This document shows positions 1 to 64,000 of a stretch of 64,000 bases of DNA, in pieces. The notes under the pieces are model-generated. The model saw only the letters and a program-made list of their open reading frames with translations. It searched no databases and was not told the origin of the DNA. Every line of letters begins with the position of its first letter. Within the stretch, counting starts at the first letter, position 1. The stretch is from Dimorphilus gyrociliatus. Lineage: Eukaryota; Animalia; Annelida. Location of the stretch: contig CAJFCJ010000075.1 of the NCBI GenBank assembly GCA_904063045.1, forward strand, positions 17,611 to 81,610. Reading direction: 5' to 3'. Both the position numbers and the translations under genes were made by a program.

Positions 1-665
1 ACGATGAACACAAATTTCCTAATTCGTCATTCAGTGCTCACGGTACTTACTCTTCACACAAGCCTGAATATGCAAGAATTGAGGAAACAACTGGAATAAA
101 TTGGCACACTTTGGATTATACTAATGGTTGGGTTATGGTTAATTTAGGTCGTAATTACCAGAAATATCCATGGAATAACGAAATAAGATTAAATACATTT
201 CTTTAACTAGGTCAGCGCTATGATATTTATGGACTAGACTTATTAGGAGGCTATCATATAGCAGATAAGTATATCTCTCTCTATTTTACATCGACGTTTA
301 CTATATCGTACGGAATGGAAAAGAATTCCCTAACGTCACTCAGAACCAATAGCTCGACACACGTAAAAAAATATACCAGTTTTTATATACATTTTTCTCA
401 CAATTTTCATAATTATTAAAGGTATTTGACGGGCTTTTGGACTCAGAGTATAATACTACTAAAAGAATATATTTTCCTAGTAAAATTACAACTCAATTCT
501 TCAAATTCCATCCAAAAGGTGGATTTTATGGAGCTGTTAATATTGAACTTTATGGATGTAGTAAGTTACTTTATCTAATTAATTTAATTCATTGATCATT
601 ACTTTTTTCATTCCAATTTATAACAATTTCAAGATTTTACAGTCACATCAATCCTAATACAATAG
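1..665 (+). CDS. 3' end of a multi-exon F5/8 type C (discoidin) domain protein; gene starts before the window
   Basis: Manual splicing with GT-AG introns 148-210, 363-421 and about 560-633 gives ...HKFPNSSFSAHGTYSSHKPEYARI...NGWVMVNLG|QRYDIYGLDLLGG...FTISYG...STH|VFDGLLDS...KITTQFFKFHPKGGFYGAVNIELYGC|NFTVTSILIQ*. This has the F5/8 hallmarks (W-x-x-V-x-L-G, IELYGC). Confidence 0.75.
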
Positions 666-688
666 TAGAAATTTTAGAACACAGTTGA

Positions 689-2868
689 CTAATCATCGTA
701 AAATAACTCGCAAAAGTACAATTTACTCATATCAATAGATTTTTCAACAAATATATGAATGTCAAGGACATCCGTTATACTTGTATCGAGATCTTTGCAG
801 TGGAAATAATACAACAGAAATGAAGTCTTATCAATAAATTTTTCCAGTAGGCATTCTTTCATTTTCTCATTACCAGTTTTCTCCATCAAATAAGTTGTGT
901 ATACATCGAAATTGGCAGTCAATTGATGGGTTTTCTTGAAAGCTAGTACAAGATTGGATGTATTTAGCAATGCTTGTTTTCGATTCATCAATTTATAGTT
1001 AAATGTTGTTCTCTGAGATTTGATGGCGATACACGTGTTCAACAATCCATCGGAAATATCATAATCTTTTTCAATGGCGCAATTTTTCGAATGTAGATTT
1101 CTTCCCTCTGCAAAACGTTTCTCAGTTTGCAAATTTTTCGCCATTTTTAAATATAATGTATACAAACCTTTATCTGATATTTGAACCAGATTTGAGATAT
1201 CCTCCATGGAGTTTTTTAACAGAATCTGCCTTATGTCTAAGGGTGTTGATGATGGTATTCTTATCAGAATGTTCTGACCATAGGCTCTACCTGAACCAAA
1301 TTGTATCTCATTATTGGACCATGAAAGCCAAAAATGGTTCCATTTATTACAGTTGACTAGGGATGAATATGACCCAAATTCGAACATTTCTCCAGCAACA
1401 TGTACAGAGGAGCTTTCTATATTATTCAAAACAGTGTCAAGTCTTAATTCAACTTGCTTTGTTGTTTCATTCTTAAAGCTGATAACTAGAGATGAGCAAT
1501 CCTTCGAATTTCCCATACTATTACCTTTGACCTTGAACTTAACAGACTTGGCATAACTGTGAAGATGAGGAGGTAGTTGATAGACAACATCATTGATAAA
1601 TTGTATATTATAAATATTCCCATCCATCTCTAAAAATGAAAACTGGTAGAAATAGATAAAAAACAGAATTGAAATCAAACTTTTAGCAAAAACTTTAAAA
1701 AATTTAAATCCAATGTCAATAGTTGTATACATTTCTTTAATAATAGCTTTAACTGAATATTCAATAGTTGGTCTATGAGTATAGTTGAAGCAATGATAAT
1801 AGTTATCTTCCGGAAGATTGTCCAACGTGTCGATAAAACCTGAACTCCATTCAATTTCCATCTTCTTGACAAAATGAGGATAATTAAACCTAAAATTGGC
1901 ACATTGCCAAAGCTTAAATTAATAACATTATATTTGATTTATGTCTTGAGGTAAGACAATAACATAGAATTTATATACTGTATATATTACCTGTTGCTAT
2001 AACAATACTGGACTGGTTGAACAGGAAACGCAAATGTAATCATAATATATTGATTAAGACAATCCTGCGTACCAACACGATTATTTGGTCCACAATTTGA
2101 TGCCCAATCATGACTAAAAACTCTATCAATTGCTCTGGTACATTCATAGTTAATATGAGTATTAGACTGTTCACATGTGGCTCCTAGTTCAAGACCAGCT
2201 ATATTGATTAGATGATCTTCAACAGTATTTGTTATATCTGAATATGAATATGTATTGTCAATAAAATTTAAAAATTGATAAGTACTCAACCTTCATCATA
2301 ACTGTATGCAAAAATTGTATTATAACCAATATTAATGGCTGCTGGATTCCAACTTTTAGCTTTAAATTTGATGATGTTAATATTGAGACCGACTCCCTCC
2401 TCTAATAGGATACAATCTGTATCAATATTTATATGATAGGTCTTTGAATAAGAATCGATATTAATTTCGATTGCTGTCAGCTGGAATTCTTCTGAAACAA
2501 TTCGTTGAATAAAGCAAATTTCAGCAATATTGTATTGTTTTTTAAATGTTATATCAATCCATTTCTGTTGGCAAGCATTAATGGGACAACTTGGGGCCCA
2601 GTCATCAATGTTCACCCATTCCGGTTCTAAAACATTTTCGCATCTATAATTAAATGATGCTAATGGTGTATGTTCATCAGAAGCCTGACACGTTGCGCCA
2701 TTCACCTTCGAAGCAACATTTATAAGCTTCCGGTCTTGAATAAAAAGATAAAGAATAAAATCCCATTTGTAAGAAGTATCTGCAATACCTACCTTGTTTT
2801 AAGCCTACAATCAACCTGCAAAATATTATATATACATATGCTTTTATACTGATGGAACTCAATTTCAT
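689..2868 (-). CDS. Secreted multidomain protein: signal peptide, two discoidin/galactose-binding-like domains, a farnesoic acid O-methyltransferase (FAMeT)-like domain and an unassigned C-terminal region
   Basis: Exon 2793-2868 is MKLSSISIKAYVYIIFCRLIVGLKQ with a GT donor. ORFs 2286-2705 and 1987-2289 look discoidin-like (KWIDITFKKQYNI; CTRAIDRVFSHDWAS...QYIMITF). ORF 689-1861 has NCNKWNHFWLSWSNNEIQFGSG, typical of FAMeT. One junction near 1900-1990 could not be put in frame. Confidence 0.62.
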
Positions 2869-4266
2869 GTTGAAAGTCGAAATACAGTTTTGTCTGACAA
2901 AGGACTCCACATTAAATTACACGTATATATATATATATATATACAGTATATCATTGCCGCCGGTTTATGAACAAATGTTCATTTTAATAACAATACATCA
3001 AAATAGTTAATTATTTAATGTCACGTGATATAAATGTAAAATTGAAACTATGACTTATGTGGTGAGTCAAACTTTGAATTTTTTAATTGAATACCATTTG
3101 TTGAAGCCTATGAATAATAAAAGAGAACCTTTTTACTGCATATGCTTTAAATTTTTCATTACGTAATATTAAACTTTGCAAAAATTTAACAATTAATAAA
3201 TTTAATCAAAAATTATCAATTATTATTAAATTAGTAGGCTTATTTGGTGGTTTGGTGTACAGCTAGGAATCTTATCGCGGAAGGCTTATCGTCTCATGTA
3301 TGAAAGTTAAATACGAAGGATGACGCTGTTTCGATTTTGAATATTCAATTAATTTTTTAAAAATCGATATTGTAATGAATCTCTTATAAACAATCTAATA
3401 AATTAACTTTTGAACATTTGTTAACAGTTCTAGTACTTGAATTGGAGAAGATTAGAAGATTAAAGATGAAAAGCATGCTCTTCTCTATCATTTTACTAGT
3501 TTATTGATTGATAACATGTACTGTTTATATTCGATTACGTCACGCTTTCTCCCTCTGAGAACCTTGATATTCAATTTCCGTTAGCGACAGTCAAGCTAGT
3601 TTGTGTAACTAGTAGAGTAATCTTTAACCTTCACTTTAACCTTGAAAATTTAAACACAACAAAAAGGTAACTTGCAATTTATTTAAATTACTCAGCCATA
3701 GTGTTTGTTTTAAAGCATTTAATGATTAGGAGATTAATAGAATATTTCTTGTTTTAGCTATAGTATTTTAGCAGAGATGAGTTGCAGAACAGCCGAAATT
3801 TATCTTTGATCTTTTCTTCCATCAAAACAGACTTAAAATCTCAGTAACATGATCTCCGTACTTCCATAGTACATCTCTCAAGCTATTTATTTTAAGAGGC
3901 GTAGATTATCCCCAACTGTTGCTATCAACATTGAACAATGGAATTAATGACTAATTAAAAGATAAAAGAAAGCAAATGTTGATTATGGAAATATTAATAA
4001 TAATAATAATAAGTTTCTAAAGCACTTATTGACTAATTAATTATTCAAGGTGAGCTCTATATAAGAGAGAGATATTAGTTCCAGTTGTAGAATCTGTTAA
4101 TCATGTTAAAAGTACTCCTACTGCTGATCGAAGTTATATATTCCACTGAAATTACTACACTAACAACCACAAAAGGCTATATTGAAAAGTCGTGTTAGCA
4201 TCATTTTTTGTCGTTGAACAATTCCAGGCGTCTCTTTTTGATTTAATGCTAAAAGTTTTTTTACAG

Positions 4267-5291
4267 TATGTTCCACCTACACCAAACACTTTAACCAGAG
4301 TTATTCTTATAAGAAAGTCAATTTAGTACTCGACACAGAAGACTTTGATGAATGCCTTCATAGTTGTAACTCTCAAAGTATTTGCACAAGCTTTGAATTC
4401 AACAAACTGACTGGAAAATGCGTTAAAAATGTATTTGGATCCCAAGGAAAGAGTCTGCAAAAAGCTGAAGGTTTTACCTATTATTCAAAAATAATTAATG
4501 CAGGTAACATCTTCACAAACGTAACACCAAAAGAATGGTGGATTTCAATTTTTCAATTATCTCCTTTAGATTGTGATAACTGGTTGAAAAGTGACGGTAA
4601 AATAATTGACACTTGTGGATGTGGAATAGAATCTGTGAGTGCTGCTGATGAGGAAAGGTGTAAACAACTTTGTGAACAGAATAGCCAATGCACAGCTGTA
4701 AATTATTTCTCTAGTCAATCAATAAACTGTCATCTTCGGAGGAGTGTCTGTCGATGCATCTTTGTCAGTCTATAGTCAAGGACATATAATACATAGACCG
4801 CTTTGTCTGAGTAAGTTCAAATTGATTGTCTATCCTTTTAGACTAAAATTACAAATTGAATTTCCTTTATTTTTTACAGCCATGTTTTACTTGTCCATAA
4901 GTAATATTTGCCACTCTAACACATCCTCAATTAACCATTATGCCACATCTCTTGGTGATACGAACACTCAATGTGCGGACAACGCTAAAAGTGTTCCATT
5001 ATTTTCAAAGATAATATTAACAGCCTCTGACAAGTTTATTAAAAAAACCGAAATTGAAATCGCCATTTTTACGAAGGGAAATAATGAAGATTGTGAGAAT
5101 ACCATTGTTTCTCTTAAACAGAAACCACACGAGAAGCTATGCTCGATTACTGAAGTTTTGAGTAATTTGTGTAAATTCTTGTGTTCTGGTAGCAATTTTG
5201 AAACAATTATTATTACTAACTTGACACCAAATATAAAATATTGTGAAATTGAAGTGTCATCTGAAGGTAAACTGGTAAATGTCTGTATTTA

Positions 5292-5292
<1 letters not shown>
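4267..5292 (+). CDS. Two PAN/apple domains plus a Cys-rich C-terminal domain; 5' exon unresolved; one frameshift near 4744
   Basis: Exon 4267-4503: DECLHSCNSQSICTSFEFNKLTGKC...FTYYSK. Exon 4570-4810: EERCKQLCEQNSQCTAVNYFSSQSINCHL, then a frame change to SVDASL...HRPLCL. Exon 4880-5292 follows. The splice sites I assigned are canonical GT/AG. Confidence 0.6.
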
Positions 5293-5323
<31 letters not shown>

Positions 5324-5330
5324 AAGAGAG
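5293..5330. repeat. (GATA)n/(GA)n compound microsatellite
   Basis: gatagatagatagatagagagagagagagagaagagag read directly. Confidence 0.9.
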
Positions 5331-5691
5331 AGGATGGCTATCTCTGTTATTATGGTAATATGAATTCAGCATTGAAATAGAAATAAAAATTAAAAGCTTG
5401 CAAAAGAAGTACATTGCAGTTTTTGTCTTTTCAGCATTTAATTTATCCTTCGTCGTATCATTCAATTCCCTCGCGTTCACCATTTTTTAGAATCCTTTCC
5501 CTTAGATGATCATTTTCAAATCCAATTATGGACGCGGTCTATTTAGCAATTTGTTACATTCATTTATAATCGATTAATGATATTTAGTTATGTAAAGTTT
5601 TCAAAATGGCGTCTATCACCACCAGTGACGACATTACTATTCTCTTGATAAGGAATTAAGAGAGAAGAAGGGATAAATGTCGGGTAAGAAC

Positions 5692-5699
5692 AAAAAAAA
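5692..5699 (-). terminator. RNA polymerase III terminator (T8) of the tRNA gene
   Basis: A8 on the plus strand (T8 on minus), 4 nt downstream of the tRNA 3' end. Confidence 0.7.
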
Positions 5700-5703
5700 G
5701 TAT

Positions 5704-5777
5704 TGCTCCCACTGGGGGTCGAACCCAGGACATTCGCGTTATTAGCACGACGCTCTAACCAACTGAGCTATGGAAGC
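5704..5777 (-). tRNA. trnI-AAT: tRNA-Ile, anticodon AAT (IAU after editing)
   Basis: Reverse complement GCTTCCATAGCTCAGTTGGTTAGAGCGTCGTGCTAATAACGCGAATGTCCTGGGTTCGACCCCCAGTGGGAGCA folds as a cloverleaf. It has a 7-bp acceptor stem, a D-arm A box, anticodon loop CT-AAT-AA, T-loop GGTTCGA, and no encoded CCA. Confidence 0.97.
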
Positions 5778-6086
5778 TTCTATAAAATAATATCAATTTA
5801 ACTAGCAATTCAAAGCAAATCATCAAATATTTTATTATTTTGATAATTAGATAAATTCTCTTGAAATTTTATTCAATGTTAGATCTTGATGAACTGAACC
5901 ACTGTACAAAAATTGAGCCAATCGGCCAAGCAATTCAGGAGCTATGAAGGTTTGAAGTTGACGGTGGTTTGTGTCAAGCTGCCTCTCACTAACATTCTAA
6001 AACCTACATTCTACGTTAATTAGAGGGCAACCTATTCAAGTAACTGGAGGTATAGCAATTAATTAATAACTATGCATAAACAGGTA

Positions 6087-6600
6087 TCACAGGAAGAGCT
6101 AGATTGGATTCTTTGTTCCTTCCTATGTACAAACCCTGGGATATCTGTACACTTCAAAGTAGTGGCGCTTCTCCAACTGCAAAGTGGAGATTGATGATGA
6201 TTTTGATGATCTGAAAAGTACAAACAACATTAAATTAAGGAATATAACTGACGAGGAAAGAAGTCAAACTTGTATTGATATCAGTAGCAATTTTGATTTT
6301 AGTCTCAGAATTTCTTCGCCTTCTGTCGATTCCAATTTCAAAAATGTTAGAATATTAATAAAAGGTAAAAATCTGCTGTTATATTGATGTTAGAGGTGAA
6401 ATACCAAAATTGTGGTGTTACTGCCTATATTCAAATTGATTTACAAATTGAACCAGTTTTTAATGATCGTCATTACAGCTGCTTGCTGATTGGTGGGGTT
6501 AATAGTCAGATGTGCCAGTATTCGTGAAATGGCGGAGAAGGCTACTGCCGAGCTGTCTATATTAAAGGTTATGGATCAGATGAAGACAATATATCTTCAT
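6087..6600 (+). pseudogene. Degenerate Cys-rich exon(s), possibly related to the C-terminal domain of the 4267-5292 gene
   Basis: Fragments in shifting frames: ...KPWDICTLQSSG..., ORF 6184-6387, and NCGVTAYIQI...CLLIGGVNSQMCQYS*NGGEGYCRAVYIKG. The last resembles CSITEVLSNLCKFLCSGS...TIIIT. Contains stops and frameshifts. Confidence 0.3.
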
Positions 6601-6984
6601 AGTTTGTACATTAATAGTTTACAAATTAGCATTAATTTTCATCTTTCTTTTTCCTTTTGTCATGCATTCTTTACATATTACATTATCAGCAATCAATTGA
6701 CAATAATCTTTAGATATGTCGATCAGTTTATCAGTTGATCCCGAGTTCGGTGACACCACGTAGTTTCCTTGTATCAGTTTTCCTTTTTGAGATTATTTTA
6801 GGCCTGGAATATGTGTTTGTAGAATTGTAGAGTTATTGACATCCAATAAAAATTGATTAACTATCACTGCCATATTCATTTTTTTTTTACATTCATGACT
6901 GAATTATTCGTTCAATTGAACAATGACAACTAAATTTTTCATTGCTAACAAGCTAAAAGAGAGAAAGAGAGAGAATGTTAAAAA

Positions 6985-7473
6985 ATTGAAAAGTTTTTCT
7001 AAGCAGCAATTGAACCATACATTCCAGATAGGATGCAAAGTTCTATTTTTCTATGAATCCTCAATTTTATAGTTACTGATGCAACTGTAAAAATGAGATC
7101 ATTCCTCATCTGATAGCAGAAATCTACTGACTGATAGGAAAAGTTCTGACATCTTTACCAATTATCTCCATTTTCTCTTCAGCATAAGAAAGAGTAGCGT
7201 GAAATAGAAATTGAGCATTTTCGCATATTTCCGCTGATAAGATAAGTTATTGAAGCAGTATTTTCCAACTTGGTTTTATTGCTTTAAAAGAGAAAACAAT
7301 GATGATGACTTTAGTACAAATCTATAAAAAAGACCATCAAGTTACAATTCACAGCAATTTTTAAGTTTATTTACTTTTGCATAACAAATGTCGTGTTCTA
7401 TGGGAAAACTTTCATTATGTTCTTCTATAAAAGTCTTTAGCATTCCAATAACAGTTGTATTATGATTGAAAAC
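6985..7473 (-). pseudogene. Putative small frameshifted multi-exon gene of unknown function
   Basis: ATG at about 7470 needs a 1-nt shift in a T4 run to give MSRFNHNTTVIGMLKTFIEEHNESFPIEHDICYAK, followed by a GTAAAT donor. Further exon-like blocks: AEICENAQFLFHATLSYAEEK and IASVTIKLRIHRKNRTLHPIWNVWFNCC. Confidence 0.28.
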
Positions 7474-8341
7474 GGCTCATTTTTTGGTATTTTATCCTAA
7501 CCTAATCTCCCAATCCCTGTCAAAACTAGCATGCTAGAAAACTCTTGAAAATCACAATTACAAAGGCACCTAAGGATTAATTATGTTAATAGTAAAACAA
7601 CGTTTTCTCTATATTCCTTTGCTGCTTATTTCTCTTTCTATCTTTTACAGACCATTGTTGGTTTCCAACTTGTCAGACTCTATTTACAGCTTCTCTACTT
7701 TCAGTTTATGTATCGCAGACCATAGCTATTTTAACACTATACCAGTCTAAGACGTATAAAAGCAACTGAAGAGCTACAAGTGCTCTGAATATTTGTGCAT
7801 TTTTGCTGTCATTCTCTTCCTTGATGGTTTATTTTCATTTGTTTGTTTTATCTACAAACTCGTATTATTGTTTCACTGATCATTTATCTCTTTTGCGGGT
7901 GAGTTTTGTCCAAGGTTTGTATTTTCTTGTAGGAATTCAGTAAAATATATCACAGACGTAGAATCTATAGGAAGAAACCTAATTTAAATGATAAAATACT
8001 TGTAAATGTTTTGTGTCGAGGATAGATGCTATTGATTCTGATTCTGGATTAAAAGGAAGGATGCTTTTTAAGATTGAACAATATGAAAACTTGAGTATAT
8101 TTGGTGTGAATGAAAATTATATATACAAATTATATTATAAGAGCTAAACTGTGAGCTGTAAGATTCATTTTGATTGGCTTTTCTTTGAAGGGTGAAGGGT
8201 TTGCAATTTTTCAATGGTTTTAAAGTAATTGGTGTAATTGATTAATCATTTTGAATTTTCAAATCGTAATTTGAAATCGGCAACTATATAACACAAGTTG
8301 ACAAAATGTTAATGAAATAAATGAGAAAATTGTTTGCTTGT

Positions 8342-8646
8342 TTAAATAAATCCGAAGAGACACTTACAGTATTTTTTATAAAAAATTTTTGTATCGTCAG
8401 CAATAAAGGCGGTAGGACTACCATCATTCATTTCGTATTTAAGTGAACACTTTGATTTGTTCTTGTAAAGTTCAAATCCTCTATAGACAAATATTGATAC
8501 AATGAAGAAGAGAGAGAGAAAAAACAAACAAGCGCGCAATTTGTGATTATATTACAAATATTCCTACAAATTTCAATATTGAAAGGATAATCGTCAATTG
8601 ATTTTAATTGTAAAATACTCATTAAAGTTGTTGTAAAATTATCCAT
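8342..8646 (-). CDS. Small single-TM protein first exon with a frameshift in a (CT)n tract
   Basis: ORFs 8428-8646 and 8342-8539 join across ttctctctctcttc to give MDNFTTTLMSILQ...ICRNICNIITNCALVCFFSLFFIVSIFVYRGFELYKNKSKC...KKY, ending at a GTAAGT donor. Confidence 0.4.
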
Positions 8647-8889
8647 TTGAAAATAAATATTATCTGTAAAATGTTTTCAAGTTTAAATTGAGTTCTATGT
8701 ATTTAGACATACCTTTATGCACTGAAAATACCTTCTAATGTTCTATTTCCAATTGCTATTTCCTTTTCAAAATAACTAACATTAGTGTTATTTATAAATG
8801 TTGACCCTTGGTCTTTTCTCTTGTTCTTTAAGTTGCATTTTCGATTAAGTATAAAATAATTAAATGACCTTGAAAAATAATAAATCCAA

Positions 8890-10130
8890 TATTTAAATAT
8901 GTATTACAGCTTTTCAAAAAATCTTACTTGCCTTCATTCGATATATCGCATGCCATCTTACATGCATCGACACCAAAATCATTGTAAATTACACTTAGAA
9001 TATTATGATTTTTCATCTTTACATTCTCCATTTTTAATATGAAAAAGCTTTAAAAGACATTTTTATACTAAATAAAGAAATATAACTGATAAAAACTCAC
9101 TATTATTTTCAGATAAACTTGTTTGTAATACAATGAGAATAATACCAAACAGCAGCATCTTTGCCAACATACCTGGAATTTTAAATTGCAAATGTACAAA
9201 TATTACAAAACAACTAACACACACTGTTTTACAACAACAAAAACCAGTGTTCCCTCAGAATTTGCTAGAGAACATGTCCTTCTACCATTTACAAATATAT
9301 GATTAAGGATAGATATAAAAGTGATTATTTAATGATTGAAAAATGCCAATTAAAATTAATTCAAGTTGTCTGCTAAAACCTTGTCTTTAGATGTATGTCT
9401 ATGAGAAAATTTGTAATGCATTAAAATCTTCATCAAATTATTTGGAATGCATTGAACTGAGATGTAATGTCTCACAAGAATGTGGTGGTATATAGCAATT
9501 ATAATGGATTCATAACTTGGAATTTAAACAAAGATTCTCTTCATCATAATAAATTGAAAGGAATTCGCAAAAGACAACAATTTATTCTCAATAAAACCTT
9601 TATCAATAAGCATTTCTGAATATGAATTTAATGATTTTGAAGAGTTTCTTTTATCTATTATACAAAGAATGGTTGTAAATTTCAAACAGCTGCTGCCAGG
9701 TCAATCAGAATGAAAATCAGCAATGAGACTGAAGAACCAAAACTAGAAGTTGCAAGGCTTATCGAGTTACTACAATTAGGTATAGAAGATGATGTTGGCA
9801 AAAAACACCAACAGTTCCAACAAGTTCTTGACTACATAACAAGACACTTTAACAAGGCATAGCAAGCATATCAACTTGGCTAATGAATTAGGAATTGACT
9901 CAAGTATGTCAACACATCAACATTTATTTTCATCATGGCTAAAAACTCCAACCAAAATGCTGATTAACATTGCATTTCCAACAATAATTATTATTTGAAC
10001 TTCATTCATATTATGGCTCGCATATAAAAGAAAATGCAGCAAACTTACTAGGAAAAGACTTTGGAAATACTTAGAAAGAAAGCCCAACCAACAGCTCCAG
10101 GTATACAACAAGAGGAATTACAGATCCCAA
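8890..10130 (+). pseudogene. Highly degenerate intronless Cys-rich type I membrane glycoprotein-like remnant (env-like?)
   Basis: Interrupted frames give Cys-rich blocks (CNTMRII...ILNCKCTNIT; KICNALKSSSNYLECIELRCNVSQECGG), a helical block (VARLIELLQLGIEDD...QVLDYITRHF), and a TM plus basic tail (SWLKTPTKMLINIAFPTIIII*TSFILWLAYKRKCSK). Confidence 0.3.
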
Positions 10131-10689
10131 CATTTTATACTATTTTATAGGAATTATAATGGTGCAACTTTAGAAAGACTTTTATTTCGTAGAGTTAACT
10201 TTAAAAGGAAATGTGTCAAAGTTGTTTTTCTTAACTATTAAAGACTACATAAAGAATTGCGAAATTTTGTAAGCAATTAAGAGCACCAAGCGATAAATAT
10301 TTGTTGTCAAAACACCTCACCCTACCCTACCAATACAAAGAATTGCTATGGAATGAATGTATATATTATATACATATTTATCTGAATACAATAAAGTCTG
10401 TTATTATGGTGTTACAGTAATTATTTACTTATTAAATGAAACTGATGTTGACAAGGTTAAAATAGAAAACTAACAAACAAACAGAGGATTCAGAAATCAG
10501 ACATAAAAAAAAATCATTTTTTGTATGTTTTGCTATCCAACATTTCATTAGTTAAACAAGAAATATTTTGGAGTTTTAATTCAACCAATATAACTTTTAG
10601 CTGTTCAAGATCTTTGGAAATATCCGACGAAAAGATAAACTCTTCCAAACGATCTATTCTATTATTTAGCTCTAAAAATTTATAGTTAA

Positions 10690-12296
10690 TTAGGATGATT
10701 GATTGATTGATTGCCTTTTATAAAACAAACCTGTAAATTTATTAACATGTTCACTCTTGAGATTTTCTTTAGCGCCAATATCCTTAGAGAACATTTTGCA
10801 GATAGATTTCGTGATGTATTCGAACACTTTGTGATCTTCTGCCAACATTGTTGGATCAAGCTTTACAATAGCTAAAAATTCATTTAAAGTAGTAATAAAG
10901 ATATTCAATACAAGATAAATCATGATAGATGCGTATGATATAATGTATATTTTGGCGGTAAAACCACCATTTTCAGACAGTATTTCAAAGTCTAAATGAC
11001 CAAAAATTGTTATCAACAGTGAATAGCACGTGTATTTAAAACTTTTATAGCTTTCTGTAAATTTTCCAAGGCTAATGTAGCCCCAACAAGCGTAGCCAAT
11101 CAGAACAATACAACAGCAAAATCCTAATGATATTAATTCACCACTTGCTTTCTTAATTGAACTTACAAGGACTGATATTGTTCTTGATATTTTCAATAAA
11201 CTTAACACATAGAGTTGGCCAAAAAATCCGCAAAATGCAATAAATATTATAAAGAATTCATTGACAGTAAAAAATAACGATAGGTCAATGTATTCGTGTC
11301 TGAAATTCATAACGTATTCTACAGCTTTCACTCCAATTATTGTCCTCCAGATGTATAATACAACTGCCCAAATGAAGCATACCAACGAAAGGATTAACAG
11401 TAAATTAGGCATCTTTGCGTACTTTTTATAATGATAAATGCTTTGAATGACTAAGGATAGCCATGTTAGAACTGACAAACCTTCAAACACAAGTCTAACT
11501 AGACCACCGGCTCCTGTATATCTATACAAGTTTAAAGAATCACTTCTAACTGTTGTTATTATGCCGCCAAAAGGTTTGAATTCAAATGACCAAACAGCCT
11601 GAGAAACTGTTTCCTGATTCAATATAGTTACTTCCAATTGAATGTGACGCGTTTGACGGTCTAGCCAACCGAAATTTTTCAATTCAAATATAATATTCAA
11701 AGCTTTGTCAGCCATTTGTCCTAATGAAATTAAATAGCCTCTCTCCTGTACTGAGTATAAGAAAGCGCTGTGCGTTGTATTTACATTGAAACGATCCCAA
11801 TTGACAGAAAAATTCCCAGTACTACTAGCAGAATTTGAATAGTATCCAAAACATTTGTAGCTTTTCAATAGTATTTTCATACTTGCAATAGTTTCGCATT
11901 GGTGTTTTTTAACTCTCTTCTGAAAGAGTCTGACTGATGAAAATCTCATATGATTCAATTCAGCCGTATACTTTAAATCGTACGTAGATAGATTCTTATT
12001 ATTATAATGGGTTTTTGGATAGAGTTGGGGAATTGCGTTCTTTTCCATCCAATTCCAAAATTGTTCATAGTTCTTTACCACATGGATTTTTGATATGACA
12101 TTCGCTATTGATCTATTCTGATAATAAATCATTGGATTACGATTGCTATAGCAGATAAACGTAATAAAGATTAAAAAGATTGCGTGGAGGAGAATATCTC
12201 TTATCATATTAAACATCTTCCCTTCCAATTGTCTCTCTTCCTTTGCCTTATCATATTTGTCTGCCGCCTTCTTTAAAAGTTCTTGAATATTCAATT
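10690..12296 (-). CDS. Last exon of the PKD1-like gene: TOP (polycystin) domain and 6-TM polycystin cation channel domain
   Basis: LLHAIFLIFITFICYSNRNP...FWNWMEKNAIPQLYP...VRLFQKRV...LKNFGWLDRQTRHIQLEVTI...SLNLYRY, plus six hydrophobic segments and a pore-like FKYTCYSLLITIFGHLDF. Confidence 0.92.
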
Positions 12297-15200
12297 CTGT
12301 TATAAAAAAATAAAATTAATGTCGTCTATTATCTAATCTATTCAGTTAATTCAATGTTCTCTTGCCTTTTGGAATGTGAGACAGATTGTTCGTTTCCAAC
12401 TTTCTCATGTCTCCAATATCGTTTTCATACTGAGTTAGGGCAGCATCTTTCTTAAACAAAAACGTCAGCAGAAATACAACAAATATTACTTTGATTGGTT
12501 GAACTAAAACGATGCTTTGTAAGAATGATAAAAGGAACGATATCAACCATTGTAGTGATTTCTCCTGTCCCCATTGTATAGAATATAAAATTGTAAAAAA
12601 TGCCGCTACGATTGTCGTTAAAATTGCCACAATCCATCCCAAAGGAACGGTATACTTTTTCCATTTTTTCGAACTAAAGAGTACTGTAATCAGAACCAGT
12701 CCAGGAAATACAACAACGCTACTCGCCAAACCAACATATAATTCATAGACAGTAAAAGTAACCGGACCGAATGACAATCCAACGTGACCTTTAGCCTCTC
12801 CAGAATTTTTGTAAAACATACAACTGGCAATCATTGACAAAAATAGAGCAACAAAGCAAACTGTTAATCTTTGAAATCTTGTAAATTGAGATTTAGATCT
12901 TTTCGCTCCAACCGACACCCATAAATGATCATTTGTTAATCTTTGCCTTAAATTTCTCTTAAATAATTCATCTACATTCATTATTTCCTCGTTTCTTCTC
13001 GCAATGAGAACTCTTTCTACTTGACAATCGGCGTGTATAGGCGACAACCATTGATCGCAATCAAAATTATACCAAGCATTTGCAACTTTATCAATGATGA
13101 TTATCCTTGATAAGAACCAAGGATCGTACTCTTTCGCTGAATTGTTATCTTTCTCAAGGGAGACTTTAATACAGATGATTGATCCAATAGCACTATTTGT
13201 TGTCATAATAAATGATCTTACACTTCCCGCGTTAAAGGAGACCACTTCCTGCGAAATTAATATCCTATTTCCGGTAATACTTTGACTCCCATAGCATGTT
13301 AAAGCCACTTTGGACTTGGTACCACCTTTCCTCTGATTTCCGGTGTAGACGTGTACTTCGTATTCATTTGTATCCTTTTTATAATTGTCCAATAATGGTA
13401 AAGGAGTCCAACGTAGCTTATCTCTTTTATCCAATCTTCTTACTAGTAACGCAAGAGGAATGAACAGAACAAACAACGAACATATTGTTCCAAAGACAGC
13501 TGCATTATTTGCCAATTTATTTGTAAAGTCGTTGAATATTGTATAAAAATCTATAAGATTTGGCGCCAATTCTAATTCGGCACCCAAACTCCCAAACAGA
13601 TTGCTTGTAAATTTTGTTTTCGACGCTGTCGTCTCTTCGTTGACTTTACACGAATCGCTTTCTTGCCAAACATTCCCGTTCCACAATTTACACAATGGAT
13701 AAGACATTTGAATACTATAATTGAGTATTTGCTTTGAGCAGTTGGAACACGAAACAACGGCAAAAACTGTTTGATTTACTTCCGGTCTAAGCATAATTGT
13801 TCTTCTATACTCGTTGCAATCTTCTTCTTGATCAAAATTAAATGAACACGTCTTATTCAAATTTGGTAAGATATATGACGCATTATTCATTTCTCTATTT
13901 GGTTTTAGATTATAACCAATGAGCACTGAGATTGCATCATCGCTATTTAAATTAAACGTCAGTATTAGAGCGTTCCTTGTCGCATTTAGAGTATGAATGG
14001 CTGACTGATTTGTTGTGTTTACGTATTGAAAACCTTTATAAGGATTCTTCATATTTAAACTAAGAGAGTAATTAGTTTGGGGAATATGGATACTTCTCTT
14101 CTTTCTTCTCTCTTCAATCTTTAATATTGAATTACAAGGCCGAATTTGGAATTCGGCAATGGATGACGTAACATTCAAAGCAGATTTATCCCACATATAA
14201 GGATTAATACCTGATATTAATAATGTTCTTGTAATACAAGAATGATTGCCATTTTCAAAGGAATTTAATTTTACTGATCCAAATTTTGACGTATCGCTAT
14301 CATTGTATTTAATATTCATTGAAGATATTTTCTCAATAGTGATGCTCATTTTTTCAAATTTAACATTTAAAGCTTGCTCATCCACTCTCTGTTCTAATAG
14401 CAATTCATCACTGACATTATGAATGATCTTGACAACATTTGTCATCACATTTCTCAGTTTGTCATTACTACTATTATTGAAAGTTGTTTTTGTTAGATTT
14501 GTTGCAATTTTCGAATCATCATCATCATCATTTGAGATTATATCGCAAAAGAATAAAGTTGATGATGAATTATTAACATTCATAAGGCTAATGATCTCCT
14601 CTTTATCTTGTACATCTTCCTTATAACTATCAGCTGCAGTAGTTGTTAGAATGGATGTTTCTAGTAGGCCTAAACAAAAAAGAAAAAGAATGAAGAAGAA
14701 GAAGAAGAAGAAGAAGAAGAGGATATCTCAATGATTATTCATACTTATTGATATATCCTGTTTGATTCTTTTAGAAAGTTTGTTTCTATTTAATACAGTA
14801 TTTAACTTTCCAATATGATTAGCAACATTTATCTATAAAAGTAAAGAAAAAAAAAAGAGATTTTCGTACTAGTTGCAAGAGGTTAATTGAGTTTGAAGAA
14901 TTGAACCTGCGAATTGATATCCACTTCCTTTGGTTTGTATACAAGAGTATTTACAAGTCCATTATTCTGTTGAAGCTCGTCAATTGATTTATAAGGAATT
15001 TTTAAAGTAAAATCAATCATATGTTTTCTTGCCTTAATGAACGATAAAAGAGAACTTTGTTAGACGCTTTTTTACGTATAAATACAATAATAATTCCATA
15101 CTTTCACTCTTCTCATCCTCTTTTTGCAATTATCCTCGTCTTGTTCTATTTTAGAGAAATTATTTACTACTTCTAATGATCTATTAAGATTTGCATTGAG

Positions 15201-18200
15201 AATTGATGATACTGAATAGATTGTCGAAGATACTTGACTAACGTTGCCAGCGTTCAACTGCAATTTTAAATTATCATTCGATACAATATCCAAGGTCAAG
15301 TCTAATAGTTTATTTTCAGGGATAGGAGGCGGTTGGACATGAACATCAAATATATATTCATATTGATCACCAATCGAATCAATTACGCTTATGACCGTTT
15401 CAGTAATTCCATTTTTTGGATTACCAACTGGCAACATCAAGTGTACAGCTTCCTGATTATATGAAAAGTAGAGTAAGAAACTCTGTTTTCTTCCCTGAGG
15501 TCTTGCCCTATACTCGTATTTTAAACCTGACGAATTTTTTAATTTTTTAAATTCCTGCCAACCTCGACAGCTTATTTCAAAATTGGTTATTGACGCAAAA
15601 CCAGTTCTAGGTTGGCAATTGCAATTACCACCGAACGGTGGTCTATTCATAAGAAATGTTTCATTTACTGATCCATAGTCGTTATTGTTAATTTCCATCA
15701 TTCTTCCTTCAACAATTAAATTATACAGAGTACCAGGAAGAAGAGTACTACCTTTAATTTCAATCTCATCACGTGATGTGTTTCCAGTGGTTATATCACT
15801 AAGATTATTAATGAAAGACCACGATTCATTGGCATTAATCATTATTTTCCAATTATAAATCATTTTCCAATACAAACTTGTGCATTTTGACAAACAAGTT
15901 ACTTTATAAATAATAGAAGAAGAGAGTCTTTTCTTCCAAAAACAATTCTTTTTACATCTGTTTATAGGGCCATATATTAAAAACAACAACAACAACAACA
16001 ATAGTATAATGATAGATATACCTCATTTTAAGTGTTGGTCTTTTGAATGGTTGTAAATAGAACATTTGCTCATAAGTCGCTTCTCTCTTTTCAATATTCG
16101 ACAGAATTTTAACGCTAATAATATATGTTGTATTTGGTATCATGTAATAAGTATTTAAAGTCAACTTTCCATTTCCACCATTTTCAATAAATCCAGGACC
16201 ATTTCCAAAGCATCCTCCATTTTCTTGAAATTCATTCAAAGTAGGAGGTACATTTAAAAAATCTACTCCTATATGTTTGTCATTCGTTGGTAACTTTTCG
16301 CCGATTTTCCTACAATACCACTTGAAATAGGTATCCTTCAATTTTTCATTAGGATCATTATCCGGATCGAAACTGAAGAATTCAGCATTAAATGTCTTAT
16401 TCGTAAGAAATTCGGCAGTTGTCCAATTGTTATTGTCAATGTTTACAATTAGAGGACTGGGTATTATTTCTAAATAATATTTATAAGTATTATTGGCAAA
16501 TGGCTGATTGAACATTTGTAAAAAATATTGAATTTCGTAAATTCCGTAAGACAATTGTCTTTCTCTTAAATTCAATGTTTTATTATTTGACGTAAATTCT
16601 AAAGAATTGGTATCCATTTTGAAAATTTTCCATTCGTATAGTATTCTATTTGTTTTCATACAATCCCAACTTATGTTAACTGGTATTTCAACTGGACTAC
16701 TCTTTATAACCTTGAATGGTCTATTTTGAAAAGTATAGCCAATTGGTACAGACGCATTTGGACTATAACAATACCAATCTGCGACTGTTGTTGTAAAATT
16801 TCTCTCATCTTTAGTTATATGATTAAATCCTTTGACTTTAATATTATAATATCCTATCTCTTCGTATAGATAATCTATTACAATTGTTGTTTGATCATAG
16901 GCAATTTCAGTAAAGTTTATCGACTCGCCGAAAGCGTATTCCCGACAGATGTCGTTAACGCCAAATGCCATTTTCGTTGAATATTTATCATCGCCAAAAT
17001 CAAAGATAAAACACGAATTAGTTGCCATTCTGCCAATTTTTGCAATTACAGTTGTTACATTTGTTAATAGGACGCTTTCATTAGCCGTTAATTGTTCTAT
17101 TGTTACAGCGTCTAATATAATTTCTGACAAACTCTGTAGGTTTTTAACAGACAATAAATTACTACAAATTACATTTGTAGTTAAATTGCCAATTGAATTT
17201 CTTGAAAAATAATACTGATATACAAATGAAATTTTTGGTGGCCAATTTGAGATAAATTCATGAGTTGATTCGCCATTGCTAAATTCAAATATACAATAGA
17301 TATCCTTAAGGATTTTCTGAGTAGATTCAGAATAGAGTTCGTAGGTAATAATTCCAGGTGTCCACAAAACGGAATTGTTTGCTTTTAGGCCAATATTTTC
17401 AATTCTATTCTGCACAACTATCTTAATTGTTTGCTCTTCTCTACTTGGATTATTTTCCCCAACTACAATTATTGAATAATTTCCAATTTGGTAAAATAAT
17501 AGATTAACCAGTAATGGTTGATCGCTGGCGAATATTTTTGGATGATTTTCCAATAGAACTGATGATAAATGATGTATTTTATATATCACTGACGAACCAG
17601 CTTCAACAGTAATCTTTAAAGATACATTTTCCATTATTTCGTAAGCCGGTTTTGCGATTTTAACTGATAAATTCTTAATTTTCTCAAATACCAATAAATT
17701 TAGTGAATTTTCAAATTTACTAATCAAATTCTTACATGATATTTTAACTGAAATATTTTTACCAACATCACTTTTTTCGTATTTGTGACTTTGAATGATT
17801 GACGGTTGTTTACTCACACGAAATTTATGAATTATATTTTCATTTGTTGGTTGAAAGATGCAAGAAACATTTGTTGGAGATTGTCTATGTTGATTAATTC
17901 TCATTGAAAAGTTTACTGGCTGTTCATCTAAACAACTAATGTTTGGCCCATTGATAGCAAGATCAAAAATAGGTACTTGAACAATGATTGTTGAAGGTAA
18001 CGCTGTCGCTGTTAATTCATTAACGCTATTTCTTACTAAAACACTTGCATTGAAATTTCCAGCTTTCTCGTATTTGTGGATCCAATAGTTACTCTTATAA
18101 ACTGTATCTATCAGTTTACTATCAGACTGGCCATCTCCATAATCAACAACTGCTAGAATATTAACTCCAGTTGAGAGGGAAAGTGTAAAATTCAACGATT

Positions 18201-21200
18201 CATTAACTTTGATGATATTGTTGTTGACTGAAAAATAAAGTCCAGTTATTTCCTCTTCGAGTGAAATGTTTTTTTGAACAGAATGATTAGAAACATTATT
18301 AGAGCAGTTTGCTACTAATGTTAAATGTCTCCTTTCCCTTTTATTAAACATTCTACTATATTCGTATAATACAGATGTTCCTTTTGTTAAATCAACGTTA
18401 CGAAGCAACGTTTCATTTCCATCTCCCATTTCCAATAAACACGATACATTTGTTGGTTTGAATCCATTTTCAATCGTCATCTCCACAATTGTTAAATTAA
18501 CTTTTCTAGGCTTTTCATACCGAATTATTAAATCAATTTTCTTTATTTTATGTTGAATAATTACACTTTCAACAGTTTCACTCGAACAATTGAAAAATTT
18601 ATTTCTAGCCGTAGCCATTGCTTTATATTCACCAATCATCGAGTAGGAATAATACACATAAAACGGTTCTAGATTTGCCATTAATAGAAAATTCTTCAAA
18701 ATTTTAGTACTACCATCTCCGAAAGAAATTTCATATTCAACATCGCTTCCATTTTTTAACGTTAATTCTAAAGAGATATTTTCAAAGGATGACCAATATC
18801 TATCCTGAAATTTCATATTTAAACCAATGACGTTCTGTTGCAGTTTAATTATCCGAGTACTCGTGATAATAGATATTGAATTGTTACAGGTTATTATTGC
18901 CTTTGATCTAAATTCATCGTTTAAATAGTTGTAATCAATAATTAACGGTTTAGACAAAGTAAGAATATCAGTTTTAGATATGATGAAATTTTCACCAGTT
19001 TCAACAATACACGTCATCAGTATACTCTTTGTTTCATTGTTTATTACATACTTGTAGTTTGCGTAGAAGAAAACTTGTACAGGAGGTTCATTCGGAGTAT
19101 ATTCGGTGTATATAGAAACGTGGTTCTTTAATATCGGTTCCACAAGCTTGATTAACCAACAAATTTCAATTCCGGCCTCATTCCAAGCAGTTAAACTAAC
19201 GTTATATATACCATACTCTGTGAAATTATACTGTATAATATTCTCAATTAATCCGAATGAATCTACGTGATCTGCTTTAAACCAATTCCATGATATTGAA
19301 TCTCCTCTGTCTGTAAAATTTACAATGTAATTTACATCACTTCCTTCACTCCATGTAACTGAAAATTGACTTATGGTTCCTTCCGTTAAATTATTAGTGA
19401 CAGTCCTAAGATTTAGATCTTTGATTGTTAGGCCTAAACAGTTTATATAGCTTTCAACATTCGTACAAGAAAGACTATTTTTAGAATGAAGGAGACTATA
19501 GGATGATCCATTTGCCGGTAGAACTTTGAAACATAAAAATTTGTATTTAGAGCAGAGACTTCTGGGAATTTTGAATGTGTTAATAAATTCCATTAAAATA
19601 TAACAATTGATTGATAAATTTGTTTGAATAAGCGATGAATTAACAATACTTTTATAGTATTGTACTGAATCATTCATTTCCAAATTAATATCAGTAAAAA
19701 ACAATGTAATATTAAAATTATTCCTGTTGAATGGAACGTTTTCAACGCTAAATCTTTTATCGATATTCGTCCATTTTAAATATGTTTGTAAATGTTGAAT
19801 ATAACCCCTTACTATTGTTTGTCTGGGAATAGTAAGATTTGCCTCAATATCAACAGCTGAAATAGAAGATAAAAATCAACAGATTATTGACTGCAGACAG
19901 ACAGACTATACCTGGTGTACAATTTTTATAAGGTGTTAGGTCAATGCATAAAATATCATTAGTTCTGTTACTTTCCGTAAAAGATGATGAATTTGACGAG
20001 ATAATTCTAAAGCAAATGTACAAGTCACCTTCGCACTGTGACCTTGAAAAATAAGTTGAAATTTGAATTGTTAAATTTAAAGTATTTCCGATTTTAATGC
20101 CATTTTGTTTTTGCTTTAATTCTAGTTCTACCATCTTCCAATTAGGATTTGTACTATTAATATCTTCTATTCTACTGGTTGAAACACTTTCAATATCATA
20201 ATTAAAATATTCATCGAATAATTCTATGACGTCATGAAGATTTGAAGGTAAATTCAATAAAGTAATAGTAAAAGTATGATTTTGAATAACGCTTCTATAA
20301 AACTGTTGTTGCCCATCAAGTAGAGTGATTTTCAATATTGATAAATCTAAATCTGGTTTGCAATTTACAAAATTTGAAAATATAGAACAAATTTGATTGT
20401 TTGCCTTATCCCATTCCAGATATTTGCTGTAAGGCGATTCCAATACATTAATGCAGATATACGTCTTGTTGAAACATTGTAATTTCGGAAAGTTGAAGAA
20501 AACTGATAAAGATATAGTGGCTTCACCCCTTTTTGATGAATTTTTTTCCATCCTACTAAGTAATTCTTTGTTTAGTCCATGTTCCGAAAATAAGCTTACG
20601 TTTTTCCTCCATTTTGCGGTTAGGTTACTACTAACTGAATCGGAAATATATATTGTAAAATCATAGTTGGTTATTGGTAAAGTTGATTCGATGATTGGCC
20701 AACCAGCATTATTCACTAATAGGGCTGTTAAATTTACGATACTCTCTTCCTCCCTGATAAACTCACCCTCAAAGTTAACCTCCTTCAAAAGAATGTCTGT
20801 AGCTATTATTTAAAAAAAGAAGCGTAATGTTAATAAAAATTCAAAAAGCCTAAAAGGTATAAACAGTTTAGAAAGCCTACCTCGATAACAATTGTTATCT
20901 TTGCGAATAGTGTAGGCGGAACATTGACATGAATAAGGTAAATAATCCAAATCATAGGGTTCTTTTTCCGGAATACAAACTGTATTTTGTTCAAAACAGT
21001 TTGAATCCGAATCGCAATTTTCGCCAAAAGCCTTTTCCATTTCTGTTAGAATGAAACAAAAAAAAGAGAAAATGATTAAAATAAATCAATTTTATTCAAT
21101 AAGAAGAAAAAAGACTTTTTACTTTTTGTTTTTGTGTTAATTTCAACTTCGCATAACGTTAATCTAAGATTTTCACCTACCATCCAGATACCTAGATATG

Positions 21201-24200
21201 AACCTTTAATAGATTCATCGTCGCAGTCAATTGTCTGCTTTACACCAGCTCCAATAGCTCCAGTGTAATGTTTGCATAATCTAAATACTGAAGTATCAAA
21301 ATGACTTTCATCAAACGTCTCCGAGAGACCTATTGTAAAGTTGGATAATTCGGAAGCTATTGTTTTCGAAAGATAAAGAATGCTTAACAAGATTTTTACC
21401 ATTTGATTATAAAAAAAAAAAACAATTATACAGTGTTTGTTTGTTTTACTCACAGCAACAATCTTTCCTATTCGCAACTGTTATTCCTGTGACATTAAAA
21501 ACTTTTTGTAAATTGACAACCCACCAAGGATTGGTTGTAAATTCCCCCATTGCGCAATAGCCTAGTGTAGCATCACTAAGTGATATGCCATCAATTGCCA
21601 GATTAGCTTTATTGTCCCCTTTAGTTGTCTTTTGAAAAGCTATTTTACCAAGAGCAACATTATCTAAAAGTGGAAAAACAGTTTGTTGTTTGTATATGAA
21701 TAATACATGGAAATCGATTTAAGAGAAAGCTCTCATAGTCCTAGGCGTAAGATCTACGCCTAAAAACAAGGAACTACTTTCTCTATCAATCAATTTCATT
21801 GAGTTAACTAACATTTATGCCGTGGCTTAATTTTAAAAATATACTTTTCAACTTGAAATTGGTATTTATCATTTAAATCAGTCATATCAATTGACCAATT
21901 AGAAATGAGGCCTAGCAGATTCGATGTAGAACAAGAATTATTTGGAAACCACCAACCACTATTTGTATTTTGTGCGCAAGATAATTCATTGTCACTGTCG
22001 ATTGTGTAAAAATTGGCAGTATTTAAAAAGTCGGCTGATTGAGCACTGCCACTTAAGAATTTTGATATGGTTCTTGAATATAATTTACTTTCTGATTCAA
22101 TAAGAATTCCTTGGAATTCATTGTGCACGTGACTGCCATCTTTCGACCACATATCAATTCTTCCATTATACTCTCTAAAATTTGTTAAATAGCTCGCTAA
22201 TTGGTTGCCAGCCCAGAATTCTTTGTCATCTTCATATCCATTCTTATAATCAGACCAAGATTTTGGCAATAAACCATCCATTGATAGCTTTTGTCCAAGA
22301 ATTGTCCAATCTCCAAAACATTTTAATTTAGCACTCTTATCGGCTCCTCTAACATAAAAGTTAGACGACGATTGCAGCGATAGACAATCTGCAATAAATT
22401 CAACGCAACCATACAATTCAATTTGCATAGCGAAATATAAATTCTTATCAAGAAGATTGAATTTAAGAAAACGGGTTATTAGATTAGTTTTAAATGTATA
22501 AAATCTTGCGTAATAGTGATTGAACAACCCTTGAAAAACACGATTATTACTGATATCCCAAGAAATATTCTTCCAGTCTACATTGTTTAAAGATGATTCT
22601 ATTGTGAAATTTTTAACATATCCGGGTTCATTCAATTTTCCTGTTCCTTGTAATACGAACGAAGAGATTGTCAATGATTGATCGAAATAGAAGAGGATCC
22701 ACGGATTTAAATCTTCATTGCTAGATCTCCAAAAACCTTCCGGGCCTTTTCGAACGTGCAGCGGTAGTTTAGTTTTATCCGTTGATGAGTCGTATTCTGA
22801 AGAGACGTTCCATTTTATTCCCAAAACCTTTTCTTCAATAAGCCTTTGAAAGCATTTACCTAATTCACGAGAAAAAGGAAGGATCAGGTCACGAAAGATG
22901 ATTGAATGAATGAACAAACAAACCAGGATAAACAGTTTCAAAGTATAGTTTATCTTTATCGTCAACGTCTCTTTTGAGGTAAGCGTTTTTTGAGTAGGTA
23001 TTTGACGAATAAAGTATACAATCCTTTGTATTTGTATCAAAAGCAAATGAAATACAAATAAATCTGATCTCTTCATTACACGCCATTAAACAGTCAAATC
23101 TGGTATTAAAGTCACTTTTATAAACCATTTTACTGCTAGTTGCATTTAATGAAGCTGCATCAACAACTGTCCACAACTGTCCAATTTTTTCATTAACTGG
23201 TACTGCAAAAATTTTCCTTTTCTTATTAATAAGACCAATGGCAAAAAATTTGTTTACATATTGCCTCTTTTTCACAAGATATTAAAATATTGTCTAAATT
23301 ACAAGATAGCTTTATCCAGAAACCAGACAATATGTCAAAACCTCCACAACTACCGGATCCTTTTGATGTGTGCCATCGAATTATCTCGTCCGTTGGTAGA
23401 GTACTTCCATCAGGCCAGGTATATTTACCAGTTTTATATGTTAATCCCATACGTGTTTTTTGCGAATTTCTAATTTTAAACAATTTACTCGCTTTTTTGT
23501 GCAGTGACAGATAAAAACAAACAGTTAAAAAAAAGGACTCACTTTGAAAAGAAACCTTGAAGGAATACATTTAGAATTTCATCATATTTCGGTGAAATTA
23601 GGTTCCCTTCACCAAGCCATGGTATACCTTTACACTGCTCAATTGAATTGGCATACGTGGCTGGTGTAGAAAATGAATGAGAGATGCATTTTCTACCAAA
23701 AACAAAATATCCAGGCGGACATTCTAAGAATGGTTAATTAATTCAATTAGATTAAATACTAATATTTAGTGTATAGACTGTTCTATACCTGAGTACTTTT
23801 TACAATGAATAGATATTTTCCAGCAAACGAAACTTTCACTTTGAATAAAGAGCGCAACGTGTACAGCCATTATGGGAATGGATAATAAAACTTGGTGTAA
23901 TGACTAGAGATTGAGAGAATATTTCAAATTTAACATTCAACATTCAACAGACAACAACAAAACACCTTACATTCGACTGTAAATGATCAATGCCATTTGT
24001 ATAGTTATACCAGTCAACAGAGTTGATTGAGTACTGAATTGTTAATTTCATAAGTTGGGTTGCATTGGAAACTATTGAAAATCCAGTTACTGTGTAAACC
24101 GTTTTAAAATTTAGACTTATTTTAATTGGTTGTTGTTGTTGGGTAAAATGTTTAGGGCATGCTAAATTAGCATTTTCATTAATCAATAAACTTCCCCAAT

Positions 24201-27200
24201 ATATTGAATTTCCTTGAACAGAATCTTCTTGGATAAGGATTCTTTCTAATTCATTTGATGGATTCTTTACTGGATCTTGTTCTGTATACAAAACTGCAGA
24301 AATAAGACGCTATTCTTAACAAAATCTACTCGTCATATTTACGTTTAATGCAGCCAATAATTTCCAAGCGTAAAGCTTTCTTCCCTAGCCATTGTTTTGG
24401 TGTGAACCTCATAAATCTTGATTCTATTGTATTGTTAAAAAGTAACAAGTACTTCATATTTCTCGTCAAAGTAGGATTACTTCTAAGATAAAGTGTCTAA
24501 TTGTGAAATGGACTAGATAAGACAGTTAAGATTATTAGTAAAGTGTCCTATTTACTTTACGATTTAGAGGCTCCTCATACATTTTCCATCCATGAATTCT
24601 ATATAATGAGTACTCGACCGAAAAGTCGTAAATATAATACTTTTGATTTTTACAGGATTGGGAAATAAAACCTGTAACAAGGTATACATGACCTAAATCT
24701 ATTTGTATATAGTCATTTGGTGGTGGCGAATTGGTAATCCAACAGTTTACGCTATCCAGTTTAATATTATATATATAGTAGGGCTTGGTATAAGATGGAG
24801 AAGTTATTTGCGAAGCATGCATTTGGTTTGTGTTGCCAATACCCAGTGGATGGTTGCATTTAGGAGTAAAAATTGGAATTTCATCTTCATTTAAATATCT
24901 TCCATACAGTTGAAGAATAAGAGAAGCATAGTTATTTTTACTAGTTGGATTGAATCTTAACGACTCACAAACAATGTTTGGAGCGAATTCTATATGATTA
25001 TAATAATCTGAGCTTTCTTGTATAAAATAATTCTGTTAAAGTAGTATTTTCCATAAAAATCATGAATGTTTTCTTAAATGATCTATTTAAAGCCTTACAA
25101 TTATATCACCGTCCTTATCCCTTATGGCTAACCATTGGTCATATGAAGATCTTTTGTAAAAAATCTGCGCTGTCTTTGTATATTGATTAAAAGAATATCT
25201 GCCGGATGTAGTAAAGGCAGTTAATCTTACTAATCTGTTAAAATTCACTTCCAAATAGCATTCGGTGCTCAACGCTAGCGAGCACACTGCTGGTACGTTA
25301 GAAGTGCGACTACTTCCCACCAAGTAATTGACGTGTATGTGATTATACGCTCCGTAAATGTTGACTGTTACATTAAATTCTTGTTCACTTTCGTCATTTC
25401 CTTCCGGCATTAATCTAGAACTTTTATCATCAAAGCAAAACTGCTCTAAAAAATTAGTGTTTACTTTATAACTAAATTTCGTTATGTCATATTTTAACAT
25501 GGAACTCGATATATTATATAATTGGCATTTTACCCGTTTATCCAATCTGTACGCGAATATTTTGTCATTACTTGCAAACTATTCATTTTTTTTATAATAA
25601 TACATACACAAAATGCCATCCAACTGAAATACACCAGCTACGGGAGAGACAATAGTCCAAGCAAGTTCTCAGATAGGTATGATCTATATACGCTTTAGGA
25701 CTAACCAATGGATTATAATTTGGCTTTAGACTATATATAGGCTGACATTTTTCCTCAGCAGTATAATCTCTCTCATCGTCTGGTACTGTTGTTTTTAAAG
25801 AATGAAAAATTGTTTATTGAATGTATTAATTATTAGAAATGATGAATAATTGTATACAATTTGGTAAAGTTTCGCACATTGCATATGCCAAATCATTGCA
25901 AGTGCTTCTATCAAAGAAATCTCTAGCGATAATACAAGGCCAAGTGTAGACAGGAACATAATTTGAAGCTCTTGTTAAATAGTTTGTAACTTTTGTTCCA
26001 TCCAGCCAAACAAATTTATCCAGCGTTGTTTGCTTAGCACCTATATAGATACCGTACATCTTCTTACTAATGAAAATATAAGCAATTGCTCATTAATCAT
26101 ATAGTTAAACATGTAAATTTTGAATTTTTGTACTTCAAAACGAAATGTCTTTTAACAAAGTCTATCTCTATTGTAGTTTTTGGCATTACCAAATTGCCTT
26201 CACCTTTCCAACTAAATCCATTCTGACAGAATTTACGACACGCCTCAAACGTTCCTTGTACATCGGAAGTTGTATAACATTTATTCAAATTTCTTACCGA
26301 ACCTGGTGGACAAACTGGCGCTTTTTCACCAAAAAATTCAAATCTCATACATTCTTCGTGTCTTTTATTAAAGTTTAGGCGGATGAAGCGAAACCTCAAA
26401 GCAGGCGACGAGAAAATAACAGTTCTATTCATTTCGTACTCACACGTTATTTCCTATTCAAAAACACATACAAAAGAAATATATTATCTAATAAGATAGC
26501 GGTGACTGTTGAAAACGGCCATTTTGGAGCTATTTTGGTTTGGTAATGAATGAAGGAATGATGGGTTTAGGATCAATATTTAAGCAATTGATTTGTAATC
26601 AGGTAGGTTCAAACAAATGGGTTAGCAACGATGGAGAAGTTAAAACAGGGTCCAGGGATATGTTAGGGTTATGGTAAAACCACAAAACTGTGGCCGTTAT
26701 TCAACATTCATCCAAAGATGCCATTATTAAAAATTCACCTCTTCAATTCTATTCATATTTGTTTTATTGTACTGAGCTCCATATATTAAAGTATCATTGC
26801 AGTTATCCCATTGTAAGCTTTCTTTATAATATATGAAAATCCTTTCTATATAGTATATCACACCAAAGTCAACAAACCACCAAGCACCCGTGTCACTGTC
26901 GCTCATACACCAAAAGGTATCTTTAGTATTGAGTGCCATTTTAGGAGAAGTAGCCAAACTTTTGTAGGATGATGCAATAATGATCTTAGGGAATTTATCA
27001 GTTGTATTCAATTTTGGATGTTTAGCTGGATAACCATACAACTCCATAGTAATACTACTAACTATATGATACTCTCCAGTATAAGTGAATCTTATATAAC
27101 GAGCGATAATTGGCTGATGAAATACCAATTGAAAAAGTTGGTTTGAATGATGAACAGTATATTTTTTTATTTCTCCATTGTTTGTTGTATGATCGTACCA

Positions 27201-30200
27201 TTCAACCAGATCATTTGTATACATCACTCCAAAGCTTTTCAAATAGCCGTTTCCATTACACTGACCACTTGATATAACTTTTACAATATGATGTTGAATT
27301 CCCAGATCAAATTGCCACTTTCCCGATGAAATATAATATCCAAAAGTTTGAAAAACAGGTATACAACCCAACCGAATTTCGTGAATTCCGTAATCTAAGT
27401 TGAACAGTTTTTCGGATAACATTTGAGAATGTAATATATAAAGATTTGTTAAACCGAGCGGTTTTGTGAATTTATCAACATCAATACCACTGCTGTAGTT
27501 GAAACCAAATATTTCAAGCCTTAACGCCAATCTTCCTTGATAAATTCCAGGATAAAATACAGCGTATTGAGCAATCAGGTAGGGATTGAATGCATTTTGA
27601 ACGACAGATTTATGGTTAATATTTCCAAAAAATTTCTGAAAAGATTATTGTTTATAATCCTATACCAGTTTATGTTGAAATATCAAAAAAATAAAATTAC
27701 CCGACGTTCTCCCTTAGACGTTTTTACAATATTTACAATATCTGTTCTATTACTGACGTCCAAATAGAAATATTTTATCCACGTATTATCCCTACCACCA
27801 GCGCCCTCTATATTAATTCTTGTCATTCTAACTATTCTTCCAAAATTGAACTTATTTTTAAAAATATAATGAATGTTAGGCATTAAATTAGTAAACGTTT
27901 TAGAAACTAACTTTTATATATGAATTTACGGATGATAGACGAAAGTGGCCGCCATTCATTGGGTTAGATAAACCGTAGAATTGTCTATCAACCATCCGCA
28001 ATTGAGATACTCCATACTTGGTTGGATATAGTACTACATCAGTTTCAATGTTGCCATCCGAAATTCCAGTTGGACCATTAATTAAAGCTTCCTCTTTTTC
28101 ATCACCCTCAACTATAGAATACATTTCCCAAGTGTCCCAATGGCTAGTATCGTATATCGGTTCAGAATTTGTATCGGAAGTGGTAGTACCATTGTACAAA
28201 TAGCATTTTCTATCAGTATTCTTAAGCTTAAAACTGAAACCTTTACACTTAAAGCTTGTTTGATGTTGACACAGGTACGAGCAACCCTCAACCTGAGCAG
28301 TTTCATAGGTTTGCGCCAAATGAGCAGAATTTAATCGAGCATTGTGAAGAAAGAACCACTTGATGATTGGGGCATCGATTTTCCCTTTTAGAAGAAAAAG
28401 AAACGGCAATTTCAATTTAATAATAAAAAATGATACGGATAATATAAAATTGAATTAAAACTAACTATTAGCCTTCATTTCGCATATATAATGACTATAA
28501 ACAGAACAATCTACGTTATGCCAGCCTTGATTTGAAGAAAATGCGCAATATTGTGAAGGAATGTCAGGCTCCCCGGTCATGTAATCACGATCGAAATTTG
28601 TAAAATTATGCCGAGCGTCATTAGTCCACTGCCAATTAACGTTTGAATTTAGCTTCTTCATTCGACTAGTTTGCGCAATGGAATCATTTCTTATCAATCC
28701 AATAAATATTCTAGATGTTAATCTAAAGATTATAAAATAGTGCTCAAAACGTAAAATTCTGATTTATCAAAAAAAAGAGACTGGCAAACCTTCTCATTAA
28801 ATATACGGCAAGTGAATCTTCTTCTATTGAGGAAATTTCAATGACGTATGCTTCACTAGACCAGACAACATTCCTACAAATACTCCTTATCAAGTTAGTA
28901 TCATCATTCGAACTACCGTAGATTGAACCAGGAAAGTATTGATAGCATGATTCACCGTATTCTATTGTATTTGGTGGACAAGCTTCAGCTTCGCATGCAT
29001 TAACAAAGTACTCAACGCACGGGATAACGAAATTACTAGCTAAACTCCAGAAGTTTAATTGTAATTTAGTTGCCGAATGAAGATTTAGTAATGTTATATT
29101 AAAGGTTTTATCATCGTCTAATCGGTTAATTGTATATTTATCCAATGGTCTCCAAACGTTATTGCCCCTAGACCAGTCTATGCTCCATTCTGGAATTGGT
29201 GTATTTGAAAATTGAATTTGAACAGCTGTTAAATGATATAATAAATGAAATTCAATGACGATTGTAGATTCCACTCTTTTATAAGTTGAATTTGACGTTT
29301 TATTGTAAATATTTGTCGTTTTCTGTTGCATAGGACAAGTTGCCGTTGTTGTTGCATTGTTTTCAAGGTCAAGTCTTGGACAAACGGCTATGAAAGTGAA
29401 ATTTAACTCATTTTTGAAACAGCAACTTTTTAACTCTTACCATCTAATTTCCCATAAAATTCAAATAACGCACATCCAGAGCCGATGACGCTATCTGAGT
29501 AAATACGAACATATCTAGCTCTTATAGGCTCGTCCAATCTTACTTGAATTGGGGTGAGCGTTTGCCATTCGATTGATCCAGAAAACTGTAAGACTTCTCC
29601 ATTGCTATTTTTGACCTTTTCCAACATGTCTTCAATATGGTAGGCTACAGCCAGAGAGAATTTTTTAAGATAACCTGCGGAAGTTGCGGACGGAGCTACA
29701 CTCAACCCATAGAATTGAATGGGCAATGACCATGTTACATCGAACCAATCGTCACTCTTGACTGGGATAAAACACTGTTTCTGGAAAGGATAATCACTGG
29801 CACGGCCTCTCAATCTTGCTAGAAAAGGGGCATAGTGATAAGTAGTACTAGTCGTAATATGTTTTGCGCTTATTTGCATATCATCTATAAGACCCGACTC
29901 CATTCCCAATGCAACTCCTTCCAGATCTGTATGAGAAAAATGAATAGAAGCATTTTTAACGGATTAATGCCAATCCAAACCTCTAACTGAAATGTTTTCA
30001 TCCAGCTGACAACCCCGAACTGATAAACGGAAATCCGGTGTCAAGTGCCAACTTTTGGGATTAATGCGAAAACAACGTAAAACAATTGGCAATTTGAAGA
30101 GAATAACCCTAGCCAGAGACCAGAATTTATGACCAATCATTTCCTTCAAATGATGTAAAATTAACGACAATTTAAATTTATTACACAGAAGAAAAAAAAC

Positions 30201-31467
30201 TTACAATAATTTCTTTTGTTTCTTTTCTATTGTACCAAGAAAAATCTAAACAATTCAAACTATGCAAAAAGTAATGATTCTCTATTGTATGTTTGCCGTG
30301 TCTCTCTCCACCTAGAATATGATATCCAGTTATATTGTAAAGATTTATGAGATCTACTTGAAGCCATTGGAATAGGTTTATGTTTTGTGGTCTAAAACAT
30401 CCCAGAAAGTTGTCTTGTTTGAAACTTTCAACTTTGGCTTGTTGAGGTTGAGACTGATCCAAAACATTTACAGTAGATGCTGTAAAACTCGATTCAGGAA
30501 GATTATCTATAACAGTACTTTCCTTCATACAAAATGGCGCCGTATTGCCTTCGCATTCCCATTGATAAATGTTAAATGTTGAATCAAAGATTAATTTATC
30601 AAAATCCTCAGCAAAAACTTTTGTCGAATGTATAAAACATTGTTTGGTAATAATATTCCACGAAATACTAGAACAATTGCCGAGTTTACCAGAAAAGCAG
30701 TCCTAATAGGGTTCAAGAAAGAAGGAATATAATATTAGCAAGTTCAATATCAAAATGAATATATTATACTTGAAGACAAATCTCTAATGGACCCTCGAAT
30801 TTAACGGATGGTCTAGGATCTTTATACTTCTTTAGAACGTGCCAATAAGGTCTACAGCCACTCTTATCAACTAGTTTATTGAAAGAAAAAAACTAACATG
30901 AAGGTGTTTGTTTTGTTTGTTGATTTATTTATTTAAAATGACAAACTTTCTGATATTTCACAAATATAGCCAGGATTGCTATACGTCTCAGGAACGTCTA
31001 ACCACATTCCAGTTTTTGTTTCCATGACTACGTAGGGTTCGTTGTTCATGTAATTATTTTCGCCATTGTCGAAATTATGAAAATTCAATGGTGTTCCATC
31101 AAACCAAACGAAATCAGTGGAAAACTTTCCTTGCGTATCATTTCTAATTAAGCCTATATAATAAGAATTTCTAATAGAATATTCCAGATATAGCTGAAGA
31201 AATGAAAGCTTTCTAGCAGATTCAATTTTTATCACAGTTCCACTAAGATTTTTGCACAACGAGTTGATTTGTAAAGGTGAATTTGAATTGTTTTCAAGTT
31301 TGATTACGCAATTATCCAGATATCTTATCCAGCCAGAGGGACAATTATCACCTATTTGTTTTTGTTTGCCTTTTTTAAACACGCTAAATTTTTTAATTAT
31401 TAAATTTACCTTGCGCAATTTTTACCATAGGAATTAAAGCGAAAATCAGCATGAAAAGCAACTCCAT
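10690..31467 (-). CDS. PKD1L: Giant polycystin-1-like (PKD1-like/REJ family) 11-TM receptor-channel with a multi-lectin ectodomain; 33 exons, about 6,109 aa
   Basis: Every junction was traced by hand and stays in frame; the exon sum of 18,330 nt is divisible by 3. Exons: 31410-31467, 30947-31351, 30770-30870, 30205-30702, 29981-30143, 29441-29926, 28790-29387, 28466-28710, 27912-28384, 27701-27850, 26739-27635, 26134-26453, 25858-26066, 25608-25785, 25099-25546, 24556-25032, 24343-24496, 23971-24293, 23789-23903, 23543-23723, 23258-23469, 22924-23202, 21813-22859, 21454-21663, 21123-21356, 20881-21042, 19912-20802, 16022-19856, 15102-15957, 14907-15032, 14745-14832, 12366-14669, 10690-12296. 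Signal peptide MELLFMLIFALIPMVKIAQG. Confidence 0.88.
12366..14669 (-). CDS. PKD1-like exon: GAIN/GPS region, TM1, PLAT/LH2 domain, TM2-5
   Basis: CKLWNGNVWQESDSCKV (GPS), TM1 AAVFGTICSLFVLFIPLALLV, YEVHVYTGNQRKGGTKSKVALTCYG...WFLSRIII...FDCDQWLS (PLAT), HLWVSV...FTRFQRLTVC, QWGQEKSLQWLISF...VQPIKV. Confidence 0.92.
14745..19856 (-). CDS. PKD1-like exons: tandem PKD repeats (3.8 kb exon) and REJ module
   Basis: Repeated Y-x-I/V-x-F/Y-G-D-G ... Y-x-x-x-G-x-Y/F-x-V motifs (YEISFGDG, VVDYGDG, IFDFGDD). REJ signatures: FFSFDPDND, YFKWYCRK, MNRPPFGGNCNCQP, FEISCRGW, MLPVG, VIDSIG. Confidence 0.9.
19912..21663 (-). CDS. PKD1-like exons: F-type lectin (FTP/fucolectin-like) domain, EGF-like/EB module, and beta-sandwich repeats
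   Basis: Spliced YNVALGKIAFQ...ANLAIDG...CAMGEFTTNPWWVVNLQKVFNVTGITVANRKDCC|SSELSNF...LTLCEVEIN; FGENCDSDSNC...CQCSAYT...C; repeats of the YICINV/CFRII...N-x-x-N-D/N-x-x-C type. Confidence 0.8.
21813..22859 (-). CDS. Exon encoding an F5/8 domain followed by a fibrinogen C-terminal (FReD) domain
   Basis: NPWILFYFD...QGTG...QIELYGC, then FADCLSL...CFGDWTILGQK...WSDYKNGYED...FWAGN...FYTIDSDNELSCAQNTNSGWWFPNNSCSTSNLLG...FKIKP. Confidence 0.85.
22924..31467 (-). CDS. N-terminal lectin array of the PKD1-like gene: 4 C-type lectin and 4 PAN/apple domains, plus about 9 F5/8 domains (a tenth lies in the next exon)
   Basis: CTLs: CPSGWIRYLDNC...YYIGL...WLDVP...YICE; CPPNTIEYGESCY...EPD...WHNVDC...YICE; CPPGSVRNLNKCY; CPPGYFVFGRKC. 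PANs: ICLQDC...CSSISW...C; GCSYLC...CKGFSF...CYLY; TCLDYC...CISVGW...CQLY; DCLMAC...CISFAF...CILY. F5/8 domains end in RLSVRGC, FEFYG, LEIFG, MELYG, LEIIGC. Confidence 0.85.
26499..26714. mobile_element. MITE (about 200 bp) with ~25-bp TIRs, inside a PKD1-like intron; older copy of the family at 51467 and 55255
   Basis: Ends gttgaaaacggcca...tggccgttattcaac; internal gttagggttatggtaaaaccacaaa matches the other copies. TSD is degenerate. Confidence 0.7.
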
Positions 31468-31979
31468 TTCCAACTGATGTTGCTCAATTGTTCACAGATT
31501 CATTTTGCTTGAATCTTTTAAATAAATATGATATTACTCAGTTCCTTTAAAAGGTTAATTTAATGTGTAAACAATAAACAAATGTAAGAAACACGTATTA
31601 TAATGACTAAAGAGAAAAATGATGATCCTGAATTATTGAAGAGAGATCAATACACATTTGCGTTCAGCTTTTCCAAGAATAATCTAGCCCTGACCCTGAG
31701 AATAAGAAAAAATTTACCATCTTAACAATATTTATTATTCTTTTATATATATAGCTATTGAAATCGTAATGGAACGATTTAGTATGGTATAAATTACCTT
31801 TTGTTGAATTTTATATAATATAATTAATGCCTTAAGTTTTCATTATTGATTGTCTTAATATTTGATACATTAAAATGATTGGTGTTTTTATAACTGAAAT
31901 CTTAATTATTCATAATGCAATCAGAGAGGTAAAATTGAAAATGAAACAATTTATAATTTTCATTTTGTTTATTATTTAA

Positions 31980-32359
31980 CGCCATCTAGTGGGAGTATTT
32001 AACAACTTAGGACAACGGGGTAAAATATAATTTACGTCCCCAGTCTTGGGTTAATCAACTCAATTCCAGATCTTTGGATACCAATTAACAACAGCTATTA
32101 ATGTACAAATGTTCAAACAAGATAAGCATAAACCTATCCTTTCATAAAAGTGGACTTTGCTCTTCAATTACTGCTTCTATGACTGCCTCTGTCCAGGAAA
32201 ACCCTACAGTATTTCCTATCATACTTTAAGTGTAACTATTTGTTTGCTACTAGTTACTATTGATTAGTCTTACAGTTGAAAAATATGAAAACCCTTTCAA
32301 AATGTCGTAAAATCACGTACTAAATACTTAAATTGGCAAATTCTTATACAGGTGGCGCT
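31980..32359. promoter_or_regulatory. Pair of divergently oriented CTCF-like motifs about 0.5-0.9 kb upstream of the PKD1-like start codon
   Basis: 31980-31992 reverse complement CCACTAGATGGCG and 32348-32359 ACAGGTGGCGCT match the bilaterian CTCF core CCASYAGRKGGCR. Both are GC-rich islands in an AT-rich background. Confidence 0.35.
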
Positions 32360-32389
32360 GGTAGAGATGTGTGAAAAATAAGCTACTTT

Positions 32390-32850
32390 TTACTTTTGTT
32401 CTTTTAGGACAATGAAATTATACAAAATTACTTGGAATAGGCCTACATGATTGTAAATCTGAATCAAATATTGGTTTTAGAATTGGTGATGTAATTGGAA
32501 GTCAAAAGAACTTGATCAATTGATTTTTGGCGATAATAGATTAGCTTTACCTAATAGTCAATTTAATGCAACAAATGGCAATGTAGTTAGCAAAGCAATT
32601 GGACACCAAAAAGGCTTGACTTTCTTATTTATTGGCGAAAATCAATTTGGTTTTGAAATTGGAAATGTATATTTGAAAATATTAAGGAAAATTGTATCAA
32701 ATAAGAAGCGTTAGGCCTATTAAATTGCAGTTTTGATGAAAGTATTGGTAGTGTTGTAGGCGAAGCAATTGGTATGCGAAAGCAACTCAATTATTTAACT
32801 CTTGATAAAAATAAATTAAGTTCAAAAGTTTGAAGGAATATTTAAAAATA
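32390..32850 (+). pseudogene. RNI-like leucine-rich repeat gene fragment
   Basis: Frameshifted repeats (VVSKAIGHQKGLTFLFIGENQFG; LLNCSFDESIGSVVGEAIGMRKQLNYLTLDKNKL) resemble the 34243-34659 LRRs (IIGRAIGCNPNLEYLNLEKNAIG). Confidence 0.65.
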
Positions 32851-34120
32851 AAGTAAACTTCATAAAAATTGGAACACCTCTAATTTTGAATAGGCCAACA
32901 TATTAACAATGTTTTCCACTAAGAAAAAAGAATTTTTTTAATTTTTTTTGCATAAAATGTTAGATGAAGCTTAAATTTATATATAATTTTCTTTCAAATA
33001 CGATTTAAGTAAGATTTTACATCATTTTTTTTTGTTTATATCATGTACTGTTTTATTGATTTTTTTTTCTTATTTGGCCACACTTCATAATAATTGGAAC
33101 ACCAACAAAAATGTTCCTATTATTCCTATTTATGAATATGACTACCCTTTTTTTGAAACATTGCCTGATTCTATGCCCCATTCCATCATATAGACTTGGT
33201 ATCAACCCTGGCTGCTCTTTTATAAGCTCATAAGAGCATTTTTTTATTTTTTTCCACAATTCAAACCTGAGGATGAATTGTAGACCATCATATACCAGGT
33301 TTTTGGTAAGGTGCCACATGTTCTCAATTGGGTTGAGGTCAGGGCTCTTTGCTGGCCAATCTAGAGGATGGATGTCATTCATCTTAAAGGCTCTTTTAGT
33401 CATCCTTGCTGTGTGGCACCCAGCATTATCTTGCTGGAAGATGTATTTCCTCCCCATTTTTACCTCAATCTCTTTGATAACAGGGAGAACATCTTCCACA
33501 ATAAAACAGCTGTAATTTTCAGCATTAAGCCTTTTCTTTATCTACCAAATTTGGAATATTCCATCAAATGTTATCAGTCCCCAGACCATTACTCCATCTC
33601 TGCCCATATCTTTTTCACTATCTTTGGTCCACATACCAAAGTCATTTGGCCCACTCAGTGAGAATCTAGCCTTGTCAGTGAAAATTACTTTAGACCAGTC
33701 TAGATTACCACTGATCATCTGAAGACAGAAACTTTTTCTCCTCTTACAATTATTTGTTGTAAGATCAGGTGTTTGCCTAACTCAATTATACCTAAATTTT
33801 GTTTTTTCAACTCCCTTTGAATGGTTAATAGGCTAACATCTACATCTAACTCTTTCAAAAATTTTCTTGCTGTCAACCTCTCCTTATTTATTTTTATTTT
33901 CTGTATAGGCCTCTTCATCCTGCCTATATCTCTCTCCATAAGTTTCTTTGAACAACCTCTATTCTCCCCTTTTGGTAGTTGATACCTTAAAATATTGCTA
34001 ACAGAAGAGGGTGCCATTCCTAAAGCTCTTGCTGTGGCTCATAGTTTTGGTATTTCATTGTATTTCTTGAATACAAGCTCCCTAATGTCTTTACTCCTCA
34101 TCATATTTAAAAAAGTACAA
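32850..34120 (-). mobile_element. Tc1-family (DD34E) DNA transposon, defective
   Basis: HTH-type N-terminus (ORF 33715-34017), DWSKVIFTD...VMVWG block (33500-33720), and IFQQDNAGCH...LDWPAKSPDLNPIENMW with exactly 34 residues between D and E. Repeated cataa-aattggaacacc motif at 32861 and 33086. Frameshifts; no intact TIR pair found. Confidence 0.9.
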
Positions 34121-34204
34121 TAAAAATAAAGTAATATAAATGAAATTAACAATTAATTGATAAAGATAACTTAGAAAATCAAAGACGTTAAAAAAAAAGT
34201 TTTT

Positions 34205-36900
34205 TTGGATATCTATTTGAATGCCAAACAAGATGTCAATTTTTATTTAAAACAATTGTCTTTTATGTTCTTAAAAATTTCTCTACCAATATCTGATCCA
34301 ATGGCATTTTTTTCCAAATTCAGATATTCTAAATTCGGATTACACCCTATTGCTCTTCCAATTATCAAACCAATACTCTCATTAAATGAACAGTCTGATA
34401 AATCAAGTACTTTTAATTCAAAACAACTATTTTTAATATTTTGAAATATTTCTTTTCCAACCCCAGATCCAAATGCATTGTCTTGTAAATTCAGATATTG
34501 CAAATGAGGATTACAACCAATAGCTTTTCCAACAACCATACTAACTTCAGGATCAAAGAAACATTCAGTAAAGACTATTTCCTTCAATTGAGAACAATTG
34601 TCTTTTATATTTTGAAATATTACTTTTAGAATAGCTGTATCAATAGCTTCATCAGGCAAATTGTCTTCTTTTTCACCTTGTGAATTCAGCTCGTTATCCA
34701 GTTGTGCAATTTTTTCAAGATGTTTGTTTAAACTAATTATTTATTAAAATTACAATTTTTCTTTATAGATTCTAGGAAAATTATGTCTGAGTCAAACTGA
34801 AAGTTAGTGTTTTTAAAGTAAAGTTGTTCCAGTTGCTGTAAACCTTCATTATTCGCACTAAATAAAGAAGTACGTTGTGTTTCTAATAGAGAGTTTTTAT
34901 TTAAGATTTTAGTTCTGGCTTCATTTAAAATGAATGGATTTAAATTGAGTAGTGATATCTCTTTGATGTTAACATTTGTATGAATAGTTGATTCAAGTTT
35001 CTTATCTGATGGTCTTTTACTAAAGTTACAGGTTTGAATCTTATTCTCAATTTTTTAATATTGTTTTGAGTTTCTAAAATTTTAATGGTCTTTTCGAAGA
35101 CATCTTTTTCAAAAATGCTTTCATCAATTTCAAAGACTTGAATTGATATTTTCAAATTTCTTAAAATTTCCAGTTTACTACTCAATTTAATCTTTTTACA
35201 TTTTGTAATAATTAATGTATTATGTTGAAAGTAATGGTTTAAATGATAAAAAATATCCTGGATAAGTGAAAAATTGAAGTTTTCAGAATTTAACTGCTTA
35301 ACTAGATCAATATCATGCAATTGAATTTTTTTGTCATCTAAATCAATTGAGTTGAATATTTGTAAATTTGATATTTGATTGACTTGTTTGGCTAAATCAA
35401 TTACATTTTCAATTTTTAAATCACAGTCATAAAAGAATATTTGGGCTATCTTTGTCTTTTTCAGGGTTACTATCTTTTTGAAAAATTTAATTATTGTACA
35501 AGCTTTAAAATTATTTTCTGAAAAGTCAATAACTTCGAGTGAATTTAAAACATTTAACTGTTTTGTAATAGCTATCAAGAATTTATCGCTCAAGTTGCAT
35601 CTTTTTAAAAAGAGTTCTCGTAAGTTGTTTTCCTGAATTGAATGAAATATTTCACCATGAATATTTAAGTTATTGTCTGAAATGTTTAGATAACTGTAGT
35701 TATTGAAAGTATATTTCTTGTTGAAGAGTTGTTCTGTTAAATTGCATTTGCAACAGTTGATTTTCAGATTTGCTTTTAAAGGATGTTTTAATAGAGATAG
35801 TATTTTATGTGCCTTCTTTTCAATCCCAGTATTATGACTGATTGATAAGTCTGACAAATCCTTTAGTTTTGGCAAACTTTCACTTAAATAATCAATAGAT
35901 TGATCAGTTAAATTACAATTTGTCAAATCTAATTGATTTAATTGAAGCGATGTGTGAATAATTTTTTGAAATACACAAAATAATAAATTATTGCTGATAT
36001 CATTATTTGTAAATGCTACAGATTTCAAATTCAATTTACTTGATTCATTGTTCAAGTCTATTTTATCATCCAAGACTTTTATTTTTGGTAGTTTTAGTCT
36101 TTCTAGAGAATCCATTTTGAGGATATATTTTATAAATTCACAATCTTTAGATTCTATCAAAGTATTTCCCTCCAACTCTAACACTCTTAGAAATAAGCAA
36201 TTCTTAAGTAATGTCACCAATTCTTGTGCAGAAAACTTTATATTACAATGGTTAAGCTTTAATATTTTCAAATAATTATGATTTTCTGCAATTATTGATA
36301 TTAACAACTTATCTGAATTTTGACTGAAGTTTTTGTCGCATAGGCCTAATTCAGTCAATATTGTAAAATTTTTCAGACTATTTATCATTGAACATTGAAA
36401 ATCCTTGATCACATTAATTGAGATTGATTTTTTTAGCATCACTTGATAAAAGTGTATTGAACAGCATATCAATGTTCTTTTCTGTAAAATGACAAAACAT
36501 TTCTAAACATTTTTTTTTTGTAAGTAATAAATATTTACCAATAATTTTGCATCTTGTAAATTTGACTTTGGTCAAAGTCTTGCATTCATTTTTTTGATTG
36601 CGAAAAACATCCAATGAAAAGATGTTGCAATTGTTTAGTGTTAAAGATTTAAGAGATAATGATTCAATGGAAATTTGTAAATGTTTTTCATCCTTGAAAA
36701 GAATATCAGAGAAAATGGAGGAATAGTATACCATGCCAAATGCTTGGTTTCATAATGTCATTTTCAATAATATTTTCCATGTTGAATGTCCTTTTATTGA
36801 CATAGGAAAGATATAAAATTGTATTGATTCCATTAAAATTAAATACATTTAAAGAACACCCAAAAAGAATGGGGATTATTGCATTTCTAATAGCTATAAT
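34205..36900 (-). pseudogene. Large RNI-like LRR protein (NLR-type LRR region), frameshifted and truncated
   Basis: ORFs 36414-36734, 34940-36472 and 34243-34659 carry LxxLxLxxC/NxL repeats (LKILKLNHCNI, LNQLDLTNCNL, LEVIDFSENNF, LQYLNLQDNAF). Frames break; no NACHT motif seen. Confidence 0.7.
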
Positions 36901-37172
36901 TTTGGCTACAATACCTATGTTAAGATTTAAAGTTAGTAGAGAATTTTTGAAATTAATTTTTTGAAGTCTATTCTCTTGCCTTTAAATAAAGGACTTTTAC
37001 TCTAAATCATCAATTTGTATAAACATTTATATTGGATATGATAAGACTGATGGTTGAATCTATTCTTTTATTGTCTTTGGCTTGATGATGTATCAATTTT
37101 TATCAATATACCAATCAAAAAAAAAATGATAGCCAAATCTGTCTGTTTCAGAAGAAAAAATATTTCAATAAA

Positions 37173-37182
37173 NNNNNNNNNN
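37173..37182. other. Assembly gap (10 N)
   Basis: Run of n characters. Confidence 0.99.
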
Positions 37183-38269
37183 TGATTTCGAACTAAAACT
37201 AGTTCAATTAAATATCAATTATGCTTAAATTCTAAGTTTAGATTATATTCACTATTCAACAGTATTGTATACACAATACTGTTCTTTTTAACATGCATTA
37301 ATCAGATATACTTCCTCCTTATATGCTGATGCTAATTTACTAACTCAATCAATTGAATATCATTATTAAGGTAGAATATAAAAAATATACAATCTACATG
37401 TTTTCTTGATTGTTGACTTGTCCTACTAAAATTGTTACATCTTATGCAACTCTCCAACCTTCGAAATTCAACTATTATTTAGAAGAGGAAAACAATAAAA
37501 ACATGACCATATTTAGAACTTTAAACCTTTGAAAAGTTTAAAAATACTACTCAGTAATAATTTCAAATTGTGTTGTTTATCAGATTTATTTTTTGTTTTT
37601 TCAAAGAAAATCACAACTTTATAAAAATAGTTAGATTACTTTTAACTTAAATATTTTATATCAAAGTTCAAGGTCAAAATATTTCTTTTGCAGCAATCAA
37701 CTTTATAGAAAAGAGAAAATATTTTAATATAGTTTGCTTTTGCAATGATAATTTAGAAAGTTTTTCTCCAACTAAAGATAATTATTTAAATATGTCAATA
37801 AAGAGGAAATTGAGAATTATCAAAGATATTTTAAATTGTCTACAGTTTATGCATAAAACGAAATATGCTTCAATGGAAATTTCAATATTAACAATGTTTA
37901 TCTTTCGTATGTAAAATATGTCTTTTTTAAAAAAATTTTCCCTTTTTCTTAAATTTTCATCAGGTTTATGAAAATTCAAGATTAACTATAAACTGGTAAG
38001 AGATACTTTGAAAAAAATGATATCCTTTCTTTTTCGTCACTGATATTTAATATATTTGAACCTTTAATCTATCTATCTGAGTGAATTTCTGTGTCATAAA
38101 GATAAAGTTTTTTCTTAATTTTTTTTGTAATTTTAATAAATTTTTTGGTTTTAATGTTTTTTATGGTTTGACTAGGATAGGAATACTAATGAAACGCTCA
38201 CTATTAAAATGAATAATAACCTGTTGAAAACAATTGTTCCTCTAAATTTGAAATTATAAAAAATAGAAG

Positions 38270-38720
38270 CCAGTAAGGCGGGAATTAATTAGTTCATAAT
38301 GGCTTTTCTTTTAGTATTTCATTTAAAATCAAAAAGAGAACTGTGTTGATATGCGACAGAAGAAATAAGAGTCAAAGGTGTCTTGTTAGAGTCAATCAAA
38401 ATGAAAATTTTTAAATACAGGAACTGAGCTGCTTTTGTGAATAAAAGGGAATAGGTGGCAGCTATAACACCATGCAAAATATAATGACATTATCATTTCT
38501 GCCATCCAACATTATTAAAACTTCTTTCAATAATAATGTTCAGACAGCTTCTATACATTCAGAGTTTTAATGGATTTACATCAATAACTAGTGGTTTTAT
38601 AGATATTTTCTATCACAAAACTAGTCAATACATGATGAGGCAATCAGAATCAACAATGATCTAGAAGGATGGTTTAATAAATCTATTCTTATATTGTATT
38701 TGTCTTCATCCTATGTGATC
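38270..38720 (+). mobile_element. Mutator-like (MULE) transposase remnant with a FLYWCH-like motif; mirrored at about 43240-43690
   Basis: Degenerate KGGNxLVHNGFSF...LICDRRNKSQRC (FLYWCH-like) and IRINNDLEGWFNK (MULE RTNNxxEGWH motif). Confidence 0.55.
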
Positions 38721-38925
38721 ATTAATTGCTTAGAAAGAAGCAAAGTTAACCGCATTTTATAAGAAATTATGTGCAGGGCCACGCACAATATTATTATATA
38801 AATAGCAAAATGAACGCAGGCATTTGCACAAAAAGAAATCCTTACAATGAATGTAATGAATTTAATAACAATTACAAAACTACATAAACAGAATATTTAT
38901 ATGCTAACGTTCTGTTCACATTACA

Positions 38926-39232
38926 TGTTATGAGTAAATGTGAGTCAGTATGTGAGCGTCAGTATGTGAGCGTCACTTAAGAAGGGAGTTTGACTTAGCC
39001 CAGAGCTGGGACAGTCCAACTTGATGTTATGTCACGAGGTAAATAACGACGTGGCATGAACGTGGCAATGCAGATGAGCACAGTCAAACACCCAATTAAG
39101 TGACACTAACAAAGTATAAAGGGAGTGAATGTAATAGAACAGTGTGAGAGACCAAAAGAATATCAAATACATTTATACGAAATTCTTAGGAATTTCGTGC
39201 TATAAGCGAAAAACAAAATCTTATAAACTACA
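38926..39232 (+). mobile_element. Solo-LTR-like repeat A (mirror at 42713-43021)
   Basis: Starts TGTTA and ends CTACA, with a TATA-like gtataaa and a poly(A)-like signal near the 3' end. Diverged homologue of repeat B. No TSD found. Confidence 0.45.
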
Positions 39233-39563
39233 TTTGTCTTACTTATCTACCTATGAACATTAATTTAGCAGCCAGCTAAAGAGTACTAAAAGGTCAAACT
39301 TGACTATTGTTGACTTTTGGACTGCAGTTCTATCTTCTCACATTCAATGGTTGAATTGAATGTTACTGAAATTGTTACATCTTATGAAATATATCTGACC
39401 AAATACCCAGGATGAATGGAACCAGTGCTTGGTGTATTATTAAATGAGCAGTGCAGACGACTACGGTTGGGACGAGAACGAAATTCTTACGATCAAGATA
39501 CAACAAAGTACAATTTTGTAACCCGTCTTTTTTTCCTTTACCTACAAAAGCTACTGAACAGAA

Positions 39564-39852
39564 TGTTATACTCTGTGCTTGATAGTGTGAGCCAGTGAAT
39601 GTATGTCAATATGTACGCGTCACTTAAAGGGAGAGCTTGACTTAGCCGAAGCTAGGACAGTAGATAGAGAACAATGTGGCACAAACGTGGCACCACGAAT
39701 GATCACTGTCAAGGACCCAGTTAGGTGACGCTAGCAAAGGTATAAAAGAGAGTGAATGTATCCAAAACGGTGTGAGAAAGCTGAGAAATAATTTTAGACG
39801 GAATTGTCCGCAATTCCGTACTATAAGCGAAAAATAAATCTTATAAAGCTAC
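39564..39852 (+). mobile_element. Solo-LTR-like repeat B (mirror at 42091-42379)
   Basis: Shares blocks with repeat A (cgtcacttaa...gacttagcc...ggacag, cgtggca, gtataaa-gagtgaatgta, ctataagcgaaaaa-aaatcttataaa). Confidence 0.45.
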
Positions 39853-40189
39853 TTTAATATCACTTCCCTCTCCTTTTTTAACTAAGCTTAAAATCACTGT
39901 TAAAAATGTTATATTTAAAATTGGTGTTTTGTAAAAAAAAATATTTGTTTATCTTTTTTTCTTAGAGTTCCACTTACAATCAAAAATTTATCTCTTTTTT
40001 CAGATTTAATCATAAAGTATCAAGAAATTGAAAGATCACAAAGTATGTATAAAGAAAATAACTGGTCAAAAACTCATACCTATAGATAATATTGATAATA
40101 AAAATGATAAACTCTGTCATTTTGAGTATAAATATTCAAATAAAATATGCATCTCAATCAATAAAGAAGGTACTCTACTAAACTTCAAG

Positions 40190-40888
40190 ATGAGAAGTTT
40201 ACTATCATTTTTAATAAGTAATATTTGTTTTCTTTTTTTAACAAATTTAAAAAAAATTGTTTTTCATTTTTTGTTGTTTTTGTTTTTGCTTCCTTTTGCA
40301 GTATTTTTAATGGTCAATGTAACCATGGCGATTTTACTTGTCCAGTTGATTCAGCATTGAAACCAATTGATGGTGTTTATGGTGATCCGGAGAATGTGGA
40401 ATTATTATCATTGTATTAATGATACGGATATAGCCAACAATGTCCTCCACGACTTTTCTTTTCCATTAGTGTAAAGGATTGTAAATATTCAATGTGTGTT
40501 GAACCACATGATGCCTTTTGTCCTGGAGAAGTTTCAACAACATACAAAGCTAGACACTGCTCGAAAGTGTTCAACAAACACCAATGGTAAAAATATGTAT
40601 AAAGAGGCTTGTTATGTGGAGAATAGTGAGTGCGAAGGCAATCACAACGGAACATTTCCCAATATGAATGATTGTAGACAATACTATCATTGTCATAATG
40701 GAGTTGCTTGGCCTCAACAGTGTCCACCTGGCTATTTCTTTAGTCCATCATATAATATTCGAGATTGCGCAACAAGAATATGCGTAACTAGTGAAGAAGC
40801 AAATTGTCCAAAACCAGTAAATGAAAAAGTAAACCACTCTTTTTTATATTCCAACTGTGTAGATGCATTAATAATTTCATTGTCGTGA
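40190..40888 (+). pseudogene. Inverted, frameshifted copy of the chitin-binding gene (possibly an assembly artefact)
   Basis: Same sequence as 41115-41752 reversed, with at least four 1-nt deletions (tcaatg, gagaatgtgg, ggatatag, aacataca) and a different C-terminus read from the spacer. Confidence 0.75.
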
Positions 40889-41106
40889 TTTATTTTTTGC
40901 CATTGGGCTGTGGCCACTCCTGTGAGTATCGGGTTGTAGTCATGATACATAAATGCTGGATTCTTTTCCAAATGACCGAGATTTTGACATACTACACTTC
41001 GACTATCCTGGCATTCGGGTCTCCATTAGATGGTGGGGATTTGTACAATCTGGTACGTATTCTAAGGCCATCGCCGCAGTTTGGATCGCATCATCATTGA
41101 CATTCG
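40819..41106 (-). pseudogene. Degenerate thrombospondin type 1 repeat-like sequence downstream of the chitin-binding ORF
   Basis: Minus-strand frame CQ**CDPNCGDGLRIRTRLYKSPPSNGDPN resembles the TSP1 pattern C-x-x-x-CG-x-G-x-R-x-R-T-R-x-C-x-x-P-P-x-NG. Confidence 0.4.
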
Positions 41107-41752
41107 TCAGCCTCCTGGTTTTGGACAATTTGCTTCTTCACTAGTTACGCATATTCTTGTTGCGCAATCTCGAATATTATATGATGGACTAAAGAAATAG
41201 CCAGGTGGACACTGTTGAGGCCAAGCAACTCCATTATGACAATGATAGTATTGTCTACAATCATTCATATTGGGAAATGTTCCGTTGTGATTGCCTTCGC
41301 ACTCACTATTCTCCACATAACAAGCCTCTTTATACATATTTTTACCATTGGTGTTTGTTGAACACTTTCGAGCAGTGTCTAGGCTTTGTATTGTTGTTGA
41401 AACTTCTCCAGGACAAAAGGCATCATGTGGTTCAACACACATTGAATATTTACAATCCTTTACACTAATGGAAAAGAAAAGTCGTGGAGGACATTGTTGG
41501 CTATATGCCGTATCATTAATACAATGATAATAAATTCCACAATTCTCCGGATCACCATAAACACCATCAATTGGTTTCAATGCTGAATCAACTGGACAAG
41601 TAAAATCGCCATGGTTACATTGGACCATTAAAAATACTGCAAAAGGAAGCAAAAACAAAAAACAACAAAAAATGAAAAACAATTTTTTTTTAAATTTGTT
41701 AAAAAAAAGAAAACAAATATTTACTTATTAAAAATGATAGTAAACTTCTCAT
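41107..41752 (-). CDS. Secreted protein with two chitin-binding type 2 (CBM14/peritrophin-A) domains, 185 aa
   Basis: Exon 41725-41752 plus exon 41107-41636 give MRSLLSFLIIFLMVQC..., then C...GVYGDPENCGIYYHCIN...QQCPPRLFF...C and C...GTFPNMNDCRQYYHCHNG...QQCPPGYFF...C. Confidence 0.88.
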
Positions 41753-44700
41753 CTTGAAGTTTAGTAGAGTACCTTCTTTATTGATTGAGATGCATATTTT
41801 ATTTGAATATTTATACTCAAAATGACAGAGTTTATCATTTTATTATCAATATTATCTATAGGTATGAGTTTTTGACCAGTTTATTTTCTTTATACATACT
41901 TTGTGATCTTTCAATTTCTTGATACTTTATGATTAAATCTGAAAAAAGAGATAAATTTTTGATTGTAAGTGGAACTCTAAGAAAAAAAGATAAACAAATA
42001 TTTTTTTTTTACAAAACACCAATTTTAAATATAACATTTTTAACAGTGATTTTAAGCTTAGTTAAAAAAGGAGAGGGAAGTGATATTAAAGTAGCTTTAT
42101 AAGATTTATTTTTCGCTTATAGTACGGAATTGCGGACAATTCCGTCTAAAATTATTTCTCAGCTTTCTCACACCGTTTTGGATACATTCACTCTCTTTTA
42201 TACCTTTGCTAGCGTCACCTAACTGGGTCCTTGACAGTGATCATTCGTGGTGCCACGTTTGTGCCACATTGTTCTCTATCTACTGTCCTAGCTTCGGCTA
42301 AGTCAAGCTCTCCCTTTAAGTGACGCGTACATATTGACATACATTCACTGGCTCACACTATCAAGCACAGAGTATAACATTCTGTTCAGTAGCTTTTGTA
42401 GGTAAAGGAAAAAAAGACGGGTTACAAAATTGTACTTTGTTGTATCTTGATCGTAAGAATTTCGTTCTCGTCCCAACCGTAGTCGTCTGCACTGCTCATT
42501 TAATAATACACCAAAGCACTGGTTCCATTCATCCTGGGTATTTGGGTCAGATATATTTCATAAGATGTAACAATTTCAGTAACATTCAATTCAACCATTG
42601 AATGTGAGAAGATAGAACTGCAGTCCAAAAGTCAACAATAGTCAAGTTTGACCTTTTAGTACTCTTTAGCTGGCTGCTAAATTAATGTTCATAGGTAGAT
42701 AAGTAAGACAAATGTAGTTTATAAGATTTTGTTTTTCGCTTATAGCACGAAATTCCTAAGAATTTCGTATAAATTGTATTTGATATTCTTTTGGTCTCTC
42801 ACACTGTTCTATTACATTCACTCCCTTTTATACTTTGTTAGTGTCACTTAATTGGGTGTTTGACTGTGCTCATCTGCATTGCCACGTTCATGCCACGTCG
42901 TTATTTACCTCGTGACATAACATCAAGTTGGACTGTCCCAGCTCTGGGCTAAGTCAAACTCCCTTCTTAAGTGACGCTCACATACTGACGCTCACATACT
43001 GACTCACATTTACTCATAACATGTAATGTGAACAGAACGTTAGCATATAAATATTCTGTTTATGTAGTTTTGTAATTGTTATTAAATTCATTACATTCAT
43101 TTGTAAGGATTTCTTTTTGTGCAAATGCCTGCGTTCATTTTGCTATTTATATAATAATATTGTGCGTGGCCCTGCACATAATTTCTTATAAAATGCGGTT
43201 AACTTTGCTTCTTTCTAAGCAATTAATGATCACATAGGATGAAGACAAATACAATATAAGAATAGATTTATTAAACCATCCTTCTAGATCATTGTTGATT
43301 CTGATTGCCTCATCATGTATTGACTAGTTTTGTGATAGAAAATATCTATAAAACCACTAGTTATTGATGTAAATCCATTAAAACTCTGAATGTATAGAAG
43401 CTGTCTGAACATTATTATTGAAAGAAGTTTTAATAATGTTGGATGGCAGAAATGATAATGTCATTATATTTTGCATGGTGTTATAGCTGCCACCTATTCC
43501 CTTTTATTCACAAAAGCAGCTCAGTTCCTGTATTTAAAAATTTTCATTTTGATTGACTCTAACAAGACACCTTTGACTCTTATTTCTTCTGTCGCATATC
43601 AACACAGTTCTCTTTTTGATTTTAAATGAAATACTAAAAGAAAAGCCATTATGAACTAATTAATTCCCGCCTTACTGGCTTCTATTTTTTATAATTTCAA
43701 ATTTAGAGGAACAATTGTTTTCAACAGGTTATTATTCATTTTAATAGTGAGCGTTTTCATTAGTATTCCTATCCTAGTCAAACCATAAAAACATTAAAAC
43801 CAAAAAATTTATTAAAATTACAAAAAAAATTAAGAAAAAACTTTATCTTTATGACACAGAAATTCACTCAGATAGATAGATTTAAAGGTTCAAATATATT
43901 AAATATCAGTGACGAAAAAGAAAGGATATCATTTTTTTCAAAAGTATCTCTTACCAGTTTATAGTTAATCTTTGAATTTTCATAAACCTGATGAAAATTT
44001 AAGAAAAAGGGAAAAATTTTTTTAAAAAAGACATATTTTACATACGAAAAGATAAACATTGTTAATATTGAAATTTCCATTGAAGCATATTTCGTTTTTA
44101 TGCATAAACTGTAGACAATTTAAAATATCTTTGATAATTCTCAATTTCCTCTTTATTGACATATTTAAATAATTATCTTTAGTTGGAGAAAAACTTTCTA
44201 AATTATCATTGCAAAAGCAAACTATATTAAAATATTTTCTCTTTTCTATAAAGTTGATTGCTGCAAAAGAAATATTTTGACCTTGAACTTTGATATAAAA
44301 TATTTAAGTTAAAAGTATCTAACTATTTTTATAAAGTTGTGATTTTTCTTTGAAAAAACAAAAAATAAATCTTGATAAACAACACAATTTGAAATTATTA
44401 CTGAGTAGTATTTTTAAACTTTTCAAAGGTTTAAAGTTCTAAATATGGTCATGTTTTTATTGTTTTCCTCTTCTAAATAATAGTTGAATTTCGAAGGTTG
44501 GAGAGTTGCATAAGATGTAACAATTTTAGTAGGACAAGTCCAACAATCAAGAAAACATGTAGATTGTATATTTTTTATATTCTACCTTAATAATGATATT
44601 CAATTGATTGAGTTAGTAAATTTAGCATCAGCATATAAGGAGGAAGTATATCTGATTAATGCATGTTAAAAAGAACAGTATTGTGTATACAATACTGTTG

Positions 44701-44808
44701 AATAGTGAATATAATCTAAACTTAGAATTTAAGCATAATTGATATTTAATTGAACTAGTTTTAGTTCGAAATCATAAATTTATGGATTAATAAATTGTAA
44801 TATTAATG

Positions 44809-45960
44809 CTAGGTTGCAAATAGCAAATATTCTTTATATAATTCAATAGGTTTTATTGCTGCATAATGTGTATGCACTGCCCTATGCGAAACTAGGTCAC
44901 TACTGCTTATCTTTATCAGTGCTATATGCATAGTACAATACTGGTTCAATACTACTTCTCTATTGTAGAATATAGCTGACGAATGTATGTGTACATTCAT
45001 TTTTTTATAATGAATTTTTGAACAGTAACAATTAAAAAATTGTGATGATTCACCAATAATTATTTGAGCTGAGATAAAAAAAAAGATTATTTTATATTTG
45101 TTACTTATAAAAGGAAAGAAAAAAGTCAACTTTGTGAATTGAAGATATCTGAAATTTTCTGTCTATTTATGTTGTTACTTGAGAGAGAGAAAGAGACATA
45201 TAATATTAATAACTTAAAAAAATAATTTTCTTTCTATATTGTATGTCTTTTTCTCATATTCTTTAAAATGAGTTGTTGTATTTCACTAATACAATAAATA
45301 AATGGATTTAGAAATGAATTAACTGGTACTAAAAATGCAACAATCCAGATACAAGTATTATTGTTTATGTTAATATCACTGAATGTTGAAATTATGCCTG
45401 TGTAGTAGGGAAAAAGGTCGTTTACAACAGTCATTATTAAAAAAATTAATTTTTGTTCTCTATACCAAGTGTTGAAATTGGAAACCAACAACAGAAATGC
45501 TCTTATTGTTACTCTAGCCAGTCTTTCTCTATAACTCTTATTATTTAGAAGAGAGTTTGAAATTCTTACATTCTTTAAGATAAAAAAATAAATAATTCCA
45601 TTAAAAATGAAACAGCAAAGAAGAATTATTCCATATATTATAAAGGAGTATAGCCAAACTTCTAATATGCAAAGAATAGCAAATAGATGATCCAGAAAAA
45701 TATTTCTAATAAGTCAAAAAAAACTTCAATTAAAATAGAATTTTTCTTTTGAATTTTAGCTTTTTTTTGTCTTTTTGTACTGGAAATAGAAAATCTGGAA
45801 TGACTGCAACAATCATAGATATTGCTAAAAGGATTAGTACAGTGAACAGTTTTGTCTTTTTATTCATAAATGTATCAAAAGGTTTTGTAATTACAAAATG
45901 TCTTTCAATACCAATTGCTAAAATATGAATGTTACTTTTGTTTTTGTGAACATTGAAATT
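44809..45960 (-). pseudogene. 3' fragment (TM3-TM7 and tail) of an LGR/GRL101-like GPCR
   Basis: ILAIGIERHFVITKPF (TM3), KYFSGSSICYSLHI (ECL2), CIWIVAFLVPVNSFLNPFIY (TM7), and a downstream exon-like ORF 44809-45129. Frameshifted; the 5' part is missing. Confidence 0.68.
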
Positions 45961-46211
45961 TGTGAACTATCAACCCTTAAAAGAGTATATAAACCCTACG
46001 AAATTAACAGTTGATAGTTCAGTTTTCTAACCGTCAGCTAGTTGTTTAAACTAGCTTGTTTAGAACTAGAAGCTCATTTTACTCAATACATATTCTTTGG
46101 ACGAAATACTGGTGTTTTGTTAATTAATTTCTACCGAAATTGCCTTTGTTAGACTATTTGTGGACGAACTTTAAAGGTTCTATTTGGACCAGTACTTTGG
46201 CAAGTTGGTAA

Positions 46212-46430
46212 ATGATTGGAAAGGACGATTACAGTTGTGACGAACCAGAAATTCCTACAATTACAATACAACAAAGTACAATGAAGATTGATAAAAATTT
46301 ATTTTATAACTTTCAATATCTCAAATGTATTTTAGAAATTTCAAATGCAATATACTTTTGCCATAAAAATCAGTTTGCTTTGGTAAATAAAATCAATGAA
46401 AATATTATTCTTGTTAAAGTTAGACATTTT
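46212..46430 (+). pseudogene. Orphan exon resembling the C-terminal tail of the GRL101-like gene (kinase-like helix/strand pattern)
   Basis: EIPTITIQ...LKCILEISNAIYFCHKNQFALVNKINENIILVK|gttag aligns by eye with KIPVMAFR...LKLSKSVISSLQFMARKSFSLDEKLDINQIWFD|gtatg at 59155-59382. Confidence 0.35.
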
Positions 46431-46874
46431 TTTTCTTGTTCTTTTTGACAACTGTTGAAAATGATCGTTTTTGGAGGTATTTTAGGTTAAAAATACTTTA
46501 AGAGGAAGGAACAATGAAAGATATTGTCACAAAGTTTTGTAAAAAATCCAACCATTCTGTTCATTTTCAATAATATCCAATTATATATATTATATATTAT
46601 ATATATACTTGACTGTCATTAGGAAAATATGACAACAACATCTAAATATTGCCTGGCCACTAAATCATTTATTTACCGAAACTGTATACAAGAAAGAGAA
46701 AATATCTATGATTTTGGAATGTTTGTTCGGCACATTTTACAAAGAAAATCAACTTTTTAAAAACACTTATTTAAATATTTTGTTTTTTGAATAATATTAA
46801 AATATGTCATCTGTTTTGTCTTCAAAATCCAATAATAGTTTTTCATAAGTCTATTTGAACATTTTCTTTCTAGA

Positions 46875-48623
46875 TACATCACATGTTCTATTTAAAAAGA
46901 TTCAAAACGATCTACATGAATATTGTCTTTAATATTTCGTTCAATTATTAACTCATTGTTAGACCTGTAGGCTTAAGACAGACAAACAATTTTTTCAAAA
47001 CACGCAAAAATTCATTTCCGAACCAATGTTTTGTTACTATTAAACTAACGACAAAGAATAAAAAGTTGGTATTGTGCGATGTAACTATTACTGGCTCTCT
47101 AATTAAAAGTGATAGAGGTGAAGGTCAATGTATTATTCATGTAAAATGTATTCAATACAATAAATTTTGCCTAAAGGATTTCATAAATTGGATATTAATA
47201 GCTTAACAACGAGAAATGGAGGAAATGGACTTGGCAATTCAATAGAAGATGGCTATGACAATAATTTCAAAACACAATTTCATTCCAGGTCTACAGATAT
47301 TGGTGAATTTTTAAATCCATACTTTCTAATCGATGCAAAAGATTCAAAGATATTTCACAGAATTCTCTTTGTCTTAGTTCCAGATGAAAGTTAGTAGATT
47401 ACCAATTTTCATTAATCTATTTTTCTAATGATGCAATTTTTTCATTTTTCAGCTACAACTCAAAGATTCAAAAATATTTATATTGCTGCAAATAATTGGC
47501 CAGAAACGAGTTATTTAGCACATCGAAAATATTGCATTAAAAATGTTTTATCGCATTCTCGAACGAATTTTGAATTTGTCAATATTGCTTGTAATCCTAC
47601 AATTGCTGGCAGATATTTACTTATCATTCGCCGCAGTTCATCAAGTGCTACACAGTTGTTGCAGTTTAAAGAAATATACATTTATGCTACTGCAATTGAT
47701 CAACACGAAATACAAGGTATAGAGGCACACAAAAATGAAAAGCCTTTTTTAAAGAATCAATTTTTTTCTTTCATTAATTTTGACATAGAATTTGGACAGA
47801 ATTTTAAATCGTCTATTACTGAGATGCGAAACAACAATAATGAAATGGCTGGCAGTGATTTAAACTTGATACGAGATGGCGTCTACTATCTTTCAGACAC
47901 ATCTGGATTAGTAACATTTCAATTTAATAATGTGCTTAGATTGTTTACTAAACTTCTTTATCTGAATCAAATTTGCGTGACAGGTTTTTAATCAATTTTA
48001 AAAGAAAATAATTTTCTAAATATCTTATTTCTTTCAGTATTTCACAGCAGTTCAGCAAGTCAAAACCATCAAATAAAACTTTACAACTATCCAGACAACG
48101 ACTACTTACTTAAATTTATATCCAAATATGTTATAAAATCTCACACAGTCTGTGTAGATTATGAGTTTCAATTAACGAATATAATAGATTTTGTAAGTAA
48201 AGGTGAAATAGGAATAAGCGAAATTGATCTTATGGCAGTTTCAAAAATAACTCACAAAAGTATATTGATTTATTTACAACAATTTTTCTAAACACTTGTC
48301 TAAAATTATTTCTATTTGCAGTTGCGCCTCGTTGTTTAAAAAAATTTGAAAAATTAACATATTCAATACCAGATAGCACTTCAAATTCGAATTCATTCTT
48401 ATACGTTATCATTGAAGGTTTAGATAATAAAGAAAAGCTTTCAGTCTATTCATCAAAAAATGGAGAAGATGTTAATATTGGCTTTTGTACTGCAATGGAA
48501 ATTTATGATACCGAATGGAATTTAAAAAATCACTTTCTTTATAAATGCAAAAAATCTGATTCAAAAGTTTATATATCTTATGATATAGTGGACAAGATGA
48601 TTACAGCTGTACACATATTTTGA
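46875..48623 (+). CDS. Multi-exon protein with F-type lectin/galactose-binding-like domain(s); 5' end unresolved
   Basis: Exons from ORFs 47167-47394 and 47428-47991 give IEDGYDNNFKTQFHSRS...NPYFLIDA...RFKNIYI...CIKN...IACNPTIAGRYLLIIRR...FKEIYIY. Further AG/GT-bounded exons run to a TGA at 48621-48623; the first exon is frameshifted. Confidence 0.55.
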
Positions 48624-49614
48624 ATCAGCTATAAGAAAAGCTAGAAACATACAATTTTCATGTTGTAGTCTCTAAGGGCATTCTTGTTCTTGTTAAACAC
48701 TTATTTATAATCTATGTTCTTTTGTTCTACAATACCCGTCTTCACCAGCACAAAATATAACAAACATTTTCAGCTTTTGGAATTGAAGGAGTGAAAGAAA
48801 TGACACACACAATTTCCAAATACTTCTGAATATCTGAAAATGTTCATTGTAGTATGTCAATTATCCATTTGCTAATTAGCATTTAATCAAGGTAATACAA
48901 TAGTACAATATGAGATTGTTATTCATTTTTTAAGAACAATCTAATCTCCATTGAAGAAATAGGGAAAAAGAGCAATCATTATCAATGAATAAACATAAAT
49001 TAATTAAATTTCTGTTAACAATAACTGCGTAATTATTCACTCTGTTCAAAATATGAGAGTAATGCTTAAAGCTCAAAGCTCGCCAATTAACACCAACATA
49101 CATTTGCGTTTGCATTAAATATAAATTTTTAGTTATGAATTTTCCGTACTCTCCTATAAAATATGATTTATGCGTAGTTAATATCAAGTACTCATTGAAT
49201 ATGAGGTTCATAAGAGAAAATTGTTTTTTCTTTGTCTCTTTTTCTCAATTTTGGTTTTTTTATTAGATAAAAACAGAATAATTTTGCTGTAGCAATAGAA
49301 AAATTTGATAATTTTAATACAGAAAATCATCAAAAGAATATTGCAAAAAACAACATAAATATAAAAAAAAATGACTTCATTCATCTCTTTTTTGTACTCT
49401 TGTTGTGTTGTAGTTGTATGAATTTTGGGCTTGACACATCTCAATCAACATTTTCTGAATGTACTTACACAAATAACATCCTTAAAAGTCCTACACAAAT
49501 AGTTTCAATAGATGAATTATTAAAAAAAATTTATTGATAAAAACACCAGCTTTTCAATGAAAAATATTTATTTTCAATTACATTTCATCAGTATTAATAT
49601 CTGTTTTATATTTC

Positions 49615-49760
49615 AGAATATCCGAAACCTGACTGGCATGTCACAGCCTGAGAAGACAACAATTAACTTTGAGATGGGTCTGTGGAGAGATATGTACAAC
49701 AAATTTATGGATGTGTATTTTATCTTATCCAGTCAATATATTGGAAACTACTACTAACTA
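49615..49760 (+). mobile_element. MULE transposase catalytic-domain remnant
   Basis: PEKTTINFEMGLWR followed by IYGCVFYLIQSI matches the MULE pattern P-x-x-I-x-x-DFE...GC-x-FH-x-x-Q. Confidence 0.55.
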
Positions 49761-51156
49761 ATTTTTAATTAACCTTTGAAGCTTTTCTTTACAATTAATG
49801 ATCCTACAAGTCTCTTGGCTGCTCTGGAAAATATATGGAGAAAGGACAGGACTGGAGACATGAGAAAGCTAATAGCTTTACCTTTTTTTACACATAGCAG
49901 ATGGAGCCACTAAACAATTTGAAAAGAAAGAAAGAACGTTTACAGAAAGCATGTCATACATAATATCAGACATTTAGAATTGCTTTTGTTATATCATCGC
50001 AGCCTTAAAATTTGGATTTTTTAGAATTTGAGGTGTATATCTTTCTTTAATATTTAAATATTTTAATGCTAAATTCGATTTCAATAATCTTGAAATAATG
50101 TTTATGACAAGGGGTCAGGGTCATAAAGCATAAAATATATTTGACCATCAATAGCATTAGGATTATTAGCATTTTTGCAGTGACGTCATAACGATTACTG
50201 AGGAAACTATAGCAGAGATATTATTCTTTAAATTCAATTTTGTTTCAAGTCTATTCAACTTTGCCAATATATCCATCATTTTCATGCACATAGCTTCCAT
50301 TGATTTGTTTATAATATTACCTAATTATTCGAAAATCTGCATAGATATTATAAACTCTAAAATTAAGTTTATACGTAAAACTTTCTCCTTTTAAGTAGGT
50401 TTTTTAACGTTGCAGCAACGTTTGATCTGTCCCATTTAAAAACTGTGAAATATTGTCAATTTTTCCAGATAGTTTATCATCAATTTGAAGCACTAACGAG
50501 ACAAAATTTCGTTTGGAATTTTTCTTGAATATATGCAAATGTGGTAGTTTTTTCCAATGTTCTCATTTTAAAGATGCAATTTTTCCATCTTCCATTCTAC
50601 TTTCACTAAATTTCCTTCAGTTAATGAAATCTCTGAAAAAAATTTGGAAATAAAATTCAGATGGCAATTAAATAAAGTAACAAAAATTTAATAAATGGAT
50701 AAACAAACACAAAACAGAAATAATAGAAATTCTTTCATATTTAATAAAAAAAATTCTCAGGGTCCACATGATTACATAACTACGAGATGTAATGTCATGC
50801 TACACGGCACGAGACTTAACTCTTAGCACATATTATGTAATCAAATATTATAAAATAATTTAATAAATTCAGGAAATTGTGTTTAAATAATGGATAAAAA
50901 CAGTTAAAAGATGTCATTTACACATTGAGGTTAGAAATTATTGAGAATAATTGCAGTATATTGCTGTTGATAAGAGGAAATGCTGATTACAAATGTAAAA
51001 AGTAAAGATCTAACAAAAAATTAATAATAATAAAATTACTTATTATTACGCCTGCATTTGAACACATGGGAAATTGTTCAAATTTGAAGGTCTAAGTTGA
51101 ATGAATGAATTATCGACAATAAAAGATCTTTAATATTCAATTATATATATATACAG

Positions 51157-51398
51157 TGTAGTCGATGAATGAGTAGCGAGTGTAGGTTAAAGCTATTTCC
51201 ACTGACTTTACGCATTAAAGATTTAAGGTATATACTAGTAAATATAACAGTAATAATAAGTAATAACGTGTCGAAATAACAAAGGGTAATGAAATACGGT
51301 TAGGTTTTAAAATATATATATAACGTAAAGTAATTATAAAATAACGTAAAGGGAATTTGGCTCGCTGCCAAATTTAGGCGATGTACCCATCGACTACA
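51157..51398. mobile_element. 242-bp MITE with 11-bp TIRs and a 7-bp direct-repeat flank
   Basis: TIRs tgtagtcgatg / catcgactaca, flanked on both sides by tatacag. Confidence 0.75.
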
Positions 51399-51466
51399 TA
51401 TACAGTATATATACTTGACTGTCATTAGGAAAATATGGCAACAACATCTAAATATTGGGATGTGGT

Positions 51467-51664
51467 AGAAAACGGCCATAAATCTATGGTTTTACCCTAA
51501 CCCTAACCCAGCCCTTGTTTTTGCCTAACCTTTTTGAATACCCCTAACCCTTAGATGGGACCCTCCTAAGAACATATCAACAGTTATCTTATTCCTCCTA
51601 ACCATTTCCCAGGCTGAAATCTAACTTTCAAATATTTCATTTATGGCCGTTTTCGACCGGTCCC
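51467..51664. mobile_element. 198-bp MITE with ~26-bp TIRs and an 8-bp TSD (hAT-like)
   Basis: gggatgtggtagaaaacggccataaat ... atttatggccgttttcgaccggtccc, flanked by TAAATATT on both sides. An empty-site copy of the host repeat is at about 46600-46688. Confidence 0.85.
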
Positions 51665-51753
51665 TAAATATTGTCTGTCTAAATAAATCATTTATTTACC
51701 GAAACGGTATTGTACTGCTCTTGCTTGGCAATTTTGAGTTGGGTTACTTGTTT

Positions 51754-52212
51754 CTACTTCCATTGGATAGCTGGTGTCACTATCAGAATCTGGACTATAC
51801 TCCCATTCCCATTGCCTATTGCTATAGCGATTTTGCTTTGTTGAGGTTGCCTTATTCTTTTAGCAAGGTTCCTTTTCCTGCTATCAAATTTCAGAGAACA
51901 CTGTTTTGCTTCAAAATTGAGGTTTGTTTCCACACTGTGTAGAAAATCACAACCAAGTATTATTGCTAAGTCTAGTTTTTTCATAATGATAAATTCTTGT
52001 TCCATAGTTTCTCTAGCAAATTGAATATTCAGTTCTGCTTTTCCTTTCTGCTTTAAAATATTCCTATCAGTTTTAGTAGTATTCAATAGCCCATTTATTT
52101 CTTTCTTGCAAGCTTTACAATTCATTAGCCCGATTTCATTTTCTGTGATAAAGGATCTAAGTGCTCCTGTGTCACACAGAGCAATGATTTGCCATGATAG
52201 ATTTACAGAATG
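51754..52212 (-). mobile_element. Retropepsin-like aspartic protease remnant (LTR retrotransposon, probably Ty3/Gypsy)
   Basis: IIALCDTGALRSFIT (catalytic DTG) in frame with ORF 51754-52125, which contains AIILGCDFL. Confidence 0.7.
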
Positions 52213-53300
52213 CTATAGCCTTTAATGGCTCTATTTCTTACTGCTGGTTAACGACAAACAGTTCATAGACTGAGCGGGGAAGAGTGTGCATAGTGACATG
52301 GACTAATGTTCTGATAATGGTACCAAAAAGAAGTTCTCTACTTCTACCATTCATTTGTTCACAAAAAGAGCAATCCTTTATTGATTATTTACTATGAAAT
52401 GGAATGTCAAACAAAAAATGTTATTTAGAGCAAAACTAGATTAAATTTGTCTCTGAAAGTTTGGCAGTTATTTTTAAAACTTTGAAAATGTTTAAGAAAT
52501 CTTGCAGTTTGAATTTCAGGCAACAAAGATTTGCAGATTTCATCCAGGTGTTTCACTCAGTGCAGTGACTCCATCTACCATGAGAAAAATATTTTATCGC
52601 TTTCAAACAAAATTTATATATTTTCTAATAATTCAATGGTCACTAGTGATAATTTCAGCCCTATTCTTAGATTAGATCCTGAAAGTAAATCTAAATAATT
52701 TCAATAATTGTCATCCTCTTAACCTTCAATTATCTCAGCAAAGTGTACTTATTCACTATGTAAAAATTGCTCATAACTATTGAGTTAGGGTTAGGGTAAA
52801 AATGCAAAATCTGGGCCCTTTTTTCCAGCATCCATAAAAAAGATAGATGCCATTCTAAAGGTTGGTATTGTGTGGACGAACTTGAGGTTTTATTTGAACT
52901 GGTACTCTGGTAAATGATTGAAAAGGACAAATATTATGATTATGGTCAAAGTGCAAACCAGTCAATATTTTATCTTTAGAATGTTGGGGAAAGCTTTTCC
53001 AGATATCTTTATCAAATGAATCAGAAGGAATTTTTTCAACAAAACCAGTCTGGTGTGAAAAACATATTTAAAGTGAATTTAGAAAATTTTTCCAGTTAAA
53101 ATTGATACCTTGAATTGAAATTAATTAGTTTGCAAATCATTAATTAAACATTGACTTTAAACATTAGATATTTCATATTAAAAAAAAACAAACAAGACAA
53201 TTTTAATCTTTTTTCCAATTGGAAATGAAAGGTTAAATTAATTATTTCATACTTCTTCCCATATTTAACTTTAAATGTATTTAAAAAAATTATAGAGACA

Positions 53301-56300
53301 ATGATATTTGTACTATCTTATCAATTAATTTGTTTTGTAATAAATTTTAAAAATATCGAAGCATCATCAATGTTTTTACAAATTGAAAAAGATAATCATA
53401 TTCAGGTTGAAGGAATTTTGAAAGTATTACATCCAGAAGAAAAAATACATATTGCAATAAAATATCAAAGATCTATTTTTCCTCTTGAAGCTACATTATG
53501 CAAAGCAAGTAATTATGATGATTTTCATGGTATTAGTAGACCATATTTCTTAAATTATACTGTTGATCATCATGCAATCATACAGATTTTTACACCATGT
53601 TGCAAATAGTAAGTTCATTCATAAATTTTTTTCTTTTTCTATTAAAACATTTGCCCATTTTTTATAGTCTTTTTATAAAGGGAAAAATATCATATGGCAT
53701 TCATTTAAAGTGTTTTAAAAAAAATGCAAAATGTAAGTTTTAAATAAAATGTACTTCAGTGTTTAAAACAAACTTTTTTTGTGGAAAAAATAGTTGCCTT
53801 TGCTGTTTTTGCTTCAAATAGATTAGAATTTCAAATTGTATTGAAAGATAAAAATAGATTTTATACCATGAAACAAAGTATAAAGTCATATTCATTTTGT
53901 TCGAAGTCAGAAATTGTTTATCATGACAACCAACTTGTGAATAGAAATAAAACTTTTATTGCATATTTCAATAATATAACATTTGAAGTTGATATTGTCA
54001 AAGAATCAAGTTTTAACACATCTTTATACTCAATTCTTTGTAAATATGTTGATCTTCATGGTATTAGAAAATGATATAAAAATTCACAACTAAATATTTA
54101 TTCTTAAAAAAAAATATTTGTTTTCAAATTTGTCTAGACTGGAGATTGTTGACACGGGAAGAAAGTCCTTTAATGTATCAATCTTTCGAACACATTTATA
54201 ACCCAGTTATCTTGCCTGGCTATTCAAATTTTTTTATTTCTAAAACTTATGGCCTATTTCCAGCATTTTTCCAATTGAATGGAAGTAGCAACTTTGAAGA
54301 GAGTTATAAAATTATCAATAATCTGATTTGTGAGCTATTGTCAAAGTCAGGAACATCAATTATTCATCGACAGACAATACAACCCTTCACATTTACAACT
54401 GTAAGTAAATCAGTTTCTTTATGTACTATCAAAGGAAATTTGTCTTCTTTAGGTTCCTGTTATCTATAATTGTAGTTATATAACAAGTACATATGAAGAT
54501 TGTTTTGTTCAATTATCAAGCTCAAAGGAAAAAATCACTTATGCTAATCCAATTTGTCTTGCAAGGACAAGTAAATTCTCTACATCCTATACATATTTTT
54601 TGTATATACAGTATAAAAAAATATTTTTCTTCCCTTTGAAAGATTCGACATTTCAACTTTTTCATGATGAAAATAATATTTTATATCAAGGTGAAAATCA
54701 TAATTTAAATGAATTTATTGGAATATTTCAACATTTTTTCAATAACCTTTGGATTGATTTTAAAAGTTTGAAATTTAAAGAAGTTCAGGTAATTTGTAAA
54801 TATTTTGGATTTAGCTATGGAACATTGGTAGATTATGACTATGGAAAATACGCCAGATATGTATCACGAAGCGCTGTTTTACATAAAAGGACTCTATCTT
54901 GTGAGAATGACAATCTTATGGAGTGTATTATTCTATCGCCGGAAAGAAGGTAGTGTTGATATGCATCACAGGAAACTATTTTAAAAAATAAACAAAAATG
55001 TCTATCATTAAGAGAAAGTGTCCATCAGAATACAATAACAACTCCTTTTTAGAGTAGGCCTATAAAAATTAGCATTTAGTATCTCATTTGTTATAATAAA
55101 AATGCTTGTCATACCATGAACATTTTCTCCAAAAAATTGTTTAGATAAATCACATGAAATAAAAATATGAATTTTCCTAACAGTGGCATATCAACAAATA
55201 TTCCTTATCATATTAAATGCTCAACAGAACAAGGTTACAATAGAATTCCAGAAACGGATATGACAGAAAACGTCCACAAATCAGTGCTTTTACCCTAACA
55301 CTAACCCAACCCTTAGCTGTACCTAACCTTTTCCAATAGCCCTAACCCTTAGAAGCGACCCTCGTACGTACAAGTCAGTTGCTGTTTTCTTTTGCCTAAC
55401 CATTTCTCAATCCAAACTTTTGTCTTGAAATTTCTCATTTGTGGTCGTTTTCTGTCGACCCCTCCAGAAATATTACATAAAAAAATGATTCATATAAAGA
55501 CTTTTTCTTTCTTTAGTGATTGATTGCAAAAAACAAGATGCATATATATTATATGATGTTTGTTATAGTGTCTTTGAAAATATTAACACTTTAACAATTG
55601 ATGAAATTGGTCAAATATGCGAAAAAGATAATTTGACATTGACTGATATTCCATCGTCAAATTTTCTATTTGTCTATCAGTTTTTAATTTTTGAAGTAGA
55701 CCATTATTTTATATATCAGTTTCCAAATAGTTGGTATATTTTCTCGTTTTCATGATGATAGTCAAAAATAAAAAATTAAACAGAAGTTCTAACAAAAAAT
55801 ATGACACAGTCAAAACCTGAAGATTTTCCAAGAAAAACTCAAAAAATTGAAGTATCTGCTAGTAATAATCCTATTTTATATAAATCTAAAAACTATATAC
55901 AGTATGAGAAAGTATGAATTTTCGTTTTTCAAAATCTAAAAAAAACACAAACAAATTCTTATACTTTACAGAAATGTTCAAATAAAAAAACATTATTGAA
56001 ATTATACCTTCGCAGTGGAACATACCAAAGTTTCACATTCATATCAGAGCCCTATCTTGGATGTAGTATATACCAGCTTACAGTTGGAAATATTTTGCCT
56101 TATTTATCAGGAAATTTGGTTGAATGTGACGTTTGGACTAAACTTTATATTTGTCATCAACAACCCAGTAGTTACATCTTTTTTATTCAATCAGCCTGCA
56201 TATTATTACTCTATTAAAATAGGAGTTAAACATTTAAATGACATAATGAAAAATTTAGTGATAGATGAGATGAAAAATTGTCCTAAAAACACATTCTTTT

Positions 56301-59300
56301 GTCAAAGCGAAAAAAATTGTATATCAAACATCTATGTATGTGATGGAAAATTTGACTGTCTTTTAAAGGAAGATGAATTAAATTGTGCTGAAAGTGAATT
56401 TATGGAATTTCATTGTCTGACTTCTTTAGAAAAAATCAATTATAAGCTGGTTTGTAATTTTGTTGAAAATTGTCGAGATGGTTCTGATGAAAATTTTTGT
56501 CAAACACCAAATTGTCCTCAAAATTACAAGTAACGTCATTTGAGAAATATCTTCATAATGAATAAAACATTTCCCCTTGTGACAGAAAATGTTCGAATGG
56601 ACAATGTATACTTAACAGTCATTTGGGAGATGACGAAAAAAATTGTTTTGATGACAGCGACGAAAATCTGCAATACATTAGAAAACAGTTTACTAACAGT
56701 AGCCTTGTGTATTCTTAAATCAAAACAATTTGAAAAAAATTTCTTTCATTTCTCTTTCTTAGTCACTTTCAAAACATGTAATAATAAAATACTTCAAAAC
56801 ACATCTCTATGTGACTTTAGAAAAGACTGTCAGGACGAATATGACGAAATAGTAGGGTTATGTTCTAAAAGAATACAGCATTTATCATCTGTTATATGTC
56901 ATCCCGAAAAATTTGAGCACCGATGTAAAATAAAGTACAGCTCCACAGGATATTTACAAACAAGACCACATTTCCCTTACGACGAAATTGATTCTTGTCA
57001 CGTTTCAAAATGCGATATTGGAGAATATTTGTGTCATTTTGAAACATTTTGTATTTCTATTCAACAATTTTGCGATGGTATCAATCATTGTTTCCATGGA
57101 GATGATGAGCTCTTCTGCGGTAAGAAAAAATCATGAAAAAAATAAAATGAATATTTTTCAGGAATACAAACAAAGAATTCGACATTTGACAGATAATTTT
57201 AATCCAATTGGCGTTTTTATGTGCAAAAATGAAAAGCTGTACTTAATACCAGAGAAAGTTTGTAATGGAATTGTAGACTGTGCTCATGGTAGTGATGAAC
57301 TTTTGTGTTACAACACATCCAAGAAACTTTACAGTCATAATTATTGTATACAAAAGTATTCCTATCATTTAATTTGCAATAATTCAAAATTCGAAAATGG
57401 AATTGAAAAATTTGAAATTTATTCAAAACATTTGAAAGCTTTAACAATAATTGGAACATTTCAATTCACAATTCAGAACTCAGAATTTTATAAATTAAGT
57501 CTAATTCACATTCAAAATTGTTTGATTGAAAATTTTCCCATTCACTATTTTCCAAATATTGTAATTGTCATTTTAAAGAATACTAGTCTTTTGGAATTAC
57601 AAACAAGAGACACTAATGAGAGTTTCAGTCTGGCTTCATTAGTGCAGTATATTGATATTTCATATAATCCGATAAGAAATCTAACAAAGTTTTTAACAAA
57701 TTTCAATGGAAGTGTTCTAAGATATTTAGATATTTCGCAAACAAAAATTACAAACCTGAACTCTGAAAATATTCAAAAATTAAGTAATTTAAGAATTTTT
57801 AAATTGGCAAATTGTCGGATAAAAGTTGTTACAATGAAATCGTTTGAATATTTGAAAGAATTGAGAGAATTGCATATGAATTCTACAAATTTTCCTTTGA
57901 AAAGATCCAATTATATTTCCAGAAGTATACAAAAAGTTCAAAAAGTATTCTCAAACAATTTTAATTTTTGCTGTTTGGTTTGGAAATATATATCACAATT
58001 TGTAATTTGTCAACCGTTTACATCGCAATTTCAAATTTGTTCCAACTTGTTGGCAACTAACGTTATAAGAATTTTATTCTGGATTTATGGTACTGGCGGA
58101 TTTTTGGGAAATATTTTAGCCTTATTTATGTTATTAGTGCATCAAAAAGCTTTTGTATCCTATCAAACAACTCTAATATTCGGTGATTTTTTTACGAGTT
58201 TATACCTTTTAAATATTGCAATTGTTGATTTATATTATAAAAATCAATACCTTGATGAAGATTACAATTGGAGATATGGAATATATTGTAATGGATTAGG
58301 TAGTCTGATGTCATTTGCCGTTTTATTATCTTCAAATAGTGTCTCATTATTGACACTTGAAAAATATTTTGCAATAACCTCAATCAGAAAAGATACAATT
58401 TTAGTCATAAAAAGGAAGGCTTGGTTTATGGGATTAAATGTGGTGACATCCCTGCTATTAGCAACAATTCCAGCTGTCATATATGATGTAACATAAATTG
58501 AGAAATAGTTGACTTTCTTTGTTTTAGAAAGTATATAAATTTTCTTTGTAGAATTTCTTTTCAAAAACGCCAATTTGTTTTAATATTCATATTAGAAAGG
58601 AATTAACGGAAGGATGGTTTTTTTCGTTTTTTTATTTTGGTGTTATACTTCTGTTGAATAATATAATTATTTTTGTTTCATATGTTTTGATTTTTTTGAC
58701 TGTAAGAAAGTCAAAAGTAGAAATGAAAAAAATGATTAAATCAGAAAAAAATCAATCAATGTTATCAAAATCAATAATTGTTATAATCTCTACAAATTTT
58801 TTATGTTGGATGCCATTTTGTCTACTTGGAGTATTGGCAATATTTGTTGATTTAAATATCAAAAATAATATATATTATTTAATATTTATTATATTTTTAC
58901 CATTAAATTCTGTTGTTAATTCAGCAGTTTTTATCTTTAGCTCATTTTTAAAACATCAACAACTTTTAAAAGGAAATCTTGAAAAGAAAATGTTTGTTTT
59001 TCATTCTAGAAATATTTTCGTAATAATAGTTCACATTTTTTCAATTTTGTTCATGTATAGGAGAATATTAGAGGAGGAACATTTATCTAAATTAAAACTT
59101 AAGGGTATCAGAATTTTCTTTTTTTAATTTTGTTTTGATAGAACCTTTGAATTCTTGATTATGTCAAATTCAGTTATGTCAATTATAAATGAATCAAGAG
59201 AAAATAATATTGTTTCAAAGATACCTGTAATGGCTTTCAGAAAATTTGACTTTTCCATTCAAATCTATGATGTTGGAAATATTTTAAAACTATCTAAAAG

Positions 59301-59578
59301 TGTGATTTCATCTCTTCAGTTTATGGCAAGAAAATCATTCAGTTTGGATGAAAAATTAGATATTAATCAGATATGGTTCGATGTATGTTTATTCTTTTTT
59401 AAAATTAGTCTGCTGTGTCAATCATGAATTTTTTTATCAGTTGAAATCCAAAACATTCTTTCTAGCAATAGAAAAAGTTGATAATTTCAAACCAGAAAAT
59501 CATCAAAAAAATATACAAGAATATGGAATGCTTTTGAGGAAAGTTCTGCAAAAAAGAACAGCATTATTACAAAAATGA
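53301..59578 (+). CDS. GRL101-like LDLa/LRR-containing class A GPCR with extra N-terminal SRCR-like and CTL-like modules and an extended C-terminal tail
   Basis: Signal peptide MIFVLSYQLICFVINF; SRCR-like VQVICKYFGFSYG...LSCEND; CTL-like CKKQDAYILYDVCY...CDVWTKLYIC; about 6 LDLa repeats (CDGKFDCLLKEDELNC, CRDGSDENFC, CDGINHCFHGDDELFC, CAHGSDELLC); LRRs (LRYLDISQTKI); hinge FCCL...C; 7TM (GNILAL, CNGLGSL...LTLEKYFAI, NFLCWMPF, PLNSVVN). Some internal junctions are unresolved. Confidence 0.82.
55255..55462. mobile_element. 208-bp MITE with an 8-bp TSD (same family as 51467), intronic
   Basis: cggatatgacagaaaacgtccacaaat ... atttgtggtcgttttctgtcgacccc, flanked by TCCAGAAA on both sides; internal ccctaac repeats. 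Confidence 0.85.
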
Positions 59579-60469
59579 TATTTTTAAAATATATATTTTA
59601 TTGTGAAATAAAAAGTAAATTTCTCAAATAAGCAAATGTCTTATATTTACGAATCCAGTACTGTGACTGAGACAAAATGTATCTTAGGTTTGAAAAATGT
59701 AAGATCTAAACAAGTATTTCTTCTTCTTATTTTCATAAATTGTTCAGGGTCATTTCAATTATAGTTTATTTTTGAAATGATAATTAAGGAAAAGCCTGTT
59801 GTACAACTTTTGTTATATTTTATGTTTAAACTATATTACTGTTGTTATCCAGTGAGTGATATCGTCATCAGCCGCGCTAAATTGTTGATCGCGAAACTTA
59901 TAGAAAGACAGTTCATTTGATTTTTGATTTTCGAAATGGTAAAACAAATAAATGGTTTCGTCATCATCCCCTTTATGAAAAACGTCCACAAAAATTATTA
60001 TTATTATCAATCTTTCAATAATGGAAAACACATGCTATATCAGCAAAGATCCCTTCATGGGCAGCCATATTACAGGCGAATGCTCTTTATTTTTCAAAAC
60101 ATGCAATATCAAGTGCATTCAAGGTTTGTGTTTTTTATTTTTTTATAGTATCAATCATTCAATTATTTCAGGTTAGGAATCAAATTTGCCATTATTTCTG
60201 AGTTGTTTTCAAATCTCTAATAGAAGTTGTGTGGTATCGTTAAAAATAATAGACCTATAAGAAGGAAAGAACACAAATGAGCCTAGAGAGGAATTGGGAT
60301 TATCATTTTCTTTTGATAGCATTGAGAGAAACCGTTCCATTGGGAAGTTCAAAGTATTGTTCAGTAATGAAATTGAAGTAAATACAGTGGATCTAATAAA
60401 TCTAATAAATGTTCAGCTTTCTTCATACAAAAATTTCTAAATGGAAATTATTTACCAGTGAGGAACATT

Positions 60470-60790
60470 AAATCACAATCACTCACCAGCTAAAACAGCA
60501 GATTGCCATTAGAAAAGACATCGAGGAGAAATATGCAAATGATCTTATATCGTCAGGGAAAAGAATTGCAAAAGATATTCTTTTAAAGCATTCATATCGA
60601 AAATCTAGCTTGCATAACTGCAAAGTAATCAACCACAACAAGTAAAAAAATAGACCAGCTGAGCCTGATTATTTAAATTTTCAACTTGGTGTAACTTTCG
60701 TGTCATTCGGATTTTTTAAGAAATATATTTATTCAAGCGATGAAAGAATCTTATATAATAAAGAATCAATATTCCAAAAAATTCAGGTTA
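60470..60790 (+). mobile_element. MULE transposase N-terminal remnant
   Basis: Degenerate NHNHSP...IRKDIEEK...KRIAKD...NLA...KxRPAEPDYLNFQL...FGFL, which resembles the HNH...RP-x-x-P-x-DL-x-FEL...GFL stretch of animal MULE transposases. Confidence 0.5.
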
Positions 60791-61366
60791 GGAAACATAA
60801 AACAATGTAGAAATGTAATCTAACTTTATTGTTCTATTTAACGATCTGGCTTGTAGATCAGAATTTTAAAAGAAAGAAGGAGAATGGAAATGGGTGAAAG
60901 GGGTTATGGCTCTACCCTAGCTTCCTTATACTTTGTTTGCAAATCAATTCAACAAAATACAAAATGACCTAGCTAAAAGAAATAAACTTGGAGATTTAAT
61001 GGATTATATTGCGGATTAAAAATACTTTTTGGCCTCCAGAAAATTGATCTGTTTGTAACCAAAGAATCAGAACCAACAGAATTTATCATGGATGGCAAGC
61101 TGATGGTTGGTTTGGAGAGGATATTTTTAAAGCAAATCTTTTGAATTATGTAACCTGCAAGAGATTTTGCTCTTGATGACGAGCCTGCTGTAGAGGAAAT
61201 ATGGAAAGCCCTCAATGATCGCCTGGATACATCTTCAACCCCTACTCTTAGTTTAGATCCATATGAGCCCTGAGACTAGTCCTTAATAATTTCAAAAATT
61301 ATACTCCTCTTAACCTTTCGATGAAAAAATTTCTGTAAAAGATCACTTTGCTCTCTTAGAAGAACT

Positions 61367-61775
61367 TGTTACCCTTTCAACTGAATTGAATTAACAAGTT
61401 GTCAAATCAATAACTAGATATTTGATATTAACAAAAAAACGAACAAGACTTTTGAATAAAGTAGGAAAAGGACTTTATTTTAATAATTACAGTGAAACAT
61501 ATATCTTAACGATATATATTACGACTGTAAAGACAATTCAGCTACTGAACGTACACCAAGGGCCACCTGGCAGGATTCTTACAACGTTACGTTTAAAAGA
61601 TACATCGGCCCTCTGCCGGCTATTACAAACGTTATTTATCGTAACTTATTCAACACAAGACAATTAACCTTTTTTTAAATGGAAATGAAAGGTTAAAATT
61701 AATTGAATGGCATTTTTTAATGTTATTTTATTTTTCATACTATTACAAACATTATTTATCGTAACTTATTCAACA
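61367..61775 (-). repeat. 3' LTR of the BEL/Pao element, with a duplicated 5' end
   Basis: On minus it begins TGTTGAATAAG at 61775, right after a purine-rich ggctgggaa tract, and ends GGGTAACA at 61367. The first ~35 bp recur at 61655. It contains TATA-like and AATAAA signals. Confidence 0.75.
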
Positions 61776-64000
61776 TTCCCAGCCAAGGAAGGACGAAAGG
61801 TAACTGCGTCTTCACCAACATATACATAAATATATAAAATTAATAATGCAATAAACTAAGCTATTATTTAATTGGGATCAAGTCTTTTAAGCTTCTCCGC
61901 ATCTCTTTTTCATCTGACGTTTTTAGTAGAACATTTCTGATCTTCCCGTCGTCAGACTTAATCAAATGAGATATCTTTGCTTTCTTATATTCAGCCCTAT
62001 TTCTGTCATTCTTAAGTAACACTTTTTGTCCGATATAAGGCCTTTCTCCCTTTTCATCTTCTCTAACCTCTCTCATAACTTCTTCCAACATTTCTCTGTT
62101 CCATTTGAAACAAATCTTCTTCCAATTGTCCCTGGCTTTCTTGGAGTTTCGCCAGTTCGCCATTAAGTCTCCATAATATTTAATGAGAGTTCTGGGGCTT
62201 AGAACTTCTTGATCTGGGTCTTTCATGAGTCCTGTAAGGGGTTTCGTGGAGACCGCTTCCTCAGCAACTGAGAGTAGGCTTCTCCAACTTTCTTCTTTAA
62301 AACAATTCTTTAGGTAAGGACGCAGAATCCATTTCACAGTTCTTATTGATTGTTCCCATAAGCCTCCTTGATACGGAGCTCTAGGGCTTGTGAATTTCCA
62401 GTTTCCATTAAAGTTTTTTGAAACTTGGGCAAAGGTTGCTGCATTGTCTGATCTAATGTTTGTTATCGGTCCTCTTAAATATTTTATGCTCAGTAAAGCT
62501 AACTGAACACTATTCTTGTTAATAGATTCCATTAATTCTAATGCGACAGCCTTTGTTTTCAAGCATACTCCTATAAGGACATATCTTTTTTCGCTGTTTT
62601 TATTCTTGAATGGTCCGAACACATCTATTCCGATTGATTCAAAGGGAATCGCTTCACCCATAATTTGATCCTTACAGGTTGATTTCCATCATATTGGAAC
62701 CTTTTGTTTTTCCTCCACTCCTCACACTCCTGGCACTTATCTTAAACATCATTTGCTAACGCTACCTCTCCAACTATCCAGAACAAATGCCTCAATCTAT
62801 GTAGCATGGCATTAGGTTCAGAATGGCCAGTTCTTAAATGTACATATTTCATAAGTACTCTCGCTACACTCATATTTTTATGCAATAGGGTTCTAGTTCG
62901 TTTATCTCTTAAAACAACTTCCAAATGTCCCCATTCATTTCTGGTCAATTTTAATTTTTCCATTACTGCAGACGGTATAATTTTCTGTTCCTCTGTTATT
63001 CTCTCATTAATTACTGAAGTAAATTTATTGGGATCACCTGCTACTTCTCTTCTGAAATCGCTTTCTTGTTCCCATGGCAAGATCACCTTCCCCAGGAGGA
63101 CTGTTTGAGCACTTTCTCTTCCAAACTGAACCAATTGTCCTTTAAAGAAAAATCTCTTAATTTTGTCAATTTATCAGCCAGATTATTCTCCGTGGGTACG
63201 TATTCCCATTGATAATCCTCAGTATGATTAAGAATTTTCTTGACTCTTTCTCTTTCGAATTGTACTAAAGGAATCGACATATTCTTTATATATGCTAGGA
63301 CAGCTTTGTTGTCAGACAAAAATGTTGTTGGTTTCTTTTCTAATTTATAAAATTCGAACTCTAAAGCTAGCTCAACTCCCAACAAAGCAGCCATCAATTC
63401 TCTCCTTGGAGTCGACGTTTTGTTATCAGGATCGCCTTCTTTGTTAAGACATGATTTTGCTCCAACAATGGGCCAAGTTTTTTCAATGAGCCCACAGATT
63501 ACTGCACCATGACAATCATTAGATGCGTCTACATATACCCAGTAAGCTGAAGGATTTCCAATATATCTAGGCAACCGTATTTCTTTGGGCAACTTTTTAG
63601 CCAACATTCTCCATTCATTTACTAAGGAATCCGGGACTTTTGCGTTCCAGTTGCCTAACTCCATTTGATAACAGGCTTTTGACCATATGGTCTTGAAAGC
63701 GGCTCTAATTGGCTCTAAATAAAAACCCGCATTAAAGCTGAGTTCATCTCCCTATATGACGGTTTCTCGTCGCGCAATTTAAATGGTTCCAGTCGCCACT
63801 GTAAATAATCTTCTTTCATATATTCGATCCCTAGGATTCTCTCTGCCATTGATTGGTCTTCTCCAAATTTAGCGGCTAATTCCGTTACATTGGAATCGAA
63901 TTTGGTTAATTTGAAATAGGGTTTTAATGTCTCTTGCAAATTCTTGGCCATTTGTTCTAATTCATTCAGATCATCACTAGTTTGGACCCAATCATCCATA
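61367..64000 (-). mobile_element. BEL/Pao LTR retrotransposon (end of RT, RNase H, integrase), frameshifted; continues beyond the window
   Basis: MDDWVQT (RT YxDD region); YWVYVDASNDCHGAV...STPRRELMAALLG (Pao RNase H); HLRTGH...LRHLFWI (integrase zinc finger); PFESIGIDVFGP...IRSDNA...FTSPRAPYQGGLWEQSIRTVK (integrase core). The RT-RH-IN order fits BEL/Pao. Confidence 0.92.

Follow-up and report, generated by a model that had tools for sequence, protein, structure and literature searches.

A polycystin-1/REJ family gene of Dimorphilus gyrociliatus with an array of lectin-type domains in its ectodomain

The activation of polycystin-1-type receptors remains a matter of debate; an egg-jelly glycan, recognized by sea urchin REJ, is to our knowledge their only natural ligand with good support. 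In the window analyzed here, a stretch of 64,000 nucleotides from the miniature annelid Dimorphilus gyrociliatus, a series of lectin-type domains lies upstream of a polycystin-1-like channel. The locus raises the question of whether both parts belong to one gene and, if so, what kind of receptor it may encode. According to our analysis, positions 31467-10514 (minus strand) are one expressed protein-coding gene of D. gyrociliatus, DgyrCDS14777, and we are highly confident that its structure and its assignment to the polycystin-1/REJ family are right. The features of the gene are listed in Table 1.

Table 1. Features of DgyrCDS14777, with positions counted from the first nucleotide of the window.
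Feature	Position	Strand	Evidence
Whole coding region, DgyrCDS14777, 34 exons	10514-31467	-	Splice-aware model, public protein alignment, RNA introns
Exon 1: start codon and hydrophobic signal peptide (MELLFMLIFALIPMVKIAQ)	31410-31467	-	Sequence, hydropathy
Lectin module 1: CTL1, weak PAN-like domain, two F5/8C, one degenerate beta-sandwich	28942-31286	-	Family HMMs
Lectin module 2: CTL2 (EPD, WHNVD), PAN2, three F5/8C	26322-28908	-	Pfam, family HMMs, solved-CTL alignment
Lectin module 3: CTL3, PAN-like domain (cysteine pattern, HMM E 0.003), three F5/8C	23796-26258	-	Pfam, family HMMs
Lectin module 4, first part: CTL4, PAN4, F5/8C, FReD	21813-23664	-	Pfam, family HMMs, four introns removed in RNA
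Key phase-1 intron (GTTAGT...TTTTAG, 149 nt) between fibrinogen-related domain and F-type lectin	21664-21812	-	RNA contig, sequence
F-type lectin: exons 24-25 and first codons of exon 26	21014-21643	-	Solved-structure matches
Exon 26 (six-cysteine EGF-like module) and exon 27 (297 aa)	19912-21042	-	Translation
Exons 28-29: PKD repeats (best 18004-18243) and REJ (15225-16680)	15102-19856	-	Pfam
Exon 32: juxtamembrane region, TM1 (13441-13497), PLAT (13009-13362), TM2-5	12366-14669	-	Pfam, hydropathy, GPS alignment
GC-AG intron (G/GCAAGA...AACAG/AA, 69 nt)	12297-12365	-	Paralogue alignment
Exon 33: TM6, polycystin/TOP domain (11527-12084), channel-like TM7-11 (10879-11493), pore loop FGH	10731-12296	-	Pfam, polycystin-2 structures
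Exon 34: C-terminal tail, motif L-N-x-R-I-D-x-L-E, then stop	10514-10671	-	Public protein match, paralogue motif

Gene model and the fibrinogen/F-type lectin junction

The splice-aware model, in which intron length was capped, coding length rewarded and 12 RNA introns forced, contains 34 exons and an open reading frame that is uninterrupted across 6,152 codons, with introns of 40-285 nt, mainly 55-80 nt. Models with low intron penalties were over-split (89 exons), and those with high penalties skipped exons. The start codon at 31467 is the first ATG after an upstream in-frame TGA and is followed by a hydrophobic signal peptide, as proposed in the initial annotation. That annotation had further traced 33 in-frame exons from 31467 to 10690. 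The in-frame single gene stands, but it has 34 exons and ends at 10514, as the last exon matches the C-terminus of the public protein (99% identity over its final 101 aa) and contains a tail motif kept in all five paralogues compared. Also overlooked was the GC-AG intron, the sole splice that aligns the model to three paralogues free of gaps (57-70% identity over 232-240 aa); with a canonical GT donor between exons 32 and 33, a gap of 27-49 residues always remained against the closest paralogue (P0151).

In transcript contigs of a public RNA run (X1; contigs of 343-1,097 nt, none spanning the whole gene), 12 GT..AG introns are spliced out between 19857 and 24555, and the joints connect exons 16 through 28. 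Among the introns removed are three of lectin module 3 (24497-24555, 24282-24342 and 23904-23970) and two further downstream (20803-20880 and 19857-19911). Direct RNA coverage comprises 19705-25099, and the 5' third of the gene (25100-31467) is placed by reading frame, homology and public annotation only. A fraction of 0.92 of the words sampled from 10500-19499 is contained in the same run. An Rfam search of 10000-32000 gave no match.

The public record (CAD5126713.1) holds a single predicted CDS of 5,543 aa without seven of the segments in our model. Direct alignment gives 99.9% identity over 5,541 aligned residues, and the 93% first listed for this protein does not reflect real divergence. 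In total, the public model is 609 aa shorter than ours, with 578 aa absent in alignment gaps. Four channel helices are among the segments that it lacks, as is the end of the fibrinogen-related domain (FReD), of which the last 48 aa are left out by use of another donor at the junction to the F-type lectin. The public model should therefore be corrected.

This junction links the lectin array to the polycystin part. It reads CATAAAT/GTTAGT...TTTTAG/ATAATGTT and yields HK-Y-NVALGK, just as the initial annotation had claimed, and the RNA spanning it that had been named as a check was found in run X1: an 873-nt contig runs over three exons and is missing precisely 21664-21812, the shorter of its two flanks measuring 210 nt. 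A misjoining of two adjacent genes, namely one for a secreted multi-lectin that would end at 21811 and another, polycystin-1-like, downstream of it, would be in keeping with the stop codon directly after the fibrinogen-related ORF, and the donor chosen in the public model indicates that predictors are unsure at this point. However, in the spliced contig 21813 is followed immediately by 21663 and, further on, by the next exon, inspection of sequence and ORFs revealed neither an in-frame ATG ahead of the domain nor a signal peptide in the F-lectin exon, and a promoter cannot fit into 149 nt. The join is also kept in three paralogue proteins, which align across it without gaps, and in three loci of another organism (L001-L003), where an intron of apparently about 70-80 nt occupies the same position. 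D. gyrociliatus has neither operons nor trans-splicing (PMC7854359). We consider two genes extremely improbable, and reject this reading together with that of an operon or trans-splicing on the basis of the spliced contig and the published work.

A single gene may still give rise to two products, if retention of the same intron yields a soluble lectin of about 2,680 aa besides the full-length receptor. Translation would then end two codons past the FReD (...PRHKC, stop) at an in-frame TAG five bases into the intron, which also contains an 8-bp perfect hairpin and is long compared with both the species median of 66 bp (PMC7854359) and its counterparts in the homologous loci. On the other hand, none of the contigs from X1 covers this intron, the 51 exonic bases of bin 21667-21863 suffice by themselves to account for its depth of 1.9, and AATAAA is absent within the intron. 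In-frame stops are likewise present in the same-position introns of L002 and L003, which makes the early stop unremarkable. We therefore judge a second product to be very unlikely, bearing in mind that contigs lose rare variants and that a minor intron-retaining isoform could escape detection.

Domains of the lectin array and of the membrane part

Behind the signal peptide, the single gene encodes an array of about 2,800 aa in four modules, the outer half of the protein. Three of these follow the order CTL-PAN-F5/8C, with two to three F5/8C (discoidin) domains each, and the last one reads CTL-PAN-F5/8C-FReD-F-lectin-EGF. The initial annotation had counted four CTL, four PAN and about ten discoidin domains besides FReD and F-lectin. 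The families as well as the numbers of CTL, FReD and F-lectin hold, whereas only two PAN and nine F5/8C domains are firm, two PAN being weak and one F5/8C degenerate; FReD, F-type lectin and EGF-like module are present once each. All of the families named at the outset (Lectin_C, PAN_1, F5_F8_type_C, Fibrinogen_C, PKD, REJ, PLAT, Polycystin_dom and PKD_channel) were matched by Pfam on minus-strand ORF pieces. Of the weak PAN domains, PAN1 in module 1 scored under the Pfam cut-off (E 0.004), and the other is recognized by its cysteine pattern only.

The CTL, FReD and F-lectin folds are present. The family HMM recovered four CTLD copies (E 1e-27 to 1e-34). The FReD (22404-21813, ending in ...KIKPRHK) matched Fibrinogen_C at E 1.2e-15 and, among solved structures, best tachylectin-5A (E 1.6e-14), followed by angiopoietins and ficolins. 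For the F-type lectin, FBP32 (3CQO, E 1.9e-27) and eel agglutinin (1K12, E 2.8e-14) were matched over about 145 aa. No Pfam family was assigned to exon 27, to the degenerate module (575-737) or to the juxtamembrane region, and the ESM Atlas returned for the F5/8C-to-REJ stretch only small, uninformative bacterial F5/8C+PKD clusters (score <=0.74).

Conservation of the fold does not extend to all predicted sugar-binding sites. We take the fucose-binding triad to be His...Arg-x-Asp-x4-Arg/Lys, with positions from the eel agglutinin structure. Compared with 3CQO and 1K12, the F-lectin has lost two of the three residues, with His replaced by Met (CAMG versus CTHT) and the second Arg by Glu (CCSSEL versus CCPERL), and it retains the first Arg (NRKD). 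The His is also missing in all three loci of the other organism. In the alignment of CTL2 with mannose receptor 2, EPD and WHNVD stand opposite QPD and WQNRD. Reading the model translation by eye, we found EPY and WLD in CTL1 and neither an EPN/QPD-type nor a WND motif in CTL3 and CTL4. For PAN, discoidin and FReD domains, the ligands are often proteins or lipids and not glycans. Given the altered fucose site and the two of four CTLs without an EPN/QPD-type motif, the "combinatorial glycan-sensing channel" of the initial annotation was pure conjecture.

The remainder of the product is that of a member of the polycystin-1/REJ family, with REJ, PLAT and 11 hydrophobic spans in place and the GPS motif absent. 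Pfam matched PKD (E 7.8e-22) and REJ (E 5.3e-17 and 5.5e-27) in exons 28 and 29, a PLAT domain (E 2.4e-14) directly after TM1, as is characteristic of the family, and Polycystin_dom (E 3.3e-16) and PKD_channel (E 3.6e-16) in the last part. Solved polycystin-2 structures aligned over 478 aa (E about 1e-18). By hydropathy only, the spans are arranged as TM1, PLAT, TM2-5 and TM6-11, with the polycystin/TOP domain after TM6. Before TM1, Pfam gave no GPS match and the HL(T/S) cleavage motif is absent. In the GPS alignment, all Dimorphilus paralogues and the Lineus protein read K/R-F-T/K-S-N, lacking both the Cys pair and HLT, while HLT is present in the vertebrate PKD1 rows and C-x-C-x-HLT in those of PKD1L1, amphioxus and Saccoglossus. 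The kiwi PKDREJ row is also devoid of HLT; some accepted family members thus lack the GPS motif.

Paralogues and relatives of DgyrCDS14777

The paralogues DgyrCDS14890, 6354 and 14438 possess the same Pfam set as DgyrCDS14777. Their arrays are colinear over 2,400-2,680 of 2,814 array residues, and identity among paralogues amounts to 32-61% in the arrays versus 51-66% in the membrane part. Exon order and intron position are the same in the three loci of another organism (runs SRR23372228 and SRR23372229). A layout common to three paralogues and at least three loci of another organism is therefore an old, maintained architecture.

Outside this lineage, the lectin array was absent from the relatives recovered from a nemertean, molluscs, amphioxus and vertebrates. 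A sparsely sampled tree separates the Dimorphilus proteins from vertebrate PKD1 and PKD1L1 and groups them in a clade of their own together with one nemertean and one snail protein. In this tree, a phylogeny having been suggested as a check, the sequences closest to the membrane part outside Dimorphilus are LOC135492455 of Lineus longissimus and LOC106064392 of Biomphalaria glabrata. The Lineus protein shares the HLT loss but carries EGF-type arrays in place of lectins, and no Pfam family matched the N-terminal 3,000 aa of the one from Biomphalaria. A word-indexed search with the lectin half of the public protein returned only that protein and one paralogue, and says little on other taxa. The initial annotation knew of no described PKD1-like protein of this architecture. 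This is true of the literature that we searched, but GenBank and UniProt hold four unnamed predicted proteins with it, all from D. gyrociliatus.

With PKD1 of vertebrates and amphioxus, DgyrCDS14777 shares PKD repeats, REJ, the TM1-PLAT-TM2-5 order, the polycystin/TOP domain, the channel-like last six helices, 11 hydrophobic spans, a very large ectodomain and a C-type lectin domain. In PKD1, however, LRR, WSC and a single CTL precede about 16 PKD repeats and C-x-C-x-HLT is present at the GPS, whereas DgyrCDS14777 lacks the latter and carries lectin-type domains from five families, about 20 in all. The sea urchin proteins suREJ1 and suREJ3 belong to the same family and have C-type lectin domains before REJ, with a fucose sulphate polymer of egg jelly as established ligand, which makes them the best precedent for a glycan-triggered polycystin. 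Unlike DgyrCDS14777, suREJ and PKDREJ proteins contain only one or two lectin modules and are not known to have PAN, discoidin, FReD or F-lectin. Among the relatives recovered, the proteins named PKDREJ (from Hydra, amphioxus and kiwi) have no lectin-type Pfam families and fall outside the Dimorphilus clade. Tachylectin-5A, ficolins, FBP32 and eel agglutinin, the best solved matches to FReD and F-lectin, are small, secreted, oligomeric lectins with intact sites, in contrast to the single-copy domains of a membrane receptor with a broken fucose triad.

Putative function of the receptor

Taken as a whole, the data are probably best explained by an expressed polycystin-1-family lectin-array receptor subunit of a TRPP complex, a reading that we favor with measured confidence. 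By analogy with other family members, the product of DgyrCDS14777 would be a large receptor subunit in complex with polycystin-2-type (TRPP) subunits; the solved 1:3 complexes 6a70 and 7d7e, listed in a PDB search, and the sensory pair PKD1-1/PKD2-1 of an annelid (PMC6294549) provide a family precedent for such pairing. The ectodomain may bind material outside the cell, with glycoconjugates (of mucus, matrix, microbes or gametes) as the most plausible candidates, and binding may modulate cation flux through the complex. Whether the product is indeed a ligand-binding receptor subunit of a TRPP complex appears to us evenly poised. The HL(T/S) motif is missing, and the protein is therefore expected to work uncleaved and not via a tethered-agonist mechanism. 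Its pore loop has FGH where polycystin-2 has LGD, and it is therefore expected to shape a shared pore rather than to form one alone.

The array could instead be a mechanical tether that anchors the protein to cuticle, mucus or matrix, with the complex reporting force or flow and any glycan specificity being incidental. The model for this is the annelid pair PKD1-1/PKD2-1 in ciliated hydrodynamic receptor neurons; in Platynereis, these polycystins act in mechanosensory neurons, PKD1-1 belongs to an invertebrate-specific polycystin-1 branch and works with its polycystin-2 partner, and no lectin array is reported (0 occurrences of "lectin"; PMC6294549). Discoidin, PAN and FReD are common adhesion modules, canonical sugar-binding residues are partly lost, and the arrays are colinear and of conserved length among paralogues, as would suit a structural stalk. 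Yet diversifying recognition fits at least as well with at least four paralogues whose arrays have diverged more than their membrane parts, and the EPD and WHNVD of CTL2 come near a working sugar site. We regard a tether as possible but doubtful.

Returning to a ligand-binding receptor subunit, a more far-reaching version is a small family of polycystin complexes, in Dimorphilus and at least one other organism, in which each paralogue would carry its own diverged, pattern-recognition-type array on a conserved channel core and convert particular glycans into a cation signal. We posit this only tentatively and think it rather unlikely; microbial, mucus, egg or sperm surface glycans would be equally tentative candidates. 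If true, it would provide a polycystin system with a defined natural ligand in an animal amenable to culture, with a putative ligand-binding part built of recognizable, individually testable lectin-type domains. D. gyrociliatus is maintained in laboratory culture. Its genome measures 73.8 Mb (PMC7854359). Among the proteins recovered, the ectodomain of the polycystin-1 family is freely rebuilt, with LRR, WSC and CTL in vertebrates, EGF arrays in the nemertean and lectin arrays in Dimorphilus. At the opposite end of the protein, the conserved motif of the C-terminal tail could be a contact to the polycystin-2 (TRPP) subunit.

Identity and RNA evidence

A single expressed gene occupies the minus strand at 31467-10514; it combines a core of the polycystin-1 family with a large, conserved ectodomain of lectin type. 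When 1,200 aa of the PKD/REJ exon were used as query in an exhaustive HMMER search, the best match was a 5,543-aa Dimorphilus gyrociliatus protein, DgyrCDS14777 (CAD5126713.1 / A0A7I8WEU8). Our model aligned directly to CAD5126713.1 with 99.9% identity over 5,541 residues and the gene is therefore DgyrCDS14777. The sole difference of the public model is the absence of seven segments (72, 45, 48, 53, 89, 68 and 203 aa), including part of CTL1 (the first of four C-type lectin domains, CTL1-4), part of a PAN-like domain, the last 48 aa of the fibrinogen-related domain (FReD) and about four channel helices. Polycystins, PKD, lectins and fibrinogen are not mentioned in the genome paper (PMC7854359).

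The array meets the core at the junction of the FReD exon and the F-type lectin exon. Here the fibrinogen-related ORF ends in ...AAGCCACGGCATAAAT, followed by GTTAGT with an in-frame TAG, by TTTTAG and by ATAATGTTGCTCTTGGTAAA. Removal of the intron (149 nt, phase 1) keeps the frame and yields HK-Y-NVALGK, the join read in the initial annotation, and an RNA contig lacks exactly this intron. The RNA source was a public run from 2017 (X1), used as assembled contigs, which contains 0.70 of the sampled words from 19500-25400 and 0.92 of the words from 10500-19499. Eight contigs, each at least 99% identical, were placed on 19500-25400, where 12 segments are absent from them (see table), with ends CT..AC on the plus strand, equal to GT..AG on the minus strand. 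One contig of 873 nt joins 22433-21813 to 21663-21454 and runs on beyond the next intron, while the F-lectin exons are connected by other contigs to that of the EGF-like module and to exon 27, which in turn is joined to the beginning of the 3.8-kb PKD/REJ exon. Direct splice evidence covers 19700-25100; the 5' third (25100-31467) and 10514-19700 lie outside the mapped contigs.

The spliced contigs and the open frame thus place lectin array and polycystin core together on spliced RNA, in a single reading frame; the contigs are short, of low depth, and none spans the whole gene. A division into two genes is contradicted by the spliced RNA across this junction. Furthermore, the F-lectin exon cannot begin a protein, since an ORF scan found no ATG ahead of the domain in the ORF that holds it. 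The public model takes a different donor at this position, without support from the RNA contig. That contig, and three paralogues that align across the junction with no gaps, lead us to favour the initially annotated donor over the public one.

Retention of the same 149-nt intron might possibly give rise to a minor soluble isoform, but the X1 transcript contigs show no sign of it: the depth of 1.9 in the bin holding the intron is that expected from its 51 exonic bases alone, so that no contig retains it. Within the intron, at 21742-21762, lies a perfect 8-bp hairpin (TAGGCGTA / TACGCCTA, 5-nt loop), and this region had no Rfam match.

Gene model and domain organization

The gene was modelled with a splice-aware dynamic program that, after two poor settings, became stable once forced through the RNA introns. 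The final model comprises 34 exons and 6,152 aa, with introns of 40-285 nt, mostly 55-80 nt, in agreement with the species median of 66 bp (PMC7854359). Its start is as originally read: an in-frame TGA lies upstream, 31467 holds the first ATG after it, and a hydrophobic signal peptide begins there. The other end, previously placed at 10690 after 33 exons, was corrected to 10514, as exon 34 (10671-10514), past the stop at 10690, matches the public protein's C-terminus at 99% identity and contains a motif, L-N-x-R-I-D-x-L-E, that is found again in five paralogues.

Two further boundaries were revised. By eye, a 25-nt exon 5 of the first model was replaced by 30143-29981, which codes for the end of a discoidin domain. 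At the exon 32/33 boundary, each GT donor left a gap of 27-49 residues against the closest paralogue (P0151), and only a GC-AG intron at 12297-12365 (minus strand, 69 nt, G/GCAAGA...AACAG/AA) gave a gap-free match, with 0 gaps and 57-70% identity over 232-240 aa against three paralogues; the other 32 introns in the model start with GT. The longest intron (26454-26738, minus strand, 285 nt) falls within a discoidin domain, and no exon seems to be missing there because the domain HMM match is continuous across it.

On the minus-strand ORF pieces, Pfam matched, from upstream to downstream, Lectin_C, PAN_1, many F5_F8_type_C, Fibrinogen_C, PKD, REJ, PLAT, Polycystin_dom and PKD_channel. All families named in the initial annotation are thus present, in the order stated there. 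Domains were then delimited with HMMs built iteratively from the gene family's own copies and seeded at Pfam coordinates. The resulting array consists of three [CTL-PAN-F5/8C x2-3] modules followed by CTL-PAN-F5/8C-FReD-F-lectin.

Features of the gene and its paralogues (domains in residues of the final 6,152-aa model, introns in window positions)
Feature	Position or size	Strand	Remark
Signal peptide	1-19
CTL, 4 copies	48-161, 737-861, 1434-1544, 2124-2234
PAN, 2 copies	872-951, 2246-2326		firm
PAN-like	161-250		Pfam E 0.004, below cut-off
PAN-like	~1545-1640		HMM E 0.003, cysteine pattern
F5/8C, 9 copies	starts 285, 455, 997, 1164, 1300, 1678, 1837, 1993, 2359
Degenerate beta-sandwich	~590-725		no significant match
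FReD	2480-2676
F-type lectin	2684-2834
EGF-like exon	~2835-2880		six cysteines
Exon 27	297 aa		no family found
PKD repeats + REJ	3176-4740
TM1	5202-5220
PLAT, then remaining spans	after TM1		spans grouped 1 + 4 + 1 + 5
RNA-removed intron	19857-19911	minus	X1 contigs
RNA-removed intron	20803-20880	minus	X1 contigs
RNA-removed intron	21043-21122	minus	X1 contigs
RNA-removed intron	21357-21453	minus	X1 contigs
RNA-removed intron, FReD/F-lectin junction	21664-21812	minus	X1 contigs
RNA-removed intron	22860-22923	minus	X1 contigs
RNA-removed intron	23203-23257	minus	X1 contigs
RNA-removed intron	23470-23542	minus	X1 contigs
RNA-removed intron	23724-23788	minus	X1 contigs
RNA-removed intron	23904-23970	minus	X1 contigs
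RNA-removed intron	24282-24342	minus	X1 contigs
RNA-removed intron	24497-24555	minus	X1 contigs
Paralogue DgyrCDS14890	5,744 aa		same Pfam set
Paralogue DgyrCDS6354	6,065 aa		same Pfam set
Paralogue DgyrCDS14438	6,071 aa		same Pfam set

Relatives of the gene

The three tabulated paralogues are colinear with the gene over 2,400-2,680 of the 2,814 array residues, at 32-61% identity in the array versus 51-66% in the membrane part. Homologous loci were also found on AT-rich genomic contigs with short introns from SRR23372228 and SRR23372229. Their REJ exons are only 36-58% identical to those of the Dimorphilus paralogues and we therefore assign them to another organism. The ORF order is the same there: F5/8C, CTL, PAN and FReD, then PKD, REJ, PLAT and channel. 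In all three loci (3/3) the FReD ends in ...IKP/IIP and is followed by a stop-containing gap of apparent ~70-80 nt, versus 149 nt at this position in Dimorphilus, and by an exon beginning N-(V/I)-A-x-(G/L)-K. One locus (SRR23372228, 7181-19063), an apparent DgyrCDS6354 orthologue with a REJ exon 58% identical, holds discoidin and FReD ORFs through to the channel, all within ~19 kb.

Outside this group and Dimorphilus, none of the nearest proteins recovered has such an array. The Lineus relative carries EGF arrays, the Biomphalaria relative lacks any Pfam match in its first 3,000 aa, those of Pecten and amphioxus have WSC and PKD, vertebrate PKD1 has LRR and a single CTL, and no lectin-type family is listed for PKDREJ-named proteins. 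In a quick, thinly sampled and unrooted tree of the membrane half, all Dimorphilus proteins form one clade (support 100) adjoining Lineus and Biomphalaria, separate from vertebrate PKD1/PKD1L1 and from a PKD1L2-like group. As the tree is unrooted and the sampling thin, we refrain from calling any named vertebrate member an orthologue. DgyrCDS13672 (2,634 aa), annotated without lectins, falls inside the lectin-bearing clade, and either its array was lost or its gene model is cut at the 5' end.

Neither the family nor any of the domains is new, and there are earlier cases of polycystin-1-type proteins that bear lectin modules. New are the scale and mix (~20 domains of five families), kept across a small gene family. 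The architecture had been put forward as undescribed; this stands insofar as we found no paper describing these proteins, whereas the predicted proteins themselves are already public, unnamed.

Predicted function and genomic surroundings

The word 'lectin' refers here to folds. The F-lectin matches striped bass FBP32 (E 1.9e-27) and eel agglutinin (E 2.8e-14), and in both alignments the first Arg of the fucose site is kept, while His is replaced by Met and the second Arg by Glu; the fucose-binding His is also missing in the three loci of the other organism. Canonical fucose-type recognition by this domain thus appears unlikely. The FReD matches tachylectin-5A best (E 1.6e-14), followed by angiopoietins and ficolins. 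In CTL2, EPD and WHNVD align to QPD and WQNRD of mannose receptor 2. When the model translation is read by eye, CTL1 is partly degenerate in its sugar motifs, and CTL3 and CTL4 show no EPN/QPD- or WND-type motif. Glycan binding by some domains of the array is plausible.

The last ORF (534 aa) aligned over ~480 residues to solved polycystin-2 and PKD2L1 structures (E ~1e-18) and weakly to a PKD1L3 structure. Where polycystin-2 has the filter L-G-D, and PKD1L2-like proteins of Pecten and Saccoglossus L-G-K, the Dimorphilus protein has F-G-H, and F-G-H-L-(D/S)-F is kept in its five closest paralogues. Upstream of TM1, the alignment shows HLT in vertebrate PKD1 and C-x-C-x-HLT in PKD1L1, amphioxus and Saccoglossus, whereas both cysteines and HLT are missing in all Dimorphilus paralogues and the Lineus protein. 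Since Pfam likewise found no GPS, we would not expect autoproteolysis at the equivalent site. This loss is a difference from PKD1, yet the kiwi PKDREJ, an accepted family member, also lacks the motif.

By analogy with the family and with solved 1:3 complexes, we posit that the product may assemble with polycystin-2-type subunits and serve as the receptor subunit of the complex. Extracellular ligands would be bound by the ectodomain, and their binding would modulate cation flux through the complex. The receptor would function as an uncleaved protein, its FGH pore loop adjusting a shared pore instead of forming one. The main alternative to such a ligand receptor is a mechanical tether, as suggested by Platynereis PKD1-1/PKD2-1 (PMC6294549).

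The window consists of eukaryotic DNA rich in AT (~30% G+C), with ORFs packed densely on the minus strand at 10.5-31.5 kb. About 1.6 kb upstream of the start codon lies a decayed transposon (33056-34038, minus strand), with Tc1/mariner-type transposase fragments over several frames (Pfam DDE_3, E 2e-09). Ten N in a row mark an assembly gap at 37173-37182. The next upstream gene, on the same strand, is represented by leucine-rich repeat ORFs at 34246-36502 (LRR_6, E 8e-10, and LRR_8).
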